Position numbers and translations under genes: made by a program
From: Psammoneis japonica
Lineage: Eukaryota
DNA: 64,000 bases
NCBI GenBank assembly: GCA_008632985.1
Contig: QPGO01000065.1
Location: 124,001-188,000, forward strand
Direction of reading: 5' to 3'
Shown here: positions 1-64,000 of the stretch, in pieces
How positions within the stretch are numbered: the stretch's first letter is position 1
How the letters are laid out: the number at the start of each line of letters is the position of its first letter
The notes under the pieces: generated by a model
Database searches by the model: none
Told to the model about the DNA's origin: nothing
Seen by the model: the letters and a program-made list of their open reading frames with translations, nothing else

Positions 1-37
1 TTCACTGTTCCGGCTGGGGGGAGGTCCTTCTGGCCAG

Positions 38-1660
38 GTGAAATGTTCGAGCCACTGCCAGTTGGTCTTCTCTTTCCGTTTGTTTCCTGCTGCCCTTGGC
101 AGCTTTGGGGAACCCCAAAAATGCATGCTGTGGACCGGTCCTTGCAACGAATGTGGCCGGACGCTGCGGTGGACGAAAGGCACATTCTGTGCAAATGTTG
201 TGCACAATGTGGGAATCTGGCCGGCATGTCGGAAGGTGTGGTGTCCAGGTTGTCATGCTTCGAGAAAAAGCACAACATTCCATCTGGGAGGGACCCTGAC
301 GGACGACCCTCAAAACGACGACGCCCAAATTCTCGGGGGTGACTGCCCATGGTTGGATGACAATGTTTGGTTTCGGAAGCCCCAGGACAAAAACAAGTTT
401 GTGCGTGCTCGGGTTGGAGACCATCTTGTGGTGGCATTTGAGTGCGATTCATGTGTCTTTCACAAGCTGTGCCAGAGGGAACCTGTGCCCACTTCACCTT
501 GAGACGAGGTTGCCCCAGCTTGTGTTCGGCGGGTTGTCTTGGATGCTTTTTGGAGCAGGGAGACCACTGTGGTTGAAGCGAATGCAGCAAAAGTTGGGCG
601 GGGCTTAACCCCATCTGAACGTCTGGGCCTGACGGGCCCTCACCTCGAACCAGGCCCGCTGCCGCCCCATGATCACTGTGGGTGCGAGGTCGTGATGCAG
701 ATCGTTTTAGCGTCGACGACTGCAGGGAAGCACTCGGAGTCGCATGCCCAATTTGATGCGATCCGAAAATTGCGCACTGCATGCTCGAATCAGGTGCGGG
801 CCTCTGCCCAGGCTAACTCACGAGCTTTGGCTTTGGGAGATTTGGAAGGAAAACAGTGTCTCCGGATGTGTGAAGACCCGCGCGCCTCACTTTGGTTCCA
901 ACGTTTTATGACCGGCTGCAAGAGATGGATGGGCCAAGACTGGAGACCCGACAGGGCGACATCAGTGGACATCATGCAACACCTCATGCCTCGGGTCGAG
1001 GAGAAGGCTCTCCGAGCCCCAGGGGAGGCTGATCGATTCATGTGCCTCACCTGTGGGTTGCACTTTGCGGCCAGCTACGTCTTGTCCCTCTGGGGCCCAG
1101 AAGGTCCACTCATGGACTTGGGCACACTGGCGACGCATCCACCAAGACATGCGGATTGTGCTGCAGTCCCTCTTTTGGGACGAGTGAAGGGAGAACACGG
1201 GGAGCGGCAGCACCTCCTCCCAAGTGTGAATGTGACTGGCTCAGGGATTGACCTTCGGTTTTGGGTGGAGACGGCAGCATCGTTGCACTGGGGTCGTCGA
1301 CGATCTCGCGGACCAGCCATGTCAGATGTGGACGGCAAAGTCTTGTCCACAAAAGACCTCAACACTTTTCTGCATGAAGTGCTGGGAGACATCTATGATG
1401 ACCACCCAAGCTTGTTCGCAGCTGACATCACCTCTGTTGCTGACACACAGGATAAATGCGACGTGAGCCGCTCGTTCCAGAGGGGATCTGACTCTCGCGC
1501 CATCGCTCAAAAGGCACCCGAAGATGACATCGACGTTGTCAACCATTGGAAAAGGAAGGAGAGGTCAGGGGCGGCCCGACCCACCCACAAAATGTGGCAA
1601 CACTGCGCCGACATTGCTCTTCTCTTGCCTTCGTTCCTGCAATGCACCAAGGCCATGTGA
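38..1660 (+). pseudogene. Tyrosine recombinase of the retroelement, inactivated
   Basis: ORFs 38-502 and 539-1660 are in the same frame, split by a TGA. Cys-rich N-terminus (CRKVWCPGC; GDHLVVAFECDSC). YR-like boxes: 'SLWGPEG' (R box), 'GRVKGE', 'SRSFQRG' (HSxRxG-like), 'NHW', and 'MWQHCAD', where the catalytic Tyr position reads Cys. Confidence 0.75.
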
Positions 1661-1774
1661 TTTGGGACGACCACAAGCCCTTGGTGTCTTTAGACTCCCG
1701 GAGAGCAGACTTCCATCTCCCTGCTCTCTGGTTCGATTTTTGGGGTGGCCACCACCCAGGATTCTCATCGGGGG

Positions 1775-2223
1775 GGATTGGAGCTCGGCCCGTCTCATTC
1801 GGCCTCGGGAGTCGATGAGACGAGGTCCAAGATTGCCGAGTGGCACAAGACCTTCGACGGCTTTAGTTTTCGTGCGGGAAAACTTGGTCTGGCGTGTCTT
1901 CGTTCGAGTTGGCCATTTGCTCTCAAAATTGCACCCAACGTTGCGAAATGCCAAAGGGAACAATTCTCGAGATTGGTCCTCGAAAACGCCCAAGGTGCCG
2001 CTGCCAGATCGGCTTTTCATGAGAGCCCCTGCATTGCTGCAGGACCCTGCGGAGGGTTTGGTTGTTTCCCATCCCCCCTTGCACGGAGCAGAGCTTGCAC
2101 CGGAAGCTTTACTCTGTGAGTCTCCCAAGCATCTTAATGAGTTGTCACTTCTTGGTGGTTCTTGACTGTGATCATCCAAGATCTAGTCCGCAGTGGCAGG
2201 TTGCAGAGTCTGTGCTCGGATCC
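1775..2223 (+). repeat. Direct repeat copy 1 (B1) of YR retroelement
   Basis: Aligns by eye over its length with 2484-2919. Confidence 0.9.
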
Positions 2224-2483
2224 TCCTCGCACCCAAGTTTAGATGGAGACGGACTGACTAGACTCAACCTCGCCCGATGACTGTGACCTCTCGCCTGATC
2301 CATTTCGGAAGTTGGGGACTTCCGGCTCAAGATCACCCAGTCAGTTTTCCGACTGTGACCGGTCTAACTTCGGTTTTCTCTTCTCCACTTTTCCAGCTTG
2401 ATTGGAGCAGGAACCCTGATCAACGTGACTGGATCACACAAGCCCAGAAAAGCAGTGTTCTTTTTACCCACCCACCACACCCA

Positions 2484-2919
2484 GGATTAGAGCTCGGCCC
2501 ATCTCATTCGGCCTCGGGAGTCGATGAGACGAGGTCCAAGATTGCCGAGTGGCACAAGACCTTCGACGGCTTTGGTTTTCGCGCGGGAAAACTTGGTCTG
2601 GCGTGTCTTCGTTCGAGTTGGCCATTTGCTCTCAAAATTGTACCCAACGTCGCGAAATGCCAAAGGGAACAATTCTCGAGATTGGTCCTTGAAAATGCCC
2701 AAGATCGGCTTTTCACAAGAGCCCCTGCATTGCTGCAGGACCCTGCGGAGGGTTTGGTTGTTTCCCATCCCCCCTTGTGCGGAGTGGAGCTTGCACCGGA
2801 AGCTCTACTCTATGAGTCTCCCAAGCATCTTAATGAGTTGTTACTTCTTAGTGGTTCTTGACTGTGATCATCCGAGATCTAGTCCGTAGCGGCAGGTTGC
2901 AGAGTCTATACTCGGATCC
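2484..2919 (+). repeat. Direct repeat copy 2 (B2) of YR retroelement
   Basis: Aligns with 1775-2223 apart from a short deletion; retains more TA sites than copy 1. Confidence 0.9.
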
Positions 2920-3212
2920 ACCCGAACATTTTTTTCACAGACAAACACGCTCACCGTTCTCGCGCGGAAACCGCTGTGCCCCAAATAGTGGCCATGTGTC
3001 AAAGGGTTATCTTCAGTTAGTCACGTTTCAAATTTGAAACTTGCTACCGAAGGTCGTACGTAGAATTCTACAAAGATTAAAGAATTGATATCCAGATTGA
3101 AGAAATTATATTATCATGAACAACGCACGATTGGCGATTGACACAAAACTTGAAAACGACTGAGCACGACACAACAGAAAAACGAAGACGACTTGTAGTC
3201 GTACGGCAGACA

Positions 3213-4486
3213 ATGGCCAAGGATTCCAAGCCACAGAGCAAGCCACGGAGAAAGAAGAAGACTAAAAAGGAGAGAGAAACGGCTGCGGAGATTGCCCGGG
3301 TAAAGAAGAATGCGACGAACACGCGATACAGACAGAGAGTGAAGAAAAAAAAAGAAGCGGCGGCCATGGCTGCTGCGTACGCCGCTATCTACGGACACTC
3401 TCAACGCCCTGCTGGTGATGGGCGGCCGCCGGCTTTTCCGGTCTCTGCTCCTCGACCGGCAATCGCCGCTTCTTACGGACATTCTCCATACCACGCTGGT
3501 GGTGGGCGGCCTCCAGTTTTGCCGATCTTAGCTCCTCGACCGACAATCGCCGTTCATGACGGATATTCTCCATACCCCGCTGGTGGTGGGCGGCCTCCGG
3601 TTTTGCCGCTCTTCGTTCCTCAGCCGGCAATCGCCGTTCATGACGGATATTATCCATACCCCGCTGGTGGTGGGCGGCCTCCGGTTTTGCCGCTCTTCGT
3701 TCCTCAGCCGGCAATCGCCGTTCATGACGGATATTATCCATACCCCGCTGGTGATGGGCGGCCTCCAGCTTTGCCGTTCTACGCTCATCAGTCGCCGCAA
3801 GTGAACACGACAGGCCGTCTTGGCACGCCTGTACCACCCGGTTCACCGGCGTTATCGGCGTCATCGGCCGACGTTATTGCAATGGCGAGTAACTTCGTGG
3901 ATACCGTCAACAACTTCGTCCTTTATGCCCGCGAGTGAGTCATTTCTGTGACTTGTGTTGCTTTGCTGTTATTTTCTGTCGATGTCTCTGACTGTTTTAT
4001 GCTTTTCGCGATGTGTTGTTCTTTCCACAATACAGCCTTGATCTGCCACAAAGTGTTGTGGTGCCGGTGGCTCAGCCTTTTGCCGCCGCCGCAAACCAGT
4101 CCAACAATTCTGGGCTGGCTTTTGGCGTGCCGAATACGTCGACTGGATCTGGTGGGACTGTGGTGGCCCCTCCTGCGGCAAATCAGCAGCCGCCTGCTCC
4201 TTTTGGTGGGACTATCGTGGCCCCTCCTCCTGTGGCTACTGATCTTTTTGGTGCTGCTGTTGCGGCCCCTCCTCCTGTGGCTACTGATCCTTTTGGTGGT
4301 ACTATGACGGCCCCTTCTGCGGCTAATCAGCCCCCGCCTGCTCCTTCGGGCTTCGGGGTCACAAACAATGCGCCACCGCCAGTTGCCGAAAGCGTCGTCA
4401 ACGACACAAACGGCTGCGTCATGTCTTATGGTGCCGGCGCTGGTGGGGCGGCTGTTTTACCTTCTGGTGCAATGGACAACAAGTAG
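3213..4486 (+). CDS. Two-exon hypothetical low-complexity protein (basic N-terminus, 28-aa Pro/Gly/Tyr repeats, PPAPFGG-type tail); exons 3213-3934 and 4036-4486
   Basis: GTGAGT donor at 3935 and ...TACAG acceptor at 4035 join ORF 3138-3938 in frame to ORF 4013-4486. The same intron position is conserved in the paralogues at ~11.9 kb and ~41.4 kb. Confidence 0.55.
3388..3790 (+). repeat. 84-bp coding tandem repeat, ~5 units
   Basis: 'cgttcatgacggatatt' recurs at 3551, 3635 and 3719; protein unit YPYPAGGGRPPVLPLFVPQPAIAVHDGY. Confidence 0.9.
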
Positions 4487-5682
4487 TGGCTATAACACGG
4501 GAGACACGACAACGTGCATCATATATGGGTATTGCTATTTTGAAATTGTTACTTCTACAAACACCATAGAAGCTAAAAAATACTAGACCTAGATTTTATG
4601 AAAGACTGAGACGCAGCTAGTTGCAACGTGTGATCCTTTGTTCGGACGAAACGCACAGTTTATAATAAAGGTGGTGACTACGACACAGCCAAGAGAATGT
4701 CTTACGCGAAAAGAGAAGTGAAACATCCTCATCAGCCCATACCTGAGGTATCTGCATGTCTGAATTGTCCATCTGAGAAGGTCTACATTAAAATATTTAT
4801 GTGCTTCTCCTCGGAGGTATGGAATAAATTGTAGGGCCGTACGCACAAATCCGTTTGTTGGATGGAGAACATTCTTGGGGATGTTCACGATCTGGAAGAT
4901 AGACAAGGAAGACGAATCAATCACTCAGCCAGCTGCGAGTAAGCATGTTTTCATGAACGGTAGATCGATCGACCCGACACGTTCTCACGTGCTTCCTCTT
5001 TTCGCAGTCCATGCTTTCATGAACGCTGCATGCATAGGTAGTTCACTAGCCGCCGCCCTGTCCATTGCCGCGTTGCTGCCATACATGAATGGCTCGTAAG
5101 TAGTAGCCATTCACGCGGTGGCGCGGCTATCTATACGCCTAACTCATTTGACCTCTTCGACGACATAGAACAAAGAGTGTTCCGGCTTGCACCTGCATGG
5201 CATCAATAAGCAGAGAAAGGCATTCTTCGGCGGACAACGAAGCATAAATAATGAAACTACCCGCTAGCGACGAATCAATCTTGGGACATTCCGAATACAA
5301 ATCCAGCTTACCACGTTGTTGCGATCACGGCTGTGAAATATTGATGGTTTTCTCACGGCTTATGGCGTCGCCACCCGTTTGGAATCAATTTCCATTTTCA
5401 ATTTCCATTGGTTTGGATGATGCTCTGGGAGAAGTAGTTGGAGTAGAACTTGTCGTATTGCTACGACTCAGTGTCGTTTTTGCTCTCGGAGTTGGAGCAT
5501 ATCCTTGCTGTTGGCGTAACCCGTGTGTTGCGTGCACGGCCTGCGTTAGGCCGTCGAAGACGAGGTGGAGTAGACGAAACGAGTAGAGTGACGAATTCTT
5601 TATGTGCTTGTGTTGCAATTGAAATGTAACAGAAACACAAAGATCGTCTAGAGTGTTGGAAGGTAAAGCGAGAGCTTGTTGG

Positions 5683-5712
5683 CAACAACAACAACAACAA
5701 CAACAACAACAA
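5683..5712 (+). repeat. (CAA)10 microsatellite
   Basis: Directly visible. Confidence 0.95.
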
Positions 5713-8700
5713 GAGTGGTTGTTGTTGATGTTGAGAGCAGCAATCGAATTTGATGCATGAACGTGGCGAGATTCCAAAGTGGCTTGGATGGCTTTGCGAG
5801 AGCCAACACAACACGTGGCAAATGTTGCCATGATGCAGGAAAAGAGTTGTTCCGAGATATCGGAAACGCGGTCTCTTATCAGTGTCTTTGTTCCGTTCAA
5901 TCAAGGAGACAACTCCGACGGTGAAGTACTAGCACCCGGTGCACAACACTCCGCGGTATTTGGCAGCTGTGAGGAACTGAGAAGATACTACCTTGTCGCT
6001 CTCAAGACTCTGGAGCAAGAAGGATGCTTCCTCTTTCTCACGAGTAACCAAGTACCTCGAAGCGAAATCAAAAAAATCAACGTCTACCTCTGGATGAGTC
6101 GGAGGGTCTCCGACCGAATCATTATGAGTCGTAAAATTCTCCTCAGCGGCGGTGGCAGCGAACATTGCTTCTGCTTGAGTCTAAGTCTGATTCCATATCT
6201 TCTGTTCCACTCACGCTCGTTAATACCTCCCCGTTCTCTTCAAGGCTCCCTGATAATTAAGTGATCGTGAAGTTGTACCCTGCTGTTGCGAAGGTGGCTG
6301 GGGAGGGAGAGGGGGTGAAAATGCGTGGCAAAGTTCGCGTCCCTGGCGACTTTCCTGCCTTTTCGAGGCTCTGTGCCGAGACTAATGTTGTAGACCTCAC
6401 ACCAGCTATGGCGACGCCAGAGAGAGAAAGAAGAAAATCTCCCTTAGCGCTGCTACCGGTAGAGGCTAATGAAGGATCCATCGCACTCTTACTCGAAAGT
6501 ATCCGTCCTGCCTATTCAAGAAGTGCCGCCAAGACACTTATGGCAGAGTTCTTAACTGCGGTCGTGGGAGCCACCAAGCGGAGGAAGCGACGCACGTTCT
6601 GTGTCCAAAGGCCTGTCTGTGTCACTCTCGCTAGCAGCTGCCGTACCTTTTCAAGACGTATTTCAGATGCAGCTACTCGAGTATCTTTGATTCGATACAG
6701 CTACTGCAAGCCTAGTTTGTGGCAAAAACGCACGTTCCAAGACCATCCTGTGTCCACAGAATTATCCGCTGCGCTCTCTCTTGATACCGGTAGTATCTGC
6801 CTTGCCTATTCAAGGCTGGCCGCCGAGACAAGTATTGCAGCATTCTTACCAGAACTCGAACACCCGACAAACGGAGGAACGGATGCGTTTTTCTTGGCGA
6901 TACTCGTGTCCGAAGGCCTCTCTATGAGACTCCTTATCGCTGGCAGTTGTTGTGTATTCTGGAAAGTCGATACAGATACAGGCATCTTTAACTTCTTTCC
7001 ACCTGTTGCAAATCCCGTTTATGGCGACAGGGGTGCGCATTCAAGGTTCCGCTTGAGTCCAGAGAAGTCTCAGTGGCGCTATTTCCAGCTAGTAGCTGCC
7101 CTGCCTGTACGATACTCACCACCGATACACTCAATAGCTTCTTACAATATGTCGCAAAGCCAAGAATCATTGGTAGGGCTGGGCGTTTCGTGGGGCGGCA
7201 GCGGCCAACTTATGCTCGGAATGGGCATCAGAGGAATCAAGGTGGTCGCCTGCAGAAGCTTTCCTTCCTTGCAGATGCGGGGCAGTACGTTTCGCCCCAT
7301 AACTGGTAGTCGGTCGTACTTGCACGGTTTGCAACAGTAGCTTCCCTACGTCCTTCATGACCTCGGACGATGCGATTTGCCGTTTGTGCTCTTGCTAGCC
7401 TGAATTTGTTCTGCACGCTTCGTTCTCTCTGCTAAGAGTAATGTTCTAGACTTCTTGCAGTTTGCCATAAAGAATGGGGCGAAGGAGAGCTGCTTTCGTG
7501 CCTTGGCTATTGGTTGGACTGATGGAGGTGCGGGGTGCTCAGACTTGTTCTCCTTGGGAGGGTTGGGTTGTGGCAATTTTTTTTTAGCATCTGTCCTTTT
7601 GTTCTCAAAAAATGGCTGGCTTTCGCGAGGCTCTTGGCAGAAACACGAGTGTTGAACTGTCGATCCGCGGGTGAAAAGAAGCATGGTCCCAGCGATGCGT
7701 CGTCGATCGTAGCTGCCGTTGTATCTTTATCATTTTCACTTGCCGCCTCCAAACACTCCTTGGCTATGTTCGATGTCCTCTGGATGATGTTTGCGGTTGA
7801 TTCTCGACTTTTCGCATGCTCATTGATCTTTGCGATCTCGATTGAGTTTAGCCCCTATGTGTTATTCATTGCAGTCTCGTCTACGCTACTGGGAGCATGC
7901 CGTTGTAATTGTTGAGTAGCTGCACGTTTCTGAGTCGTTCGTACACTGCGGTAGATTTTTAGTTTCGGTATCGACATTCGTCGGCTCTTGCTAACGACTC
8001 TTTGTTACTTTGTGATAACTCAAAATCATGTTCATCCAAGCACTGCTTAAAATGTGTTACTTGCGTATAGACAAAGCTGTTGTCCGACTGCTGGGCAAAG
8101 CCTTGAGACATGCTCCCGCCGACTTGTGAAGATTCATTCTCCGAATCCTCATTTATTATCGGAACCATCGCGGAGCTATATTGTTGATCCACCTCCTCGA
8201 TCTGTCAAGCTTTGAGGACAAAGGCGAGGCATGGCTTTTCGATCGAGATGCGCCCTAGGTACATTCTGGCTCGCGATAAAGAAAGCTCGAGTCTGTCATA
8301 GTCAAGTCGATCCTTTGTTGCATTGCTGCTAAAACTGAAAGAGCACTTCTCTCTCACGAAGACATGGTTGCAGCAACAGAAGAATCGTCAAGCTGCATCT
8401 CGGACATGCCAGCAAAAGGAGGATCCCGTTCATCCATCCGCAGGGTGGACGGCAAAGATTTGGATTTCAAAGCTCCAGATTTTGCGAGTAGCTGCCACAT
8501 CCCCCCCCCCCCAACACTTTCTTAACGCAAGTATTGAAATACAGACTGTCCTGGGGTGCTTGCTCCAGGTCTGTCAAAACCTTGCTGTAATGACTCCGAT
8601 GGAGCCTTGATAGAGATTCGGCAATGGTTGATGATGGCTTGGCCACTGAGTTCCACTCTAGCCATGTCCTCGTCCATATTCAGGGGTTCGCCATCATTAT

Positions 8701-9344
8701 CGATCCGTGGCAAAGTGGTTGCTTCTTGGTGAGCGTTCTCTGTCGTTACAGAGTGTTGCACGCTGACGCGTTCTCCAAGAGGAATGGACCCACATCGAAG
8801 ATGGAGAAACGTCCGTTGTCGTGGTGGTGACTGATTTGGATTGGAGATTTCGCATCGAGTTTCGACGTAGGGCTTGTCTAGCCGTACTGCATTATTTGAT
8901 AGAGCGGCGGAATCTGAGTTAGTACCAGTATCAGCCCATGAAGCTCTAGTCGTCTCCTCGTCTACTAGAGTAGCTGCACTTCAGTGTTTGGGTCAGATGG
9001 GCCGACCGCTTCGTTCTGTACGACAAATCGCGATTGAAAGTCGGTATCATTCACCAAACCGGTATATGTCTCTTGATACTGTGATATCTGTTAAGGGTTG
9101 AATTTTCGGTAAGAACTGTGACGCGTGCTGGATTGCCGCTCCTGTCGCCATGGGTGGCATTGCTTCTTGAGTTGAAGGAGTAGGCCGCGACGAGGCAGTT
9201 TCATTCATATTTATGGCGCTTGGACGGTGTGGTCGAGCGTCAAATTACCGTAAGGAGAGGATCGTGCTGAGTAATCGGTAGTCGCGAGGATTCGTCAGTC
9301 GTCAACCAAGACAACAAGAAACGCGATTGTGCCGTTGATATGCT

Positions 9345-9512
9345 CTACCGGTACTACTACTCTAGCTAGCTACTAGCTACTAGTAGCTACTACTCTCTAG
9401 AGTACAATTGCTAGAGTAGTAGTGGTTGCTAGCTAGCTACTACTCTCTATACTCTCTAGAGCTCTGTAAGTAGTAGGGAGAGTAGCTACCGGTAAGAGTA
9501 GAGTATGTAGCC
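9345..9512. repeat. Low-complexity CTA/TAG/CTAG patchwork, absent from the homologous position in the right arm
   Basis: Sequence built from ctac/gtag/ctag/tagc words. The right arm at ~43550-43590 joins the two flanks directly. Confidence 0.8.
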
Positions 9513-11224
9513 TTACACGACCAACACACGACTCAGTCTAACACACACGACTAACACACACGACTAACACGTGACACCACGACCTCGGATCTGGACCGCG
9601 ATGCGTACGGTATTCTCTGATTCTTCAGTCGAATTATCCCAACGTTCTCTTGGGTTGATTGCTGTTCCCTGTTCCAATCGTTTTTATTGAATCAGCAACA
9701 TAGTATGGTTGCGAAACAGGGCGACAGGTTCGCCCGTATAGCACTGCGGTGTTGGGAAACCGCAAGAAGCTTTCCACGGTGGCATTGTGCAGCAGCGAGC
9801 GCTTATGGCAATGCTCGATGTATGCAAGCCACTGTTTTCACATGACTGAAAAAACTTGAACTATTCTGGGCACAGCAGAACGTTGGTCCTACCTGAACGT
9901 GCCTTTTCTATACAAGAAGGCCAATTCTTGTCAATTGATTACATTATGTACCAAAATCAACGATAGGGAAGACCCTCGGGGTGATGCGATCCTCATCGAG
10001 ATAAAGCGAATTCGATAGAGTTTTGATTGACACGAGTTACGTTAATTATTTGAGGTAATGTCACCGAGAAAAATTGATTTGATAATGAAGGGCTGAAAGA
10101 CGGTGATTTGTTGCTGGATGTGTGCGCACGTATTGGTTGCTATGCTCTTCCGGATCTGATCAATAGAGCAAGGCATTTCACGTTGTCGCTTGTGAGTGGA
10201 ACCCACATGCTGCGTTTGCCCTTAAGCAGCACAACCTTTAACAAAATTGGTGTGGCGGATAGGGCAACAGTGCACGTGAGGGGTTGTCGGCATCTCGCTC
10301 GACAACACGATGGCTGGTCGACAAGTTTGATCGAGTCAGTCTTGGACTACTCCCGAGTAGTGAGGGCGGCTGGAGAACAGCTGCCAGGGTCTAGCATCAT
10401 GATGCCGGATAGGTTGGATTCATGTCCACGGGAATGTACTAGATTCTAAAGCACCTCAATGGCAGCAATGCATGTGTTGTTGTCTTGCCGTTCTAGTGGG
10501 GAAGGATCCCGCCAATTTACATCGAAATGAGTGGATTGTTCTTTGCAACCACGTTGAGAGGGCCGAGCCATAGCCCCCCCAAAAAAATCCACCATTGTGC
10601 AGCGGATGTAGAATGGCTAGGATCACCCAGAGAAGCTTTGTCCCTTGCCCCACTGAAAAAGCCCATCGTGTTCAATCAGTGCCTCTGGTGCATTGAACCA
10701 CAGAGTTGACTTGAACGATGGATTGCGGATAGGTTTCTTTTGCATTTGATGTTTGCGGAAAGCCCTCTCTGGAGATAGAGATTGGATAGTCTCTAGAGAT
10801 AGAGATTGGATAGTTCAAGCTCTGCCTAGTTGGGGGAAGTCCAAGTAGGTAGCCGCTCGTCTGGTCGATAGCCAGCGAGAGAGAGAGAGAGAGAGAGGGT
10901 AGCCCATTATGGCTGGCGAGAGCTGTTACAAGTAGGCTGGTTGATAGCGATAATAGTTCTGCTAATCCCGTTGGTACCATTGAATTTGGATCTTCATTCG
11001 TAACTGCTGTAAAACTATCATTTCACAAAACCTCTAGGTCTATTTTTTCTTATTCTACGATATTGTAGCTACTGCAAAAATAACAATACCTTGGTATTGG
11101 GTCTGATTCTTTGTAGTGCAAAAATAACAATACCTGGGTCTTGGTTCTTTGTTATTGCGTGGCGGTACAATCTGGCACAGTGGCAGAACGCCTTGCAAAA
11201 ATACTTGGCAACACCATCCTCTAC

Positions 11225-12227
11225 TTACTCCGACTTGAACTTGTTGGTAGTAGGAGAACAGTCCATATCCTCCACATCAGTGCCAGCGCCGTGCGCAGAA
11301 TTACCAGAACCACCAAAGAGGTTGGCAGGGGGCGAACCAAAAGCATTCGCGCCCCCCGAAGCAGCTCCAGAGCCCGACTGGTTGTCCATGTCAGCAAAAG
11401 GTAGGACAACCGTCCCACCAGCGCCGGCACCATATGACAACACGCCGCCGTTGATGGCGTTGACAACGCTTTCGTCCAATGGCGGTGGCGCATTGTTTGC
11501 GACCCCAAAGCCCGAAGAAGCAGCTGGGGGCTGGTTGGCCGCAGGAGGGGTCGCCATAGCACCACCAAAAGGAGCAGGCGGCTGCTGATAAGTCGCAGCA
11601 GGAGGGGCCGCCATAGTCCCACCAAAAGGAGCAGGCGGCTGCTGATTAGTCGCAGCAGGAGGGGCCGCCATAGTCCCACCAAAAGGAGCAGGCGGCTGCT
11701 GATTAGTCGCAGCAGGAGGGGCCGCCATAGTCCCACCAGATCCAGTCGACGTACTCGGCACGCCAAAAGCCAGCCCAGAATTGTTGGACTGGTTTGCGGC
11801 GGCGGCAAAAGGCTGAGCCACCGTAGCTGGTTGATTGGCCGCCGGCACCGCAATGGTGGGTGGCAGATCAATGCTGTATCGTGGAAAGAACGACACGGCG
11901 CGAAAAGCATAAAACAGTCAGAGACATCGACAAAAAATACAGCAAAGCAACACAAGTCACAGAAATGACTTACTCGCGGGCATAAAGGACGGAGTTGTTG
12001 ACGGTATCCACGAGGTTACTCGTCATTGAAATAACGTCGGCCGATGACGCAGATAACGCCGGTGAACCGGGTGGTAAAACCACACGAGGCGTGCCAAGAC
12101 GGCCCGGCGTTGATTGATGATTGTTCACCTGCGGCGGGTGAGCAGGAGTGGAGAACGGCGATGCCGGAGGCCGTCCATTGCCAGCAGAGCGGCCAGGGGT
12201 GCTGAAGGGAGTCTGGTTCGTGTTCAT
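11225..12227 (-). CDS. Paralogue of the PPAPFGG low-complexity protein (two exons, 57-bp coding repeats)
   Basis: ORFs 11970-12227 and 11225-11896 resemble 3830-4486; GTAAGT donor after ...YARE; three MAAPPAATNQQPPAPFGGT-like units. Confidence 0.5.
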
Positions 12228-12769
12228 GGTGTTGGATACCGGTACAACGTGGAGGCAGCGAGCGGAGCTTGTTCTATTTCAATGTTCTCGTCATTGTGTT
12301 GTTGAGTTCAGTTGCTCCGCTATCGGTGTCATTTCTCGTCGTGAATGATATCTACATTTACTAGAGATTAAAAGATTCAAAAGATCTAGAAGGATTTCTT
12401 ATTTTAATATTAATACTCTTATACATTATATTTGTGTAGAAAGTTACGTACATCTTTGGTACAATAAAAATTTTGATCTGTTTCAGGCTTTGTTGCTTCT
12501 GAACACTCCACAGAGGGCCGGCGCGATATACCGGTACGACATACGGTAGGCGATACACTGTAGGGGAGGAAGAAGCTGATCTGCTCTGGGATCTTATTGT
12601 CAATGGTGATGCATCAATGGCAGATGCGTTGAAGTACCAGCCTCACAGGTCTCTCTGGAAGTGGCGAAAGATACTCCAAGCTGGTACGACAGCGAGAGGC
12701 GAGAGGCATACACCGGACACCGGGTCGCGACGATACAGTTCGCAAATCAACCTTCTTCTTGAGAAACTT

Positions 12770-13425
12770 CAAAACTCGCACAGCGATACCTACAGGGCTG
12801 AGGCAGACGAAATTTGTCGGACAGAAGTTCAGATTTTCTCTGCCAAGGGCGGAGCTGATCAGAAATGGATTGAATCGACAATGAAACGCGGTACTTTGAA
12901 AGATCGTATTGCTTCCATAAGTGTGGTGGTCGATACCAATCCTTTTCATAATCTTTATGCCCTTGACAGTCTCTTACAATTGACGTGATGTAGTGCCGAG
13001 AGCAGTGTTCAAACCTGCTCAAGAGTATCTCAAATGGCCATAGAAAACTTTGGCCGAATTGTTTGAGAACACGTTCCTTCCGTCGGATCGAAAGCTCGAC
13101 TCGCTAGAACAACGTGGTGATTTGAAGAAATAATCAAGACACGCTGTATCAGCTCTTTGTTTAACCTTACTTGTCCGAAAGTTTGCTTCGGGCATGGAGC
13201 TTGTAGCTTGACAAGGTTTTGCACTTCGTATTTGTGGATCTCTTTTGCGTTTTGTAGCCCGAAGGTGAGCAGTACGGTAGTTGCTGTCTAACTTGGGTGA
13301 ACAAACTAGGTGACCCGTCGAAGAAAACAGTGTTTTTGTGCTACCGGTAGTCATGAATTACTCTACGCCGTGTCTATCTTGGACCAGCACAAAACCATGC
13401 AACTGGTTATTGCACAAGAGGTATG
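12770..13425 (+). pseudogene. Fragment of MAK21/NOC1/CEBPZ (CCAAT-binding-factor family ribosome biogenesis protein), disrupted
   Basis: Motifs 'KWIESTMKRGTLKDRIAS...NPFHNLYALDSLL', 'FLPSDRKL', 'VNKLGDPSKK' and 'HKTMQLVIAQE' occur in the order I recall for this family, but are split by stops and frameshifts and truncated on both sides. Confidence 0.7.
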
Positions 13426-15654
13426 CCTGTTATAGACTAAGCGCATTGTGAGTAACCTTTTGTTCTCTTTCCTTTATATTAGTATAGGATGACTGCACCA
13501 ACGTGGCTGGAGCATCCAAGAAGCTAGTCACGTTTCGAAGGTCGCTCGCTACGATGCTTGTTGCTACATCAACGCCGCACTGGCGATGAAGAGGAAGACG
13601 TGGCAACGGGTACGTCAGGACGATCCAGCACTAACCACAATATCAATCCATCCGTTCCGTCTATCTACACCTTGCTTTCGCCGGGACAGTACATTTTGCA
13701 AAAGGCAGCATCGATACAAGCCTATTGTCAAGTTGCAGTCAAGAGTCTACTAGCCTGCAAGAACTGTTGTTCTATAGAGGATGAATGCACCTTCATGGCT
13801 GAAGCATCCAAGAAGCGAACCGAGTTTTGAAGCTCGCTCAGCTACGATGCTTGTAGCTACATCAACACCGTGCTCGAAGGCCTTGCTATGGTATGCACGA
13901 CAACAATGAAGAGGAAGACCATCACAACCAAGACTTTCGCGGCTCATCATCATGACTCTACTGCTCGTCCGTCAGCACATGCTTGGCTAATCGCGTCAAA
14001 CCCGACATTAACAGCCCCCCAAAGATTGGTTTGGGTCGGTCAACCGCATCTGTATCAGTACTTGTGTTTGGTTCAGTACCACGGTTTGTATCACCTTGTT
14101 AGATGCATTGGCCATCGCATCGACTTGTCGCAAAGCCGCTCTCAAGACCGTACTGGTGCCCTTGACAAACTGTTTTGGTACATCCCATAGCTCCAAGACA
14201 AATGCAAAAGTCCACAGTCAGTGGCTTATTGACATGGTGGTGACGGTGGCAACTGGTCTTTGCTATGCACGGAAATGTCGTTTAGAAACTCCGCCGTGCC
14301 TTGTTTAGATGTAGGTTCCGACCCTAAGAGATCCACGTCTTGTAACCTGTGTTGAAGTGATGGAGTCAAGACATTGAAGTCAATAGCCACGCGCAACCGG
14401 GCCATGGGGTTTGGTTTACTATGGCATTGGGAAGCAAATTGCCTCTTCTCACGCATGAGCCGCCAAGTGTAAACCGACACGACGTGGCCTTCGTGGTGGC
14501 AATGTAAAATGACATTTGTCGCGTCGTCCTCCAACACTACGGTATACCACATGCGCGTTTCAATTCGGTTTCCGTTCTTGATAATACTGCGAAAGTTCGA
14601 TATAGTGTTCGTGCTTTTGTATTCCACCTCGAGCAGGGCAGGGCATTCATGGATGACAGCAAAGCGGGAGGGATTGTACGTATGCAGTCAATTGTTTCGT
14701 CAAGGCGTCTTGAGTATCTGAGTTTGTATTGGTGACTGCCGTGGTGTCGTTTCTCATAAGTCGTCGTCTTGAAAAGACCAATAAAATTGTCATTGTAGTT
14801 GGAAGGATGAGTAGTAGTATCTTGTGGTTTCCCAAAAGTATCAGAAGCTCCCTTCGACAACAAACGACATTGCTTAGCGGCAGTAGTCGCATTGCTAGCC
14901 TGTATGCGCCTGCTCTAGAGCATTCCGTGTCAAAAGGTTTGCTTCTCAGGACAGCGGCTTCAGTTATGTAAACTGCATGCGTCATTAAACCGAGAATTTA
15001 TAGATGCAGAGGCTAGCCACACCATGCATACAATTCACTCTTTAGCTGGTAAATCTGTATGCCTGATTCCAAGGATGAATCTGGAGGCCTACACACCGCT
15101 GCTCGAGCAATGAGCATTTTTCTTATTGCAAGTCTTGGTCCTTTGAGGGTGCTACAGTATTGCGCTTCAACTCTATTCTTCAATGGTCGTGAGCAAAAAG
15201 TGAGAAAAAATCAAAGTCACGCCAGGTTTCATCCCGTTAGAGCTTGTTCTTAAACACAAAAATCTTCTCACGGATTTTCGGAGGGCATAGCTGCTTAGGA
15301 ATCCACTCACCAACTTTGGTTTAAATATGGAATCAGATCACACTTTGTGGTTCTTGTTCACCTCACGGCTGATTGGGTCATGGATGCAAGTATAGCGTTG
15401 GGGAACGAATGTGGAGATAATCGGAAGACGCCATCACAATCGACTTTTGACGTTGTTGTTGCAACCGTTCGAGGGGAGACTGCTGTTTCGGCCGCCATTC
15501 CTTTGCCGAGAATGGCAAAGGCGCGTCTTGCGATCGCCGTAATTTTGATTATTCTCCTCTTTGCGTCACTTCGTTATTGCAACTCCTTTTTCAATCGTCA
15601 TTCTTGAGAGCAACGGACAAGCACGCTTCGCTTTGCAACAGTCACTCGTCACCT

Positions 15655-16743
15655 TCAAATCATGGAGTGAAGCACGAGTTGCGCAAGCACTGCAGCTGTT
15701 GCCTTTGTTTCTAGAATTTGATGCAAATTGACAATAAGTCCGTTGAATGTATGAATCCGTCTCTTCCAGTCCTTGCTGAACCTTGTCGAGGAATAAGCCG
15801 AAGCCTTCACGTCGGAATTGATGAACGAGATATGCAGCTTTGCACCATCCAGGTCTCGTGTATCGTCGTAAATTCCCTTCAGGTCCCAGGACGAGCGTAT
15901 CTCAGTGAGGTTTGGGACTTTTGTCGATCCTTTCAAAATGGAAGCAGCCACGGCAATGGTACCCGTTCGAAGTCGAGCATCCGCATCCTTCTTATGAGGA
16001 TTAACCGAGGTTACCTTACAGACTTCTTCTGATCCCATCTCAGCAATGCAGTAGAAACCCAAGGGCTCTTGTGGGTCAAACGTAACGGAGTATTCTTTCT
16101 GATGAGAAGCGGTTCTAGCAGAAATAGTGTCCTTGGAGCTCTTGGGTTTCCTCGCCATTTTCCCAGAAACGACAATGCCACTCTCCCGTGTAACCTTGTT
16201 CAGTGACCGTCGGAAACAGTGGGTCTCTTTTTGTATTGAGAAGCAGGGGTGGGAGTCATTTCCACAGACGATTTCCTTTGAATTCTCTTGGAATCGAAGT
16301 TGCGGCATTGCTGCCGTCGCCCTCTTGCTTCTCAGTGGATTCTTGAATTTCCACTTCGGGTGTCGACTGTTCCCCCTTGTTGAAAACGCGATTCCAACCT
16401 TCCCTGCAGCTGCAAGACATTTTGCAGACCAGACCGTACTTGCGATTTCGCTTATGCACGGCCCACATACGGTATTTTCCAAACGGCGAAGGATCTGTGC
16501 ATGGCTCTCTTGGGGATACTCCTCACGAAGTTTCGGGAAGAACTGCAAACGGGTAACCAGTTTGAGTCGTTTGTGAATCATTGCAAGTAATCGACTGAAT
16601 CTTAACGCTGTACTTACCCGTGGCGCGAAGTTGTTTGTGAATCCCACCAAAAAGTCCCCCGCCTTCAAATCCAGAGGTTGCCTATCCGCAGCATGCTTGC
16701 TCTCTTGTTCTGCCAGATATTCGGGAATGATGGTCTCTGTCAA
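15655..16743 (-). CDS. Hypothetical protein, possible PDZ-like segment; probably part of a larger multi-exon or degenerate gene extending towards ~19.8 kb
   Basis: 362-aa ORF. 'YSVTFDPQEPLGFYC...CKVTSV...LRTG' resembles a PDZ start, and 'LRDGDTIVSLHG' at ~18900 is also PDZ-like. Weak evidence. Confidence 0.3.
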   Translation of the reverse strand: MTETIIPEYLAEQESKHAADRQPLDLKAGDFLVGFTNNFAPRVSTALRFSRLLAMIHKRLKLVTRLQFFPKLREEYPQESHAQILRRLENTVCGPCISEIASTVWSAKCLAAAGKVGIAFSTRGNSRHPKWKFKNPLRSKRATAAMPQLRFQENSKEIVCGNDSHPCFSIQKETHCFRRSLNKVTRESGIVVSGKMARKPKSSKDTISARTASHQKEYSVTFDPQEPLGFYCIAEMGSEEVCKVTSVNPHKKDADARLRTGTIAVAASILKGSTKVPNLTEIRSSWDLKGIYDDTRDLDGAKLHISFINSDVKASAYSSTRFSKDWKRRIHTFNGLIVNLHQILETKATAAVLAQLVLHSMI

Positions 16744-16827
16744 GGACGCCAGCCGTTCCGCACACGGGCATTCGTCACTACAGCTGGTGCCAAAGCCTAA
16801 ACGCTTGTGCTGTTTTCACATTGGACT

Positions 16828-17308
16828 AAAAAGAGAAAGATAGAGGTTTGCAGACGAAAGCGTCAGAATTTCGACAGTACAAACTTCCGAGTACATCACC
16901 CCACCACCGCAGTATGAGCGTACCTGTTGACGAACAGAACGTGGATTTTCGAAGCGCCATACTCGATATCCTTGACTTGATCATACTTTTTCGTAAAGGA
17001 AATGTATGATGACAGCTTTTCCGGTTCGGGAGAATGCTGCTTGTCCCTGCTGTTTGACGGTAAACGACTCGAACTTGTATTATGGAGCCACGCGTCACCG
17101 CCAAGGAGGTCCTCATCATGGAAAGAAAAGTCTGTTGCAAAGACATCAATGTCGCCTCTCCTCTGAAAGGAGGAAGTGGGCCACAAGTGTGTCATTACAT
17201 CGAAATGCTTCAACATTGCGTGTTTGCACAAAACAGAGCCGCAACTTGACATACTTCGCCTCTCGTCTGACGGCGTCTTGCAGTAGTGTTTGCAAACGCT
17301 CTGGCGTC
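16828..17308 (+). repeat. ~480-bp direct repeat copy 1
   Basis: Near-identical to 19332-19809. Confidence 0.9.
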
Positions 17309-19331
17309 GCTACCGAAAAAGGTTGTCTACCCGAAGAATAGCCACAAGAGACTCGAGTGCGTCGTCTCCTAGAATGTCGACAAGTTCCAGATTCTCATCC
17401 TCCTTGTTAGATAGTGCCACCCCCTCGGCACGAATCGATCCGTCTGCACACCTCTCGGGAACATACACTGTAGAGAGCTCCGGGCCAAGCTTCCATTTCA
17501 GCTCAATTCCCAAATTGTCCATGTCGGACACAAGCAAGTCCAAATTATGGTTTTGAAGATTCTGCTTCATGATGATATTGACTCGTTCCTTGATCTGCTC
17601 TACGACACGTCGTCGAGCTTGAACATACAGTGAAACAGATCCCTTCGTCTCCCCCAGGAGCATCGTTAATGTGGAATACAACCTTATCTCCCCAAGACGG
17701 CTTGCGGGCGTTCAACCAATCCACTACCCGTTTGTAATGCATGGTGCGGCAGCAAGAGCCTGTCCGTGCCTGGAATGTATCGCGGCAACATCTTGTGAGC
17801 ATGGACCACGACCATGCCTTCGTTTTCTAGGTCTAAGACACGCCCGCCCCTGCCATCGTGAAGTACCTCCAACGAATCGTTAGTATCACGTGCTTTCTTG
17901 TGGCGATCAGCTTCTGTCACCTTTGTTGTAGTCCAAACAAAATCAATCTCCGTAGACGAGTCCTGTTGCTGCCCCTCTTGGTAAGTACACAAGTCCATTA
18001 CTTTACTTCCGACATAGGGTGGCAATGGCGGTGGCGGTGGAGAAGGAGCCCGTTCGGCTGCAAGAATGTATTGATCAATCCTGTCCATCAAATCCCGTTC
18101 TTCGGCTTTGATAATGTCTTGATCGATTTTTTTCCATGAGCCACTTTTCTTCAGCCTTCATAATGGAGTTTTCAATACGCTGCTTGAGTAGAATCCAATC
18201 AGGATCGTCACGAATCAAACTCTGACGTTGCGATGATGGAGTTGGAGAAACAGACATTTCCGTCCTGTCTTCTTGAATTGGCTCGCTCACTTCCTGATAC
18301 TGCGAGTCTTGGTGAGATAGTTCGTTCTCGTCTTGTGTTTCATCGACACTATTTTCACTTGAAGCGATCGGTGGAACCGGAATGCTTGCAGTCGCCCTTG
18401 CGAAAAAGAACCCGTTTCTTGAACTTCTTGTTCTTTATCAGCAATATGATCCCCAAGGATACCTTCCTCTTGCGTGTCTTCCATGGTAGTGTCGTCAATA
18501 TTTTGGTCTCCTTGCTGCGGTGATCTATTCAGCGTGTCGTTGTTGGTGGCGGTGGGCGCGTTTTCCAGCAAGAAATCAATCTGCGTCGAAATCGACTCCC
18601 TCCGCTGAGGAGGCGCGTTATCCGTGGTACTGATCGATTGGGCTTGTATTTGAGGAGCGGGCGGAGGCTGGGATTGAACCGTCGTGACAGCTTGCGTCGT
18701 AGAAACAGAAGCAGTACTATTAGTCGTCGTCTAAACAGAAGCCGTAACACCCCTGTCTTCTTCTTTTTGATTCTTCCTCTCGGAACTTGACCTTGTTGAT
18801 CTTGATACGGTCCACTCACCAGGCTTACGCATTGACGATTGCAACAGGCGGTGCACATCAAATACATCTATGGGTATAGCACTGCCGTGGAGCGAAACAA
18901 TAGTATCTCCGTCACGCAATTTCAAATTTACCATGCGTCACACTCGAAGGGTTCACACGTGACACAATCAGAGAAGAATCATTATTATCAGCGACGCGTA
19001 CTGAGATTCCGAGACGGCCAGCTGGAACCATCAGGGTGACGGGATCTTCTTGATTTTTTTTTTTTTGCGGTTCTTGGCGAGTCGTAACGTCGTCGTTGGT
19101 ATAATGATTTGAAGCAAAAGGAGCAGAAGCATTGCTGCTGGCTTGTGCATTGGGATTGTATTTGCCTACGAATTTCCGACGCTGGAATCAACGCACGCAA
19201 CCCATCAGTGTTGATGAATAAACGCCTGCTTTTCTTAGCGGGTGGCTCCATGGTGAAAGAGAGAGAGGCGGAGTATAATTTGACACAACGAAAACAGGAA
19301 CACGGCAACAATATTATCATGGCCGTAAAAC

Positions 19332-19809
19332 AAAAAGAGAAAGATAGAGGTTTGCAGACGAAAGCGTCAGAATTTCGACAGTACAAACTTCCGAGTACAT
19401 CACCCCACCACCGCAGTATGAGCGTACCTGTTGACGAACTGAACGTGGATTTTCGAGGCGCCATACTCGATATCCTTGACTTGATCATACTTTTTCGTAA
19501 AGGAAATGTATGATGACAGCTTTTCCGGTTCGGGAGAATGCTGCTTGTCCCTGCTGTTTGACGGTAAACGACTCGAACTTGTATTATGGAGCCACGCGTC
19601 AACGCCAAGGTCCTCATCATCGAAAGAAGAGTCTGTTGCAAAGACATCAATGTCGCCTCTCCTCTGAAAGGAGGAAATGGGCCACAGTTGTGCCTTTACA
19701 TCGAAATGCTTCAACATTGCGTGCTTGCACAAAACAGAGCGACAACTTGACATACTTCGCCTCTCGTCTGACATGGTCTTGCAGCAGTGTTTGCAAGCGA
19801 TCTGGCGTC
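19332..19809 (+). repeat. ~480-bp direct repeat copy 2
   Basis: Near-identical to 16828-17308. Confidence 0.9.
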
Positions 19810-21212
19810 ATCCACGTCAGACATAAGCCTCATCCCATGATAACCTGCTTGAAGACTGACACTGCACCCTACGACTGTGGATCTCGAAGTGGGGCAGGCG
19901 CGTCTAGATTGTCGCGACAGCGAGAAAGGGAGGCGGGTGTCACTTGTGGTGATGGAGGCGCGTCGGATCGGCCGCGATACCCACTGCTCCCTCTAGAGAC
20001 CTCATTTTCACCGGTGCGTCAAGGTCCGACTCTTCCGTCACCAAATCCTGTCGAGACGACCTGAGCAACTCCATCAATACGAACATCTCTTGACGCAACC
20101 ACAAAACCGCTCGTAAAACTGTCGATGGCAAAGGAGATCATGAAAGAAAAAAGTCCAGAGCCCAATCCTTTCCAAATCACACAAAGCGAGAGTGAGCAAC
20201 GACCGCACGATAGTTTCGACTCGAGCTGCATTGACATGCAAAGCAGAAGACTTGAACCAGAGCTCATTAGAGGCTTGGTTTTCCCTGATTCAATCCAAGA
20301 ATCACAAAGTACACGGTCTTCTGACGACAACCCTAGATTGATAAGGTACAAAGTCGTTCCCGACAACGACCCGAAAATATTCAGGTCGTGTCTCAAACCT
20401 CGTTTGCAGATTAGAAGGCCACAAGAAACAAAAATTAAAACACAATTTGTTGAGTGTCTTCAGGTATTGTGTGTCTTGAGGTACAGCATGTCTTGAGGCA
20501 TGTCATGACGTTGTGAAACTCGTGTCGACACCGACACAAAACTATGAGCCATTGTTCGTCCGTAGGGGTGATACATTGCTCAAGAGCTTCTCTATATGAG
20601 TTATAAAGACGAAAATGTCAAAGAAAATGGGTGAGATGCTAAAACAAAAGCGCAATACAATTCGATCGCGACAGAGAGCGATAATGAGTCAGTCTCGAAC
20701 CGTGATGTCAATACAAACACCTTATTTCATCTTAAAATTGGCCGCTTACCTTCCAAAAAAGTAACATAAGTTGTTTCTATATGAAGGTAAAGACTAGTAG
20801 ATAGCGTTAGTATTGTTGAAAGGATAGTCAATAGTCTAATAAGCCGCCGCTCCGATTATCATGGATCATGGTGTGTGGTGCTTTGATCAATGATGCGCAC
20901 ACCCTTGAGCAGAGTCTGTCTACGTACCGGTACCGTAGGGCCCTACCGTACGTATCGTTTCCGGTGTATAATAATTAATTAATACTTTAACGGCGGAGTT
21001 CGCACCGTCAAGATTACTTAAGAGACAGTTGACCACGCATGGCAACGCACAACGGTCACCATCGCGGTCCAAACACACGCAAACACGACACAACACACTC
21101 AACCCATCAACACTCACACTTCATCAAAACAAGGGACAAGAATAGAACACACAAGATCTCAAACCGTTTGACATACAACTCATTCGTCCACACCAATCAA
21201 AAGAGAAACTCC

Positions 21213-22442
21213 ATGACTGACTTCATCGAAGCGTCTGTCGTCGTTGGAGCCCAGGTGCCTGCAACAAAGCGGACCATCAGGTTTACGTTTCCAGATTTTG
21301 CTAGTCTCCCACAGAAACGGGGGCAGTCTGTAATTTGTCCATCGCTTCCTTGCTACGGAGCATCATGGCAATTGCTTCTCTACCCACGTGGATGCCGGTT
21401 TTCTGATAAAAACACAGTCTTCGTCACATTGGTTTTGCGCCGCGCCGCCGACATGGGGGGTGAATCATTCAAGGCGAAGCTCAACTTTAGGACCGGAGGA
21501 AGATGGAGTCCCGTCTCCGCACCGATCACGTGGCAGCCAACGGGCGATACAAAGCATGGAATCTCAAATTTCGCAACGCGAGATAACGTCTTGAATCCAG
21601 TAAATGGGTTCCTCGTGAACGGAGCGTTTGTTGTCAACATCGATTTGGAGTTTGTTCCACATTCAACTATTTGGCGTCCATCCAAGACGCTCCAAAAGGA
21701 CATTGCGGGCCTCTACACATCGTTGGAGTACTCCGATGTTACCTTTTCTGTTGGCGGTGTGCTCTTTCCAGCGCACAAGAACATTGTGGCGAAGCGGGCT
21801 CCAGCATTTGCCGACGTTTTCGAGTGCGAATCCAACAACGACAAGAAGGACGAGGCAATTGTGCTTGGCGAAACGATTGATCCTTCGGTCTTTAAGCACT
21901 TCCTTCACTTTGTGTACTCGGACGCGATACCAAAGACCTTTAATTGGTCTAAAGATGCCATAGCGTTACTCGATCTTGCCGACAAGTTTGAGTGCACCAA
22001 TCTCAAGCTCCAGGTTGAAGCGACAATCGCGGAGTATTCAATCACCAACAGTACCTTTGGAAGCTTGCTGGTCTACGCAGATAGGAAAAATTGCCCTCAA
22101 CTCAAGGAAGCTGCTATCAATCACTTTGTGGCTAACCGTGAAGAGTTGTTGAATTCGGAAGAACGCGGTGGCATCCGTGCCATTGAATCGGTTGATTTGA
22201 TCACGGAACTGATGCGGGCGGCCTTTTCCACCCGTAATCAACAAGAGCAAGAGAATGTTGAAAACATGAGCGTTTGTACGATTCGCAGAAAGCTCAGTGA
22301 AGTAGGAGGCGATGTTGACGGCACGAAGGACGCCCTTGCAAAGCGCCTCAAGACGGTTGCCAGTAGTGCTGAGGAGGACGAGAACAGCGGATCAAACCAA
22401 GGATCGGGCGACCAACAGTCGGGCGATGACGAAGATGAGTAG
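21213..22442 (+). CDS. MATH-BTB/POZ domain protein (SPOP/BPM-like) with C-terminal SAP-like motif
   Basis: MATH 'WQLLLYPRG...FVTLVL'; BTB 'YSDVTFSVGGVLFPAHKNIVAKRAP...FKHFLHFVYSD...LLDLADKFECTNLK'; BACK-like 'ADRKNCPQLKEAA'; SAP-like 'MSVCTIRRKLSEVGGDVDGTKDALAKRL'. Start placed at the second ATG (21213). Confidence 0.9.
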   Translation: MTDFIEASVVVGAQVPATKRTIRFTFPDFASLPQKRGQSVICPSLPCYGASWQLLLYPRGCRFSDKNTVFVTLVLRRAADMGGESFKAKLNFRTGGRWSPVSAPITWQPTGDTKHGISNFATRDNVLNPVNGFLVNGAFVVNIDLEFVPHSTIWRPSKTLQKDIAGLYTSLEYSDVTFSVGGVLFPAHKNIVAKRAPAFADVFECESNNDKKDEAIVLGETIDPSVFKHFLHFVYSDAIPKTFNWSKDAIALLDLADKFECTNLKLQVEATIAEYSITNSTFGSLLVYADRKNCPQLKEAAINHFVANREELLNSEERGGIRAIESVDLITELMRAAFSTRNQQEQENVENMSVCTIRRKLSEVGGDVDGTKDALAKRLKTVASSAEEDENSGSNQGSGDQQSGDDEDE

Positions 22443-23929
22443 GTGGTAACTTTAGCTAGCTAGTGTTTCATCTGTTCTCTAGAGAGGGAGTGGGGTTGGT
22501 TTTATGGATCTGAGGGAGACGTTAGTAGCAGATTTGACGGTTGGACCGCGTACATTGCTTCTTCACACGCAATTTGTTTAGTGAAAGTAGTAAAAGTACA
22601 AAAATGATAACGATGATCTATGTGCTCTATATCGTACGCAAACAAGCTATTCATACTCGCGAGCAATCGGGAATACTTGCGGATAAATCAGATCAGGAAT
22701 GAGAGACGAAAACAACATTCAAATCCAACTACTTTTGCCGAGGTGCTGCCTCTGGATACGGCACAGGACTAGAAAAGGTTGAATTTGGGGCAAGTGCCAA
22801 TGTGAGAGACAATATTTGAGCGAAGCTCGATCCCGTCGTGGTGCCGCCACTCCGTACCAACAGAATTTAGTTCGATATTTCGTCGGTCTTGGTGATGTCT
22901 GCGTTTCCCAGACAACCAAAGATATTCTCGAAAGGAAAGAGCGAAACACGATGCTTTGACAAAAAAAATATTTATTGAAAAACGGTCATTAGGCGTTCCT
23001 GTTCATTCAGCTCGCGAGCAATGTTCGTTCCTCTCTTACCCCTCGTCCTTACCACCCGGCGCATCACAGATACGGCAGGCGCCGGCTGATGCGACTGGAT
23101 TGTTGCATCCGTAGTAAAGACCGGCGACTCATTTCATGTAGAACAAAATCATCACCCTCATTGAGGAAGTAAAGCATCGCCAGCGTAATAGGAGCATGTC
23201 GTTTCATAAGTAATGGTCCGCCGGGAAACTGCCGTCTTCGCACGAAACACAGTAAGGTCCATGAGGAGGAGCACAACCGCACTTTTTTAATCCAATGTAA
23301 TTCGCAGCATCACATCCGGCTCCCCACTAGCTACAAAATGATGTAAACAAATCAAATTCGCCACGCGTGAAGGATCCATCACCTGTTTCTAGTAGCGAAA
23401 CAATACCTTGTGCCACCTGACAGGTATATTTCTAATTGGATGGGAACCAGCTGGGTTCCAACCCAGTACTTCTAGATCTGCTTTCTCCTCTCAAGAAATG
23501 TCGTGTCTTCTCCGCAGAGTGAGTATGCGGGTGTGCCCGAGCAACCTCAATAGAAACAAAGTCGATCAAACCCGAACAATTAACAGATGCATCAGCCGCT
23601 GCTTCGGCTTCCCATTCTACACAGGTGTTGTCAGCATCCTTTTCATCGACGTTATAACCCAGATCAGTCCATCCTTCCATATGCGGATCCTCATCGTCAG
23701 AGTTCGCTTTGCCGTGTCCAGAGCTCTTCATCAACTTCTCTGCGAGATAATGAATAAATGCTTCTTCTTCTTCGGCAGAAAAGCTTAACAATAAACGCGG
23801 TGTCATTGACGGGTAAGGACATACGTGCGTCAATTTCGCCGGTTTTCCCGCTGCTGCGTTCCGTTACACTCTTGACAAGTTTCCAATGCTGATAAATACT
23901 CGTCGGAGATTTTGGATTGTTTCAGGTCT

Positions 23930-24570
23930 GCCGAGACCTTGATATACTGCTTCCGATGGAGACCTGATAGATGATTCGACAATGGTTGATGATGGCTTGG
24001 CCACTGAGGTCCGCTCTGGCCATGTCCTCGTCCATATTCAGCGATTCGTGATTATTATCGATCCGTGACAAAGCGGTAGCTTCTTGGTGAGCGTTCTCTG
24101 ACGTTACAGAGTGTTGCATGTTGACGTGTTCTCCAAGAGGAGTAGACCATATCTCAGGTTCAATGCTAGCCATATCGGAGATGGAGAAACGTCCGTTGTC
24201 GTGGTGGTGACTGATTTGGGTTTGAGATTTTGCATCGAGTCTCAACGTAAGGCTTGTCTAGCCTTGATGCATTATTTGATAGAGCGGCGGAATCCGAGTC
24301 AGTACCGGTATCAGACCATGAAGCTCTACTTCAGTGTTTGGGTCAGATGGGCCGATCGCTTCGTTCTGTACGAAAATCGCGATTGAAAGTCGGTATCGCT
24401 CACGAAACTGGCATCTGTCTCTTGATTTTCGGCAAAAGTCTTGTCGCCATCGTGTGGCATTGCTTGTTGAGTCGAATGAGTAGGCAGCGATGAGGCAGCT
24501 TCATCCACATCACTGGTGCGTGATTCTTGTACTTGTACGGTGTGGGAAAGCGTCAAATTATCGTCGGGAG
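23930..24570 (+). repeat. Third, more diverged copy of the 8600-9250 segment
   Basis: Shared minus-strand text 'QHSVTSENAHQEATAL.RIDN...LNMDEDMAR..LSGQAIINHCRI' with 8522-8761 and 44128-44367. Confidence 0.85.
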
Positions 24571-26256
24571 AGGAGCGCTCCGTCTTCAAATTGCACTATT
24601 CATCGGTAGCGAAGGCCGGTAATTTTGTCGTTGCGTTATGTGTGTTGTCTTGGCGGTGTTGATTCTGCTGTCTGTATAATTAGCGGCGCTCATTGCTTCC
24701 GGCATTTTACTACCAACACTGGCCACAAGAGACTCCAGACTCTCACCATGATTTGTTATGGCGTCGAATCGCTACTTTTACTCGTTTCTTGTTGCTTCGC
24801 TTTCGCTTTTTCATTGCGATCCTGTCTCTTAATGAGCTGGATGCTTGTTTCAGACTGGACGCCGCACTTATACAGACGCATCAGTATTGAGGCTCGCAGC
24901 TTATCAAGTTCTTGAACACATGGACATCGACTTCGTTGACTATTGTTGAAAGAATGGAGGAATTATGGATTGACTTGTACGAGAGAGGCTAAGTTGAAAT
25001 CAGAGACGTGGGACTCATGCAAGCATGGTTGCAAGCTCTCGTCGAGAGTGGATACGAGTTTCCCTAAGTCACTCGCTCCCGGCATCCAAACATTGTCCTC
25101 ATGCGTGAGTTTAACTTTGCCAAAGGTTCCAAGAATGCACCATTTTGGGATCAGAAATGGCGGGAAGTCTTTCCAAACATCGTCATACGTTGTCCCTTTA
25201 GCGGTGAACAGATTGGTGATTTGCACTCCCCTTGTATACAGGCGATAGCAAGCAGCGCCAATGATCGTCGAACCGAATCGCTATGGGCTGGGCAATCAAA
25301 GACGTACTGCAAAAGACGATTCATCTGAACAATGACGAACTCGGAGGAAGTTAGCGACAAGACCCAAGCCAAAATCTATTTCCTGCAACGGATGAGAATT
25401 TTGCTCCACGAGGCACTCAAAGATGAGAACTACATGGATAACTGCTACGCTAATTCTGACAAGATTCGAAACATTTGGTGGCACCGATAGTATTCCACTT
25501 CGGGAAGAGGTTGTTGGGTTGTATCCGATTGGGGTGCAACGAAGGAACTGTGAAAAGCAAGGGAAAAGAATGTGTCAAGGAAGCATATGAGAGTATCATG
25601 GGGAACAAGGATTTGGAGAAAGCTTTTCTCAAGTGCTTCGAGAGTGACAACTCAATTACCACGGACGACAAGCTCAAAGTATACAAGCAGCTTATTTCGA
25701 AGACAGCTCAGGGCACACTGAATTAATCTCACGTATTGGGCAGTGCCCCTGACCCCACTTTCACCCCAGATTGTCAAAATGTGTAAAACACCCCTGTTTT
25801 GTAAAACGCCCTCTAGAGAGTAACGAACAAGCAGCGGCTTGGGTCGTCATGGTGCTTTCGACAGTCGAGTGAGTCGTCGAGCAGTTTTTGCTGTTTGCGC
25901 ATTCAAATCGCGCGCACTGCACAGTGAATGTTCACTTCCGGGTTCCTTCTGGTTTTGTTTCGACCTCAAACATGACCGACGACTGACCGACGAATGCTCG
26001 AAAAAGCCTGCTACGTAGGATCCTACGTAAGACATAGGGTAATGAGCCAAAATGTGTGTTTTACACGACGAAGCACGTGAAAGGCCCTTTGCGTGGTTTT
26101 GCCACAAAACTCAGGCTCTCAGCTCTCACAGCTTGTGCACTTCAATTTAAGTTTGCACTTGACAGATTGAAGGCTGACTTTCAGCAATCAGGTGTCAGGT
26201 TCTGCTGTGTCACACTGTGCCTGTGAGCAGCAGTGCCAAGAGGTTGTTTGGCAGCC

Positions 26257-26452
26257 TGACAGAATGCCGAAGGTCGACAGTGACAGAGGCATGAAAGACT
26301 CCCCAAAGTGCTAGGACTGTGATGACATGAGTGCTAGTAGAAGAGAAAGTGAGAGGCAGATCTCAGAGAGATCTGCTCGTGTCCACCCAAATGGTCCAGC
26401 CATCATCCGCGTCCAGTCTGTCCATCATGCGACAGGTGCAGATGGGCTGACA
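26257..26452 (-). repeat. 3' LTR
   Basis: Direct repeat of 33288-33483; preceded on the minus strand by polypurine tract AGGGGAGGG (26453-26461). Confidence 0.95.
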
Positions 26453-26658
26453 CCCTCCCCTGATCTGCAACATCTCAACATGTAGAACAGTGCAGATCAA
26501 ACCAAAGAACAGGGATGATGTGAGGGAAAAAAAAACAGAGAGACTAGACATGGGACACGACAAGTGTCCATGCCCAGTGCGCCATCAAACAAGGGGGCAG
26601 TGCGCAGCAGGGAGGCCACCGCGGAAAAAAAACATCAACAGCAGTGTCCCATCATGCG

Positions 26659-29600
26659 TCAAGTGTGGCGAGCGTGCAGCACCCAGCCAAGGGCCTTGGC
26701 AAGGTCATTGCTGGGGTTGACAATGCCTGGAGTGTGTCTTGTGACAATCTTGCCCGCTTCCTTCCATTCTTGAATCGCAAAAAACTGGATCTCAACATGA
26801 CGGGATCGCTCGGTCGGGATCGAGTGATTGATGATCTTGATTGCCGATTCGTTGTCAATGTATGACGGGGTTGGCGTCGTCTGAGGGAAGCCTGGGTCTT
26901 GTAGAACGTGACGAAGGCACAGGACATGCTTGGCAGCAGTTCCAGCAGCACAAAATTCAGCTTCTGTAGAGCTCGCAGCGGTCACCGATTGGGTCTTGCA
27001 CCGAAAAGATGTGGCAGCACCAGCTAACATGCAAGCACAGCCAGTCGTAGAACGACAGTTGCGGAGGTCATTGCCATGAGCAGCATCCAAGAAAGCAACG
27101 AGTTGATGGTCATGTTCCGGAAAAGGGAACGATGGTGAGGTCTGGTCCGGAGTGAGACGTTCGAAGGGGCAGGCAGGCAGTTTTGAGTCTCGGGTGGGCT
27201 TCTTGCAGTTCAATTCCCAATGCCCAGTGCGTCAAAGGCACTTGCACATGCCCTTGAGTGTGTCACAGTGAACCAAAGCAGGACAGGTAGAGAACTTGGA
27301 GAGAGCAGTGATGGCATGCCCAACATCCAGTCGACATGCAACGCACGCACACAACAATTCGCCAAGAAGAGTGCGGCAGCCAAAACCAGCAGCTTGTTGT
27401 AGCTCCGCATGCTCCGGGGTTCCTTCAGCTGGGCCAACAGTGTCGCACAGTTCGCGAACAGATTCAACAGGGAGTGGCACAGCCTTGCAGTCATCGTCGA
27501 GTTCCTCGTCCGTCGGTGTCAACCAACCATGCGAGGCACAAACCCGATCCACACAGCTGTGAACAGCAATGCCAATGGAGTCATCACATTGATGAACATC
27601 CACACCATTGAATTCTTCAATCATGCCAAGACACTTGAACGGCGGAGAGGTTTCCGATTCCAATTGGAGAGCTTTGCCAATCTTGTCGTAGATCTTGACC
27701 GCAATGGACTCTTCAGGACAAGCGAGAGAGAAATCATCAACCTGACAGAGAAGCAAGATCTTGTGTCCTTCAAAAGCAGCAGAGCAGACACATTTGTCGT
27801 GTGAGCAGTGTTGCGAAAAAGCAGGTTCACATCAGACAAAATGCCGTTGATGTGCGTCTCCCAGAGCACACCGGCTTCTGGGTGTCCTTGGAGTGCATGT
27901 TGCATCGGAAGTGCCACGGTCCTGTCCAAGTCAACACCAAATCGAGCCTTGCACCAGGTCGCGTGTGCCTCATCTACAGCAACACACACGGGATGTGACG
28001 GTCGTGGAGAGTGTGCACAGGCATCACGAGCATCCCCACCAAAGACAGGATGGCTCATGGTCACAGCAAGGGCAAAAAACATGCGTTGGATGGGTTGCTC
28101 GACACAGGATGAGTGCGTCGAGTAGAGACGATGTAGCATCAACGCAGCACGGGGAGATCCATCGCAGCACTGTCAAGAGCGCCGTGTGCCATCACACTTG
28201 AGGTCATGTTGCCAATGCGGACGAAGTGCGATGGCATCCTTGGGTCGTTTAATCGGTGCACCAAACATCCCCAACTCATGGAACTGGTCAAGTTGTTTAA
28301 ATTCACCTGTGTGCCATTCGGGCCACGTGTCCAACTTCTTGAGATGATGGCGGGTGAAAGCACCTGAGGCTTGTTCCTCTGGAGTGACAGCGTGGGATGA
28401 TGTGGCACAGACATTGACTGTGCCATTGTCATGATCAACAAAGAACGGCGGATTGACATCATCGTCATCCGCATCGGAGAAATCAACATCGGGGTGGCGG
28501 ATGGCAGCAATGGCACGCATGTCGGCGTTGGTGATTTCCGGAACATGCTCATCATCAGGATCAGGAGTCGGTGCATGCACGTTGTGTTCCATCAGAGCAT
28601 GTTGTAGAGCTTGAGAGTCCAGGTGACGTTCCGGCGCGAATTCAATTTCAAAATGAGTCTTGCCAGAATCACAGACTTGCTGAAAACGGTTGACAGCCTC
28701 CTCTGCCATGAAGATGGGATGATCATCAATCGATGCGACATGCGCACCCTTGATCTTGTTGCGGGTGGCCTTCAAAGAAGAGAAAAGACGCGCAGCAGGA
28801 GAAGCACGCTTGACATCAGAGACAAATGCTCGCAGACAGAGATCGTCCGTAGCCAAGGAAAGTCCAAACGTGGGATCAGCAAATGTTCCCTTCATCGTGT
28901 GCTCAATGGTCTTGGCAAAAGGATTCCCATGAAAGTGAAATTCATCCATTGTGGTTTCTTCAGTCTCGGCAGGTAAAGCCTTGCCATCTTGAGTGCGTTC
29001 CAAGTGAACCACATTCGGCGGAAGAGAGTCGTGGGGAAGATCATTCATGCCCTCATCACAGCGAATGTGCTTGGCAAGCTTGACACGCGATGTCTCAGTG
29101 TCACGCCAAAGAATGTTCTTGGCAGTGTCCGGAAGACAGCCTGAGAATGTGCCCTTGCAAGAGACAGACCAAAATTTCGCTGGGCGGTGATTCGACGCAC
29201 GCACCCACACTCGACAACCAAATGCACGAAAGTTCTTGAAATCATCCTTCCGACCAGCAGCGAGAGCAATCGGAGCAGCAGGTTGTCCGCGGGATGGTGT
29301 GGCATTGTTGATTCAAATGAAATGATGAAAAGCATGGGGCCAGAATTTTGTGGGCAAATCGGCACCGATTGGCATCGCCCAGATGGCGTTGGCAACAGAC
29401 AAATGACTGAGTTCCACTGGGCCACTCTGATTTGAAGCATCTTTTCCCGTAGGACGAATTGCACAATGGAAGTCATCCTCGAAGAGTCGCCGAACTTCTG
29501 GGTTTTGATGCAATTCACCTCCTTGATCCACAAATGCACATTTGTCTGGACATTTTGGCAAGTGCTCTTCCAGAAAGTGGCGAAGCCAATTCAAAGGGGT

Positions 29601-32600
29601 TGCCTTGGAGACACGAGTCGCGCCATGGAGACACTTCATTTTATGATCGTAAACAGCAATCCAACAAGTCTCGCCATTCAATCCAACATGGTCCTTGGTG
29701 CACTCTGAGTTCTTGGAGCGCAGGCCAGAGAAGGAAAAGTCAATCGTAAGGCCTTGGTGTGGCTGGGTGGCAGCAAGAGTGGTGTTCGGACCGGCAGGTT
29801 CCTTCGTCTGCTTTGCTCGTGTGCATGTGGGACAAGTGTTGAGAGGAGAAGTTCCGTGGGCAAACTTGGGGACGCCATCAACATGTTCATGGGCATGACA
29901 AAGGCAGTGATCACTTGGATGACCAAGGCGCTGATGCCATAAAAGACGTTCCGTGTCGGCCTTGAGGGACTGGACAGGAATGTTCTTCTCAGCATGCTTC
30001 TCAAAAGGAATGTCTTGACAGACATGGGGGATCAACTTGCGTTCATGACGAAGAGCGTCATGTTGGTGGGTGCGACAAGTCTCAATCACACACGTAGCGA
30101 CCTCTTCACACTCATCGGCAAAAGCAGGATCACTGGTCTTGAGGCGCTCAACAGATGCATCCAGTGCGTCGTTAGATTCCGGGAGAATGAGAGGGTGAGC
30201 AAAACATTTTCCATTGATCAATTTCCCATGAACAATGACATCCTGACTCTTGCGCAATCGGTGTCGTGCAACAAACTTGCAGGTGCCAAGATCATGGAAC
30301 TTGAGAATGCAGTCGACATTGCAATCTGTGCGACAAGCACCATTTTGACGGAGCAGGAGTCGCTCATCGACCAACGTAGATTGGATCTGCAGGTGGTGGC
30401 ATGCACGAACCTCAACATGTCCGGCAGAGTTCTCTGCAAGAATCCGCAGGCATCCGAAACCAACTGGAGTGGCTTGGTGGCCAAGAGCCGGGTTGACGGC
30501 AAGGGGACAGGGATGGGATGGGGTGAAGTCTTGGCAGCAATGGAGGAGGTCACGGTCGCCTGCACATGCAATGTCAGCACCAGCATCCAATTGAGCACAA
30601 CGTTCATTCGGAGCAAAGTTTGCGCCATTGACAGAACAAGTGGAGCGCAGCAGTTCCGGCTCAGGTGAGTGACTCGCCTGGTGTGGATCGATTGGAGTGA
30701 CACGAACAGAATTGATGGCAGCAAAACCGTCTTCAACAGCCATGTCATCACAGGTGAGATCAACACATTCCTCAAAAACCGGTGTTTCTGGGTCTTCCCT
30801 CCCCTGTTCCAAAGGATCCGGAGCATGAGCAGCATCGACGGAGGCTTCTGGAGGAGCAGGGTCATCATTGGGTGACGTGTCAGTGTCAAATGACATCTTC
30901 GTGGAGGTGGAAGGGGTGGCATCCATGTCAATCTGTGAGGAAAGAGGCATTTCAGCGGCAGATGACGAGACGGTTAGTCCCTCTTTCAAGGTCATCCCGC
31001 TGAGATTAGTCTTGTCTCGGTGAGGAGACAACGGGCAGTGTCGGAGATCCGAAACTGGCTGCGACGGCCCAATTGAAAATCCGAGGGCAGAGCACTAGAC
31101 GGAGGTGGATTTTCAGGGTTGTCATGATGGGGTGGGAGTAAACCTTGGGGGGTCCTTGGAACTCGGAAGCACGCACAGCTGCTTCCGATTTTAAAAATTG
31201 ACAAAAACGGATGTGGAATCCCTTGATGCACGGGTCATTGTTCAGGATGGGACAGTCATCAAATGAATGCTCTCCGGAGCAGACAAGACATGGTTTCTTG
31301 GAGGCTTCATGCGGAGTGACTTTCAGTTCATAGACTGAAGCCGAGCACACATGGTGAAGAATTCGATCTTCGTCCGTTGATGGGATCTTGAGTTTGTGTG
31401 ATTCGTCGCAAAGAGCATCAAAGGTGTCCGGATGTGGGGATTCTGCACCAGGATCTTCAGTGGCAGAGTCATCAACTGGTGCATGAATGGGTGTCTCAGG
31501 GATCTGGAGAGAGTTGACATTGGCAGGTGTGTGTCACGCAGGAGCATCTGCTTGATTCCATGTACGGCATGGATTGGATTGCGTCACACGAGTGGCAAGG
31601 GATGGACTGTCCGGTTGGCGGAGGAAATCAGAGAGAGTCTCGACAATCTGTGCATCCGTGTGCTTCTTCTGCATGGCTGGAGACTTCCGTTCATCTCTGG
31701 CAGCACGTGACAAGAACTTGGAGCACTCAGTGTTCTTGATGAAGATGGTCATCTCCCATGGATCATTCAACGTAGAGTCTGTGTCAAAAATGCAGGCACG
31801 CAGCTGCAGGAAATCATTGAAGATCATGTGGCAGTCCGTCAATGATCGATTGCCTTGGACAGGATGGGAATCAACAAGTCCAGCAGCATCGTGATCAAAG
31901 GCAGGATGATTCTCGTGGATGATCTGCTTGAGAGCCTTGCATCCGTTGCCATGGCATGATGCAACAATCCGATGATGCTTGCTGTTCTTGGGGAACACAT
32001 CTGACTTGGATGGGATCTTGTGGAGAGAGCTCTGGGCTTCCTTGCAGTGGACGTACATGCGCTGGGGCAAGTCGTCATCTTTGCCGTTTCCAATCTTGAA
32101 GCCTTTCTCACCACCGTGGTCCTTGGCAAAACACCACAATGGATGTGTGTGGCACCCTGAATCAAAGGCATGACGTTGGAAATTTTGGTGCCATGCACGC
32201 ATCCCAGGAGGAGAGTCGTCATGACATGCAGGAGGTTCCCTGAACAGCATTTTCTGATCAGGAGTCGAGCTCATGATGAAAAGGGCACCATTGTCAAGGA
32301 TGATGCGATCGGATGCATCAATGCAGTGACGGAATCCATGGTCGCAAGGGACGAGAGAGCTCTGGAGAGCAACTTCACTGTCTTCTTTGCGGTCTCAGCA
32401 TTCACGAACATCTTTTGGCAGCGTGTTCGGATTGAAGAGGTGTTTCGATGTAACGGAGGATGTGTCACTTCCAGATGACTTGGCAGAAGCTGTAGAAGGT
32501 GGAGCATGGCTCGACGCGTGTGCATTGAGTGCAGTGACCAAGTCAGTCACGGTCAATGCAGCAGGTCCTGCAGTTTTCTGAGAAGAAGACGGAGGCTGCT

Positions 32601-32985
32601 GTTTCTTCTGGCAGGGTGCAAGAGAGAACTCGTTCCAATTGCGATAGTTCCACATCATGTCCGGATCAACATGCATGTGTTGGGTAGACATGGCAATGAA
32701 CAGAGATTGTCCACTGTTCTGAAGATTCGTCTTGATCATCTTTGATGAGATCGGAGTCGTCAGGCGGACTGGACGAGGCCGTTGAGGGTCAAGAAGTCTG
32801 AACGGGGCTTGATCCATAATCGTCTTGATTGATTCTATGTCCGTGGGATCAGCTGTGTAAGGTGGAAACGCTTCGTGGATGAAGCAATCACGAAGCATGT
32901 CCGCGAAATCTTTCTTGGGTTGTGTGTGCTCTGGGTCGTCAAAAAAAAGGGTCCAGATCAGTTGTGGAGTCCGCACAAATCGCAT
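26659..32985 (-). pseudogene. Fragmented gag-pol polyprotein
   Basis: Zn knuckle CLVCSGEHSFDDC; protease QLDAGA; 'LWHQRLGHPS...CPTC' and integrase core (IDFS, VDQGGE, GPVE); RT 'ALQGHPE', 'QVDDF'; RNase H 'DAAHGND..RSTTG..SSTEAE..DNESA..RSRHVEI'. Multiple stops and frameshifts. Confidence 0.93.
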
Positions 32986-33277
32986 TCAGGCAATTGTGGA
33001 GATGTGGCGTCGTTGTGTGTGCCTCGAATTCGCAGCGGATCTCTGTGACGGACGACAGAGCGGGCTTTGTGGTGTCGGAAGACGCCATGGTTTTAGTGGG
33101 TGGAGCCATTTTTGGTCATGCACACGCAGAAATCTGGCATGTTTCTACGACCGTGAAAAATGCCAGGAAAGCGAGATAAAAAGTTGTCTGATCAGACGAT
33201 GAGGCTCGCTCAATCAGCTCACAAAACAAATGAATCAAAATAGAAAGCTTGGCGCAGAGGTCTGTGGCACAGCGCAA

Positions 33278-33287
33278 GGCCACAACC
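33278..33287 (-). promoter_or_regulatory. Primer-binding site of the Copia element
   Basis: GGTTGTGGCC directly follows the 5' LTR. It resembles the GGTTATG(G/A)GCC tRNA-iMet half-molecule PBS of copia-type elements, with TA read as TG. Confidence 0.65.
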
Positions 33288-33483
33288 TGACAGAATGCCG
33301 AAGGTCGACAGTGACAGAGGTGTGAAAGACTCCCCAAAGCACTGGGACTGTGACAACACAAGTGCCAGCAGAAGAGAAAGTGAGAGGCAGATCTCAGAGA
33401 GATCTGCTCGTCTGTCCAAATGGTCCAGCCATCATCCGCATCCAGTCTGCCTGTCATGCGAGACAGGTGCAGACAGGCTGACA
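33288..33483 (-). repeat. 5' LTR
   Basis: Direct repeat of 26257-26452, followed by the TSD. Confidence 0.95.
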
Positions 33484-34654
33484 CAGCCAAGCAGCCAGCT
33501 CTCTGTGAAAAATGGTTGCAAAAGGAAAGGATCTGCCTGCTGCAACACAAGTGACAAGCAATCAAGAGTGCATTTTCCTGTGGTTTGGTGTCAAAGAAAA
33601 TGTGCTTGTTTGTGGTGCGCTGTGCTGGCAAGACCAGCTGCGAGGCACAGCCCAGCCAGCCATGCAGCCACCGCCAGCACAGTGGGTGCTGGCCTCCTCT
33701 CATGATGTTGGCATTGGGCCACATCATGCAGCTGTGCCACTGCAGTCAAATGGCATTTCTGCCAGCTCTGCATGAAAAAATGATTGCAAAAGGAAAGAAG
33801 CCATCTGCGGTGCAAGAGACAAGCAGCCGCCAAGCTCCCCATGGTGGTGGGCTGCTTGAAGTGCTGCAGCAGCTGTGCTCTGTGCTGGCCATCCAACAGA
33901 GATGAGTGGACCGCAATGTTGGCTGCAAGATGAAAGGACTGTGTTGGTCACAACTGGCACCAAACAAGTGCGGGAAATTTTCCTTTCATCCAAGGAAATT
34001 TGGGAGCTGCTGAGAGAGGAGCCCCCCATGACCCAAAACCCCGCTCATGCTCACATCTTGATTTCCCCCTCATTGGCTTGTTGAATGAAGAAAACAAAGA
34101 GGCTTTCCTCTTTTGTTTTGTTGCACAATGTGCGCCAGATTTGCCACACCAATTTGAGCTTTTGTGGGCTTGCTTGGAGCAGATCACACTTTTGAAGAGA
34201 CCATGGAAGCACATCTTTTTGTCCTTGAGAAAGTGCCTCCCAATGGTGTCTGCCTCACTCATTGAGTGCATTGCACAAAAAGATGTGTTTTGGCAGCCAC
34301 AGGCTCTGTGCAAATCAACTTCTAGATGAAAGGTTCATGACGGTTGCAACCACGCATTGAATCACCAATTGTTTTTTCCTTTTCTTGTTTTCTCATGTTT
34401 CCTTGTCTAGGAAATTCAGCGCCAAATGAGGAATTCCCTGTGATCGAAAACCTGCAATGATGCGGTGATTGGCATGTTGACAATGATTCCGTTTGTGGCA
34501 TCGCTGTCAAATTTGCACTGGAAAACCATGTGGGTTTCTACTTGTCGCTGTCAAAATGGAATTGTGTCATTGTCAAATTCTGCACAAACCCTGGTGCATT
34601 TCCCACACAGTTCCCAAAGAGCCACCTGCGCAGCTGGACGATTGCCTGTTTTAC

Positions 34655-35822
34655 GTGACACTGCAAATTGCCAAACACTTGTCACTCTTTGCACACAAAG
34701 TGCGTTCGATCGCTCTGAAGAGGAAATTTTTCATTCATTGTTCGTTTGCACCAGGCCACGTGGAATTCTGCAGAAACTCCCTCTGACGTTTCACCCGCGC
34801 TTCTCTCAAAACAACACGCGACAATGCGGGGAACACCGTCGGCAGTTTGCGACAACTTTCCCTCTCTAACAAAAGAACAGAAATGACAGCATTTGTGCAC
34901 AGGAATTGTTGACACCTTCAGCACAATGTTGACAGCAAGGAGTTGCAGGATGCAGGATGCAGGATGCTGCTGTGTGAGAACAGCACTGCAAAACAAGACA
35001 ACAATGTTTGGCATGGCAAACACAGCTGTGCCGAAAATCAAACGCCCATCAATGACAAGCACTCCATTTGGTCATTCAACAATGCCACCTTCATTCCTAG
35101 ATCTGTCACCTGCAAAGCCAAATTGAAATTTCTGCTGTCTTCTTCGCATTGTGCCATTGAGAGCCGACAGCGAGTCACTTGCTCTGCTGGTGCAGAGAAT
35201 GTTTTCATGTTTGCACTGCATGCAACACATTCAATGTCTCCATCAGTGGCGCGCAACTCTTCCTTCCAGCATGTCCATCACGCACACTTTTGCTCCATTT
35301 CTCTCTTGCGCGAGCCATTTGTGGCCCTCTCATCACCTCGAATGTCCACACTGCAACACCAAATGTTCAACATTCAAACAACATTCACCAGCTTTGGTTG
35401 ATGAAAGATCAATTGAGCCTCAACGCCACTGAACAAAGGCAAACACCATGCGACATGCCAGCTGGGATGTCAAAACAGTGCAGACAGAGAACAAATGTGA
35501 GCGAAAGCACCAGCGGAAACAATGCAAGCAACAAAGCTCTCTTTTGTTGCCATTGAGAGCGCACTGAAACACGGGAGAGTTGTGAAAATTGGCAGAGTCG
35601 ATGACGATGGGCACCGCCATTGTCGGACACATCTCCTCGTGCTTCACCCCGTGTTGTGGTTGGTGGTTGGAGAGAGGAGTCGGAAAGCAGCAAGACTTTG
35701 CGCTGTAATTTTCTACGTGGCCTGGCACAAGCGAGCCAATGAAAGGAAATTTTCCTCTTCAGGGTGATCGAAGGCGCTTCACATGCGAAAAGTGACGAGT
35801 GTTTGGCAATTTGTGGTGACAC
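34655..35822. mobile_element. ~1.17-kb segment bounded by ~120-bp imperfect inverted repeats (possible non-autonomous DNA transposon)
   Basis: 34655-34773 is the reverse complement of 35703-35822; no transposase or clear TSD recognised. Confidence 0.45.
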
Positions 35823-37039
35823 ATGATTTTACGATTCCCCCCCTCCCCCCTTCACCGCGAAGGTTGCGCTCAACACGTGAGATTAATTTAGCATGCCCTG
35901 TCACGCAAGATTCAGGGCTGTTGCAGACAAGTGCAAAGAGGACAAGACAGGGCATCATGCAAAAGGCCAGTCAGACGTTGCACTCCAACAGAATCTCAGA
36001 GCTCAAGTCAAAAAGTCAAGCGTCAAGGTCACAAGCAACTCACAAACATGCTCTGTTTGATCACCCCCAGTTGGTTTCTCTAAAACGCTCTCTGCTCCAG
36101 ATTGCCCTGTCCACTTGGAGGGGTTTGGGTTGCTTGCAGCGAAGACTTCCACTTGAAAAGGCACTCAAGCCCACAAGAAAGTGGGGCCCCATGCCGATCA
36201 TGTGCATGCATCAGAGGCAGCAATGTGGTGGTTTCCACTTTCTTTTGTAAAATTTTGAGTGTGCATTGTTAAAATTGTCAACAAGCAGAACTTGAAAAAA
36301 TGCCGGCAAAAGTGCTTGACAAAATGAAGCTGTTTTTTGCATTTTATCTGATGTCTCATTGACTTTTCTTGCACAAGCTTCAATCAAATGCATGCAATGT
36401 TTAATTTAACTGGGGTTAAAATCTGTTTTTTGTTGTGCATGGTTTGGTTTCCTTTTGATCGTAATCAATTTGAACTTGGTTTTAACTTTGTCCTCCTCAC
36501 TCACGTGTGTGTCTTTGCACGTGTGCAGTCTGCAGCACTTCACGCACGCGCACATGACCCACCTTCATTTTTCTTCACTTTTGCACAGCCCGTTGGTCTA
36601 CGGCATTTTCAGCATGTGTTTTGCACGTGCAATTTTCTGCACATTTCACAACAGTGCACCCTCTCCCCAAAGTTTGAAAAACGAGAGCGCGTGCTGTTGT
36701 GACTCACGTGGATCCTGCGTGTGGTCGCAAATCTGCAAATCGACAACCGGCCATGGCGGTGAAAGACTTTGCCCCATTGGCCGATGACAGCAGCTCAATG
36801 CATGGTGACACCTGCCATCCTTCTGGTTGGTCAAGATGGGGTTTTATTTGGGTGCAGCTTGAATTTTGTGATCGCGAGTGTGCTGTCACGAATCTGCCGC
36901 ATCCAGAATGCTGAGCTGCTGGCGTGTTGTTGTGTGTTGTGTGCACGCACGTCACAAACTTGCTTTTCTGCAGCGTTGTCACAATCGCGCATGTCAGAGT
37001 TTTTCATCCAGAATCATCGTGAGTTGCCATGAATTGCAC

Positions 37040-38150
37040 TGTCCAAACAAGGCATGCACAAAAAGAGGTTCGTTGGTTTTTGACACATTTGCCAACAACA
37101 CATCCGTCTTCTCCAATTTCTGTGTCCAGACCCAGAAAGACTGCAGGCGGTGCTTGTTCCTGCAGCTCTCAGAATCTCACATGTGAAAAGTTCTTTGCCA
37201 TGTGTGACACTCTTCAAAAAAGGCATGCACAAAAAGAGCTTCATTTGTTTTTGATGTGTTCACTTGCGTTGCATCCATCTTCTCCAATTTCTGTGTCCAG
37301 ATCCAGAAAGACTGCAGAGGTGGAGAGTGGGGAGGCAACCCATTGGAGGTTGCCTGAGTTGTTGGGCTCATTTTTAAAGGCTTCCCAAGTCTCTCCGCTG
37401 TTTGTGGTCAAGAGCAGCAGGGGGGGTCGACTGCAACAACCGCGGCAGCTGCCAATTCCATGTCGATGGGTCGGGAACTGGCAGCAGAAGCTCCCGAATC
37501 GGCGGCGGCGGTGGATGCACCTGCAAGTCTACGTTGAGGTTTCAATTGGTTGCTGTTGTTGTCCCGTGCACTCTCACAAAGTGTTTTGCATTTCTTTGCA
37601 CTGAACAAGGTGGATCAGAGCAATGTTGCTTCACATGGTCCTGAATCGGCTTCGAGGGGTCGGGAACCGGCGGCAGAAGCGACCAAATTGGCCACGGCAG
37701 ATGCACCAGTGAGTCCATGTTGCGGTTTCAATTGGTTGCTGTTGTTGTCCTGTGCACTCTCACAAAGCATTTTGCACTTCTTTGCAATGAACAAGGTGGA
37801 TCAGAGCAGCGTCACTTCACCTGGTCCGGAATCAGCAGCGCTGGATGCACAGGCAAGTCCATGCATTGACGTCTCCATTGGCTGTGGTTGGCTCATCTTT
37901 GTCATGCTCTCACAACGTTTTCTGCACCGTTCGACAATGAATGAGGTGGCTGCCAGTGCTGGCAGTGGCTCTTCAAGAAAGAGAACTGCAGCAGCTGCTA
38001 CAAACTCGCCTGCTCCAGAATCGGCGGCACCAGATGCACCGGCAAGTCCATGTTGCTGTTCCTGTTGGTGGTGTCAGTTCATCCACATTGTGCTCTCACA
38101 ACGCATTCTGCACTTTTTTGGCAATGAACAAGGTGGCTGCAAGCAGTGGC
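37040..38150 (+). repeat. Tandemly duplicated exon-intron units of a degenerate gene
   Basis: Four related intron-like units start at 37523, 37709, 37853 and 38042, most ending ...tgaacaag|gtgg. Two other related units start at ~37050 and ~37220. Confidence 0.65.
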
Positions 38151-40982
38151 ACTTAAAGAAAGTGAGCTGCAACTGCTGCAGACTCTGGGGTGTTGTCTCC
38201 GTCGGCGTCATTTAACTTGAATGCAAACAACAAAATAGAATGTTCATGGCACAATGCAAATGATTTTAATTTACAGGTTTTGCAGGGACAGAGGGTGGGC
38301 ACTCTCATGGGGAAAACGTGCCCCTGTTTCATGGTGAAACATTTTTTCTCATGGGGAGGGGGGGTCTGATCCCACAGCATGAAAATGTCAATCTGTCACA
38401 GTTGACATGTCATTGCCAGCTGCACAACTGATGAGGTTTGAAACCATAAAAAAATCATCTGTGAAAGGAACAAAAATCACAATGAAAAGATGTGTGATGA
38501 TCACTGCATTGCACGCTCTGATGTGGACACCGACGGGTTCCAGCCCCAGGCGGGACTCCGTGTGACATTGGGCCCGTAGAATTCTACGTGCGAGCTCCGC
38601 AGCACGAGAATTTAATCGACGGATGTGTTTGTCTTCAACATCAAATAAACGGCCAAGTTTGTGGTGCAATTGCGCCTCTTGCCACTCGATGTTTTTGCAA
38701 ATGTGCCTGCCCTGCGCGATTCTCAAGACATTGTAGAATCGCGCTGCAACAAAAAATGTCAAAAGCTGTTGGACGGATCGCTCAATGAGTGCACTGCACC
38801 ACAAAATGATGCTCTACAAAATTTTTTTCACAACAGTCTCGCACAATTCTGCACACGCGACATGCGGTGCAATCCAAAAAACCATCGATGCCACAGTTCA
38901 GCAGTGCGAGGTCCCGTCACCTCTAGAGAGCTGGGATGCGTCCACCGCAAATGATGGCCTGTCCGTCAGGCAGTGTGTCTCGAGGTGCGCCGTGGAGGTG
39001 TGACATGCAGTTCCTGCAACTGACTGACACCTCGTCACCACAAAGCATGGTCTTCTGACAACAACCCCAGATTGGCAAGGTGCAAGTCGTTCCCAAAAAA
39101 ATGATCCAAAATTGTTCAGGTCATGTCTCAGACCTCCTTTGCAGATTGGAAGGCAACAAGAAACACAAAATGATGCACACATGGTGGTGCATCGTCTTGA
39201 GGTGCATCTTGGGGTGCCGGCACTCCGTGATGTGCATCTCAGTTCCTGCAACTGACAGACACCTCATGCCTCGTCACCACAAATCATGGGCCCAATGTCA
39301 ACAACCCCAGATTGACAAGGTGCAGGTTGTCCCTGTCCTCCTCTGCAGATCCGAGGGCCACAAGAATCAAAAATGAGACACCACCTCTCTCTGGAGATGG
39401 GAAAAAGACAGAGACGGAGAAGGGCAGGCCCAAAGTGTGGACAGATGGCTGAAGTGAGGAGTTGTCAGCAAGGGCACCGGCGGGAACATTCGTCAATTGA
39501 GACACAACAAAAATGTCGTTGCATGGCTGCAACATCTGCGACCACACGAATCCACGACCACCCAAACCACCACGCAAGAACAAATCCATCACCCTTGCAT
39601 TCCCTGCAATGCCTCAATGACATTGTCCCTCTTGCGACATGTGCAATGCCGTGTCCAGAACATTCTACCCAATGCCACAATGATGCGCACATTGTTTTTT
39701 GTCTGCATCCCAATGGGTGCCGGTGCAACTGATCCAACACATTTTTTGGGTGCGTGCTCTTTTTCTCAGAATGTTCTTTGTCAAGTGCAAGGCATGCACC
39801 CAATCCAACCACGATGATGTGCCCTGAATGACACATCATTGTTTTGTCACTGAACAATGTCGCCCCATCATTGCTGTTCCCCATTTTGTTCTTGCAGGCA
39901 GAGGACATGACTCTTCTTTTTTGTCATGTGCAAAATCACAGCAATGGATTCAACCAATGATGCCGCAGCAGTGGATGTGGTGTGCCGCATGGAGGTTGTC
40001 TCAGCCATGTTGGGTTTGCTTGTTGTCACAATGGCCCTGGTCTTGCTGGCATTCTTGGTGGTGACAGCACATTCACCGGTGGCCGTCCTGGGCTGTGGTG
40101 GTGGCCGTGGTGGTGGGCATGGTTGTGGCCACAGTGGTGGCCCTCCTTTTGCATCTCATGGTGGAACATCTCGTGATGGCAGCGATGGTGATGGCGATCG
40201 GGTTGGCGGCAACAGCCTTGAAACTGCTCACCGTCCCGCGATCAGCCCTCCCGATGCATGTCATGGCGGACATTCGGATGAGAGCAGCAGGGGTGATGGT
40301 GGTCGCCCAGGCCGTGGTTTTGGCCATGGTGGTGGCCCTCCTTTTGCATCTCATGGAGATGCTCCATCCACACAACCACTTCTATTGAATCGTTCAATGA
40401 ATGTATGTAACCTTTATGTACTTCGGTCATAGAGGCATTCGCAACATTCGATTGGGATGGAGGCAACAACAGCGAAAATGCATGAGAAGCAGTGGATGAG
40501 GAGAAAAAGCATCTAACGGAAAAAATCGAGCGGCAATCGCTATACCAGATGCTTCCAATAGGGTTTAAAAAGACTCTTCCGATGCGATTACCACTCGATT
40601 ATCAACATCAACGCCGCCGTAAACGATTTGCTCACCATGGTCGAAGTCTTTTTTTCTCGTGCAAAAAGGACGAGGATTGTGGGGTGGCGGACGAACGTGC
40701 AAAAAATAGTTTTAGTCGAATTATTCAGCTATAACGAATTCTTTTTTGTACCAATGATGTACGTACCTTTCTACACTAATATAACGTATAAGAGTATTGA
40801 CATAATAATAAGAAATCCTTCTAGATCTTTTTGAATATTTTTATAGTGAATGTAGATATTATTGACGACGAGAAATGACACCGACGAGAGCGGCCGGGAG
40901 CAACTTGAAACTCAACACAATGACGAGAACATTGAAATAGAAACAGCTCCGCTCGCAATCTTCACGTTGTACAACCAACACA

Positions 40983-42065
40983 ATGAACTCGAACCAAGAG
41001 CCCTTCAACGAAGCAAACCCCGATCGCGCTGGTGCCGGTGGTGATGGTGAGCAGCCTCCGCCGCCTCGCGTGGAACCGGCATTGTCGGAAAGATCGGCGT
41101 CATCGGCCGAGGTTGTTGCTTTGGTAAACGCTATGGTGCACTTAGTCAACAACGCCATCCTTTTGGAGCATGGGTGAGTGATTTCTGTTGCTTGATTCTG
41201 TGCTCTTATTTCTTGTATATGTCTCTAACGGTTTTATCGTTTCTGCGCTGTGTTGTTCTTTCCGAATTATAGTTTTGCTCCTCAAGGTGTCACGGGCGTG
41301 CCACCCGGTGTGCCAGCGTTGTCGGAAAGATCTGCGTCATGGGCCGACGTTATTTCAATGACGAGTAACCTCGTGGATACCGTCAACAACATCGTCCTTT
41401 ATGCCCGCGAGTAAGTCATTTCTGTGACTTGTTCCTGTGCTTTTATTTTTTTTTGTCGATGTCTCTGACTGTTTTATGCTTTTCGCGCCGTGTTGTTCTT
41501 TCCACGATACAGCCTTGATCCAGCTGCGGCGGCTCAGCCTTTTGGCGCCGCCGCAAACCAGTCCAACAATTCTGGGCTGGCTTTTGGCGTGCCGAGTGCG
41601 TCGACTGGATCTGGTGGGACTGTGGCGGCCCCTCCTGCTGCGGCTTATCAGCCCCCGCCTGCTGCTTTTGCGGCTTATCAGCCCCCGCCTGCTCTTTTTG
41701 GTGGTGCTATGGCGGCCCCTCCTGCGGCCAACCAGCCCCCGGCTGCTTCTTCGGGCTTTGGGGTCGCAAATAATGCGCCACCGCCAGTTGACGAATTCGT
41801 CGTCAACGCTGCAAACGGCGGCTTGATATCAGATGGTGCCGACGCTGGTTGGACGGTTGTCATGCCTTTTGCTGACATGGACAACCAGTCGGGCTCAGGA
41901 GCTGCTTCGGATGGCGCGAATACTTTTGGTTCCCCCCCTGCCAACCCCACTGGTGGTTCTGGTAATTCTGCGCCCGGCGCTGGATTATCATTTGGTGCCG
42001 CCTCGGCTTCGGATGGTGCCGGTGAGCACAACACCGGTGGTTCTGATGCGGAGGAGATGAACTAG
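40983..42065 (+). CDS. Paralogue of the PPAPFGG low-complexity protein with a duplicated exon-intron unit
   Basis: ORFs 40983-41177 and 41490-42065; donors GTGAGT (~41173) and GTAAGT (~41411); the 'ALSERSAS' exon occurs twice. Confidence 0.45.
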
Positions 42066-45000
42066 TCTCCTACTACCAACAAGTACAAGTCGGAGTAAGT
42101 AGAGGATGGTGTTGGGGCAAGTATTTTTGCAAGGCGTTCTGCCACTGTGCCAGATTATACCGCCATGCAATAACGAGGAAGCAGAACCAAGACCAAGGTA
42201 TTGTTATTTTTTGCACTAGCTACAATATCGTAGAATAAGAAAAAAAATAGACCCAGAGGTTTTGTGAAATGATAATTATGCAGCTCACTTAACAGTAGGT
42301 TACGAATAAAGATTTTAGATTTCTGTGATCGTAGAGTTGTTCCTTCTTGAGTTGAAGGAGTAGGCCGTAACTTCCACCACCGCCAACTTTTCGTGGAGCC
42401 TTGTAACAGCTCTCGCCGGCCAATAGGCTACTCTCAGTATGGCCATCGACCAGAGCGGCTACCTTCCTGGACTTCCCCCAACTAACCAGAGCTTGAACTT
42501 GACCTATCCAATCTCTACCTCTAGAGAGGCCTTTCCAAAAGCATCAAACGCAGAAGAACTGCCCATCCGCAACACATCATTCAACTTTGCGGTTCAATGC
42601 CAATACACCGGAGGCACTAATTGAACACCTGGCAGCTGTTCTCCAACCGCCCTTGCTGCTCGGGAGTGGTCCAAGACTGACTCCATCAAACTTGTCGACC
42701 AGCCATTATGTTGTCGAGCGACATGCCGACAATCCCCCCCCACAACCTGTGCTGTTACCCTATCCGCCACACCATTTAAGTTAAAGGTTGCACTACTTAA
42801 GGGCAAATGCAGCATGTGGGTTCCACTCGCAAGCGACAACGTGAAATGCCTTGCTCTGTTGATCAGAGCCGGAAGAGCATAACGACCAATACGTGCGCAC
42901 ACATCCAGCACCAAATCACCGTCTTGCACCCCTTCATTTCAAAATCATTTTTTTCTCGGTGACATGCCCCAAATAATGAACGTAACTCGCGTCAAATCAA
43001 AGCTCTATCGAATTCGCTTTATCTCAATGAGGGTCGCATCAACCCGAGGGTCGTCCCCACCGTTGATTTTGGCACATAATGTAATCAATGACAAGAATTA
43101 GCCTTCTTGTATAGAAAAGGCACGTTGAAGTAGGACCAACGTTCTGTTGTCGCCCAGAATAGCACAAGTATTTTCGTACATGTGAAACAGATAATATTTC
43201 GTAATCCTTTGTTTCACATATTATCTTGCTTGCTTGAGTTGTGTTCCTAGAAGTGGCTTGTTTACATCGAGCATTGCCTCCATAAGCGCTTGCTGAGTTC
43301 TCGTCATTCTAGCCTCGCTGCTGTAAAATACCGCCGTGGAAAGCTTCTTGCGGTTTCCCAACCTTTCGCCCAGTGGCGCAACCGTACTATGATGCTGATT
43401 GAATGAAAACGATTGGAACAGCAATCAACCAAAGAGAACGTTGGGATAATTCGACTGAAACAGACCATGCATCGCGGTCCAGATCCCAGGTCGTGGTGTC
43501 AGTCGTGCGTGTTGTTCGTGTGTGTTTAATTAAGTCGTGTGTGTTGTCGTGTGTTGGTCGTGTGAATCGCGTTTTTATCTTGTCTGGGTTGACGATTTAC
43601 GACCCCTCGCGACTACCGGTTACTCAGCACGCTCCTCTCATTACGGTAACACCGTCCAAGCACCACAAATATGAATGAAACTGCCTCGTCGCGGCCTAGG
43701 CCCTACTCCTTCAACTCAAGAAGCAATGCCACCCGATGGCGACATAAGAGCGGCAATCCATCACGCGTCACAGCGCTTTCCGAAAGTCCAACCCTTAACA
43801 GACATCGCAGTATCAAGAGACAGATACCGGTTTGGTGAATGATACCGACTTTCAATCGCGATTTGTCGTACAGAACGAAGCGGTCGGCCCATCTGACCCA
43901 AACACTGAAGTGCAGCTACTCTAGTAGACGAGGAGACGACTAGAGCTTCATGGGCTGATACTGGTACTAACTCAGATTCCGCCGCTCTATCAAATAATGC
44001 AGTACGGCTAGACAAGCCCTACGTCGAGACTCGATGCGAAATCTCCAATCCAAATCAGTCACCACCACGACAACGGACGTTTCTCCATCTTCGATGTGGG
44101 TCCATTCCTCTTGGAGAACGCGTCAGCGTGCAACACTCTGTAACGACAGAGAACGCTCACCAAGAAGCAACCACTTTGCCACGGATCGATAATGATGGCG
44201 AACCCCTGAATATGGACGAGGACATGGTTAGAGTGGAACTCAGTGGCCAAGCCATCATCAACCATTGCCGAATCTCTATCAAGGCTCCATCGGAGTCATT
44301 ACAGCAAGGTTTTGACAGACCTGGAGCAAGCACCCCAGGACAGTCTGTATTTCAATACTTGCGTTAAGAAAGTGTTGGGGGGGGGGGGGGTGTGTGGCAG
44401 CTACTCGCAAAATCTGGAGCTTTGAAATCCAAATCTTTGCCGTCCACCCTGCGGATGGATGAACGGGATCCTCCTTTTGCTGGCATGTCCGAGATGCAGC
44501 TTGACGATTCTTCTGTTGCTGCAACCATGTCTTCGTGAGGGAGAAGTGCTCTTTCAGTTTTAGCAGCAATGCAACAAAGGATCGACTTGACTATGACAGA
44601 CTCGAGCTTTCTTTATCGCGAGCCAGAATGTACCTAGGGAGCATCTCGATCGATAAGCCATGCCTCGCCTTTGTCCTCATAGCTTGACAGATCGAGGAGG
44701 TGGATCAACAATATAGCTCCGCGATGGTTCCGATAATAAATGAGGATTCGGAGAATGAATCTTCACAAGTCGGCGGGAGCATGTCTCAAGGCTTTGCCCA
44801 GCATTCGGACAACAGCTTTGTCTATACGCAAGTAACACATTTTAAGCAGTGCTTGGATGAACATGATTTTGAGTTATCACAAAGCAACAAAGAGCCGTTA
44901 GCAAGAGCCGACGAATATCGATACCGAAACTAAAAATCTACCGCGGTGTACGAACGACACGGAAACGTGCAGCTACTCATCAATTACAAAGGCATGCTCC

Positions 45001-47149
45001 CAGTAGCGTAGACGAGGCTACAATGAATAACACATAGGGGCTAAACTCAATCGAGGTCGCAAAGATCAATGAGCATGTGAAAAGTCGAGAATTAACAGCA
45101 AACTTCATCCAGAGGACATAGCGAAGGAGTGTTTGGAGGCGGCAAAGTGAAAAGCTGAAGATACAACGGCAGATACGATCGACGACGCATCGTTAGGACC
45201 ATGCTTCTTTTCACCCGCGGATCGACAGTCCAGGACAAGTGTTTCTGCCAAGCGCCTCGCTAAAGCCAGCCAGTTGTTGAGGAACAAAAGGACAGATACT
45301 ACAAAATAAATCGCCTCAACCCAACCCTCCCAAGGAGAACAAGTCTGAGCACCCCGCACCACCATCAGTCCAACCCATAGCCACGGCACGAAAGCAGCAC
45401 TCCTTCGCTCCATTCTTTTATGGCAAACTGCAAGAAGTCTAGAATATAACTCTTTAGCAGAGAGAACGAAGCGTGCAGAACAAATTCAGGCTAGCAAGAG
45501 CATAAACGGCAAATCGCACCGTCCGAGGTCATGAAGGACGTAGGGAAGCTACTGTTGCAAAACGTGCAAGTACGACTACCATTATTATGAGGCGAAACGT
45601 ACTGCCCCACATCTGCAAGGAAGGAAAGCTTCAAGAGGCGACCACCTTGATTCCTCTGATGCCCATTCCGAGCATATGCATGAGCATTGCTTGGCCGCAG
45701 CCGCCCCACGAAGCGCCCAGCCCTACCAATGATTCTTGGCTTTGCGACATATTGTAAGAAGCTATAGTGAGTGTCTCGGTGGTGAGTATCGCACAGGCAG
45801 GGCAGCCACTAGCTGGAAATGGCGCTACTGAGACTTCTTTGGGCTCAAGCGGAACCTTGGAATGCGCGCCCCTGTCTCCACAAACTGGTTTTGCAACAGG
45901 TGAAAAGAAGTTAAAGATGCCTGTATCTGTATCGACTCTCCAGAATGCGCAACAACTGCCAGCGATAAAGAGTTTCATAGATAGGCCTTCGGACACGAGT
46001 ATCGCCAAGAAAAACGCGTCCGTTCCTCCATTTGTCGGGTTTTCGAGTTCTGGTAAGAATGCTGCAATACGTGTCTCGTCGGCCAGCCTTGAATAGGCAG
46101 GACAGCTATCAAGACAGAGCGCAGCGGATAGTTCTGTGGACACAGGCTGGTCTTGGAAGGTGCGCAATTTTCGCCACAAACTAGTTTTGCGGTAGCTGGA
46201 TCGAATCAAAGATACTCTAGTAGCTGTATCTGAAATACGTCTTGAAAAGGCATGACAGCCGCTAGCGAGAAAGAGTGACTCAGACAGGCCTTTGGACACC
46301 GATCGTGCGTCGCTTCCTCCGCTTGGTGGCTCCACTACCGCAGTTAAAAACTCTGCCATAAGTGTCTTGGCGGCACTTCGTGAAAAGGCAGGACGGATAC
46401 TTTCGAGTAAGAGTGCGATGGATCCTCCATAAGCCTCTAGCAGCGCTAAAGGGAGATTTTCTTCTTTCTCTCTCTCTGGCGTCGCCACAGCCGGTGCGAA
46501 GTCTACAACAATAGTCTCGGCAAAGAGCCTCGAAAAGGCAGGAAAGACGCTAGGGACGCGAACTGTTCCACGCATTTTGCGAAACCTCTCCCTCCCCAGC
46601 CGCCTTCGCAATAGCAGGGTACAACTCTGCGATCACTGTATTATCAGTTAGTCTTGAAGAGAACGGGGAGATGTTAGCGAGCGTGAGTGGAACAAAAGAT
46701 ATGCAATCAGACTTAGACTCAAGCCGACTCATAATGATTCGGTCGGAGAACCTCCGACTCGTCCAGAGGTAGACGTTGAATCTTCATCTTTCGCTTCGAG
46801 GTGCTTGATTACTCGTGAGAAAGAGGAAGCATCCTTCTTGTTCCAGAGTCTTGAGAGCGACGAGGCAGTATCTACTCAGTTTTTCACAGCTGCCAAATAC
46901 CGCGGAGTGTTGTGCACCAGGTGCTAGTACTTCACCGTCGGAGGTGTCTCCTTGCTTGGATGGAACAAAGATACTGATAAGAGACCGCGTTTCCGATATC
47001 TAGAAACATCTCTTCAACAACAACAACAACCACTCTTGTCATTGTTGCCAACAAGCACTCACTTTTCTTTTCAACACTATAGATGATCTTTGTGTTTCTG
47101 TTTACATTTCAATTGCAACACAAGCACAAAGAACATTCGTCACTAGGTG

Positions 47150-48500
47150 TTGGCTGATGAGGTTGTTTTACTGCCCGTTTCGCGAAAGACTTGCTCATGG
47201 CTGTGTCGTCGTAGTCACCACTTCTATGATGGGCTTTGCCATTCGTCTGAACTAAGGATGGCACATTGCAACTAGATGCGTCTCAGTCTTTCATAAATTC
47301 TAGCAGGTCTATTTTCTTTTAGCCTCTATGGTGTTTGTAACAATTTCTAAATAACAACACCCATATGATGCACGTTGTCGTGTCGCCCATGTTGTAACCA
47401 CTGGTTGTTGTCCAGTGCATCAAACGTTAGAGCAACCGCCCCACCCGCCGGCATCACATGACGTGAAGCCACCGTTTATAGCGTTGACGACGCCTTCGTC
47501 AACTTGCGGTGGCGCATCATTTGTGACCCCAAAGCTCAAAGGAACTGGCGGGGGCTGATTAGCCGCAGCATCAGGGGGCACCACAGTCCCACCAAAAGGA
47601 TCAGCCGGGGGCTGGTTGGCCACAGCAGGAGGGGCTGCCACAGCACCACAAAAAGGAGCAGGCAAGGGCTGATTGGCCACAGGATAGGAGGGGGCACCAC
47701 AGAGCCACGAAAAGGAGCAGGCAGGGGCTGATTAGCCACAGGAGGTGCCACCATGTTCCCACCAAGAAAAGGAGCAGGCAGGGGCTGATTGGCCACAGGA
47801 GGGGATTGGTCACAGGAAGGGCCGCTGCAGTCCCGCCAGATCCAGTCAAAGCATTCAGCACACCAAAGCTGGTCCAGAGTTGTTGGACTGGTTTGTGGTG
47901 GTGCCAAAAGGCTGAGTTGCCACACAGCTGGTTGATGGGCCATCGGCACAACAACACTTTGTGGTGGAGCAAGGCTGCATTGTGGAGAGGAGAACACAGC
48001 ACAAAACATGCAAAACAGTCAGAGACATTGACAGAAAATGTCAACAAAGCAACAAGAAGTCACAGAAATGACCAACTCATGACACAGAAGATGACATTGT
48101 TTTGATGGCATCCACCACCATCTTGCTTGTCATCTCAACAATGTTGTCCAATGATGCTGACAATGCTGGCAAGCTTGGTGGTGTGAGCACTTGAGGCATG
48201 CCAAGATGGCCTGGCGCTGACCTGTTGTTGCCTGAGGCTGCCCATTGCCAGCAGGGCTTGGAAAACACATCTGTGGCAAGTGGCAGTTGCTGAAGCAGTG
48301 GCCTCTGCCTCATTTTTCCTTCTCTCTGAGTTCACACTGCACTTGCATTGCCCCGTGCTTTTCCAGGGCAATCTGTCCAGCCTTTTTTCTTTCATTTGGA
48401 GTCTTCTTCTTTTCCCATGGCTTGCTCTGTGGCTTGGAATCCTTGGCCATTGTCTGTTGCACAACTGTGAGTCTTGGTTTTTCTGTTGTTTGTTGGTGCT
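47150..48500 (-). pseudogene. Hypermutated copy of the 3213-4486 gene and its 3' flank
   Basis: 'VVQQTMAKDSKPQSKPWEKKKT' vs 'VVRQTMAKDSKPQSKPRRKKKT'; PAPF repeats retained; frameshifted. Confidence 0.8.
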
Positions 48501-49409
48501 TGCTTTCCATCATTGCTTTTGAGTTTTTGGTGAATCATTGTTGTCATGATGTTGAACAATTTCTTTAAATTTCTGTTTGTCAATTGTTTCTTTCTGAATC
48601 TTTGCACACAGTGGAATTCCATGACCCTTGGCAGCAATGTTCAAATTTGAAACATGACTGAAGACAACAGATTTGTGCAGAGTGACATCACTTCCCAAAC
48701 CTCATTGGCCCAACTCAAAAGTTCCCAGTTTAGCATGAAAAACAGCATGTTGCACTTTGATGTGTCTCAACAATGGCAAAAATTGTTGGGTGAATGCAGC
48801 TTTTGTGGGGGGTCTTTTTCTGTTGTTGTCATGGAGAGGTTGGTGCATTGGTTTGGCTGGTTTTCTGTTTTGACATGCTGTGGTGCAACCGCAGTGTGCC
48901 TTGACTCATGACTCAATTATTTCACAGTGCACATGACATCTGAACAGTCCACAATGTTGCCAAGATGTGCATTTTCCTTGAGCAATGAAGCAGTCATTGA
49001 CGGTGCACTCAGTTGTTCCACAGTGTGTTGTTGTTTTTTAGAGTTGGTGTCCAGTGGAGTTGCAACGGCGTTGGATTGATCTGCCACTGCATCGGGGGAC
49101 GGGGGGTTGTGTTGACCACAGGCACTGTGTGCATGGGCAGCTCTCTGCACTGTTGAGTGGTGCATCCATTGTGTGGTGAGAATCTTTGAGGCAATTGGGG
49201 TGTTTAAGGCAACTGGCCTCCTGCCAAACAAGAGGACAAGCAAAGGCTCAAGCACTTTGGATGATGTCAAAAAGGATCAAATGCCAAAGAGTGGCAAACT
49301 TGGCAAGTGCTGCATTTGTGCAGTCATTTGCTGCCTCTCTTGTCATGCAGGTGCAGCGGTGGTTGCTGGTTGGCCAACAACTCAAGACCAAAAGCAGTGA
49401 ACAGAGAGT

Positions 49410-49411
<2 letters not shown>

Positions 49412-49440
<29 letters not shown>

Positions 49441-52400
49441 CTCAAAGCCCCCCCCCCAATGTGCCAAGCACTTCTTGCCAGATGCACATGGATGACTGGG
49501 GCTCACAAATGCAAGTGCAAATTGCCTGTCCAATCTGTGGAATGGCTCCCACCAGATGGCAATCTCAAAGCTTCAAGTGAAAACCTTTGCAACAACATGA
49601 TGCTGAGAGGGATCCTGAGTGTGCTGGTGTTGGGGGGGGCTCATGGCCAATGGGTGACATTGACAAGAAGACAAAAAACCCAGCCATCCATGATGTTCTT
49701 TTGACAAAACATCTGAAAGCTCAAAGTCCAGAAGAAGCCCATTTCCATGATGTTGGCAAGCCTGCTGGACTTCCAAGACTCAGCACTTGTCTCAAAGGAG
49801 ATGTGATGGTGCCATCAAGGAGCCACATGGTGGACTTGGCAAGCACAGCTTCCAGCTGGCTTTTCTGCCATGGAGATGTTGCTGGGATGTTTGAAAGTTT
49901 GACAAAAATCAAGCAGCCAGCATGGACAAGGTTGGACAGCAGATTCCAGCTGAAGCTGTCATGGTTTGTGCTGGTGGCTCAGAAGTCAAATGTGCATGTG
50001 GTCAAACCAACTGTGGTGTGTGCTGGTCTCAAAGCAGGCTTCAAATTCACACCTGCACCTTGCTTCACCAACAATGGCAGGTCACTCAAGTTCCAAGAGC
50101 ACACACTTGGTTGGATGCTTCAAGCTAGACCCAGACAAGTGCAACTGCTTTGCAAATGCACCAATTGACAATGACAATGACTGCAACCCAAGAATGCACC
50201 TCTGATCCAACTGGACCCCACCCCCTTGGAACAAAACCAAGACAGTCGAGTGCTGCTGCACAAACTTCAAGACAAGACTCACGAAGCTCTTCACCAAATG
50301 CAGAGGCAGAACCAACCCACTCCCTCATCAACGCCGCTCACTTGTTTGTCTCCAACAACAAGATGACTTCATTGTTGCCCAATGTGACAAGAACTTGGGC
50401 CCCGCCATCATCAAAAAAACTGAGTGCACCTGAGCAGCTTTGAAGCCAACGTGCATGAACGCCGAATCAGAAAACTCCTCGCTGATTGGATCAAAAAATG
50501 CAAAGCCAATCTGACCTCAATGGAATGCAAGCATCTCAAACACCACATTGAGACTGACGAAACCCCGTTTCCCATCTTCTGCCTCACTTTAAAGGTGCAC
50601 AAGCCACTCAAATCCCGACCCATCATCTCAACAACTGGCAGTCTGCTCTGCGGCTTGGGCATCTGGGTGGATGACAAATTGCAAAAAGTCACACGCAAGC
50701 AACCATCCCATTTTAAAAGTTCGCTGGATCTCAAGAATGAACTGGTTCAAATGACAGTGCTGCCAGACTGCCTCCTTTTTACGAGCAATGCCGAGTCCTG
50801 CTGCTTGAACATCCCAACCGAATGGAGCACTTCGAGTGATCGCGGCCTGTCTCTGACGCCATGAAAATGAATTCCAGGACGTCCCCACAGAGGCCCTTGT
50901 TGGAGCACTCCAAATCACAATGACACACAATGTCTTTGCCTTCGGAGATGCCACGTGGCTCCAATGAAATGGCGCCACTGTGGGCACACCACCCGCTCTG
51001 CCACATGCCACACTCTTCCATGCGTGTTGCACAAAGCCATGCTCCTGGAGGAGTTTAGCGCCAACCTTGTCTTTTACAAAAGATTTGTCGACAACATTGT
51101 TGGCATTTGGAAAATCACCGAATCAACCACCGACGCTGCTCGTTGGACTGCCTTTGCCTCCAGAATGAATGACCACGACATCAATTGGGTCATGAGTCCA
51201 AGAGCCAACCAAGCAAACTTTATGGACCTCACGATCACACTCCAAGGCTCTCACCTGCACACCACTCTCTATGAGAAAGAGATGAATTTACATTCATGTG
51301 TCCCACCACACTCAGCTCACCCGCCTGGAGTGCTCGCCGGCTCAATTGTGGGCATGCTCCTCTGCTTCAAGAACCTTTGCTCAGACCCAACCAGTGCAAA
51401 AGCAAAGATGAAACTTCTTTGCCATTGCTTGCTTGCTCGAGGCTGCAAGCCCAGCAAGCTCCAACCCATTTTTCAAAAGGCATGCAACTGCTCTTGGGGC
51501 AATGCGACAACAGCAGAAGTGCCCCCAACCAATCCCCCCGTCTTTCTGCACGTCCCATGTCATCCGAACGACCCACCGTCGAGCAAATTGCAAAAGATTT
51601 GGAAAGGAACGATGGCCTCTCCACCCCCCACTCTCAACCTCTTGCCAACATTCGAAATCACAATCGACAATGCATTGGCTTGGAACGCATGATCGTTTGT
51701 TGCAATCGGTCGTGCAACCTTGGCAACCTCCTTTCGTGCCACATCCTTTGCACCTCCGCTGGCCCCCCAGTTTCTTCCTGCCGGATTACAAACAGGGAGG
51801 CCACTGAGAGAGAGAGAGAGAGAGACAGGATGGTTTGTTGTTCGAGAGAGAGAGAGAGAGGAGAGAGAGAGAAGAGAGAGCTCAAAGCCCCCCAAACATG
51901 CCAGGCACTTCTTGCCAGATGCACATGGATGACTGGGGCTCACAAATGCAAGTGCAAATTGCCTGTCCAATCTGTGGAATGGCTCCCACCAGACAGCAAT
52001 CTCAAAGCTTCAAGTGAAAACCTTTGCAACAACATGGTGCTGAGAGGGATCCTGAGTGTGCTGGTGTTGGGGGGGGGGGGCTCATGGCCAATGGGTGACA
52101 TTGACAAGAAGACAAAAAACCCAGCCATCCATGATGTTCTTTTGACAAAACATCTGAAAGCTCAAAGTCCAGAAGAAGCCCATTTCCATGATGTTGGCAA
52201 GCCTGCGGACTTCCAAGACTCAGCACTTGTCTCAAAGGAGATGTGATGGTGCCACCAAGGAGCCACATGGTGGACTTGGCTCAATGGATGCAAGCACAGC
52301 TTTCAGCTGGCTTTTCTGCCATGGAGATGTTGCTGGGATGTTTGCAAGTTTGACAAAAATCAAGCAGCCAGCATGGACAAGGTTGGACAACAGATTCCAG

Positions 52401-52496
52401 TTGAAGCTGTCATGGTTTGTGCTGGTGGCTCAGAAGTCAAATGTGCATGTGGTCAAACCAACTGTGGTGTGTGCTGGTCTCAAAGCAGGCTTCAAA
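49412..52496 (+). mobile_element. Penelope-like retroelement with direct pseudo-LTR repeats (49412-50045 and ~51844-52496), each starting in a (GA)n tract
   Basis: ~640-bp direct repeats flank a degenerate PLE-type RT. Confidence 0.75.
50424..51800 (+). pseudogene. Penelope-type reverse transcriptase, frameshifted
   Basis: 'FCLTLKVHK..SRPIIS..GS', 'SHFKSS', 'LFTSNAESCCLNIP', 'YKRFVDNIVGIW', 'NFMDLTI', 'TTLYEK..NLHSCVPPHSAHP' and 'NLGNLLS' follow the PLE RT/thumb motif order. Confidence 0.85.
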
Positions 52497-55400
52497 GGAG
52501 GGGCTCACATGGCGGGTCTTCTCTGGGAGCTGTGCAGCTTCAAGATGATCTCAGACTGCTTCTTTTCATGGGTGCAGTGCCTCCAAAAAGGAGAACAGTG
52601 ACTTGATGTTTTGCTGCATCAGCCATCATCTTTGACCCTCTCCAGCACCACACTCATGCTTGACAGCTGCAGGCATGGTGAGAGCATCATTTTTGTGATC
52701 TGACGACACTCACTTGGCTTTTGCACAGAGTTTTTTGTGCTCAGCAAGGATGGTGCAGGGCAATCCACTCACATCTGGTGTCTTTGACCAGGCAACAATT
52801 CAGCAAAGAAATTTCCTGGCATCTTCACTCTTCCTTGTCATGCCGCTGATTCTTTGGCTGCTGAAGAGTTTGAAAGAGTTTAAGAAGCCTTTTTGTGCTG
52901 GTGAGAGTCAGGTCAGAAAGTCAAGCATTGTTTGTTTTACACCAGACTGTGACAAGAACACCCTGGTGGTTGTGACAAGTCACAGCCTGGAAGTGGCAAA
53001 CAAGCAGTGGGCTCACAACATCTTAACTTCACAGCTGCTGCCAGAAGCAGAGGTCTCAGTGGGTTTGTCTGCAAGAATGACAAATTTCAGAAGTGGGCAC
53101 AAGCAAAGCTCACTCCCAAGTCCAAAGGGTGAGCCAGCTGCAACTCAAGAGGAGGCAGCATGTCCAGCATGTGTGTGTGTGGCAAAAAGGCACTTGGATT
53201 TGCTTGCCACTGAGGTTGAAAATGCAGCTGTGCATCAGCACATTTTGACACAATGCCAGTCCAAGAGGACCCAAGGAAGGATTGCCCTGGTGTCCACTGT
53301 CCACCCCACTCATTGAGTGCTCATTTGGTGGATTTTGTGTCCCTCACCCTGCACATTTGGCATCTAAAAACAGCGCCCATGTTGTTGCTTGGCTCTCCAC
53401 ACATTTGGTTGGGAGCAACTCCTGACATGATGCAAGGAGGTCAAATCTGTGACTTCAGAGCACAAGAAGAGCACTGCAAATTAGAGTGACTTTCGCACAA
53501 TTTTCAAAGCTCTGCACAAGATGAGAAAGCCAGCACCACATGTGAAAAAGCACCCAGGTGGAAGCTTGGCTGGCTGTTTGCACATCCATCCATGCTGTGA
53601 ACTGTGAGCAGTGCAGACCTGTCATGTCAAGAGCCCCATGATGTCACCCCCCACGCTCGCCACACCAAAACACCAAAAAAGCACAAAAAAGCATGATGGG
53701 TGCAGACACACAGGTTTTCCCAATGCAGCACACACTGGGTCACAAAAAAGCATGGCCCAGCCATCTCTCAGCACAGCAAGATCCACAATGAGCTTTTGCC
53801 AACCTTCTTGCCACATTTTCCAAGACTCCTTGGTGAGCCATTGGCTGGCCCAGGCAAGCCAAAGTCATCAGAAATCTCAGAAAAATGAGAGTGACGGCAA
53901 CAAAGGTGCAATGCTCTGACACTCACAACTGCAAAGTTGTGCAGACCAAAAAAAATCACATGAAAAAGGAGAAAAAGGGCAAGCATCCCAAGCTGGGGCA
54001 GTGGCCTGTTCCAGCTCCAGGTGCTCCGCTTGGGTTCGATTCCCATCATTTGGCAATTTGTGCATTTGGCGCATTGACTTTTTCAAAATCCGTTTTTTTG
54101 CCAAATCGAAGGGCAAGTGTGCACTTTACACGCATTTTCGGTTTTCGGGTGTACACTCACCTTTCGATTTTCGAAATGACAAAAATTGAAGGAGTTGAGT
54201 GTGCTAAACTGCGCAGAAAATTGGCCTCTCTCATGATGAAAAGCAGATCACCTGGAGCTGGAACAGGCCCAGTGCAGCCTTTTGCCCCGTGGCTTGCAAC
54301 CTTGTGGCACAACCTGAAACAGAGCAGTCAGAAGGGAGGCAAAGGTGACATGGTGTGGGACAGCAGCCAAAATCTCAGACAATGGCATGGTCCATGCTCT
54401 GAAGTTTGCAGCCTTGCAAATGCTCAAATGAGCGCACGCTGCAAAAGCAACTTGTCTCTGTCTTTGTGGGTCATGAGCCCCATCCAGTCGGACATGAGTT
54501 CTTGGCACCAGCCCGCGTTTGTGGTGGGGTGCTTTTGGCTGCAGCTGGCCTGTTGCTGCTGCTCCAGCTCCACCTGGCTGCACACCCCCTGCATTGTGGA
54601 GCAGCCACATGCTGGAAAAGACAGAAGGTGCAGGCACTGCCAAGTTTCTGCCCACAAAAATTGCACATTTGCTGTTTTGTGCACAACCTCTCTGGGCAGG
54701 GATTCCCCCACATGCCCCTCACAAGGTTTGTGCAGAAATGCAGAGAAATGTGCCACACCAGAGCTGTTTCACAAAGCATCTGAGCAGGGCGTTGGCTGCC
54801 ACACAAGCCCTGTGGCAGCACCTCACACTTGGGGCATGTGTGGTCCATGCATGCTGGGGCAGCTGTGCAAGCCAAAACGGAGACCTGCCTCTTTGCTGCA
54901 GCATGCTGCAGATGTTGGGAGCTGGAGCTGGCTGGCTTTTGTCAATGTGCTTTGTTTGTGCTGCAGCCTCGTCTGTGGGCCAGCTTTGCTTGGTTCAGAG
55001 CCACAGTCAGCTGTTTTGACAACTTCTTTGGAGAGTTTGTTGTTGCTTGCATGTTTTCAAGCAGGAACAAGAACAAGTGGCAACCCTGCCATGGCAGGAG
55101 CAAAGGTGCTGCCACTGTTGCTGCTTCCTTTTATGTTGTCTTTCTCCTGAAACTTTTCTGCTCTGCACCACCAGCACCGCAACAACAGTGTGAGCACAGG
55201 TGGACAGATCAACATCAAACATCTGTGCAGTGCACCCAGCCAGCCACTTTTTTGTTAATCCTTTGTGGGGCCTTTGCAGAAAATGCCACAAAGCTCCTGG
55301 GAACCAGCACCCACCCAGGCTCCAGCAGCAGTCCTTCATGCTTGGCACTGCATGGCATCCTGGCACAACAAGGCTCGGCAGGAGGACTTTCAGATTTTAG

Positions 55401-56297
55401 ACCAGAGCTCTTTTCCAGAGCTGCAAGGTGCAGCAACATCAAAGAGCTGGCTGTGTGTGGCAGGAGTCTCCTGGCTCTCTGGCACAACATGGTGGGCAAA
55501 TTCTCACACCCTTGTTGTCCTGTTGGGGGGGCAGATGTGGCCCAGAAATGTGCACAGATCAAGCATCCTTGCCACACCACAATGTTGGCAAAACAGGAAA
55601 ACTTTGTGACTGAAGATGAGCGGAGTGAATGGCACCTGAAGAGCAGCTGCTTGGCTCAGCCTGGTGGGCCATCCCCATGGAGTGCTCAGATGGAAATCAG
55701 AATTTGCTCAAGACACCAGCATCATGCCACAATGATTCTGTGAGTTGAGAGTTGAGCACCATCTGGCTGAAAAAGAGTGAACACTTTTTTCGGACGTCCC
55801 GCCCCCACAGACCTCACAACCCATGTGCTGTCGGGGTTGCGGTTGTTACGTCCGCGTTGAGTCTGCATGACGGTGAGCCGTGAAGGGACGGGTCAGACAC
55901 AGGTGTGATCTTCACTACCGCACCTGTCTACCGGCATTCTGTCTCTGATCTTTCCGCAATGCCGAAGGGGGGTGGTTCTTGGAGCAATCAGGACGTTCGC
56001 CGTGGCGTGTGGTTGAGGTTACCAAGAGATTGCAGCGCGGCATGTTGGGTTTAGGCTGTCTAGAGCAGAAGTCGACTTAACCTACAAACAAGCGTGTTTC
56101 ATTTACAAAAAACATTGAAAATAGTTCAGCAGTTATTGCCAATACAGCAATTCAAGAGAATTTTTAATTCGAAAAAACAATGTATTGGTAGTCTACGACT
56201 TAACCGCATGGCTGGCTCTCTGAATAGGGAGAGTCGCTGGCGGCTAGTGCAACTGATAATCTCTTCGTGTCTTAGTTTTCTAGGTTCATCTTCTCCC

Positions 56298-57737
56298 CTA
56301 CTCTTGCTTGATGGACGCCACGGCCTCTCTACTACTAGCGCCAAGTACTATGGGCAACGCATGTATGTCCCAGTTCTCGTCCCATTGCGTTCGTCCTTGT
56401 AAATTACTCGAATATTGCTTCAACTCTCCGTACCCGTGTGGAGGCAATCGACTCGATTTGTCTCCCAAAGGTTCGAGTAGTTCAAACAGCTGACTGGTTA
56501 GCTGTGAGGCGGTTTCAAAGACACGGCCATTCACCTTGTCTTGTACAAGCTCCGACAAGCACGCAAAGTCCTTGGCGCATACGGGTACATGGCAACCAAA
56601 CAAATCCAAAATCTTCATGGGAAGGTCCAGTCCGCTAGTGGATGTATGCAACGAAACACCCAAGTCGGCGCATGCCAATAGCAGCGGGTAGTCCTTGTGT
56701 TCCAACCAAAGCGTCATGATGCGTACATGATGAAGAGTCAGCTTTTCCATTTCTTCTTGATAGTACTCCTTGAGCGGTCCCTTGCCAGTCACCACCACTA
56801 AAATTCGAAAAGGCCGGCTGTGCTGGTGAATATGGGAATCCAACTCTTGCAGTGCGTCCAGCAACAATCCAAAGTCCTCATCGGGTGTCCAAGATGTAGA
56901 ACTCACCACTAGGGCAGGTCTAGCAAGTTGTGGCTGTACAAGTTCCTTACTTGATTGTTCCGTAAAGAGACTTTCCGAATTAGAAGTAATCCAGCCATCA
57001 CCACCACTGGGAAGTTGGTTCTCCAGTTGAATTCGTCTGAAAAACTCGTGTTGCTCTTTTAGCGATATTGGTTGAAACATACTCGGTGGACAGTCGTACA
57101 AGACATTGATCCGATTCGTGGCTACTCCAAACTCCTTGACAACAAACTCCTTCATGGCGGACGTGACACACAAGTGCCCGTCCGCCAGGGGAGCCATTTG
57201 AGCTTCATAGAGCCTCGTCAGTTTGCTCAGAACGCTTCCAGAAGGAAACATGGAGTACCCCAAGTTGTGCCAGTCAATAACAAGACTGGTTTTGGAATGA
57301 CCGAGACGTATCAATCTGCAGTAGAGAAATGACACGAGCAAGAGCGGGATAGCCGGAGGGTTCTGTACCAAGACGCATCGTTGCTCCACGTGGTTTCGCC
57401 TACAGTAAGTTGTAGCATTCCAAAACGCCCATAATAAATTGAATACCAGACTCAGTATCCTCCATATGTAATACAATGGCAATATTCTCTTTAATCTGAA
57501 TGGTGGTGTGGACACTTGCATGTGAATCACATTCAGTCGGTCCGAGTATCGCGAAAAAGCAGGAATCAACTTCTCTCCGGCATACCCAATCATGGATACA
57601 TATTGACCGTTCTTTAGGAGAGACAATGCATGATACTGCATACGAGGGGATCGACCCAGGTCTCCCAAGACAATCACAATAAAATGATGACGCTGTGGCA
57701 GAGGTGGATCTTGATGACGACCGGAAGATGACGCCAT
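56298..57737 (-). CDS. ALG1: Chitobiosyldiphosphodolichol beta-1,4-mannosyltransferase
   Basis: Intact 479-aa ORF with 'VLGDLGRSPRMQYHALSL', 'VQNPP', 'IDWHNLGY', 'SSTSWTPDEDF' and 'DLGVSLHTSTSGLDLPMK'. Confidence 0.96.
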   Translation of the reverse strand: MASSSGRHQDPPLPQRHHFIVIVLGDLGRSPRMQYHALSLLKNGQYVSMIGYAGEKLIPAFSRYSDRLNVIHMQVSTPPFRLKRILPLYYIWRILSLVFNLLWAFWNATTYCRRNHVEQRCVLVQNPPAIPLLLVSFLYCRLIRLGHSKTSLVIDWHNLGYSMFPSGSVLSKLTRLYEAQMAPLADGHLCVTSAMKEFVVKEFGVATNRINVLYDCPPSMFQPISLKEQHEFFRRIQLENQLPSGGDGWITSNSESLFTEQSSKELVQPQLARPALVVSSTSWTPDEDFGLLLDALQELDSHIHQHSRPFRILVVVTGKGPLKEYYQEEMEKLTLHHVRIMTLWLEHKDYPLLLACADLGVSLHTSTSGLDLPMKILDLFGCHVPVCAKDFACLSELVQDKVNGRVFETASQLTSQLFELLEPLGDKSSRLPPHGYGELKQYSSNLQGRTQWDENWDIHALPIVLGASSREAVASIKQE

Positions 57738-58078
57738 GGTAGGTGCTGGTGTTTTGGGTGATGAGAAAGGGAAGAGCTGGAATGGAGCGCGAGGCGCGCG
57801 AGCGAGCGAGCGAGTTCTGGTCCGTCCGTAATCCGTGAATGACTATGTATATAAATCATTAATGAATGGATATTGGGGATTGTTTGCTTTTGAAAATGTT
57901 ATGTGATTCGTCTTACAGTATCAGTAAAGTAAATTAAAATACTGTATTAATTACTTAATTTAATTTATAAGACGGGATTAACGGTCGGCTTCTGCTTTTC
58001 GTCCGTTGCTTCAAGAAAAACAAAAAAGGCAAACGAACATACCGTGCCTCTCTTCATTCTCGCTCTCTCTCCGTGACC
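57738..58078. promoter_or_regulatory. Putative bidirectional promoter between divergent ALG1 and HID1-like genes
   Basis: 341-bp head-to-head intergenic region with an AT-rich core (~57845-57980). Confidence 0.5.
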
Positions 58079-60529
58079 ATGGGAGCCTCGGCCTCTCGAG
58101 AAAAGTTCCGCGAGAGCGTGACAGCTCTGATTGAAGTGGATGTGAGTCCCGATGATGCCGAATTCTGGGATGAGCTCTGGAAGATTCCGAGTTCACCAGA
58201 GGAAGTCTTTGAATTGATCTCTCCCGAGGCGGCTCGATCCTTGCGTGACGAGCGGTTTGACAACTTGGCAACGCTCTTTACGCAAGCTACGGCGCAGCTA
58301 TGTCAGATTGTGGAGACGCCTTATAACATTTACTTTGATCAGGCTCTAAACTGTGTCCGCGTCTTGACCCGAATTCTGCCGTTTCTGTTGGAAAAAGGTA
58401 TGTCGATTCTGAACACAAACATACCGAACATACCGCTCCCAATGCGCTTCTTTGTATGCCAATTAGACTACTGAACTCACCCTCTATCGCTCTCTTTAGG
58501 TGATTTGGGCGATGCGGATGAGAACGTAGAGCAGTTGTGTTGGGGAACGGGTGGTGCAGACGAACGAATCGGACTCGTGGTGGGAGAAGATGGTACAACA
58601 ATGTCGACACTACCGGGCGCCACGCCAAAGTACGACGAAGAGCAGGAACCGCTCGCTTTGCTGGTAGTACATGCCGCCATGCACATGCTCTTTTTGCCGC
58701 AGTTTACGTGTGACTTTTATGAAGAACAAGAAGGATCTTCGCCATCCAAAATGAGATCCAAAAAGAGAACGCAAGACTCAAAGGAGAATAGAGATATGAG
58801 GGCAGAAGCAGGATTGACATCCACCAAGCACGTGGAAGATGGAGTCGTATTGACCCCGAAACCCACTACTATTGTCTGGGCGGCGGGTGCAGGGGTTGCA
58901 GCGGATGAGTTGGGCCTTGATGGATCGACGCGCAAGTACGATAAGAACCGGATTGAAGTACTCAGGCTCCTGCTTGTCTCCTTGTGCGATCCACTCTTCT
59001 CGCCGGCCGATGAGTACAATCCTTTGGCTTCCAGGTGGATGGCGGTCGCAACTGCAGCGGACTCACCCAATGCGGTCTGTTTATTCTACTCACTCTTGAA
59101 TACCATCCTCTCGTTTGATCCTCGGGGACTCGTTCCTTATTCATCGGACAACCACATCAAGCTCGTGGAGCTCTCGGCACAAGTTCTCTGCGTCTTGCTG
59201 GACTGCGGATTGCCCGGCAGTCCTGAGGTCGTTAAGAACCCTAGCGACGAGCCTATTGTGGAATTTCAAGTCGCCGGCAAGAATGGGTTCAATATATTCC
59301 GGACTCTACTCGCAAGGATTGATACTACGGAAGAACTCACATTCCTGTATAAGGGCTTTGTCCGCCTTCTGACTTCCGTCTACAGCAACAAGTCTTCCTA
59401 CTTGCCAAACTCGGGAAAGCTAGAGTGCTATCAGGAACTCCTAGTCTTACTTTGGAAGTGTCTGGAGGAGAATCCCATGTTCATGAATCACGTATTGACA
59501 AAGTGTGATATCAACGAACTCATTGTCCCGGTATGCTTCCTCATGTACCAAAGCCGACGAGACCCGGCTCAGATTGGGTTGGTACACATTTGTACCTTTT
59601 GCCTACTCAAGCTCAGTGGCGAACGATCCTTTGGTGTAGCGCTCAACAAGCCATACACGGAAAAACTACCATGCGACTTGCCCCTCTTTAGCGGCAGTCA
59701 TACGGACCTTGTCGTCATCACGCTTCACAAGCTTGTCGTTAATGGTGCATACAAGCTGGTCCCGCTCTATTCCTGCTTCTTGACCATTATCTGCAACATT
59801 TCTCCGTATTGGCGGAAAATGTCCTTGGTGGCAGCCGTCAAGCTTGTCAATCTCTTTGAGCTTTTCTCGTCTCCCAAGTTCCTCTACTCCGGAGAACAGT
59901 CTCATCGTCATTTGGCTCTCTTGCTAGAAGTCATCAACAACATTGTTCAATACCAGTACAATGGTAACCAACATTTGGTGTACGCTATTATTCGGAGAAA
60001 AGACTCGTTCGGTCGCTTGGCCTCTCTTACACTTCAAAAAGCTCAGGCACAGTGTCACCGAGTGTATGGCGACCACACGTCGGTCACTTACGATGCAGAC
60101 GCCGAGGCCAAGGCCGAGGCGCGACCCCGTACTGGTCTACCCGGCGATGACGACGCCGATGGAAATCCGAATGCGCCCTTTGTCCCGACGGAAGAATGGC
60201 TTGCCGAGCTCAAGGCCAACTTGCCACTTGAAACCGTGACACGTCTCTTGCAACACTTGGTACCCGTTGTCGATGAAATGTGTGCCAACAAGAGTGGCGT
60301 TGTCGACGAGGCTGAAATATTGGAAGTCCTCAAGGATGTCACCATGGTTGGCCTGTTGCCCGTGCCGCATGCGATTGTGATTCGCAAGTACCAACCCAAT
60401 CAGTTCACAGCTCTATGGTTTACGGCATTCATGTGGGGTGTCATTTTTCTTCGAAACCAAGCGCTCCCCATGTTTGACGGAAAGGCGATTGAGTTATTCC
60501 AAGTCGCCGTTGAAGAAGAGGAGGAGTAG
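58079..60529 (+). CDS. HID1: HID1/Ecm30 (dymeclin-related) Golgi protein; exons 58079-58397 and 58500-60529
   Basis: MGASAS myristoylation-type start; 'FWDELW', 'ALNCVRVLTRILPFLLE', 'LLKLSGERSFGVALNKP', 'IVQYQYNGNQHLVYAI', 'VGLLPVPHAIVIRKYQPN'. The GTATGT...TTTAG intron joins the exons in frame. Confidence 0.9.
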
Positions 60530-60797
60530 AGAGAAAGCTCTAGTTTCTAGTTACGTCCATTCAAGTTTTAAGTCTGTAGTCCTACATATCATATGTACAC
60601 AAATCGAAACGCACAAAGTGTTTTATTGAGTAGCTCCGATCTCTAGCCTCTAGGTGCGTGCACGAATCGTGACTGAATTGAACAACGAGTGAGTACCTTC
60701 GATCGGCATGTTCTCGCTCTTAGACTATGATACTGTGGCCTACCGTACTGTACGCCGTGGTGGGAGATCATGCCGAGTAGAAACGAATCGTGTTACA

Positions 60798-60862
60798 GTA
60801 GGACCTCTCTACTAGAGTAGAGTAGTAGAGCTAGCTACTACCGTGGCTACTCTCTTGTAGCA
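60798..60862. repeat. Second CTA/TAG low-complexity patch
   Basis: 'ctactagagtagagtagtagagctagctactacc' uses the same word set as 9345-9512. Confidence 0.65.
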
Positions 60863-61139
60863 GCGACATCAACCTCCACGCTCCCGCTGCAAGGATACTC
60901 TTTTATGTAGGACCATACGACGTAAGTTCGTCGGCCCAGACACGACTGACTCTCCGAGCACAAGGAATGCGCAAGCTCACAAACTCGCACCGTGTGCCAA
61001 TGCTAGGAGTGGTATCTTGAATCTAGGAATTCTGAAGCATCACTCTGTTCCATTGCATCATAATTTTCAGTGGAAGCGATTTCACAGCTTTTGTTTACGA
61101 CGAAACCAGTGGTGAAAGGGTAGGAAGACGATTCTTCAA

Positions 61140-64000
61140 ATGGTTCCAAAAACATTGCTTCTCCTGTTGTGCGTGAACTCGCTGTTTTCGAAGGTTCATG
61201 GCGACAGCGTAAGAGACGGAAACGGAGGTAACTGCGTCAACGTTACATCGTGCCGACCTCGATGCGTCACTTTTCGGCTTGATCGCACCAAAACCGACTG
61301 TGATAAAGCCGAGGGCGCCTTCGCGGAGCAAACTGAGCCCAATCCTTGGGATATCCAAGAGTTCCGCACGTTCAATTGTGAATCTGCCGGCACTTGTTTT
61401 AACAGCAAGTGTGGTCAAGACTTGCCGGGTAATGTGACGCTGCGCATCAGCGAGGATGGAGACCTTGGGTCTCCGTTCGTCACCAATGTCGAGTTGAAGG
61501 ATAATCAGGAAAGATTCACGTTTTGTTCGGTCTACCCCTGTCCCAATGAAGAGTGCGCATTGCCAGAGCAAATGGTATGCCGCCTTGCGCTACGCATATT
61601 GATTTCTGCTTAACGAAAGCTGACACCGTTCATTTTGCATACCTTAGGGATCGGAGTTACGCCTCGAAATCCACGAAGGAAGTAGCGGGCAACCAAGTGA
61701 CGAATATCTACTTGCCTTGGTATGTTTCGAACCTCTTTATATACTTCTTTGGAATGCACCTGAGTCAAGCTTTTCTCACACACATTGCAAACTCACATAT
61801 ACAGGAGCTCTCCCTAACGGCGTCTTTTGCCGGATCTGCGTTTCACGAAGCCGTAGACAACAGGTATGGACCGTTGTATTTGGAATGGATGGACGATCCC
61901 ACTGGATGTCGGCATGGCGCATTTCCGGATTATGCGCCAATTGCACCGCCTGCTGAACCCTTGGTTGATACGAATTTGACTGAGGTTGAAGCCGGCTTGT
62001 ACTGCGAAGGTGATACGTACGATCTATCGCCACTCCCGCAAGCTATGACCCCGAGCGCAGCACCGAGTCTGTCACCCACAACGACTGCGACCTGGACTCC
62101 CGAAGAACTCAACCAAATTGAGGCCCTACAAGCCTTTTATAACTCGACCAACATGGGACATCACCAATCTAAGCGCTTTCATAACTGGTTCACGGTTGAC
62201 AATTACTGTGATTTCACAGGTATCGTCTGTGATGCAAACGGTTTTGTCACCAGCATTGATCTTACGAACAAGAGGCTTTCAGGAATCCTTCCGACATCGT
62301 CCTGGGAGCTTTTGAGCAAACTTCAAACTCTCAAGCTTGTTGGAAACCTGATTGAAGGCAGCATCCCTTCCCAGCTCGCACAGTTGAGCCATCTAACTCA
62401 TTTGGAATTGGCAGTAAACAACTTCTCCGGCCCAATTCCCGAATCTCTCTCGTCCCTGAACCAGATTCGTCGCCTCATGCTGCAGTACAACAAACTTAAT
62501 GGTACCATCCCAGAGTCTGTCTGTGATTTGACTAAGCTCCTTGCATTTGACATTTCGGGAAACAAAGCTATGCACGGCGAGATTCCTTCGTGCTTTGGTA
62601 CACTTCCTTTGGAAGTTCTCCGAGTCGAGGACGTTGGTCTCGTGGGTGAAGTCCCACCGGCATTGTGTGCTGTACGCAACATCAATGGACTCGCACCGAA
62701 TCGCTATGGGTGCGAGGGTATTGCTTGTCCTGCTGGATCATACGAACCTATTTTGGGGAGAAAAAGCAATGGCAATAGCCAGTGCCTCACATGTGTTTCA
62801 CCCTCCAACGTAATTGGGTCGACGAAATGCGTGCTCTTGGAAGGCAACGATATCGTAACACAAGCTCCGTCGAGTAGCCCAGCACCAAGCGGTGTTCCAT
62901 CGTTCAGTGCTTCTCCGACAATGAGCTTTTCACCAAGCGCTGTTCCATCTGCGAGTCCTATACCAACCGCCAGCATCATGCCTACTGTGGGCTCTTCGAA
63001 CGCGCCTTCTGGAGTGGAGACTGTTTCTTCAGCACCAAGCGCTAGTAAGGAAGGCTATTCGTCGAATCCATCTGCGGCTCCTAGCCTGCATCCGTCTTCA
63101 CCCCCCTCGTCAGTCCCCACAATAATTTCAACAGCCCCCTTGACACCCGCTCCATCCCAAGCAAACACACCAAGCCCGACCAAAGCCAATTCTACAAAAT
63201 TTCATGAGGTATCTGTCAACTTGATACTCCTCTTTGCGGATATTCCGACGAAGCTGACTGACTCAACCGACAAGGCAGCTTTTAACCATGCTACCAAGAC
63301 GTTCTTGAACCGGCAACTGCCGGTGCAGGTACACGTTGTTCACGACGTTCTTATTGTTTCGCAGTTTCTGCACGAGCCAGAAAGTGAAAGTGATGGCATT
63401 GTGCACTTGTCTTTCCGACACCTGTCTCAAGCGGCTCTACACGTCAAGATCCGAGTCCAGGGGGAAACGATCGATACTGACAAGGCGTTCAAGATGGCGA
63501 TTGAGCAGTCCCTGAAAGACCAGTATGGCTCATACATTTACGATCTTTCCAAAGATATTGATTCCTTTGCAACGCCAGTCGGTAGTAAAGGTGGCGGAAA
63601 GGACAACATGAATTGGGCATTGCTGGTTGTAGCTGTAGTCTTGTCTGTCGTGGCAGTTGCAACGTTGCTGGTGGTTCGCCAACTTCACCGCAGAGACCGC
63701 TTATCAGCATCAGACGGGCAAAACTCAGGAGCCCATTGGTCGAAAAAGGAAAAGGTATGTCTTGAATCACCACCATGAAGGCATGCAGTGGCCCTTGCCC
63801 CGCAGAAACATCCTCACACGCACTTTTCATTGAATCATTCTTTCCCAGAAGCGACGTTTCTTTAGTTTCGGGGGAAAGGGAAAAGCTCGTCCACCGGTTG
63901 AAGGCGGTTCCTTGTCTGACGAGAGTAGCGCGGGTTGGAGATCAGGCGAAGGATCAGAGGAAGGAGAATTTGTCAATCCGGTCCGTGACAACGAAAGCAT
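61140..64000 (+). CDS. LRR receptor-like single-pass membrane protein; exons 61140-61574, 61648-61719, 61805-63754, 63849->end (3' end beyond window)
   Basis: Signal peptide; Cys-rich N-domain; LRRNT-like 'ALQAFYNST..W..CDFTGIVC'; plant-type LxxLxLxxNxLxGxIP repeats; Ser/Pro APS stalk; TM 'WALLVVAVVLSVVAVATLLVV'. Three GTATG..AG introns keep the frame. Confidence 0.88.

Follow-up and report, generated by a model that had tools for sequence, protein, structure and literature searches.

Repeat-induced point mutation (RIP), the textbook case of genome defence by mutation, is fungal (Neurospora and other fungi): it converts CpA to TpA, enriching TA and creating stops, and it is triggered by homology, with both copies hit. 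In animals, APOBEC and ADAR edit retroelements as cDNA or RNA before integration, and the resulting changes are strand-asymmetric. The mirror image of RIP, in which TA is erased and not created, has one experimental report, from a chlorarachniophyte. According to the main text of that preprint, integrated giant-virus and virophage DNA of Bigelowiella natans undergoes TpA-restricted hypermutation at a measured de novo rate ~1000-fold over background, active in some lines only, and its long-term footprint is TpA-poor and CpA- and TpG-rich, including RT- and DDE-type coding sequences (Mettrop et al., bioRxiv 10.64898/2026.01.13.699255). The literature on diatoms yielded no description of the signature, and the B. 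natans preprint (2026) was the only description found.

The window analysed here, a 64,000 nt stretch of the Psammoneis japonica genome (GCA_008632985.1, contig QPGO01000065.1, positions 124,001 to 188,000), is another case of B. natans-type TpA hypermutation and resolves the signature to single sites in a diatom. In particular, its left end very probably carries a dead Ngaro-like tyrosine-recombinase (YR) retrotransposon of the diatom nuclear genome that was hit after insertion by domain-restricted TpA to TpG or CpA hypermutation. As in B. natans, in the preprint's account, the changes are exclusively A:T to G:C at TpA, fall on either strand and lie in local regions of foreign DNA. The two cases differ in their hosts (a stramenopile here, a rhizarian there), in their targets (retrotransposons and a host-gene duplicate here, viral inserts in the preprint) and in the depth of erasure (TA o/e of 0.02-0.13 here, a Rho of 0.45 given for their NCLDV region). 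Further, variable CpG erosion accompanies the erasure here; the base 3' of the target matters here, whereas the words 'context', 'flanking' and 'trinucleotide' do not occur in the preprint's main text; and activity is deduced from sequence here, whereas the preprint reports it as measured.

Like RIP, the process acts after insertion at the DNA level through dinucleotide-specific transitions, inactivates transposons and leaves blocks with sharp borders. Unlike RIP, it runs in the opposite direction and depletes TA, it left a 91% identical 3.5-kb duplicate untouched, and it mutated only one member of a paralogue pair. As with APOBEC and ADAR editing, a genome preserves the trace of a deaminase-type hypermutation that is context-specific and strikes retroelements; in contrast to those two, it hit both strands, flanks and host-derived DNA after integration.

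Architecture of the element at the left end

Positions 1-2922 of the window are the 3′ end of a YR retrotransposon of the three-ORF type with a probable B1-A2-B2 repeat tail (Table 1), in agreement with the initial annotation, which had called it a YR retroelement; the three-ORF relatives and the recombinase fold of the family both bear this out. The A1 repeat, ORF1 and most of ORF2 fall beyond the window edge. The remaining end of ORF2 matches metagenome relatives at their own ORF2 C-termini (L006, E = 5e-21; L013, E = 3e-19) and stops at the same point, and the 552-codon ORF3, interrupted by one in-frame TGA at 500-502, is frameshifted into the pol end. The same overlap, ~200-370 nt long, is present in 18 listed relatives, which carry three ORFs, namely a gag-like ORF1, a pol ORF2 with motifs of RT and RNase H and, overlapping it, the YR ORF; the ORF1/ORF2 boundary is one in-frame stop in 14/14 relatives checked. 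Two relatives illustrate the repeats: L077 has an A1...B1-A2-B2 arrangement, visible over no more than 127-bp assembly overlaps, and in L013 A1 and A2 are identical over 456/456 bp.

Table 1. Features of the window, by position, with strand and basis
Feature	Position	Strand	Basis
Pol-like ORF2, last 113 codons	1..342	+	Frame 1; cut by window edge; BLASTP to relatives
Degenerate tyrosine-recombinase ORF3	2..1660	+	Frame 2; 88 relatives, E down to 7e-120
Trp (TGG) in first catalytic Arg column	1091..1093	+	Arg in 65/65 relatives
Gln (CAG) in second catalytic Arg column, RSFRRG motif	1478..1480	+	Arg in 63/65 relatives
Cys (TGC) at presumed nucleophile Tyr, QHY motif (QHCAD here)	1604..1606	+	Relatives' alignments
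Cys (TGC) at second conserved C-terminal Tyr, FLRYT	1643..1645	+	Tyr in 63/65 relatives
Inner direct repeat B1	1775..2226	.	Self-comparison of window
Spacer, putative A2 of an A1-ORFs-B1-A2-B2 element	2227..2483	.	Position only
Outer direct repeat B2, element's end	2484..2922	.	Self-comparison of window
Spared B2 terminal segment	2806..2922	.	9 TAs, baseline TA density, fTA profile
Unmutated paralogue of 48659-47145 (inverted), the 'before' copy	3019..4744	+	Duplicate alignment
Second TA-erased block	26150..40380	.	Holds minus-strand Copia relic
Copia LTRs	26252-26453 (near block edge), 33283-33484 (inside)	.	LTR comparison
Third TA-erased block	47560..56020	.	Strongly CG-depleted too; its leftmost 1.1 kb comes from a duplicated host gene

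Several lines of evidence converge weakly on ORF2 being a reverse transcriptase. The ORF2s of relatives are 1250-1650 aa long with YVDD- and DAS/TDNS-type motifs; RVT_1 matches 3/12 of them below the cut-off (best E = 0.0085) and is found in 17/30 of the nearest named Atlas clusters. A low-confidence model of the RT-RH core (12-row alignment, pLDDT 55.8) has HIV-1 RT as its top Foldseek match (E = 3e-3), with RTs and RNase HI mixed among G proteins and ribosome factors, and a search of the ORF2 profile against PDB sequences returned nothing meaningful.

Ngaro-type elements of the DIRS order, as outlined in the source (PMC3783388), encode Gag and pol (RT/RH) together with a YR ORF that overlaps pol in a shifted frame, and their repeats stand in A-pol-B-A-B order. 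The relatives share this ORF layout and, as that outline has it for Ngaro, a Dam-like methyltransferase domain is absent from their ORF2s (0/12). They differ from it in sub-threshold matches to Phage_integrase and RVT_1, in an N-terminal Cys-rich module (FECDxC) of the YR and in the single in-frame stop separating ORF1 from ORF2. The window element is probably Ngaro-like, a placement made by ORF and repeat layout.

Tyrosine loss from the recombinase ORF

The ORF3 family belongs to the tyrosine recombinases as judged from a predicted structure, being recognised by fold only. Pfam assigned no family to the window ORF at E up to 1, Phage_integrase (PF00589) stays below threshold throughout this YR lineage, as does RVT_1, and the family profile retrieved from PDB sequences only one unrelated chain (E = 0.042). 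The fold was tested on the relative P0016, ~49% identical to the window copy, whose model (pLDDT 87) has the two-domain YR / topoisomerase IB catalytic fold. Its top Foldseek matches are XerH and Cre, the remainder being chiefly Cre together with Tn1549 and lambda integrases and XerD; its VIA Z-scores to Cre, Xer and integrases are 13-15 (rmsd 3-5 Å, 170-250 aligned residues), and Z is at least 8 for 85 chains.

The six catalytic columns, which follow the R-K-(H/R)xxR-(H/W)-Y order of the superfamily, are nearly invariant in the relatives (R 65/65, K 65/65, R 65/65, R 63/65, W 65/65, Y 63/65) and read W, K, R, Q, W and C in the window copy, so that its ORF3 is an inactive relic. The presumed nucleophile had been annotated as Cys and indeed is: the column holds Tyr in 26/26 relatives of a first alignment and 63/65 of a larger one, where the two exceptions are one D and one C. 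In the P0016 model, the stretches that align with Flp, XerD and lambda Int place the nucleophile at about residue 400-406, beside Y403.

Tyrosine loss extends over the whole ORF. Only two Tyr are left (0.36%; the relatives have a median of 3.05%), and none of six conserved Tyr is kept (five Cys, one His) compared with 95/107 of the remaining conserved residues (Fisher p = 7e-6). Since Tyr is encoded by TA-Y, every conserved Tyr, the nucleophile included, became Cys or His; TpA erasure cannot give rise to TAA or TAG, and for this reason the ORF is still nearly uninterrupted. Ordinary CpG transitions removed two catalytic Arg as well. The initial annotation had proposed that the process efficiently disables Tyr-dependent enzymes: the loss of Tyr is systematic, as it held, but follows from the TA-Y target and does not reveal a purpose, and catalytic Arg were lost too. 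Two public relatives, P0041 and P0073, are also Tyr-poor; their DNA lies outside the 80-locus metagenome set.

Limits and timing of the erased domains

Within the window, TA erasure occupies three blocks only, whose edges span 20-150 bp. The direct repeats of the element straddle one such edge. Aside from a 13-bp indel, the inner repeat and the outer repeat differ by 23 transitions and no transversions (1775-2222 against 2484-2918), corresponding to 19 changes at YpR dinucleotides and one other transition; the lone transversion is at the extreme repeat end (2224/2920). By comparison, a control repeat pair beyond the blocks (16828-17308 against 19332-19809) has 19 differences, of which nine are transversions and two are at YpR. 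The mutation rate between the two repeats is ~900-fold background, a ratio that is an order of magnitude only, as it rests on one background change.

The YpR changes comprise eight sites with TA in the outer and TG or CA in the inner repeat, one in the reverse direction (1864/2573), three CA-versus-TG swaps (2020/2716, 2082/2778 and 2089/2785) and seven sites with CG in one copy (inner 3, outer 4) and TG or CA in the other. The 8:1 asymmetry (binomial p = 0.039) is what the initial annotation had counted, and the reciprocal swaps and all of its quoted examples are present on alignment. The comparison presumes that B1 and B2 of an A-B-A-B element become identical at each transposition, and the 8 + 1 sites are polarised only indirectly.

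The annotation's 'edge gradient' is an abrupt step within the outer repeat; its excess of outer TA stands and its gradual shape does not. Erasure ends between 2786 and 2806, ~115-135 bp inside the element, where the last mutated sites (2778 and 2785) are followed by the first kept TA (2806). The last 117 bp hold 6/8 of the outer-only TAs, and of the detectable TAs there the outer copy kept 9/9 and the inner copy 3/9; upstream of the step, B1 and B2 are equally mutated (two TAs kept in the outer, one in the inner, and all three swaps). TA retention in the outer copy is therefore 9/9 beyond the step versus 2/6 upstream (Fisher p = 0.011): the outer repeat keeps TAs lost from the inner one because the mutated domain ends inside it. 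The Copia relic of block 2 repeats the trend claimed for it, with three TA-versus-TG/CA sites that all keep TA in the LTR near the block edge, none in reverse, and seven swaps; pooled with B1/B2, the asymmetry is 11:1 (p = 0.006).

Block 3 enters a duplicated host gene for 1.1 kb, and block edges in general do not track element ends. Of the TA sites of the unmutated paralogue, 0/14 are still TA within the block and 11/14 are TG or CA, with CG kept at 1/30 sites; in the part of the pair beyond the block, TA is kept at 12/19 and CG at 10/14 sites. The right flank of the element has no homology to the far end of this inverted duplication upstream of ~3019. Further, a 3.5-kb duplicate (5842-9328 / 47014-43565, 91% identity) is unmutated in both copies, so targeting is not driven by homology, and the targeting unit is probably a chromatin-like domain.

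The mutations postdate insertion. The two LTRs of a Copia start out identical when it integrates. Those of the relic, and likewise the repeats of the YR element, differ almost exclusively at YpR; in addition, a duplicate of a host gene is mutated, and the intact relative L013 retains its identical A1 and A2. It is accordingly very improbable, and largely refuted, that an ADAR- or ADAT-like activity edited the RNA or cDNA and that the copy arrived hypermutated. Such editing would fit a retroelement target, the five of six lost Tyr that became Cys through sense-strand A to G changes and the excess of TG over CA in block 1 (257 and 207); both product types are nevertheless abundant, block edges mismatch element ends, the end of the outer repeat is unmutated where its inner twin is mutated, the Copia LTRs differ at TA-derived sites, and the 1.1 kb of host gene, which is no retroelement, is equally erased. 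The preference of ADAR for a U on the 5′ side of its target A, which the preprint discusses, would also suit this explanation (bioRxiv 10.64898/2026.01.13.699255).

Composition, context and chemistry

Across the window, blocks differ from non-blocks in TA (x0.14), CG (x0.51), CA (x1.47) and TG (x1.39), and the 12 remaining dinucleotides are nearly constant (0.93-1.08; AA, AT and TT 0.99-1.08). In block 1, TA is 0.042 of all YpR, against 0.17-0.18 outside, and CG remains at its baseline share (0.243), so that TA was lost without net loss of CG. Erasure is near saturation, with a TA o/e of 0.08-0.10 in block 1. TA is the ancestral state and TG or CA the derived one: every one of 80 metagenome relatives has a TA/YpR of at least 0.09 (median 0.179).

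The extent of erasure varies with the base that follows the A, in the order T > C > G > A. TA survival is 1.4% at RTAY, 14% with mixed flanks and 31% at YTAR, a pattern that holds in each of the three blocks under the presumption that ancestral flank usage was similar inside and outside them, and CG survival is flat over the same flank classes (0.51-0.67). A model with only the +1 base (hits: T 2.6, C 1.6, G 0.7, A 0.2) fits ten flank classes and agrees with product polarity at 15 sites, disagrees at five and ties at six. A separate effect of the -2 base is dispensable, since that base pairs with the +1 base of the opposite strand.

In its palindromic form the RTAY preference is reminiscent of methyltransferase targets, and it could point to an assembly or base-calling artefact, in which modified TA-Y in silenced DNA is misread as G or C and the true sequence is TA. 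This is even less probable than editing before integration: independent miscalls on two strands should also make CG, yet CG is halved; RTAY sites are 99% converted; the mutated paralogue has indels and other substitutions as well; and the B. natans signature was, in the preprint's description, measured as real mutations with Illumina reads (bioRxiv 10.64898/2026.01.13.699255). Slighter still is the chance that the outer repeat gained TA by C-to-T change at CpA/TpG (RIP-like, or deamination of non-CpG 5mC): any single TA-versus-TG/CA difference is symmetric when taken without an outgroup, but TA in 2801-2922 is at baseline and not higher, TA o/e is depressed over the whole block, the Tyr columns and the paralogue pair both give TA to TG/CA, and RIP would raise TA and make stops. 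Equally slight is the chance of a passive composition (a family trait, anti-TA selection, GC-biased gene conversion or repair of the polymerase eta type, which targets WA), where biased gene conversion would yield an A:T to G:C bias, but relatives are not TA-poor, AA, AT and TT are unchanged, edges are sharp and block 1 lost TA without net CG loss.

The preferred reading is hypermutation of integrated DNA that turns TpA into TpG or CpA on both strands, acts fastest where A precedes T or C and was accompanied by ordinary CpG decay. Its chemistry is probably enzymatic adenine deamination; thymine oxidation is a viable alternative, attack on adenine or on thymine being indistinguishable from sequence. 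More tentatively, a diatom DNA editor may be guided to silenced chromatin domains and not to repeats in themselves; there it would rewrite 5′-TA-Y on both strands at ~1000x background with ~20-bp borders and kill mobile elements by missense, through loss of Tyr and with no stop codons made. The locus adds constraints in that the substrate is integrated double-stranded DNA, the target is set by position and not by homology, erasure stops within ~20 bp, at a point other than the element's end, and the 3′ base of the adenine matters. If the reading is true, its occurrence in a rhizarian as well as in a stramenopile would imply that the SAR lineage has long had this system of genome defence, and the TA-Y fingerprint would narrow the enzyme search to TadA/ADAT-like adenine deaminases or thymine-modifying oxygenases.

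The claim that three unrelated TE classes were hit did not hold: two are verified, in addition to the duplicated host-gene segment. In blocks 2 and 3, Pfam (57/72 ORFs of at least 110 aa, E up to 0.05) found two Copia domains only. The longest ORF of block 3 (53837-55147) has no relative among longer proteins and 0 matches in a library of 1.84 billion proteins. TA-erased DNA loses TAA and TAG stops together with all Tyr codons, and so both acquires long spurious ORFs and hides transposon proteins from profile searches; ORF 53837-55147 is probably one such spurious frame, left open by the loss of TAA and TAG.

Loss of TpA in three blocks

The window contains three blocks in which TA dinucleotides have been erased (see the table). 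The observed-to-expected ratios of TA per kb are 0.08, 0.10 and 0.35 in the first 3 kb, 0.02–0.28 at 26–40 kb and 0.03–0.11 at 48–56 kb, and 0.39–1.05 in 39 of the 41 1-kb bins outside those stretches; bins straddling block edges have ratios of 0.02 (39001–40000) and 0.44 (47001–48000). Relative to non-blocks, dinucleotide frequencies in the blocks are 0.14-fold for TA, 0.51-fold for CG, 1.47-fold for CA and 1.39-fold for TG, and 0.93- to 1.08-fold for the other 12 dinucleotides. In block 1, TA/(TA+CG+TG+CA) is 0.042 vs 0.17–0.18 outside, and the CG fraction of YpR sites is at its baseline (0.243; block 2, 0.158; block 3, 0.059), so that TA erasure is separable from CpG decay and is the faster process here.

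Coordinates of the blocks, the YR (tyrosine recombinase) element and associated features
Feature	Position	Strand	Detail
Block 1	1–2922		left end of the window; YR element up to 2922, TA erasure only up to 2786–2806
Block 2	26150–40380
Block 2 left edge			100–190 bp outside Copia LTR
Block 2 right edge	40383		within 50 bp
Copia LTRs	26252–26453; 33283–33484		near block 2 edge; inside block 2
Block 3	47560–56020
Block 3 left edge			gradual, about 150 bp wide; lies 1.1 kb into the host-gene duplicate
Block 3 right edge	55780; 56020		CG back near 55780, TA only near 56020 (about 240 bp later)
ORF2 C-terminus	1–342	+	frame 1; last 113 residues; E 5e-21 and 3e-19 to relatives
YR ORF	2–1660	+	frame 2; sole interruption TGA at 500–502
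R225 column	1091		TGG, Trp in window copy
R361 column	1478		CAG, Gln in window copy
Y403 column	1604		TGC, Cys in window copy
Y416 column (second conserved Tyr)	1643		TGC, Cys in window copy
Direct repeats 3′ of YR ORF	1775–2226 (inner); 2484–2922 (outer)		257 bp apart; one 13-bp indel
Inverted segmental duplication, host DNA	3019–12472; 48659–40737		67–91% identity by segment

The erasure depends on flanking sequence. When TA survival is normalized against every YpR site in matching flanks, it is 0 for ATAT, 0.01 for ATAC/GTAT, 0.03 for GTAC, 0.30 for CTAA/TTAG and 0.60 for TTAA, or 1.4%, 14% and 31% for the RTAY, mixed and YTAR classes; the class effect is present in each block alone (Fisher p 1e-4 to 3e-10), and CG survival, an internal control, is flat across flanks (0.51–0.67). 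Because the −2 base is the complement of the +1 base on the opposite strand, a model with only the 3′ neighbor of the A suffices, with fitted per-strand hits of 2.6 (T), 1.6 (C), 0.7 (G) and 0.2 (A). At polarized sites, the strand that was hit agrees with this ranking in 15 cases, disagrees in 5 and ties in 6 (p = 0.04).

TA is the ancestral state according to three lines of evidence: the conserved Tyr columns of the recombinase, the duplicated-segment pair and the relatives' loci. The right-hand copy of the inverted duplication reaches 1.1 kb into block 3, where the left copy's 14 TA sites are never TA in the right-hand copy and are TG/CA in 11 cases, and where 1 of its 30 CG sites is retained; immediately outside the block, the pair retains 12/19 TA and 10/14 CG sites. 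Further, none of the relatives' 80 loci is TA-poor to the degree of block 1. A Pro/Gly-rich gene segment also has extra copies inside the duplication (about 11300–12200 and 41000–41900).

The recombinase retroelement and its lost residues

The frame-2 ORF of block 1 has no Pfam match; it has 88 relatives (E down to 7e-120, about 50% identity). The structure of one relative (P0016), modelled from an alignment of 65 rows with pLDDT 87, retrieves XerH and Cre as the top Foldseek matches, followed by more Cre chains, Tn1549 integrase and lambda integrase, with VIA-align Z scores of 13–15 and Z of at least 8 for 85 chains. Residues R225, K264, R358, R361, W384 and Y403 are conserved in 63–65 of the 65 rows. 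When the model is aligned with Flp, XerD and lambda integrase, the matched ranges and the catalytic residue numbers of those enzymes would place the nucleophile at about residues 400–406 of the model, adjoining Y403 of the QHY motif.

The initial annotation had read the predicted catalytic Tyr as Cys (QHCAD), and its reading is borne out at the Y403 column. The loss of Tyr is systematic. Among the 113 columns with at least 80% agreement in 26 relatives, the window ORF retains 95. It keeps Arg at 11 of 16 columns, with W, W, Q, Q and H at the rest, and Tyr at none of six (five Cys, one His; Tyr vs all other residues, Fisher p = 7e-6). Its Tyr content is 2 of 552 codons (0.36%), and that of the 88 relatives is 0.97–4.01% (median 3.05%). 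Two of these relatives, P0041 and P0073, have Cys or His at 3/6 and 3/4 conserved Tyr columns and low Tyr contents (1.4% and 1.0%); judged by their protein sequences, they could be copies from elsewhere that were hypermutated in part.

A metagenome contig scan found 80 loci of the element family, which we read as a three-ORF YR retroelement. In 18 of the longer loci, the recombinase ORF is usually the third and last of three co-oriented ORFs, about 520–580 codons from stop to stop, and overlaps the end of ORF2 in a different frame. Because the first 342 nt of the window encode the end of ORF2, the window copy shares this overlapping layout. ORF1 (about 600–800 codons) and ORF2 (about 1250–1650 codons) share a frame with a single stop between them in 14 of 14 loci checked (L006, L010, L012, L013, L015, L019, L023, L024, L026, L028, L034, L037, L073 and L077; TGA in 13, TAG in one), an arrangement that suggests that gag-pol is expressed through stop-codon readthrough. 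When 12 ORF2s are aligned, YVDD-type, DAS...G and TDNS blocks appear, of the kinds usually seen in RT and RNase H. The database matches all point, weakly, in the same direction: RVT_1 matches 3 of the 12 ORF2s without reaching the cut-off (best E 0.0085) and occurs in 17 of the 30 nearest named Atlas clusters, and HIV-1 RT heads the Foldseek list of a low-confidence ORF2 model (pLDDT 55.8), amid unrelated rows. No Dam-like domain was found in the 12 ORF2s. Moreover, locus L077 shows A1...B1-A2-B2 overlaps, limited to 127 bp by the assembly, and in locus L013 a 456-bp 5′ segment recurs 3′ of the recombinase ORF at 100% identity; this repeat order would fit the A-pol-B-A-B order that defines Ngaro-type elements (PMC3783388).

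Block edges and the mutated unit

The initial annotation also proposed an edge gradient from the TA excess of the outer repeat. Its repeat-pair counts all hold, and the excess is real, but the boundary is a step rather than a gradient. In the last 117 bp (2806–2922), the outer copy retains 9/9 detectable TAs and the inner copy 3/9; in the first 322 bp, they retain two and one, with three swaps (outer-copy retention 9/9 vs 2/6, Fisher p = 0.011). TA density at 2801–2922 equals baseline. As the outer copy's final mutated sites are 2778 and 2785 and its first retained TA is at 2806, the step is at most about 20 bp wide and lies 115–135 bp inside the element. The TAs retained in the outer copy's end include fast contexts (CTAT twice, ATAC), and the three retained by the inner copy are in slow contexts (TTAC, TTAA and CTAG). 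Each swap is best explained by one ancestral TA that changed independently in the two copies; by our arithmetic, a per-copy CG loss of about 0.12 would yield about 0.2 swaps from CG. The promoter of a gene with its ATG near 3214 might explain why these 115 bp were spared. Overall, the annotation's observation was confirmed, and its interpretation is partly supported, standing for the YR element and the Tyr loss.

Comparing block edges with element ends indicates that what is mutated is a chromosomal stretch, not an element as such; we infer that the stretch is a chromatin domain. At the right edge of block 3, CG recovers ahead of TA, so the limits of CpG and TpA erosion are not identical. Just left of block 2, a 190-bp segment (25822–26011) has no TA and high CG, with a TA-rich 50 bp between it and the block.

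The process acted on integrated DNA, as indicated by the Copia LTR differences (3 TA-vs-TG/CA sites, 7 CA/TG swaps, 1 CG site, 3 other transitions and 0 transversions) and by a mutated paralogue that is host-derived and not a retroelement. It proceeds without a homology trigger: TA is at normal levels in both copies of the 91%-identical 3.5-kb part of the duplication (5842–9328/47014–43565). Outside any block, two 481-bp direct repeats (16828–17308/19332–19809, 95% identity) have an ordinary spectrum (19 differences, 9 transversions), and this pair is thus repeated DNA that was spared. Within block 3, a 95%-identical pair (49413–50045/51851–52496) has only two CA/TG swaps and looks, from its sequence, like a duplication of already mutated DNA.

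The P. japonica locus belongs to a kind known from one preprint. In that preprint, two viral inserts in B. natans mutation-accumulation lines acquired 230 of 231 changes as A:T to G:C, all of these at TpA, with an insert mutation rate about 1000-fold over background, and its authors propose an ADAT2-like deaminase (10.64898/2026.01.13.699255). Full-text searching of the literature found no diatom report of TpA hypermutation, this preprint being the sole description found. The locus adds three things in particular: a YR element as a target, a boundary step within a repeat, and confirmation of the dependence on context. The chemistry may be adenine deamination or thymine oxidation.

Coding consequences and host genes

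Tyr codons, being TAY, are the preferred target. TA erasure cannot create TAA or TAG, which can only be lost or changed to TGA; the relic YR ORF therefore carries one stop only. This loss of TAA and TAG inflates spurious ORFs inside the blocks: of the 27 ORFs in the window that span at least 200 codons from stop to stop, 16 lie in the blocks, whose share of the window is about 40%. For the longest block 3 ORF, searches of protein databases found no relatives.

The host gene at 58475–60529 (Hid1/dymeclin) has only diatoms among its best named relatives (Nitzschia, Pseudo-nitzschia, Epithemia, Mayamaea, Fistulifera and Phaeodactylum; 65–75% identity), from which we place the eukaryotic window in a diatom distinct from these species. 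The host ORF at 3120–3938 has no Pfam match; its N-terminus is very basic (KKKTKKERE...RQRVKKKK), and it contains 4–5 tandem 84-bp units at 3380–3799, coding for repeats like PYPAGGGRPPVLP.

What the first reader, a model, noticed from the sequence alone, without database searches (positions are those of the whole stretch)
26100..40380. Regional TpA->TpG/CpA (A-to-G) hypermutation of transposon DNA: a 'reverse-RIP' candidate genome-defence system
Seen: TA is rare over ~14 kb while CG remains common inside the Copia. Conserved Tyr positions read Cys/His (TGCACMLAG for TGY-x-x-LAG; KCLG for KYLG; LLCACV..RLDVGHA for LLYxxV..RPDIxYA), the PBS reads GGTTGTG, and long Cys/His-rich ORFs appear in all six frames because TAA/TAG have been erased. 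Protein conservation fixes the direction as TA->TG/CA. Established: fungal RIP creates TA from CA and 5mC deamination consumes CG, so neither gives this pattern. Inference: double-strand adenine-directed mutagenesis at TpA, e.g. a TadA/ADAT-like DNA adenine deaminase (TadA-derived editors are known to favour TA) or error-prone repair targeted to silenced chromatin. I do not know of a described system of this kind; no responsible enzyme is encoded in this window.
Basis: partly seen in the sequence, partly recalled or inferred. Interest (0 to 1): 0.95.

Follow-up and report, generated by a model that had tools for sequence, protein, structure and literature searches.

The report
TpA-erasing hypermutation in diatom repeats
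Blocks of repeat-rich DNA in this diatom genome have had nearly every TA dinucleotide converted to TG or CA after the repeats arrived, the footprint of a targeted mutation process reported so far, in my searches, only in one 2026 preprint on an unrelated alga.

Summary
The interval 26100-40380 holds 89 TA (observed/expected 0.10), against 0.64 in the rest of the window. Two further blocks, 1-2650 and 47550-55750, look the same, with edges sharp to about 200 bp.

The direction is TA to TG/CA, after integration, on DNA and on both strands:
- 26 conserved Tyr columns of 30 diatom Copia homologs read 14 Cys, 9 His and 0 Tyr here.
- The two LTRs differ mainly by CA/TG double mismatches.
- A gene copy that straddles the edge of block 3 lost 12 of 12 ancestral TA relative to three paralogs.

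The host is a pennate diatom. Copies of a related Copia family in public metagenome contigs have lost 4 to 100 % of their TA sites, so this is not an assembly artefact.

The same signature was reported in 2026 in mutation-accumulation lines of the chlorarachniophyte Bigelowiella natans (bioRxiv 10.64898/2026.01.13.699255). My searches found no report for diatoms.

The enzyme is unknown. Adenine deamination is the leading inference, untested here. I file this as a new member of a very recently described kind. Interest 0.75.

The parts
26150..40300 (.). Block 2, the finding: a TpA-depleted domain made of a nest of high-copy repeats plus about 1.3 kb of low-copy DNA at its right end.
   Evidence: TA 88 in 14,151 bp, o/e 0.10; CG o/e 0.62. 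Edges. Word depth in run X1 is about 1,000-5,700 over most of 25801-38400, against about 100 in the left flank and 157-181 at 39001-40200.
26252..33484 (-). Degenerate Ty1/Copia LTR retrotransposon of the diatom type, with gag-protease-integrase-RT-RNase H remnants.
   Evidence: Pfam gag_pre-integrs (32.3 bits) in 29316-31094 and SH3_retrovirus (29.3 bits) in 28176-29312. Homologs are 1,061-2,965 aa Copia polyproteins named from Nitzschia, Fistulifera, Cylindrotheca and Fragilaria. RT/RNase H strings lie in 26662-27831. A polypurine run precedes the 3' LTR.
26252..26453 (-). 3' LTR of the Copia.
   Evidence: 204-column alignment with 33283-33484: 21 mismatches, of which 14 lie in 7 CA/TG double mismatches and 3 are TA against TG/CA.
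33283..33484 (-). 5' LTR of the Copia.
   Evidence: GGTTGTG follows its inner end.
37463..37833 (.). 186-bp tandem repeat inside block 2.
38401..39000 (.). Very high-copy short repeat inside block 2.
   Evidence: X1 word depth 94,129.
38756..40487 (.). TpA-poor right end of block 2, confirmed by read-derived contigs at single-copy depth.
   Evidence: Four X1 contigs (312, 564, 547 and 346 letters; depth 45-67) lie here with 1, 2, 0 and 0 differing letters. There are 0-1 TA per 400 bp at 39000-40000.
1..2650 (.). Block 1: a TpA-depleted domain that runs off the window's left end.
   Evidence: TA 18, o/e 0.14; CG o/e 0.72. The tandem duplicate 1775-2226 / 2484-2922 shows TA kept in the copy outside the edge where the inner copy has TG/CA.
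47550..55750 (.). Block 3: a domain depleted in both TpA and CpG.
   Evidence: TA 29, o/e 0.06; CG 105, o/e 0.20. Edges.
47130..48680 (-). Gene copy B of a local four-member family. Its 5' part and most of its body lie inside block 3 and its 3' end lies outside. It serves as the polarity control.
   Evidence: Alignment A1. Inside the block 12 of 12 ancestral TA are lost (6 TG, 2 CA, 4 other) and 28 of 30 ancestral CG are lost (12 TG, 12 CA). Outside, 9 of 10 CG are kept.
49413..52496 (.). A pair of 650-bp direct repeats (49413-50045 and 51851-52496) with the DNA between them. Both copies are already TA- and CG-free.
   Evidence: 12 mismatches, only 2 CA/TG doubles. The pair was therefore duplicated or homogenised after depletion.
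3000..4760 (+). Gene copy A, the unmutated paralog of B, used as outgroup with C (11360-12200, minus strand) and D (41060-41900, plus strand).
43565..47014 (-). Negative control: the arm of an inverted segmental duplication (partner 5842-9328) that lies outside the blocks and is not hypermutated.
   Evidence: 3,403 aligned positions, 188 mismatches, 100 transitions and 88 transversions, 1 CA/TG double; TA 146 against 151.

Best explanation
Shown here: in this pennate diatom a mutational process acts on chromosomal DNA after repeats have integrated. It is confined to discrete domains with sharp edges. It converts TpA to TpG or CpA (an A:T to G:C transition at either strand's TpA), site by site, until almost no TpA is left. 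The domains are built around nests of high-copy repeats, here a Copia LTR retrotransposon and unclassified repeats. They spill over into adjacent low-copy DNA, including part of a host gene copy. Duplication as such does not trigger the process, and it is separate from CpG decay.

Inferred: the agent is an enzyme directed to silenced, foreign-DNA chromatin, most likely a nucleic-acid adenine deaminase. Deamination gives inosine, which is read as G. Such an enzyme's T-before-A preference would mirror that of tRNA A34 deaminases (TadA/ADAT2, which act next to U33; this is recalled knowledge). The effect is to destroy Tyr codons and other TA-containing information in transposons. It is the same phenomenon as the TpA hypermutation seen arising de novo in Bigelowiella natans.
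For: Depletion and edges.

Polarity:
- Protein: 26 conserved-Tyr columns read 0 Tyr, 14 Cys, 9 His, 2 Phe and 1 Ser, while Trp is kept 15/15, His 30/31 and Lys 19/20. Thr to Ala (11 of 42) and Ile to Val (8 of 29) fit A to G after a T that ends the preceding codon.
- All 110 longer homologs have 2.4-5.0 % Tyr.
- Paralogs: 12/12 ancestral TA lost inside the block.

After integration, on DNA: the LTR pair has 7 CA/TG doubles and 3 TA against TG/CA among 21 mismatches, while its shared CGs are kept. The non-transposon gene copy B is mutated, and so is the inner copy of a tandem duplicate at the edge of block 1.

Both strands, independent events: 177 TG against 153 CA. None of 10 copies with 12 or more events shows strand runs (p 0.15-0.74). 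Flank preference is weak.

Not duplication-triggered: a 3.4-kb duplication arm at 94.5 % identity is unmutated.

Separate from CpG decay: CG o/e is 0.62-0.72 in blocks 1-2 and 0.20 in block 3. Across 32 copies the Spearman correlation of TA loss with CG loss is 0.16, p 0.39.

Independent data:
- 18 of 80 metagenome loci have TA o/e of 0.43 or less. One 5.5-kb contig holds 4 TA with normal CG.
- 470 of 1,361 majority-TA sites are lost in 32 copies, 392 of them to TG/CA.
- Five Tyr-poor database proteins show Tyr to Cys/His at conserved columns.

Reads: contigs at single-copy depth match the TA-poor sequence.

Precedent: 230 of 231 de novo mutations in two viral insertions of B. natans were A to G or T to C, all of these at TpA (results section of the preprint).
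Against: - No enzyme, chromatin mark or ongoing mutation was observed for this organism. No genome is held and no RNA run is listed.
- At a palindromic TpA, A to G on one strand cannot be told from T to C on the other, so adenine as the target is an assumption.
- TA loss among the 32 metagenome copies correlates moderately with divergence at other sites (rho 0.42, p 0.017). Age therefore explains part of the spread, and 'targeting' is not the only reading.
- I picked those 32 copies by hand from 80 loci, and low-TA partial matches were favoured.
- The 650-bp repeat pair in block 3 shares its TG/CA states. Either it was copied after depletion, or some TA-poor sequence can still spread.
- The sequencing platform of run X1 is not on record, and it may be the sample the window was assembled from.
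- The Phaeodactylum mutation-accumulation study reports a GC to AT bias and no TpA effect (passages read).
Confidence: 0.6

Rival explanations
1. Same regional process, but the chemistry is on thymine. A TET/JBP-type oxidation of T in TpA (to 5-hydroxymethyl- or 5-formyl-uracil), or another T modification, mispairs with G and gives T to C. This reads as TpA to CpA on one strand and TpG on the other.
For: The data are symmetric (177 TG against 153 CA) and TpA is palindromic, so the sequence cannot tell A to G from T to C. The enrichment of modified thymine at TpA in dinoflagellate DNA is recalled knowledge and was not checked here.
Against: I know of no report of such a base in diatoms, but I did not search for one. 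No test was done here.
Confidence: 0.12
2. There is no dedicated enzyme. The blocks are heterochromatin in which replication or repair is error-prone at TpA (for example poor mismatch repair with a polymerase bias), so an ordinary weak context bias runs to saturation over a long time.
For: TA loss correlates with general divergence across 32 copies (rho 0.42). The blocks are old enough to have lost reading frames and to show indels.
Against: One copy at 3.7 % other-site divergence has lost 25 of 32 TA, while one at 12.7 % has kept 28 of 45. The edges are sharp to about 200 bp. Specificity is almost absolute: 392 of 470 losses go to TG/CA. In B. natans the rate is about 1000-fold above background and is on in only 11 of 15 lines.
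Confidence: 0.12
3. RNA-level editing: an ADAR-like enzyme edits the retrotransposon transcript, and the edited RNA is reverse-transcribed and inserted.
For: ADAR prefers U before the edited A (stated in the preprint's discussion).
Against: The two LTRs, identical at insertion, differ by independent CA/TG outcomes. Both strands are hit about equally. Non-transposon DNA is hit (gene copy B; low-copy DNA at 39001-40300).
Confidence: 0.02
4. Artefact: a modified base (such as 6mA or 5mC) in heterochromatin is miscalled by a long-read basecaller and carried into the assembly.
For: The platform of the only runs found is not on record, and they may be the source sample.
Against: Read-derived contigs at depth 45-67 match the TA-poor sequence with 0-2 differences over 38756-40487. 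The same signature is present in metagenome contigs from separate assemblies and in database proteins from three sources. The changes are coherent with codons and old, with indels and frame loss. A strand-specific miscall should also create CG from TA and TA from CG, which is not seen.
Confidence: 0.02
5. Native composition: the repeats came from a TA-poor source, or selection removes TA.
For: The 650-bp repeat pair in block 3 shares its TA-free state.
Against: 110 of 110 longer homologs have normal Tyr. Conserved Tyr positions read Cys/His. The LTRs diverged at former TA sites after insertion. Paralogs A, C and D keep TA where B lost it.
Confidence: 0.01

Closest known systems
TpA hypermutation of integrated viral DNA in Bigelowiella natans (Mettrop et al., bioRxiv 10.64898/2026.01.13.699255). 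I read the abstract, results and discussion; the supplements were not available.
   Same: A:T to G:C transitions restricted to TpA, giving TpG or CpA according to strand. It is confined to particular regions of foreign DNA. [quoted passage not shown] It is not dependent on copy number (their NCLDV region is single copy; here a 3.4-kb duplication arm is spared).
   Different: The host is a diatom (Stramenopila), not a chlorarachniophyte (Rhizaria). The targets here are LTR retrotransposon and repeat nests plus adjacent host DNA, not a giant-virus or virophage insertion. Depletion here is near saturation (o/e 0.06-0.14) against 0.45 for their NCLDV region. CpG decay co-occurs in one block. Only the footprint is seen here, not de novo events.
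Repeat-induced point mutation (RIP) of Neurospora and other fungi.
   Same: Regional, dinucleotide-specific transitions on both strands that destroy transposons. Both leave a skewed dinucleotide index.
   Different: The direction is opposite: RIP makes TpA from CpA, whereas here TpA is consumed. RIP is triggered by duplication, whereas here a long duplication is untouched. RIP is cytosine-directed.
5-methylcytosine deamination at CpG (CpG decay) in methylated diatom transposons.
   Same: It feeds the same TG/CA sink and is present here in block 3 and, more weakly, in blocks 1-2.
   Different: It cannot remove TpA. Its extent is uncorrelated with TpA loss (rho 0.16).
APOBEC3 or ADAR hypermutation of retroelements in animals.
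   Same: Deaminase-type editing with a dinucleotide preference that inactivates retroelements.
   Different: Those act on cDNA or RNA during replication and mark one strand. Here the change comes after integration, on both strands, and also on non-transposon DNA.
TadA/ADAT2 tRNA adenosine deaminases and TadA-derived adenine base editors.
   Same: Adenine next to a 5' U or T is the natural context (recalled knowledge). ADAT2 is the candidate proposed for B. natans.
   Different: No such gene was examined for this organism. DNA activity of a natural ADAT2 in algae has not been shown.

Membership tests
TpA hypermutation as described in Bigelowiella natans | Substitutions are A:T to G:C transitions at TpA, giving TpG or CpA. 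| tested here: met
   In 32 metagenome copies 392 of 470 lost TA became TG or CA.
TpA hypermutation as described in Bigelowiella natans | Both strands are affected. | tested here: met
   177 TG against 153 CA; no strand runs.
TpA hypermutation as described in Bigelowiella natans | Restricted to discrete regions of foreign or silenced DNA. | tested here: met
   Three blocks with edges of about 200 bp, built on repeats. Silencing itself was not tested.
TpA hypermutation as described in Bigelowiella natans | A de novo rate about 1000-fold above background in living lines. | not testable with these tools
   Only one sample's contigs were available.
TpA hypermutation as described in Bigelowiella natans | Activity varies between lineages or copies. 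| tested here: inconclusive
   TA loss is 4-100 % among 32 copies, but partly tracks age (rho 0.42), and I picked the copies by hand.
Fungal RIP | C to T at CpA, so that TpA rises and CpA/TpG fall. | tested here: not met
   TA o/e 0.06-0.14; TG and CA o/e 1.3-1.8.
Fungal RIP | Triggered by sequence duplication. | tested here: not met
   A 3.4-kb inverted duplication arm at 94.5 % identity has 100 transitions, 88 transversions and normal TA.
CpG decay by 5mC deamination | CG to TG/CA with loss of CpG. | tested here: met
   Block 3 has CG o/e 0.20, and 24 of 30 ancestral CG became TG/CA. This explains only part of the TG/CA excess and none of the TA loss.
ADAR/APOBEC editing before integration | Changes on one strand only, with LTRs identical at insertion. 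| tested here: not met
Ty1/Copia LTR retrotransposon, diatom lineage (the target element) | LTRs flanking gag, protease, integrase, RT and RNase H in Copia order. | tested here: met
   LTR pair. gag_pre-integrs and SH3_retrovirus are above the Pfam cut-offs. The frames align with 30 full-length homologs that carry RVT_2. RVT_2 itself is not detected in the window copy at E 0.05 or better.

The most novel reading that the evidence does not exclude
Diatoms and chlorarachniophytes, and perhaps the SAR group more widely, share an enzyme-driven genome defence. In it a DNA-acting adenine deaminase is recruited to silenced chromatin domains and erases TpA on both strands. This would be a 'reverse RIP' that is domain-targeted rather than homology-targeted, spreads into neighbouring host DNA, and is common enough to be visible in environmental metagenomes.
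Probability: 0.4. Interest if true: 0.9.

Novelty: new member of a known kind. Interest (0 to 1): 0.75.

Why it matters
The only description of TpA-directed hypermutation that my searches found is a single 2026 preprint on one rhizarian alga, and the enzyme is unknown.

Finding the saturated footprint in a diatom, on retrotransposon nests and in environmental contigs, matters in several ways:
- It shows the process is neither a peculiarity of one species nor limited to viral insertions.
- It moves the question into a group with genetic tools and major ecological weight.
- It offers clean natural substrates for working out what sets the domain borders: LTR pairs, a gene copy cut by a block edge, and copies ranging from 4 to 100 % conversion.
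- A natural enzyme that deaminates adenine in chromosomal DNA would interest both genome-defence biology and base-editing work.
- It is a practical warning for annotation. These blocks produce long spurious Cys/His-rich reading frames and hide transposons from profile searches (RVT_2 is not detected).

Tried and rejected
- Whole-genome scan: not possible, no genome is held.
- Earlier notes of this scan: nothing by place, words or sequence.
- Pfam on 128 stop-to-stop frames of 90 aa or more in the three blocks: only the two Copia domains pass their cut-offs. The other six hits are below cut-off and I treat them as chance.
- Content of block 3: the 437-aa frame 53837-55147 has no relative among 1.84 billion representative proteins. 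The content stays unclassified.
- tRNA scan of the window: none found.
- Sequencing runs: 3 rows from one sample and one study, and no RNA holder listed. Expression therefore could not be addressed, and there is no second strain for polymorphism.
- Read laying showed only 40 of 451 differing places, so I could not tabulate the between-copy spectrum by dinucleotide. The totals are 327 transitions against 99 transversions.
- Protein Atlas on the HID1 gene gave only animal-dominated clusters and did not help with taxonomy.
- Literature: no diatom report turned up with these term sets:
  - diatom + retrotransposon + TpA
  - diatom + transposable elements + hypermutation
  - TpA depletion / TpA-depleted / TpA dinucleotides / TA-depleted
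  - diatom + repeat-induced point mutation + dinucleotide
  - APOBEC + diatoms + deaminase + stramenopiles
- Term look-ups inside two diatom transposon papers (PMC2806351, PMC8147415) found no mention of such a pattern. The one 'TpA' match in PMC4504042 was the word 'Tpase'.
They may list Copia-type genes among the TpA-depleted clusters.
- Flank preference beyond TpA: weak and not consistent between data sets. T at position -2 is favoured among metagenome events, yet TTAA and TTAG are the commonest survivors in the window. I draw no conclusion.

Full report
**1. The observation**

Sliding windows show three blocks in which TpA almost vanishes while TpG and CpA rise.

| Region | TA count | TA o/e | CG o/e | TG o/e | CA o/e |
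|---|---|---|---|---|---|
| Finding interval, 26100-40380 (14,281 bp) | 89 | 0.10 | 0.61 | 1.55 | 1.70 |
| Block 1, 1-2650 | 18 | 0.14 | 0.72 | 1.31 | 1.30 |
| Block 3, 47550-55750 | 29 | 0.06 | 0.20 | 1.77 | 1.74 |
| Rest of window (38,998 bp) | 1,644 | 0.64 | 0.98 | 1.14 | 1.14 |

In 400-bp windows the steps take about 200 bp. For example, TA per 400 bp goes 1, 12, 28 across 40000-40400, and 14, 3, 1, 0 across 47300-47900. On both strands of block 2, TAA and TAG number 56 and 59 against 658 TGA. A control stretch of equal size has 231, 322 and 462. This explains the long open frames in all six frames.

**2. What lies in the blocks**

Block 2 holds a degenerate Ty1/Copia element on the minus strand (26252-33484).
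- It has a 204-bp LTR pair and a polypurine run before the 3' LTR.
- Pfam finds gag_pre-integrs and SH3_retrovirus.
- Its relatives are full-length Copia polyproteins, several named from the diatoms Nitzschia inconspicua, Fistulifera solaris, Cylindrotheca fusiformis and Fragilaria crotonensis.
- RVT_2 is no longer detectable at E 0.05 or better.

Contigs of the one public sample that holds the stretch pile up to word depths of about 1,000-5,700 over most of 25801-38400, and to 94,129 at 38401-39000. The left flank is at about 100 and 39001-40200 is at 157-181. So block 2 is a nest of high-copy repeats plus about 1.3 kb of low-copy DNA. Joints in those contigs (26207 or 26240 to 33484; 25547 to 36142) show solo-LTR or uninterrupted versions elsewhere in the genome, which indicates nested insertions.

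Block 3 contains a 650-bp direct repeat pair and unclassified sequence. A 437-aa frame there has no relative among 1.84 billion representative proteins. Block 3 also contains the 5' part and most of the body of gene copy B, one of four local paralogs.

The host genes in the window are HID1/dymeclin, a MATH-BTB protein, a glycosyltransferase and an LRR protein. They place the organism among pennate diatoms. The best named HID1 hits are Nitzschia at 71-74 % identity, Pseudo-nitzschia at 69 %, Fistulifera at 67 % and Phaeodactylum at 65 %.

**3. Direction and timing**

Three independent polarisations agree.

(a) Protein. I aligned the five Copia frames to 30 full-length homologs.
- The 26 columns where at least 80 % of homologs have Tyr read Cys 14, His 9, Phe 2, Ser 1 and Tyr 0.
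- Conserved Trp is kept 15/15, His 30/31, Cys 10/11 and Lys 19/20.
- Thr to Ala (11 of 42) and Ile to Val (8 of 29) are what A to G does at a codon's first base when the preceding codon ends in T.
- All 110 longer homologs have 2.4-5.0 % Tyr. The window frames have 0.17 % and 0 %.

(b) Paralogs. Where copies A, C and D agree, copy B has lost 12 of 12 ancestral TA (6 TG, 2 CA, 4 other) and 28 of 30 ancestral CG (12 TG, 12 CA) inside block 3. Beyond the edge, B keeps 9 of 10 CG, and its TA are visibly retained in the alignment with A.

(c) LTRs. The two LTRs were identical at insertion. They now differ at 21 positions, and 14 of these form 7 CA/TG double mismatches. This is the expected outcome when one ancestral TA goes independently to TG in one copy and to CA in the other. 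Three more are TA against TG/CA, while the CGs they share are intact.

The tandem duplicate at the edge of block 1 shows the same thing. The copy beyond the edge keeps TA where the inner copy has TG or CA.

The change therefore happened on chromosomal DNA after integration, on both strands, and also in DNA that is not a transposon.

**4. Not RIP, not CpG decay, not RNA editing, not an artefact**

- RIP: the 3.4-kb arm of a large inverted duplication (5842-9328 against 43565-47014) lies outside the blocks. It has 188 mismatches in 3,403 positions, 100 transitions to 88 transversions, one CA/TG double, and 146 against 151 TA. Duplication does not trigger the process, and the direction is the reverse of RIP.
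- CpG decay is present but separate. It is strong in block 3 and mild in blocks 1-2, and it is uncorrelated with TA loss in an independent family (rho 0.16).
- Editing of retrotransposon RNA before integration is excluded by the LTR result, by strand symmetry and by the mutated non-transposon DNA.
- Basecalling or assembly artefact: this is very unlikely.
  - Read-derived contigs at single-copy depth (45-67) match 38756-40487 with 0-2 differences. The platform is not on record and the sample may be the source of the assembly.
  - The signature recurs in data from other assemblies (section 5).
  - A strand-specific miscall should also create CG from TA, which is not seen.

**5. Independent data**

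Among 77 database proteins of similar length to the first Copia frame, five have 1.2 % Tyr or less, against a median of 3.45 %. At conserved Tyr columns they read Cys or His:
- P0261: 6 of 6
- P0289: 4 of 6
- P0288: 3 of 5
- P0284: 3 of 6
- P0252: 4 of 8

Seven comparison proteins keep Tyr, or have Phe, at most columns. In the alignment, different copies of one family carry H or C at the same ancestral Tyr.

A scan of public metagenome contigs with P0261 gave 164 relatives, of which 80 loci were kept. Whole-locus TA o/e ranges from 0.01 to 0.78, and 18 of 80 loci are at or below 0.43, the cut-off used in the preprint. Locus L001, a 5.5-kb contig, has 4 TA in all with 18-43 CG per 500 bp.

I aligned the matched segment of 43 of the 80 loci.
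- I chose them by hand: all near-full-length matches of one family, plus shorter matches, among which low-TA loci were favoured. The spread below is therefore not an unbiased sample. The other 37 loci were left out.
- I dropped 11 as near-identical to another locus (over 99.5 %).
- I scored the remaining 32 against the column majority.
- TA sites lost range from 2 of 46 to 47 of 47. In total 470 of 1,361 are lost, 392 of them to TG or CA.
- Divergence at sites outside TA and CG is 2.6-12.7 %.

TA loss correlates only moderately with that divergence (rho 0.42, p 0.017). L034 has lost 25 of 32 TA at 3.7 % divergence, while L028 keeps 28 of 45 at 12.7 %.

Events are 177 TG against 153 CA. None of the 10 copies with 12 or more events shows runs of one strand (p 0.15-0.74), and the neighbours of TpA matter little. 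This points to independent single-site events on either strand rather than processive editing of one strand.

**6. Mechanism**

Shown: a domain-restricted, post-integration, strand-symmetric conversion of TpA to TpG/CpA that runs to near saturation.

Inferred: an enzyme recruited to silenced, repeat-rich chromatin. What sets the edges is unknown. They do not coincide with repeat or duplication boundaries, which fits a chromatin domain better than sequence homology.

The simplest chemistry is adenine deamination to inosine. The tRNA A34 deaminases TadA/ADAT2 work on an A that follows U33 (recalled knowledge), and ADAT2 is the candidate proposed for B. natans. Because TpA is its own reverse complement, a thymine-directed change (T to C) fits the sequence equally well and cannot be excluded here. 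A passive bias of repair in heterochromatin is the third possibility. The near-absolute specificity, the sharp edges, the weak link to age and the burst-like behaviour reported in B. natans lines argue against it.

**7. Comparison with what is known**

Mettrop et al. (bioRxiv 10.64898/2026.01.13.699255; I read the abstract, results and discussion) studied 15 mutation-accumulation lines of Bigelowiella natans.
- They found 231 of 302 nuclear single-nucleotide mutations in two integrated viral regions.
- 230 of those 231 were A to G or T to C, all of these at TpA.
- The rates were about 6e-7 per site per generation.
- Only 11 of the 15 lines were affected.
[quoted passage not shown] TpA-depleted coding sequences are enriched in reverse transcriptase and DDE endonuclease domains.

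The window shows the same signature, so the phenomenon is not new in kind. New here are:
- the host lineage;
- retrotransposon nests and adjacent host DNA as substrates;
- near-complete saturation;
- evidence that duplication is not the trigger;
- decoupling from CpG decay;
- its presence in environmental contigs.

Six literature searches and look-ups in three diatom papers found no report for diatoms. The Phaeodactylum mutation-accumulation study describes a GC to AT bias and no TpA effect (passages read).

**8. Verdict**

- It is untested as to the enzyme.
- It is outdated in claiming that no precedent exists.
- I file it as a new member of a kind described only in 2026, with interest 0.75.

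Noticed in passing
window 3019-9328 and 43565-48659: A large inverted segmental duplication. It carries a local family of proline-rich repeat-protein genes: copies A 3000-4760, C 11360-12200 (minus strand), D 41060-41900 and B 47130-48680 (minus strand). Copy A contains an 84-bp coding tandem repeat at 3407-3790.
   Followed up: partly
window 49413-50045 and 51851-52496: A 650-bp direct repeat pair, each copy starting with a (GA)n run. Both are TA- and CG-free yet differ at only 12 positions. The pair was therefore copied or homogenised after depletion, unlike the Copia LTRs.
   Followed up: partly
window 38401-39000: A short repeat with extreme copy number in the one sample available (word depth 94,129, against about 60 for single-copy contigs).
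   Followed up: no
window 47550-55750 compared with 26150-40300: CpG is nearly gone in block 3 (o/e 0.20, locally 0.08) but only mildly reduced in block 2 (0.62), although TpA is equally depleted in both. The two decay processes have different histories or targets.
   Followed up: partly
P0261, P0252, P0288 (metagenome loci L001 and relatives); alignment A2 columns 501-580: This Copia family has an insertion of about 80 residues in the integrase with a sub-threshold match to a Tudor domain (PF21743, 21-24 bits against a cut-off of 27.2). The same family is precomputed for several full-length homologs. It may be a chromatin-reading targeting module.
   Followed up: partly
window 25300-26150 and 35800-36200: Contig joints (25547 to 36142; 26079 to 35819) indicate that these two stretches are contiguous in other copies, so one repeat was split by a nested insertion of about 10 kb. 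Its left part keeps 10-16 TA per 400 bp while its right part is depleted, so the block edge lies inside a repeat.
   Followed up: no
window 21033-22442, 56298-57842, 58475-60529, 61550-63778: Long single-frame host genes with normal TpA flank the blocks: MATH-BTB, a glycosyltransferase, HID1/dymeclin and an LRR protein.
   Followed up: partly

Follow-up and report, generated by a model that had tools for sequence, protein, structure and literature searches.

The window analysed here, a stretch of 64,000 nucleotides from a diatom nuclear genome, holds a dead 7.2-kb Ty1/copia-type LTR retrotransposon on the minus strand (26257-33483). Both of its 196-bp LTRs are on the minus strand: the 3′ LTR, which lies on the left of the plus strand (26257..26452), has TG..CA ends and the three surviving TA dinucleotides of the pair, and the 5′ LTR, on the right (33288..33483), has zero TA remaining. 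The element is bordered by a target-site duplication, CAGCC, whose left copy (26252..26256) (read directly) is identical to the right one (33484..33488). Adjoining the 3′ LTR upstream is a polypurine tract, AGGGGAGGG on the coding strand (26453..26461, minus strand), recognised by position and composition only. A degenerate gag-pol (26659..32985, minus strand) runs through three frame segments (32985-31006, 31094-27621 and 27831-26659), carries seven TGA and one TAA in-frame stops and two frameshifts, and has Tyr at just 0.4% of its codons. Pfam recognised gag_pre-integrs and SH3_retrovirus, both in the 31094-27621 frame, and the integrase domains stand upstream of the RT/RNase H part (27831-26659), which is the order of a copia Pol. 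The element also aligns colinearly with a profile built from 28 copia Pol proteins, through positions 14-882 and then 875-1256. RVT_2 (PF07727), present in the nearest relatives (50-59% identity; including Nitzschia inconspicua and Cylindrotheca fusiformis entries), gave no Pfam match in the element itself, where this domain is split by a frameshift and heavily converted.

Contigs of run X1 supply the empty site, joining 26207/26240 directly to 33484/33490 with a single copy of CAGCC. As these contigs skip the element, the flanking repeat must also exist in copies without the insertion. Together, the TG..CA ends, the 5-bp duplication, the polypurine tract and the empty-site contigs establish that both LTRs belong to one insertion. 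Judged by summed contig depth (~3000 and ~6200, against 40-67 for single contigs), the family amounts to ~50 internal and ~100 LTR equivalents, and by the same measure the flanks of the element are multi-copy. A scan for the LTR core pattern gave 0 matches in the metagenome contigs and the two LTRs only within the window, and X1 was the one sequencing run found to carry sampled words of 26000-33800, no RNA run being listed as doing so; runs X2 and X3 contributed no contig pieces.

Alignment of the two LTRs with MAFFT yielded 194 aligned bases, 20 of which differ, all by transition (20/20) and none by transversion. Seven places, spread over 26290..26444 of the left LTR with partners within 33321-33475 of the right, are reciprocal swaps in which one LTR reads TG and the other CA (left/right: 26290-91/33321-22, 26309-10/33340-41, 26323-24/33354-55, 26328-29/33359-60, 26384-85/33413-14, 26423-24/33452-53 and 26443-44/33474-75). 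Six of the seven are unambiguous, the exception being 26384-85, which depends on the placement of the adjacent indel. The left LTR carries four TG and three CA at these sites. It also keeps TA at three further sites, 26312-13 (TG in the right LTR) and 26335-36 and 26338-39 (both CA in the right LTR). The remaining differences are one CG/CA site (26410-11), two other transitions (26386 and 26421) and two 2-bp indels (GT at 26379-80, left LTR only; GA at 33460-61, right LTR only). The counts of swaps, TA sites, CG/CA site, other transitions and indels match those that the original prediction had made by eye, and the five CpGs it described as intact in both LTRs read likewise in the alignment; TA common to both amounts to zero. 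Chance does not account for the swap pattern: across 200,000 trials that scattered 20 transitions randomly over the LTR, the maximum was five swaps (frequency 1e-5) and 67% of the trials gave zero.

The swaps very probably go back to ancestral TA dinucleotides that were hit after integration, as judged from several sequence comparisons. A very unlikely alternative is that they descend from ancestral CpG, the methylated cytosines having been deaminated on one strand in one LTR and on the complementary strand in the other. CpG decay is real at this locus, as the CG/CA site in the LTR pair attests, and since it is also active, it may account for 0 to 1 of the swaps. To weigh both origins, we fitted a Poisson mixture to the class counts of the LTR pair, in a model that assumes one hit probability per class. 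The fit gave p about 0.91 for the TA process and q about 0.09 for the CpG process. With five intact CpGs and one single hit, only 0.025 CpG-derived discordant double hits are expected out of the seven observed; forcing 0.5 of them costs 1.7 log-likelihood units, and deriving all seven from CpG costs 8.9. A CpG origin also leaves unaccounted for the three sites with TA facing TG or CA and the lack of any TA shared by the LTRs. Strongly bimodal CpG methylation would weaken a likelihood model with one probability per class. The value p = 0.91 implies ~17 ancestral TA in 196 bp, or ~9% of dinucleotides; this is a high figure, well above the TA density in the unmutated parts of the window.

The coding region offers an independent view of the two dinucleotides. 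From 150 listed copia homologues we retained 28 (1000-1800 aa, Tyr at least 2.5%) as a Pol profile and used columns with at least 20 homologue residues. At the 28 Tyr-majority columns the element has Tyr once, Cys (TGY) at 14, His (CAY) at seven and other residues at six, so that former Tyr codons became TGY or CAY at 21 of 28 columns, split 14:7. The 32 Arg-majority columns, in contrast, retain Arg (CGN) at 20, the others being Cys (3), TGA (3), Trp (1), His (1) and other states (4). Control columns are largely retained (His 16/18, Trp 9/10, Phe 19/21). TAY Tyr codons of the Pol frame are therefore almost wholly lost to TGY and CAY, and CGN Arg codons mostly kept. The three TGA, three Cys and one Trp among the Arg columns are what a CpG ancestry would produce, but the element keeps Arg at 20/32 and Tyr at just 1/28, which speaks against a CpG origin of the swaps.

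TA depletion extends well beyond the element, in three domains where observed/expected TA is 0.06-0.13, against 0.63-0.65 outside, and where TA-free runs reach up to 1094 bp. The first (26046..40380) contains the copia element and the multi-copy repeat that hosts the insertion; over 26046-40000 the ratios are TA 0.10, CG 0.62, TG 1.55 and CA 1.69. Its edges are sharp: TA-dense sequence runs as far as 26040 and resumes at 40383. The second (47595..55950) has TA 0.06, CG 0.22, TG 1.77 and CA 1.73; it is nearly stripped of CpG, a point in favour of CpG ancestry. CpG decay, present in the copia element, is dominant in this second domain. The third (1..2300; TA 0.13, CG 0.70) is truncated by the window start. 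Pfam searches of 89 of the 105 open frames (120 aa or longer) that lie outside the element gave no match in any frame of a TA-poor domain; the families found were those of host genes only (MATH-BTB, glycosyltransferase, Hid1/Dymeclin and LRR).

The left edge of the second domain cuts through a paralogous segment, and the direction of change can be read there. When 47145-48659 is compared with its paralogue at 3019-4744, TA is kept at 13/24 sites and CG at 19/27 before ~47595, against 0/29 and 2/62 after 47595, where TG or CA stands in place of TA at 23 sites and of CG at 45. At 12 sites where both outside copies have TA, the inside copy shows CA at seven, TG at two, TA at one and other states at two. 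In the states listed by the pairwise and the three-way paralogue comparisons, TA never goes to CG. A further pair, 1775-2226 and 2484-2922, behaves similarly: the inner copy has TG or CA at 8/9 sites where only one copy keeps TA, and CpG single hits split 4 to 3. Paralogues inside and outside TA-poor DNA show, as far as sequence comparison can, that the direction is from TA to TG or CA. Duplicates that were left unconverted are also present in the window, namely a 3.4-kb pair (5842-9328 and 43565-47014) and the arms 3019-4744 and 11381-12113.

Copies elsewhere in the genome complicate a purely private history of hits. Among the X1 contigs, other copies differ from the window copy at 1225 variable places, 990 of them by transition. 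Only one of the 40 places listed, 26312, lies in an LTR: 26 other contigs (4548/4604 of the depth) read CA there, against TA in the left LTR and TG in the right. A simple star-like TA model predicts a TG/CA mixture among the other copies at 26312, and, since no such mixture is seen, subfamily structure is needed. Among the places listed, two coding sites, 28195-96 and 31399-400, are whole TG/CA swaps relative to all other contigs, which indicates that conversions were also inherited in source lineages and are not only private hits. At two of the stops of the window copy, 28173-75 and 31534-36, the other copies have CGA, as expected from CpG ancestry of these positions.

We also examined a related copia family represented by 35 metagenome loci, of which 27 were kept after removing eight near-identical duplicates. 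Per copy, loss ranges from 16 to 100% for TA and from 28 to 64% for CpG, with no correlation between them (Spearman 0.16, p 0.43). The TA-type sites have TG and CA in a ratio of 423:370. In the nine closest copy pairs, both-hit TA-type sites comprise 195 concordant and 46 discordant cases, against 194 and 7 for CG-type sites. Nonetheless, among 76 sites of this family that carry both TG and CA, the third state is CG, not TA, in 24, and CpG-derived swaps therefore do occur in such elements. The LTR pair of one locus, L033, is not TA-depleted and is uninformative on swaps, and Pfam gave no matches on frames flanking the metagenome copies of this family. The preference for TA over CG as ancestor of the swaps in the original prediction is supported indirectly by the Tyr and Arg codons, the LTR model, the paralogues and this family.

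The same prediction placed the mutations after integration, on both strands of chromosomal DNA, and this agrees with the presence of TG and CA outcomes in each LTR of an element with one target duplication. Changes made before integration, by A-to-I RNA editing or by deamination of single-stranded cDNA during reverse transcription, are scarcely credible. Such footprints are known in animal retroelements, according to the portion of PMC4866542 available, and an A-to-G change with a 5′ T recalls the preference of ADAR for certain neighbouring bases, which is set out in the accessible part of bioRxiv 10.64898/2026.01.13.699255. Editing of one strand, however, cannot yield two LTRs of a single insertion that differ and that each bear TG and CA. 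As both strands were hit within each LTR, and later than the single insertion, one-strand RNA or cDNA editing is ruled out. Depletion, moreover, also covers the flanking non-copia repeat and ends at edges that are not those of the element, and one member of a paralogue pair is converted over only part of its length. The reciprocal LTR differences, the converted flanking repeats and the domain edge inside a paralogue all point to a process that acts on integrated chromosomal DNA.

Post-integration hits need not have occurred in this very copy, since the LTR differences could have been imported by ectopic gene conversion or recombination with copies of other TA outcomes. A family of ~50 internal and ~100 LTR equivalents, whose copies differ mostly by transitions, would provide donors. 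We consider this quite unlikely: the differences are dispersed along the LTR (26290-26444) instead of forming one tract, the matching target duplication and the empty sites oppose an inter-element recombinant, and the donors would still need chromosomal TA mutation, so that only the place of the hits shifts. An artefact of assembly or base calling at chemically modified TA, the true DNA still being TA, has hardly any probability in our view. Some long-read platforms do miscall modified motifs systematically. Against this stand the 42% of sampled 31-letter words of 26000-33800 found in run X1 and the 603 X1 contig pieces that match at 99% or more, although X1 may be the source data in both cases. 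The signature is also present in metagenome contigs of other assemblies and, from what is accessible of bioRxiv 10.64898/2026.01.13.699255, in Illumina-sequenced lines of Bigelowiella natans. The conversions are, furthermore, visible as Tyr to Cys or His changes against unrelated homologues.

Mutation after integration bears directly on LTR dating, which had been expected to overestimate the age of the element. Indeed, raw K2P between the LTRs is 0.115, about 11-fold above a background of about 0.010 computed from the two differences outside the TA and CpG classes. By rough arithmetic, the excess of TA hits over background is ~several hundred-fold (p = 0.91, or ~2.4 hits per site, against 2 background differences in 194 bp, shared between the two LTRs).

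The element sits inside a 14-kb chromosomal domain in which, on our reading, TpA has been turned, near saturation, into TpG or CpA. Each conversion would replace the A:T pair at the A of a TpA by G:C, in a single transition whose outcome is TG when the top strand is hit and CA when the bottom strand is. A converted site, being no longer TpA, should be immune to a second hit, so that CG would never be made and TG and CA would act as sinks. The LTRs, identical at insertion, would then have been hit independently of each other, and the ancestral TA would now appear as seven swaps, three TA facing TG or CA, concordant pairs, which cannot be seen but should be about as numerous, and zero shared TA. 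A second, slower process in the same domains, presumably 5-methylcytosine deamination, converts CpG to TpG or CpA and is the source of the CG/CA site and of several in-frame TGA stops. At the level of sequence, our comparisons show that the signature exists, which way the change runs, that both strands are hit, that the hits came after integration and that they are confined to sharply bounded domains. The likeliest agent, to which we give an even chance, would be a DNA adenine deaminase acting at TpA and guided to chromatin that is silenced or foreign, of the kind proposed for B. natans; modification of thymine or misrepair is an unlikely alternative.

Other processes were considered and rejected. 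GC-biased gene conversion would strike sites other than TpA as well and would leave CpG in place. In a dead element there is no credible case for selection against TA, and an original element composition poor in TA is contradicted by the Tyr-codon and paralogue tests. Fungal RIP was rejected for its wrong direction, TpA being removed here and not made, and for the unconverted duplicates in the same window.

These data provide sequence evidence, independent of experiment, for TpA hypermutation after integration and on both strands in a diatom. Diatoms are far from B. natans, the sole organism in which the process has been shown, which points to a wider distribution, and, some of them being transformable, they are candidate organisms in which to look for the enzyme. 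The process extends to LTR retrotransposons and to entire domains, with edges that do not fall at repeat boundaries, and this constrains how targets are chosen. Conversion of Tyr to Cys or His has been so thorough that the reverse transcriptase is no longer recognised by Pfam. With this and the inflated age, elements of this kind will be missed or misdated when repeats and genes are annotated by ordinary means. Cross-tabulation of intact, single-hit and discordant sites in LTR pairs makes a simple genome-wide assay of TA-driven versus CpG-driven decay. A broader and more tentative reading, which we hold possible yet somewhat doubtful, is that diatoms and chlorarachniophytes share an enzymatic genome defence, a mirror image of fungal RIP, exerted by a predicted DNA adenine deaminase. 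This deaminase would be recruited to silenced chromatin domains and convert TpA to TpG or CpA on both strands, in a process separate from CpG methylation decay. Its activity would be turned on at individual loci and extend as far as the domain borders instead of following sequence homology. If true, the SAR supergroup would possess an ancient immune module, and the dating and annotation of transposons in algal genomes would carry a large, unrecognised bias.

Full-text literature searches, in which few subscription journals were covered, brought up nothing on TA-directed hypermutation in diatoms; nor did searching the available text of the diatom CoDi paper (PMC2806351) by term. Among known systems, the decay of CpG in methylated transposable elements similarly yields TG and CA, on both strands and after integration. 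The process described here differs in starting from TA, and CpG decay is much slower in the element (q about 0.09 against p about 0.91). APOBEC and ADAR footprints, as the accessible part of PMC4866542 presents them, are likewise clusters of deaminase-type transitions in LTR elements. Such footprints date from before integration, affect one strand and are either common to the LTRs or graded along the element, whereas here the LTRs differ reciprocally and flanks that are not retroelements are also affected. With fungal RIP, in the portion of PMC7296669 available, our process shares dinucleotide-specific transitions that take place after integration on both strands, degrade repeats and mobile DNA and blur their ages. 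RIP, on the other hand, makes TpA from CpA and TpG, and here TpA is destroyed to give CpA and TpG; duplication is moreover insufficient here, as repeated segments remain unconverted and a domain edge cuts through a paralogue.

The closest parallel is B. natans, a chlorarachniophyte in which TpA-specific local hypermutation was shown experimentally (Mettrop et al., 2026, bioRxiv 10.64898/2026.01.13.699255; our comparison refers to the accessible part of this preprint). In its mutation-accumulation lines, 230 of 231 mutations were A:T to G:C, all at TpA and in two integrated viral regions, and a DNA adenine deaminase was proposed, not shown, as the agent. Reverse-transcriptase and DDE Pfam families are enriched among its TpA-poor coding sequences. 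Searched by term, the accessible part of the same preprint contains none of CpG, LTR, retrotransposon and diatom. Both systems display near-exclusive A:T to G:C change at TpA, with TpG or CpA as the product depending on the strand, in chromosomal DNA and confined to particular integrated or foreign regions. Clusters poor in TpA and rich in CpA and TpG are also common to both, as is uneven activity, seen in some lines there and in some copies here. They differ in host, a rhizarian there and a diatom (a stramenopile) here, and in targets, which here are an LTR retrotransposon and neighbouring repeats. CpG decay runs alongside in the diatom, and depletion is deeper, with observed/expected TA of 0.06-0.13 against 0.45 in the NCLDV region of B. 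natans. Finally, the evidence here is historical, drawn from an LTR pair and paralogues, while that in B. natans is experimental.

The element, a dead Ty1/copia-type LTR retrotransposon of 7.2 kb (26257-33483), has the minus strand as its coding strand. Its two LTRs, also on the minus strand, are 196 bp long, the left or 3′ LTR at 26257-26452 and the right or 5′ LTR at 33288-33483; both start with TG and finish with CA. A 5-bp target duplication, CAGCC, is identical on both sides of the element (26252-56 and 33484-88), and the purine run AGGGGAGGG, read from the sequence on the coding strand, adjoins the 3′ LTR. In X1, the one public sequencing run found to contain this DNA, contigs aligned to the region around the element run from 26207 or 26240 straight into 33484 or 33490, so the flanking sequence also occurs in copies that lack the insertion. 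Both LTRs are the products of a single insertion event. The interior is a decayed gag-pol in three frame segments, with seven TGA stops, one TAA stop and two frameshifts. Two domains match Pfam, one the GAG pre-integrase domain and the other an SH3-like domain of integrase, and a full-length copia Pol protein profile is colinear with the element across the frameshift. Among named sequences, the RT/RNase H part is nearest to copia reverse transcriptases from Nitzschia inconspicua and Cylindrotheca fusiformis (50-59% identity). The TGA stops at 28173-28175 and 31534-31536 are CGA (Arg) in nearly all other family contigs, and hence are private CpG-decay stops that postdate the split of this copy. 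At 26600, 26732 and 29739 this copy shows A-to-G differences from nearly all of the family's other contigs; AAT there reads AGT in the window, and none of the three is at TpA.

Alignment of the LTRs (194 aligned bases) gives 20 differences, all of them transitions, and two 2-bp indels. Seven sites are reciprocal swaps, with TG in one LTR opposite CA in the other; at three sites TA in the left LTR faces TG (one site) or CA (two sites) in the right one, one is a CG/CA site and two are other transitions. These are the numbers that the original prediction had counted by eye. The two LTRs share five undamaged CpGs and have no TA in common. The swap at 26384-85 hinges on the placement of a neighbouring indel, and the remaining six are independent of indels. 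When 20 transitions were placed randomly in 200,000 trials, 67% of the trials yielded no swap and the maximum was five.

The LTR core pattern found no match in metagenome contigs. We modelled the LTR pair with the sites of each class hit independently in each LTR and with TG and CA equiprobable, a single hit probability being assumed for each class. The input was no intact and three single-hit sites for TA, and five intact and one single-hit site for CpG. Under a Poisson mixture for the seven swaps the maximum lies at p_TA 0.91 and q_CG 0.09, where 0.025 CpG-derived swaps are expected; the cost is 1.7 log-likelihood units if 0.5 such swaps are expected and 8.9 if seven are. The fitted model needs about 17 ancestral TA per 196-bp LTR, which is high.

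For a protein test, 28 full-length homologues (1000-1800 aa, Tyr at least 2.5%) from the 150 listed RT/RNase H homologues were made into a profile, to which the frames of the element were aligned. In the Tyr-majority columns (n=28) the element has Tyr once, Cys (TGY) 14 times, His (CAY) seven times and other residues six times. Arg encoded by CGN is retained in 20 of the 32 Arg-majority columns, where the products of CpG decay are Cys (3), TGA (3), Trp (1) and His (1). Control columns are retained for His (16/18), Trp (9/10) and Phe (19/21). The loss of Tyr columns against the retention of Arg columns indicates that, in the history of this copy, TA was converted near-completely and CpG modestly.

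Paralogues inside the window give the direction of the change. The segment 47145-48659 has paralogues at 3019-4744 and 11381-12113, both of which lie outside every TA-poor domain. Up to about 47595 it retains 13 of 24 TA and 19 of 27 CG of its partner; past 47595 it retains none of 29 TA and 2 of 62 CG, with TG/CA instead at 23 TA and 45 CG sites. Of 12 sites with TA in both outside copies, seven are CA in the inside copy, two TG, one TA and two in another state; of 29 sites with CG in both, 13 are TG in the inside copy, 11 CA and two CG. No change of TA to CG is found among the states listed in the pairwise and three-way comparisons. The signature is a change of TA to TG or CA, in that direction, and a site hit once is immune. 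In the pair 1775-2226/2484-2922, transitions account for 23 of 24 differences. Nine of its sites have TA in one copy only, and at eight of them TG/CA is in the copy deeper in the TA-poor domain; CpG single hits divide 4 to 3, and three swaps are seen against a cross-product expectation of about 1.3 TA-derived and 0.3 CpG-derived.

A related copia family was recovered from metagenome contigs. Tyr-poor homologues number four among the 86 new near-length ones tabulated (88 listed), and one of them, P0286, used as query, gave 35 loci, of which 27 were kept after removal of eight near-identical duplicates. In their 1.6-kb RT region, 66 sites are of the TA type (three or more copies with TA, none with CG) and 95 of the CG type. 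Loss per copy ranges from 16% to 100% for TA and from 28% to 64% for CpG, and the two are uncorrelated across copies (Spearman 0.16, p 0.43); over 5.5 kb of one locus, L008, observed/expected is 0.01 for TA and 0.69 for CG. TG and CA stand at 423:370 at TA-type sites. Of the 76 sites where TG and CA are each present in two or more copies, 39 have TA alone as their third state, 24 CG alone, 11 both and two neither. In the nine pairs of copies closest to each other (<3% background distance), both-hit sites are concordant in 195 cases and discordant in 46 for the TA type, and 194 and seven for the CG type. These counts show that TA and CG swaps both occur, that the TA kind prevails between close sequences, and that TA loss is copy-specific and separate from CpG decay. 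In the RT region of loci L001-L035, the hit share at TA-type sites, by the base that follows the A, is 0.37 for C, 0.33 for T, 0.20 for G and 0.15 for A; among these mutually related copies, a preference for a converted A preceding a pyrimidine is only a lead. Another locus, L010, has a 1827-residue open frame (8273-13753) adjoining its copia copy; this frame matches no Pfam family, and only four homologues were found (2100-2800 residues, 42-47% identity).

Protein columns and the Poisson mixture, as well as the window paralogues and the related family, favour TA as the probable ancestor of the swaps, as originally proposed. At 28195-96 and 31399-400 there is a whole swap between this copy and all contigs aligned there, so that some conversions were inherited along source lineages; the related family, with its 81% concordance, indicates likewise. 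At 26312, the only LTR site among the 40 variable places listed (of 1225), CA is the reading of 26 further contigs, which make up 4548 of the 4604 depth, and the window has TA and TG. Given this CA in other contigs, the inherited conversions, the high ancestral TA and a model with one probability per class, one of the seven swaps may derive from CpG.

The outcomes at the swap sites are four TG and three CA in the left LTR and the reverse in the right one, and the former Tyr codons of the element divide into 14 TGY and seven CAY: the process acts on both strands. Pre-integration editing of a single RNA or cDNA strand was rejected, as it can yield neither reciprocal LTR differences nor converted non-copia flanks. 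The claim that mutation followed integration, in duplex chromosomal DNA, is sound on these same two grounds.

The copia element is part of a larger converted domain, and its flanks are multi-copy by contig depth. Depth also puts the LTR copies and solo LTRs of the element's family at about 100. Observed/expected values of TA and CG are 0.13 and 0.70 in 1-2300, 0.10 and 0.62 in 26046-40000, and 0.06 and 0.22 in 47595-55950, against 0.63-0.65 and 0.94-1.00 in the three stretches between domains. Inside the domains TG and CA rise to 1.3-1.8, and the longest TA-free runs are of 1094 bp. The domains end abruptly: dense TA extends as far as 26040 and resumes at 40383, with the same picture around 47560 and 56020. 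Between the members of the 3.4-kb pair 5842-9328/43565-47014 there are 111 transitions and 94 transversions, and TA is still common to both at 115 sites. As this pair is still TA-bearing, repetition alone is insufficient to trigger conversion. Furthermore, one domain edge falls inside a paralogous segment. From the unconverted repeats and this edge we infer that targeting would be based on the chromosomal domain rather than on homology.

The pair is the longest block (5842-9328 versus 47014-43565) of a large inverted segmental duplication in several blocks, 3019-12472 versus 40737-48659, with 67-91% identity. Its arms flank the middle of the window, and the right arm enters a TA-poor domain at one end. 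The same 57-bp tandem array lies at 11541-11738 and 47538-47798, with 97% unit matches for the unconverted arm; the arm at the domain edge, whose units have had their CG and TA replaced by CA or TG, has 77%. An 84-bp tandem repeat at 3407-3790 (4.6 copies, 89% matches, G+C-rich) lies in an unconverted part of the window. In 47595-55950, TA and CpG are almost wholly lost (CG observed/expected 0.06-0.10 in the 1-kb bins of 48001-50000 and 52001-54000), unlike in the copia element, where CG is retained at about 0.7; the two decay processes have therefore progressed to different stages from one domain to another. The direct repeats 49413-50045 and 51851-52496 (633 bp, 95% identical) both lack TA and CG and differ by two TG/CA swaps, most other differences being due to the initial (GA)n run. 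Either conversion is mostly older than the duplication, or these are LTRs of a short element from a converted source.

Parts of normal composition carry host genes with long open frames: a MATH-BTB gene (21033-22439, plus strand), a group-1 glycosyltransferase gene (56301-57842, minus) starting about 350 bp from a domain edge, a Hid1/Dymeclin gene split once (57971-60526, plus) and a gene for an LRR protein with a plant-type N-terminal LRR cap (61550-63775, plus). The Hid1/Dymeclin frame at 58475-60526 (684 residues) is 74-75% identical to Nitzschia sequences and 65-71% to those of Pseudo-nitzschia, Epithemia, Fistulifera and Phaeodactylum. These identities place the window in the nuclear genome of a diatom, probably a raphid pennate.

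LTR divergence is 0.103 raw and 0.115 by K2P. By class, the 20 differences comprise 17 at TA, one at CpG and two remaining transitions, the last amounting to about 0.010. With two background transitions only, dating by raw LTR divergence overstates the age about 11 times, and the predicted overestimate by LTR dating is borne out (K2P 0.115 versus about 0.010 background, about 11-fold). The rate at TA sites is, roughly, several hundred-fold above background (p = 0.91 corresponds to about 2.4 hits at each TA site, against two background differences for 194 bp and two LTRs).

The agent would be a deamination of adenine at TpA sites of DNA, targeted to silenced chromatin, an explanation to which we give even chances; a route through thymine modification or misrepair instead would be improbable, though worth some weight. 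In fungi, RIP is triggered by duplication. It was rejected as the cause here, both for this trigger and because it runs in the direction opposite to the process in the window.

A closer parallel is the chlorarachniophyte Bigelowiella natans. According to a 2026 preprint (bioRxiv 10.64898/2026.01.13.699255), in two integrated viral regions of mutation-accumulation lines A:T to G:C changes made up 230 of 231 mutations, all AT-to-GC mutations being at TpA, at rates per site per generation of about 6e-7 versus 3.5e-10 elsewhere. The effect was confined to some lines, the genome holds 124 clusters of 1-kb windows that are TpA-poor and CpA+TpG-rich, and an ADAT2-like adenine deaminase is the proposed agent; the preprint mentions neither diatoms, LTRs, retrotransposons nor CpG. 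Searches of the full-text literature, and a term search in the CoDi paper on diatoms, found no report of TA-directed hypermutation in diatoms. TpA hypermutation in B. natans has the same signature as that in the diatom window. Our results extend this recently described kind to another, distant host lineage and to LTR retrotransposons as its targets, and they add near-saturation, a coexisting CpG decay and a post-integration timing recorded by the LTR pair.

Follow-up and report, generated by a model that had tools for sequence, protein, structure and literature searches.

The window analyzed here is a 64,000-nucleotide stretch of contig QPGO01000065.1 from the diatom Psammoneis japonica (positions 124,001 to 188,000), and it contains an inverted segmental duplication of about 9 kb. 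Protein similarity places the source among the raphid pennate diatoms. The outer ends of the duplication are colinear copies of one gene, at 2916-4750 (+) and 47100-48795 (-), as follows from the pairwise alignment with the second copy reverse-complemented. With two more paralogues included, the relevant features are the following (window coordinates):

2916-12050 (+): left arm of the duplication
41340-48795 (-): right arm, identity to the left arm 0.85-0.99, with CG and TA symmetric until about 47500
2916-4750 (+): c1, intact sister copy of the gene
11395-12115 (-): c2, unmutated paralogue (region homologous to exon 2)
41342-41896 (+): c3, unmutated paralogue
47580-48795 (-): c4, distal part, hypermutated, comprising the upstream region, exon 1, the intron and most of exon 2 (4 TA and 7 CG per 1216 bases)
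47100-47579 (-): c4, proximal part, unmutated, comprising the last part of exon 2 plus the 3' flank (21 TA and 25 CG per 480 bases)
47513-47579 (no strand): edge interval in c4 with mixed kept and lost sites, maximum likelihood change point 47564/47579

The gene represented by c1 starts with an ATG at 3213; exon 1 continues until 3935 and is followed by a GT..AG intron and by exon 2, with the stop codon near 4481. The predicted product has a basic N-terminus and, after it, P/G-rich and FG-like repeats, and its only Pfam match is a sub-threshold likeness to FG-nucleoporins (E = 0.002). No homologues were found for c1 exon 1 or for the neighbouring ORF at 6261-7340 among proteins of 0.55-1.75 times the length of the respective query, and an atlas search gave no usable match for either. 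The c4 copy is a pseudogene that still has its intron and upstream region, and therefore is not a retro-copy. The preliminary description of this locus considered the gene to be unrelated to TEs; the arms contain no detected TE domain and the k-mer data indicate a low copy number of the duplicated gene, but given the lack of homologues and the pseudogene state of c4, this assignment is unconfirmed. The identity between the arms varies, from 0.98-0.99 at 43750-44750 to 0.84-0.88 near the end, and in all bins at 41250-47250 (identity 0.85-0.99) CG and TA are kept symmetrically. No extension of the duplication beyond 2916/48795 was detected with RY-coded seeds; a transition-tolerant alignment past these points scored no better than shuffles, in a comparison of low power because the scoring was too permissive.

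Three TA-depleted domains, which total about 25 of the 64 kb, are present in the window; the mutated stretch of c4 forms the initial 1.2 kb of one of them:

3-2794 (no strand): domain A, rho TA 0.13, rho CG 0.71
26064-40377 (no strand): domain B, rho TA 0.10, rho CG 0.61
47485-55913 (no strand): domain C, rho TA 0.06, rho CG 0.23
1782-2222 and 2491-2918 (+): direct repeat pair in domain A, copy 2 cut by the domain edge near 2800
26251-33461 (-): hypermutated Copia-type LTR retrotransposon in domain B, LTRs at 26251-26432 and 33282-33461
49424-50045 and 51864-52496 (+): direct repeats in domain C, both free of TA and CG, about 98% alike, flanking a TA-poor, CG-rich block
54003-54269 (no strand): high-copy short repeat nested in domain C, summed k-mer depth about 11800, with CG and some TA still present

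Within the domains, TG+CA is raised to rho 1.3-1.75, and rho CG outside them is 0.96-1.00. In domains A and B, nearly all TA is lost while 60-70% of CG is kept. The CG loss inside domain C tracks sequence blocks: the 620-base repeats are CG-free, the intervening 1.6 kb is rich in CG, and the sub-blocks that retain CG are 50247-51843, 54027-54212 and the part from 55791 onward. At the right end of this domain, CG loss ends at 55791 and TA loss at 55916, a distance of 125 bases.

The left edge of the mutated DNA is located within c4. The maximum likelihood change point lies between 47564 and 47579, with 77 of 95 sites kept before it and 1 of 81 after it (Fisher p = 6e-31). The last kept and first lost TA are at 47560 and 47584, respectively, the corresponding CG positions are 47564 and 47579, and the two edges are about 25-100 bases apart at most; the transition is a step of no more than about 70 bases, without a gradient. 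According to the preliminary description, TA and CG persist up to about 47500 and are both lost thereafter; the joint loss is borne out, whereas the position was given about 60 bases too early. The same description placed the boundary inside the duplicated unit, and this is indeed where it lies, away from the unit end at 48795 and from any recognizable insertion junction. The alignment is colinear across the edge, which is adjoined by a 22-base identical stretch; precisely at the change point, where the tandem FG-repeat units U4 and U5 meet, c4 carries an indel of 3 bases. Another edge, near 2800, runs through a repeat copy in the same way: in the 440-base repeat of domain A, copy 2 has 9 TA at 2806-2918 and copy 1 has 3, and all 22 differences between the copies are transitions.

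Beyond 47951, 42 of the 51 CG sites of the left arm are changed to TG or CA in c4 and 1 is kept; for TA, the change is seen at 21 of 25 sites and none is kept. At or below 47520, c4 keeps 17 of 22 CG and 13 of 25 TA. For the homologous stretches, the counts are 47 TA and 108 CG in c1 (2916-4308) versus 4 TA and 7 CG in c4 (47580-48795), in agreement with the earlier statement that the partner of the right arm at 3000-4500 is untouched, and seven successive 100-base windows of c4 starting at 47800 have no TA at all. The pairing that was given as an example, 3189-3208 with 48474-48455, is exact. Wherever c4 has TG or CA, c1, c2 and c3 all have CG or TA; given that the three copies agree against c4, the direction of change is settled, so that polarization by the unmutated paralogue, as proposed previously, is valid.

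Almost all losses are single transitions, and they are specific to the two dinucleotides. At sites other than CG and TA, the frequencies of transitions and transversions are, respectively, 0.10 and 0.10 in the proximal part and 0.09 and 0.07 in the distal part, that is, distal c4 shows no excess change outside CG/TA. Transitions unique to c4 amount to 50/357 in the distal versus 12/197 in the proximal part; double TG/CA differences amount to 11/97 and 2/64, respectively, a difference that is not significant (p = 0.08).

The TG and CA outcomes are equally frequent (41:41) and, over the 82 events, form 43 runs versus 42.0 expected (P = 0.63). Strand coordination of the outcomes was considered as well; the runs apparent in the first 23 events are gone across all 82. 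Nor are outcomes coordinated between neighbouring CG and TA sites (18 concordant versus 20 discordant), and those at individual sites look independent of each other. Surviving TA sites reveal a strong flanking-base effect, with RTAY being the most and YTAR the least susceptible, whereas surviving CG sites reveal none (context ratios 0.82-1.41). As the deciding neighbour, the 3' pyrimidine and the purine at -2 are favoured by 15 and 9 informative polarized sites, respectively (p = 0.31). A comparison of tetranucleotide gains and losses was discarded as confounded.

The Copia element of domain B shows how the mutations arose. Its LTR pair has 11 TG/CA discordances versus 49 concordant changes, all 9 conserved Tyr columns are changed (5 Cys, 3 His and 1 Phe), and the Tyr content is 0.2% versus 3.3% in relatives. 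The LTR discordances indicate that the element was mutated after integration and, together with the Tyr replacements, that mutation took place in situ, on DNA. In the 620-base repeats of domain C, 7 of about 156 changes are discordant, that is, the repeats were largely mutated before duplication, and therefore, a part of domain C was mutated elsewhere than in its present place. Removal of TAA and TAG stops and of Tyr codons creates spurious long ORFs and makes TE protein domains invisible to annotation; in domain C, the long ORFs, of 323, 437 and 319 aa, are close to chance length because TGA is the only stop codon in such DNA. Apart from Copia, no TE proteins are recognizable: Pfam matched 0 of 109 ORFs in domain A, 0 of 29 in the rest of domain B, with only two chance-level matches, and 0 of 66 ORFs in domain C (at least 60 aa, 48800-56000, E <= 0.01). 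A Penelope-like block with a reverse transcriptase and a GIY-YIG endonuclease, which the preliminary description reported next to c4, was not recovered in this search; the miss is weak evidence because even the Copia reverse transcriptase goes undetected after mutation.

Given that only palindromic steps, which DNA modification typically targets, show the pattern and that it comes from a single sample, one could suspect that modified bases of heterochromatin were miscalled in sequencing or assembly and that the TG and CA are unreal. We consider this very improbable. A contig from a public run, with a k-mer depth of about 65, bridges the edge with 0 differences over 47267-48447, although this run may be the source sample of the assembly, and k-mer contigs at depths of about 60-65 show 0-1 differences over other parts of domain C; the sequence across the edge is no consensus artefact. 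Furthermore, the LTR discordances, the replacement of Tyr by Cys or His and the indels between copies are evolutionary signatures. The sequence is found in 3 public runs, all from one sample and one study and none listed as RNA. One public run (X2) covers the unmutated flanks only. For 47-56.5 kb, k-mer depth suggests presence in a single haplotype, at a likeness of at least 90%. A different explanation is that the edge is a recombination junction: the distal 1.2 kb would derive from a copy mutated elsewhere, or the proximal part would have been restored from an unmutated paralogue, by conversion or unequal exchange ending in the FG-repeat array, with the edge being the crossover point. The step-like edge and the 3-base indel exactly at the border of tandem repeat units are compatible with such an event, the variation in arm identity shows that the arms convert, c1 and c2 appear homogenized, and the 620-base repeats show that later duplication of mutated DNA is possible. 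However, the load of transversions unique to c4 does not differ between the two sides of the edge (14/357 distal, 8/197 proximal, p = 1.0), the identity of the proximal part to c1 is not raised (0.84-0.88), so that no recent restoring conversion took place, the window contains no donor, and the independent edge near 2800 would require a second coincidence. The 2-2 transversion splits are 11 (c1c4|c2c3) versus 2 (c1c2|c4c3) in the proximal part and 4 versus 5 in the distal part, where c4 does not group with c1, presumably because c1 and c2 have been homogenized. On balance, a junction of this kind appears unlikely. The same is the case for a separately inserted, previously mutated copy, the alternative raised at the outset: the indel at the change point would fit, but there is no recognizable insertion junction, and this variant is disfavoured.

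A single enzyme or complex with two targets, such as a deaminase of the ADAT2/3 kind that uses both A and C in DNA as substrates, could also be invoked, in which case the CG loss would not be decay of methylated CpG. The near coincidence of the TA and CG edges in c4 and the partial CG depletion in all three domains (rho 0.71, 0.61 and 0.23 versus 0.96-1.00 outside) are consistent with this possibility, and the available text of a preprint on the chlorarachniophyte Bigelowiella natans refers to ADAT2 enzymes with deaminase activity on A and C in DNA; in the same text, however, the 231 mutations of the hypermutation region are nearly all at TpA, with no mention of CpG (bioRxiv 10.64898/2026.01.13.699255). 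Given, in addition, the retention of CG in domains A and B where TA loss is near complete, the flanking-base effect at TA only, the separate edges at the right end of domain C and the uncoordinated outcomes at neighbouring CG and TA sites, we regard one shared activity as improbable. Least credible is a RIP-type, homology-triggered process or RNA editing followed by retro-insertion. In fungal RIP, C changes to T, mainly CpA to TpA, so that TpA rises; the process needs homology and mutates both copies, and all copies above about 80% identity are affected. The mutated stretch is indeed a duplicate, and dinucleotide-specific transition hypermutation that inactivates TEs among genomic repeats is a common feature of both; moreover, DNMT4, a relative of fungal RID, is present in some diatoms according to the accessible part of a survey (PMC9998398). 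Nevertheless, TA, which RIP creates, is destroyed in the window (rho 0.06-0.13, with TG+CA up to 1.3-1.75), only one of the four gene copies is affected, and the 85-99% identical 9-kb arms are otherwise unmutated; therefore, this is no RIP-like process. ADAR favours a 5' U and a 3' G, and the context of APOBEC is TC/CC. Editing of retroelements before integration by such enzymes also yields clustered transitions in mobile elements, and the 5' U preference would suit ADAR, but here the LTR discordance indicates mutation after integration, a host flank with an intron is affected, the outcomes are strand-symmetric, the contexts are dissimilar (RTAY, not TAG, is the most susceptible), and c4, with its intron and upstream region, is not a processed copy. 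For the features tested in the window, a RIP-type or RNA-editing origin is refuted.

The best explanation, to which we assign a probability of roughly 0.6, is a positional domain of in-place TpA and CpG mutation that overshoots into c4. Under this scenario, the diatom would have kilobase-scale domains where genomic DNA mutates in place, with TpA changing to TpG or CpA at a roughly estimated rate of at least 500 times the background and CpG changing to the same products more slowly, at roughly 50 times the background. Domain C (47485-55913) would extend 1.2 kb past its repeat-rich core, into the duplication's outer end, where it would have stripped c4 of TA and CG over the 5' three quarters of the copy and would halt within about 70 bases in exon 2. 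The sister copies and the remaining approximately 7.5 kb of the same 85-99% identical arm are spared; targeting, therefore, is not by sequence likeness, and the earlier claim of targeting by position stands. The determinant would be the chromosomal position, probably a stably bounded silenced or methylated domain. The spreading from a chromatin domain that the preliminary description suggested is conjectural; the edge is a step. The CpG loss is probably deamination of 5-methylcytosine in the methylated domain, whereas the TpA loss would result from enzymatic editing in the same domain, either by deamination of adenine or through a mispairing modification of thymine. On a more speculative reading, the 4-base palindromic context RTAY would point to an enzyme recognizing dsDNA rather than a single-strand deaminase. 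The escape of c1 might be due to selection that maintains it or to the end of domain A falling 117 bases short of it. Several observations do not fit this scenario easily: the 3-base indel and FG-repeat unit border at the edge are a likely end of an unequal exchange or conversion tract, a step of no more than 70 bases is sharper than simple chromatin spreading would give, distal c4 does not group with c1, and the CG loss in domain C follows sequence blocks.

To our knowledge, TpA-specific hypermutation of foreign DNA has been the subject of a single report, from 2026, in a chlorarachniophyte; a full-text literature search found no report of it in diatoms. In B. natans, as described in the available text, integrated NCLDV and virophage DNA undergoes TpA to TpG/CpA hypermutation at about 1000 times the background, a de novo rate from mutation-accumulation lines in only some of which the process was active, and the hypermutable region reaches about 21 kb past the annotated virus, with rho TA of 0.45 in the NCLDV region (Mettrop et al., bioRxiv 10.64898/2026.01.13.699255). 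To judge from that text, the two systems share the TpA to TpG/CpA change on either strand, in place on genomic DNA, what appears to be a restriction to separate stretches of foreign or repetitive DNA with extension past the annotated insert, and the long-term scarcity of TpA and surplus of CpA+TpG in clusters where reverse transcriptase and transposase abound. The absence of excess change at other A/T sites in c4 is a further similarity, and the Tyr to Cys/His replacement in 8 of 9 Copia columns agrees with this specificity. The hosts differ, a chlorarachniophyte there and a stramenopile here; the depletion in the diatom is near saturation (rho TA 0.06-0.13 versus the 0.45 given in the accessible part of the preprint); the edge is resolved to about 70 bases with paralogue controls; and a flanking-base effect is seen. 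Unlike the "TpA only" pattern, CG is also lost in c4 (42/51) and in the domains (rho CG 0.23-0.71), within the same domain and edge, a loss that the available text does not mention for B. natans. Decay of methylated CpG in silenced TEs resembles this CG half of the pattern, in the change of CpG to TpG/CpA, the lack of flanking preference and the confinement to repeat-rich blocks, but does not account for the other half; diatom TEs are methylated via DNMT5a, according to the accessible part of the survey (PMC9998398).

New here are the edge as such, the fact that the host is a diatom, and a loss of CG sharing that edge. The locus is a natural experiment in which the same sequence is present four times, with one copy lying half within and half beyond a mutated domain and the others outside, and thus distinguishes a process directed by position from one directed by sequence or homology. 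It provides a coordinate, defined to about 70 bases, where methylation, histone marks or small RNAs could show a matching step, and CpG loss ends where TpA loss ends. It also exemplifies collateral damage, whereby genes adjoining TE blocks can be destroyed. As a tentative proposition, diatoms may possess a defence based on DNA editing, bounded by chromatin domains and performed by an RTAY-reading dsDNA enzyme, that erases TpA and CpG from silenced DNA and, at a stable shared boundary, overruns and destroys neighbouring host genes. If this is true, TpA editing, seen in Bigelowiella as well, would be an old trait across the SAR supergroup.

The window is eukaryotic DNA of ~50% G+C with long ORFs that are intronless or intron-poor. 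A 500-base dinucleotide profile combined with two-state segmentation delineates three TA-depleted domains within its 64 kb, in all of which TG and CA together are in excess (rho 1.30-1.75).

TA-depleted domains and some genes of the window
3-2794, domain A: rho TA 0.13, rho CG 0.71
26064-40377, domain B: rho TA 0.10, rho CG 0.61
47485-55913, domain C: rho TA 0.06, rho CG 0.23
21033-22442, MATH-BTB protein: ordinary host gene, unmutated stretch
56298-57842, group-1 glycosyltransferase: ordinary host gene, unmutated stretch
58475-60529, HID1/dymeclin ORF: 684 aa, top relatives 74-75% identical, from Nitzschia, Pseudo-nitzschia and other raphid pennate diatoms
61550-63778, LRR protein with LRRNT_2-type N-terminal domain: ordinary host gene, unmutated stretch

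The three normal stretches between or beside the domains have rho TA of 0.64-0.68 and rho CG of 0.96-1.00, and the domain edges are sharp, e.g., ~480 bases without TA before 40383 are followed by six TA within 50 bases. Given that TAA and TAG cannot occur in mutated DNA, the domains contain spurious ORFs as long as 437 aa. Mutated transposable element (TE) proteins also escape detection by Pfam, which misses both the reverse transcriptase and the integrase core in a Copia element (26500-28172). Spurious ORFs and hidden TE proteins thus make such domains an annotation trap.

Seeds coded as RY, and hence blind to transitions, recover an inverted segmental duplication (2916-12050 versus 48795-41340, arm-to-arm identity about 0.85-0.99), the outer ends of which carry two of the four copies of one gene.

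Copies of the duplicated gene
c1, 3213-4481, plus strand: intact
c2, about 11395-12115, minus strand: keeps CG and TA
c3, 41342-41896, plus strand: keeps CG and TA
c4, 47100-48450, minus strand: distal part (higher coordinates) hypermutated

In c1, two exons are separated by a GT..AG intron, and the product has a basic N-terminus and FG-like repeats rich in P and G; c4 carries large deletions and reaches a stop after 46 codons. The preliminary description considered this a non-TE gene. The arms are low-copy by depth and no TE protein domain was found in them, but protein similarity searches found no homologues of c1 exon 1 or of the neighbouring 359-aa ORF, so that this assignment is plausible rather than demonstrated. 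The middle of the duplication (43750-44750 versus 8150-9290) is 98-99% identical and its ends 84-93%, which suggests that gene conversion between the arms is probably ongoing. Within the left arm, c1 3880-4466 and c2 11395-12028, inverted and ~8 kb apart, are nearly identical with unrelated 3' ends; the similarity runs from late exon 1 through the intron into early exon 2, suggestive of local conversion between these paralogues.

Pairwise alignment of the arms, with loss followed by position, confirms that TA and CG loss begins inside the right copy and leaves its sister untouched; the 20-mer pair cited earlier as an example is exact. An alignment tolerant of transitions pairs 2916-4750 (+) colinearly with reverse-complemented 47100-48795. 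Beyond 47951, the right arm has TG or CA opposite 42 of the 51 CG and 21 of the 25 TA of the left arm, with one CG and no TA kept, whereas up to 47520 the right arm keeps 17/22 CG and 13/25 TA. Counted per base, transitions affect ~45% of CG/TA bases, i.e., each dinucleotide has changed once; at all other bases, transitions and transversions stand at 9% and 7% distally and at 10% each proximally. Retention of CG and TA is symmetric in each 500-base bin of 41250-47250, and the last two arm bins keep 0/37 CG and 0/18 TA. Where c4 has TG or CA, a four-way alignment shows CG or TA in c1, c2 and c3 alike, which fixes the direction of change. The maximum-likelihood change point lies at 47564-47579 (kept 77/95 before, 1/81 after; p = 6e-31), with kept and lost steps mixed at 47513-47579. 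The two edges fall together: TA is still kept at 47560 and lost by 47584, CG still kept at 47564 and lost by 47579. This shared stopping point implies that a single boundary probably confines both losses. Neither the arm alignment, the binned counts nor the change-point fit revealed a shoulder of incomplete loss deeper in the mutated part of c4.

Several observations favour c4 being a contiguous copy that was probably mutated where it is located. The LTRs of one element are identical when inserted. Those of the Copia element in domain B (26251-26432 and 33282-33461) disagree as to TG or CA at 11 sites and agree at 49, and three TA survive in one LTR only, with most CG kept; TA was therefore lost after integration, independently in each LTR. 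The Copia gag-integrase ORF has 914 relatives at E <= 0.001, and compared with 13 of them, its conserved Tyr columns are changed in 9 of 9 cases (5 Cys, 3 His, 1 Phe), Tyr making up 0.2% of this copy versus 3.3% in relatives, and Cys 5.2% versus 1.6%: the coding imprint of TAY to TGY or CAY. Copy c4 retains the intron and the upstream region, which rules out a retro-copy. Its specific transversions are equal across the edge (14/357 distal, 8/197 proximal), and its specific transitions are not (50/357 versus 12/197). In-place mutation of c4 is further supported by a second edge, near 2800 in domain A, which runs through the second copy of a 440-base direct repeat (1782-2222 / 2491-2918); the two copies differ at 22 positions, all transitions, with 9 TA kept in copy 2 at 2806-2918 and 3 in copy 1. 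The domain A edge falls 117 bases short of the duplication-arm junction and the c4 edge 1220 bases beyond the corresponding one, so that neither is tied to a junction.

Domain C itself is heterogeneous. Two 620-base direct repeats (49424-50045 / 51864-52496), each following a (GA)n run, are both free of TA and CG and about 98% alike; only 7 of about 156 TG/CA sites are discordant, indicating that they were mostly mutated before duplication. The intervening 1.6 kb has little TA but a normal, high CG density, i.e., CG loss here goes by sequence block and not by position. At 54003-54269 lies a ~265-base repeat with a summed k-mer depth of about 11800 and many different flanks; its residual 10 CG and 3 TA suggest that an element of very high copy number probably inserted here recently. 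Contigs of the domain (47267-56280) have k-mer depths of ~60-65, and the right flank is represented by two allelic contigs of ~51 and 65 (~117 summed), with single-depth contigs reaching ~300-360 bases past the TA-depleted domain at either end. Only one haplotype may carry the domain, or the two alleles may have diverged by more than 10% through independent hypermutation.

The edge is very unlikely to stem from a consensus artefact at modified bases: contigs from a public run, the sole sample with this sequence and possibly the assembly's own source, match 47267-48447 with 0 differences at depth ~60-65, so that the edge is bridged, and differ from other parts of domain C at 0-1 positions; the LTR discordances, the Tyr replacements and the indels between copies argue likewise. 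A harder case is an edge that is a junction with DNA already mutated beforehand. A 3-base indel in c4 falls exactly at the change point, between two units of a tandem FG-repeat array, a natural spot for unequal exchange or the end of a conversion tract, and the arms do convert (mid-arm identity 98-99%). Distally, c4 does not group with c1 (splits 4 versus 5, compared with 11 versus 2 proximally), a pattern that we attribute to c1/c2 homogenisation, and CG loss within domain C tracks blocks such as the 620-base repeats. These points leave the junction a small but appreciable chance, set against which are the equal c4-specific transversion load on both sides and the second edge near 2800, also inside a repeat copy and off any junction.

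The spared 9-kb arms and three of four gene copies indicate that the process is not homology-triggered. Targeting by position rather than by sequence, as the preliminary description proposed, is thus supported with a probability of about 0.6; the Penelope element that it placed in the adjoining block was not confirmed, and the spreading from a chromatin domain that it suggested would be one possible mechanism. Outcomes are strand-symmetric (TG:CA 41:41) and unclustered (43 runs, 42 expected), more in keeping with a multitude of separate events than with a single processive burst. Among TA surviving in the domains, ATAT, ATAC/GTAT and GTAC account for 5/136 versus 491/1640 in normal DNA (p = 5e-14; ATAT and ATAC/GTAT alone 1/136 versus 363/1640), and TTAA, CTAA/TTAG and CTAG for 58/136 versus 286/1640 (p = 1e-10). 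This implies that the putative TpA mutator reads a 4-base context, RTAY; for the base read, the 3' pyrimidine versus the purine at -2 stands at 15 versus 9 sites. No flanking-base bias was seen among surviving CG in the domains. Loss of ~98% of CG in c4, compared with ~7% change at non-CG/TA sites on its own lineage, puts the CpG rate on the order of 50x background, and losses of ~90% of TA and ~25% of CG in the Copia LTRs put TpA roughly ten times faster again, both rates being rough and inferred from small counts. A rate of ~50x background is ordinary for methylated CpG.

We propose a silenced, methylated domain with stable bounds in which CpG would undergo ordinary 5mC decay, with enzymatic TpA-specific editing as a second step in the same domain. 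This step might involve adenine deamination or, alternatively, a modified thymine that mispairs. The survival of c1 may be due to purifying selection or to domain A stopping short of it.

In diatoms, TEs are methylated via DNMT5a, and some species encode DNMT4, a RID relative of unknown function, according to the accessible text of PMC9998398. Two defining features of fungal RIP, a rise in TpA and the mutation of all sufficiently similar copies, are absent here. The closest known case is Bigelowiella natans, with the same TpA-to-TpG/CpA change in discrete regions, for which the available part of the preprint (bioRxiv 10.64898/2026.01.13.699255) proposes adenine deamination and gives a measured 1000-fold TpA excess, of the same order as the rate estimated here. 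There, a hypermutable region reaches ~21 kb past the annotated virus, resembling this locus in extending beyond the insert. That part of the preprint does not mention CpG (0 occurrences), a flanking-base effect or edge sharpness, all three of which are seen here. Openly accessible full-text literature yielded no account of such TpA hypermutation from a diatom. The diatom locus adds to the recently described TpA hypermutation and provides an unusually clean natural control.
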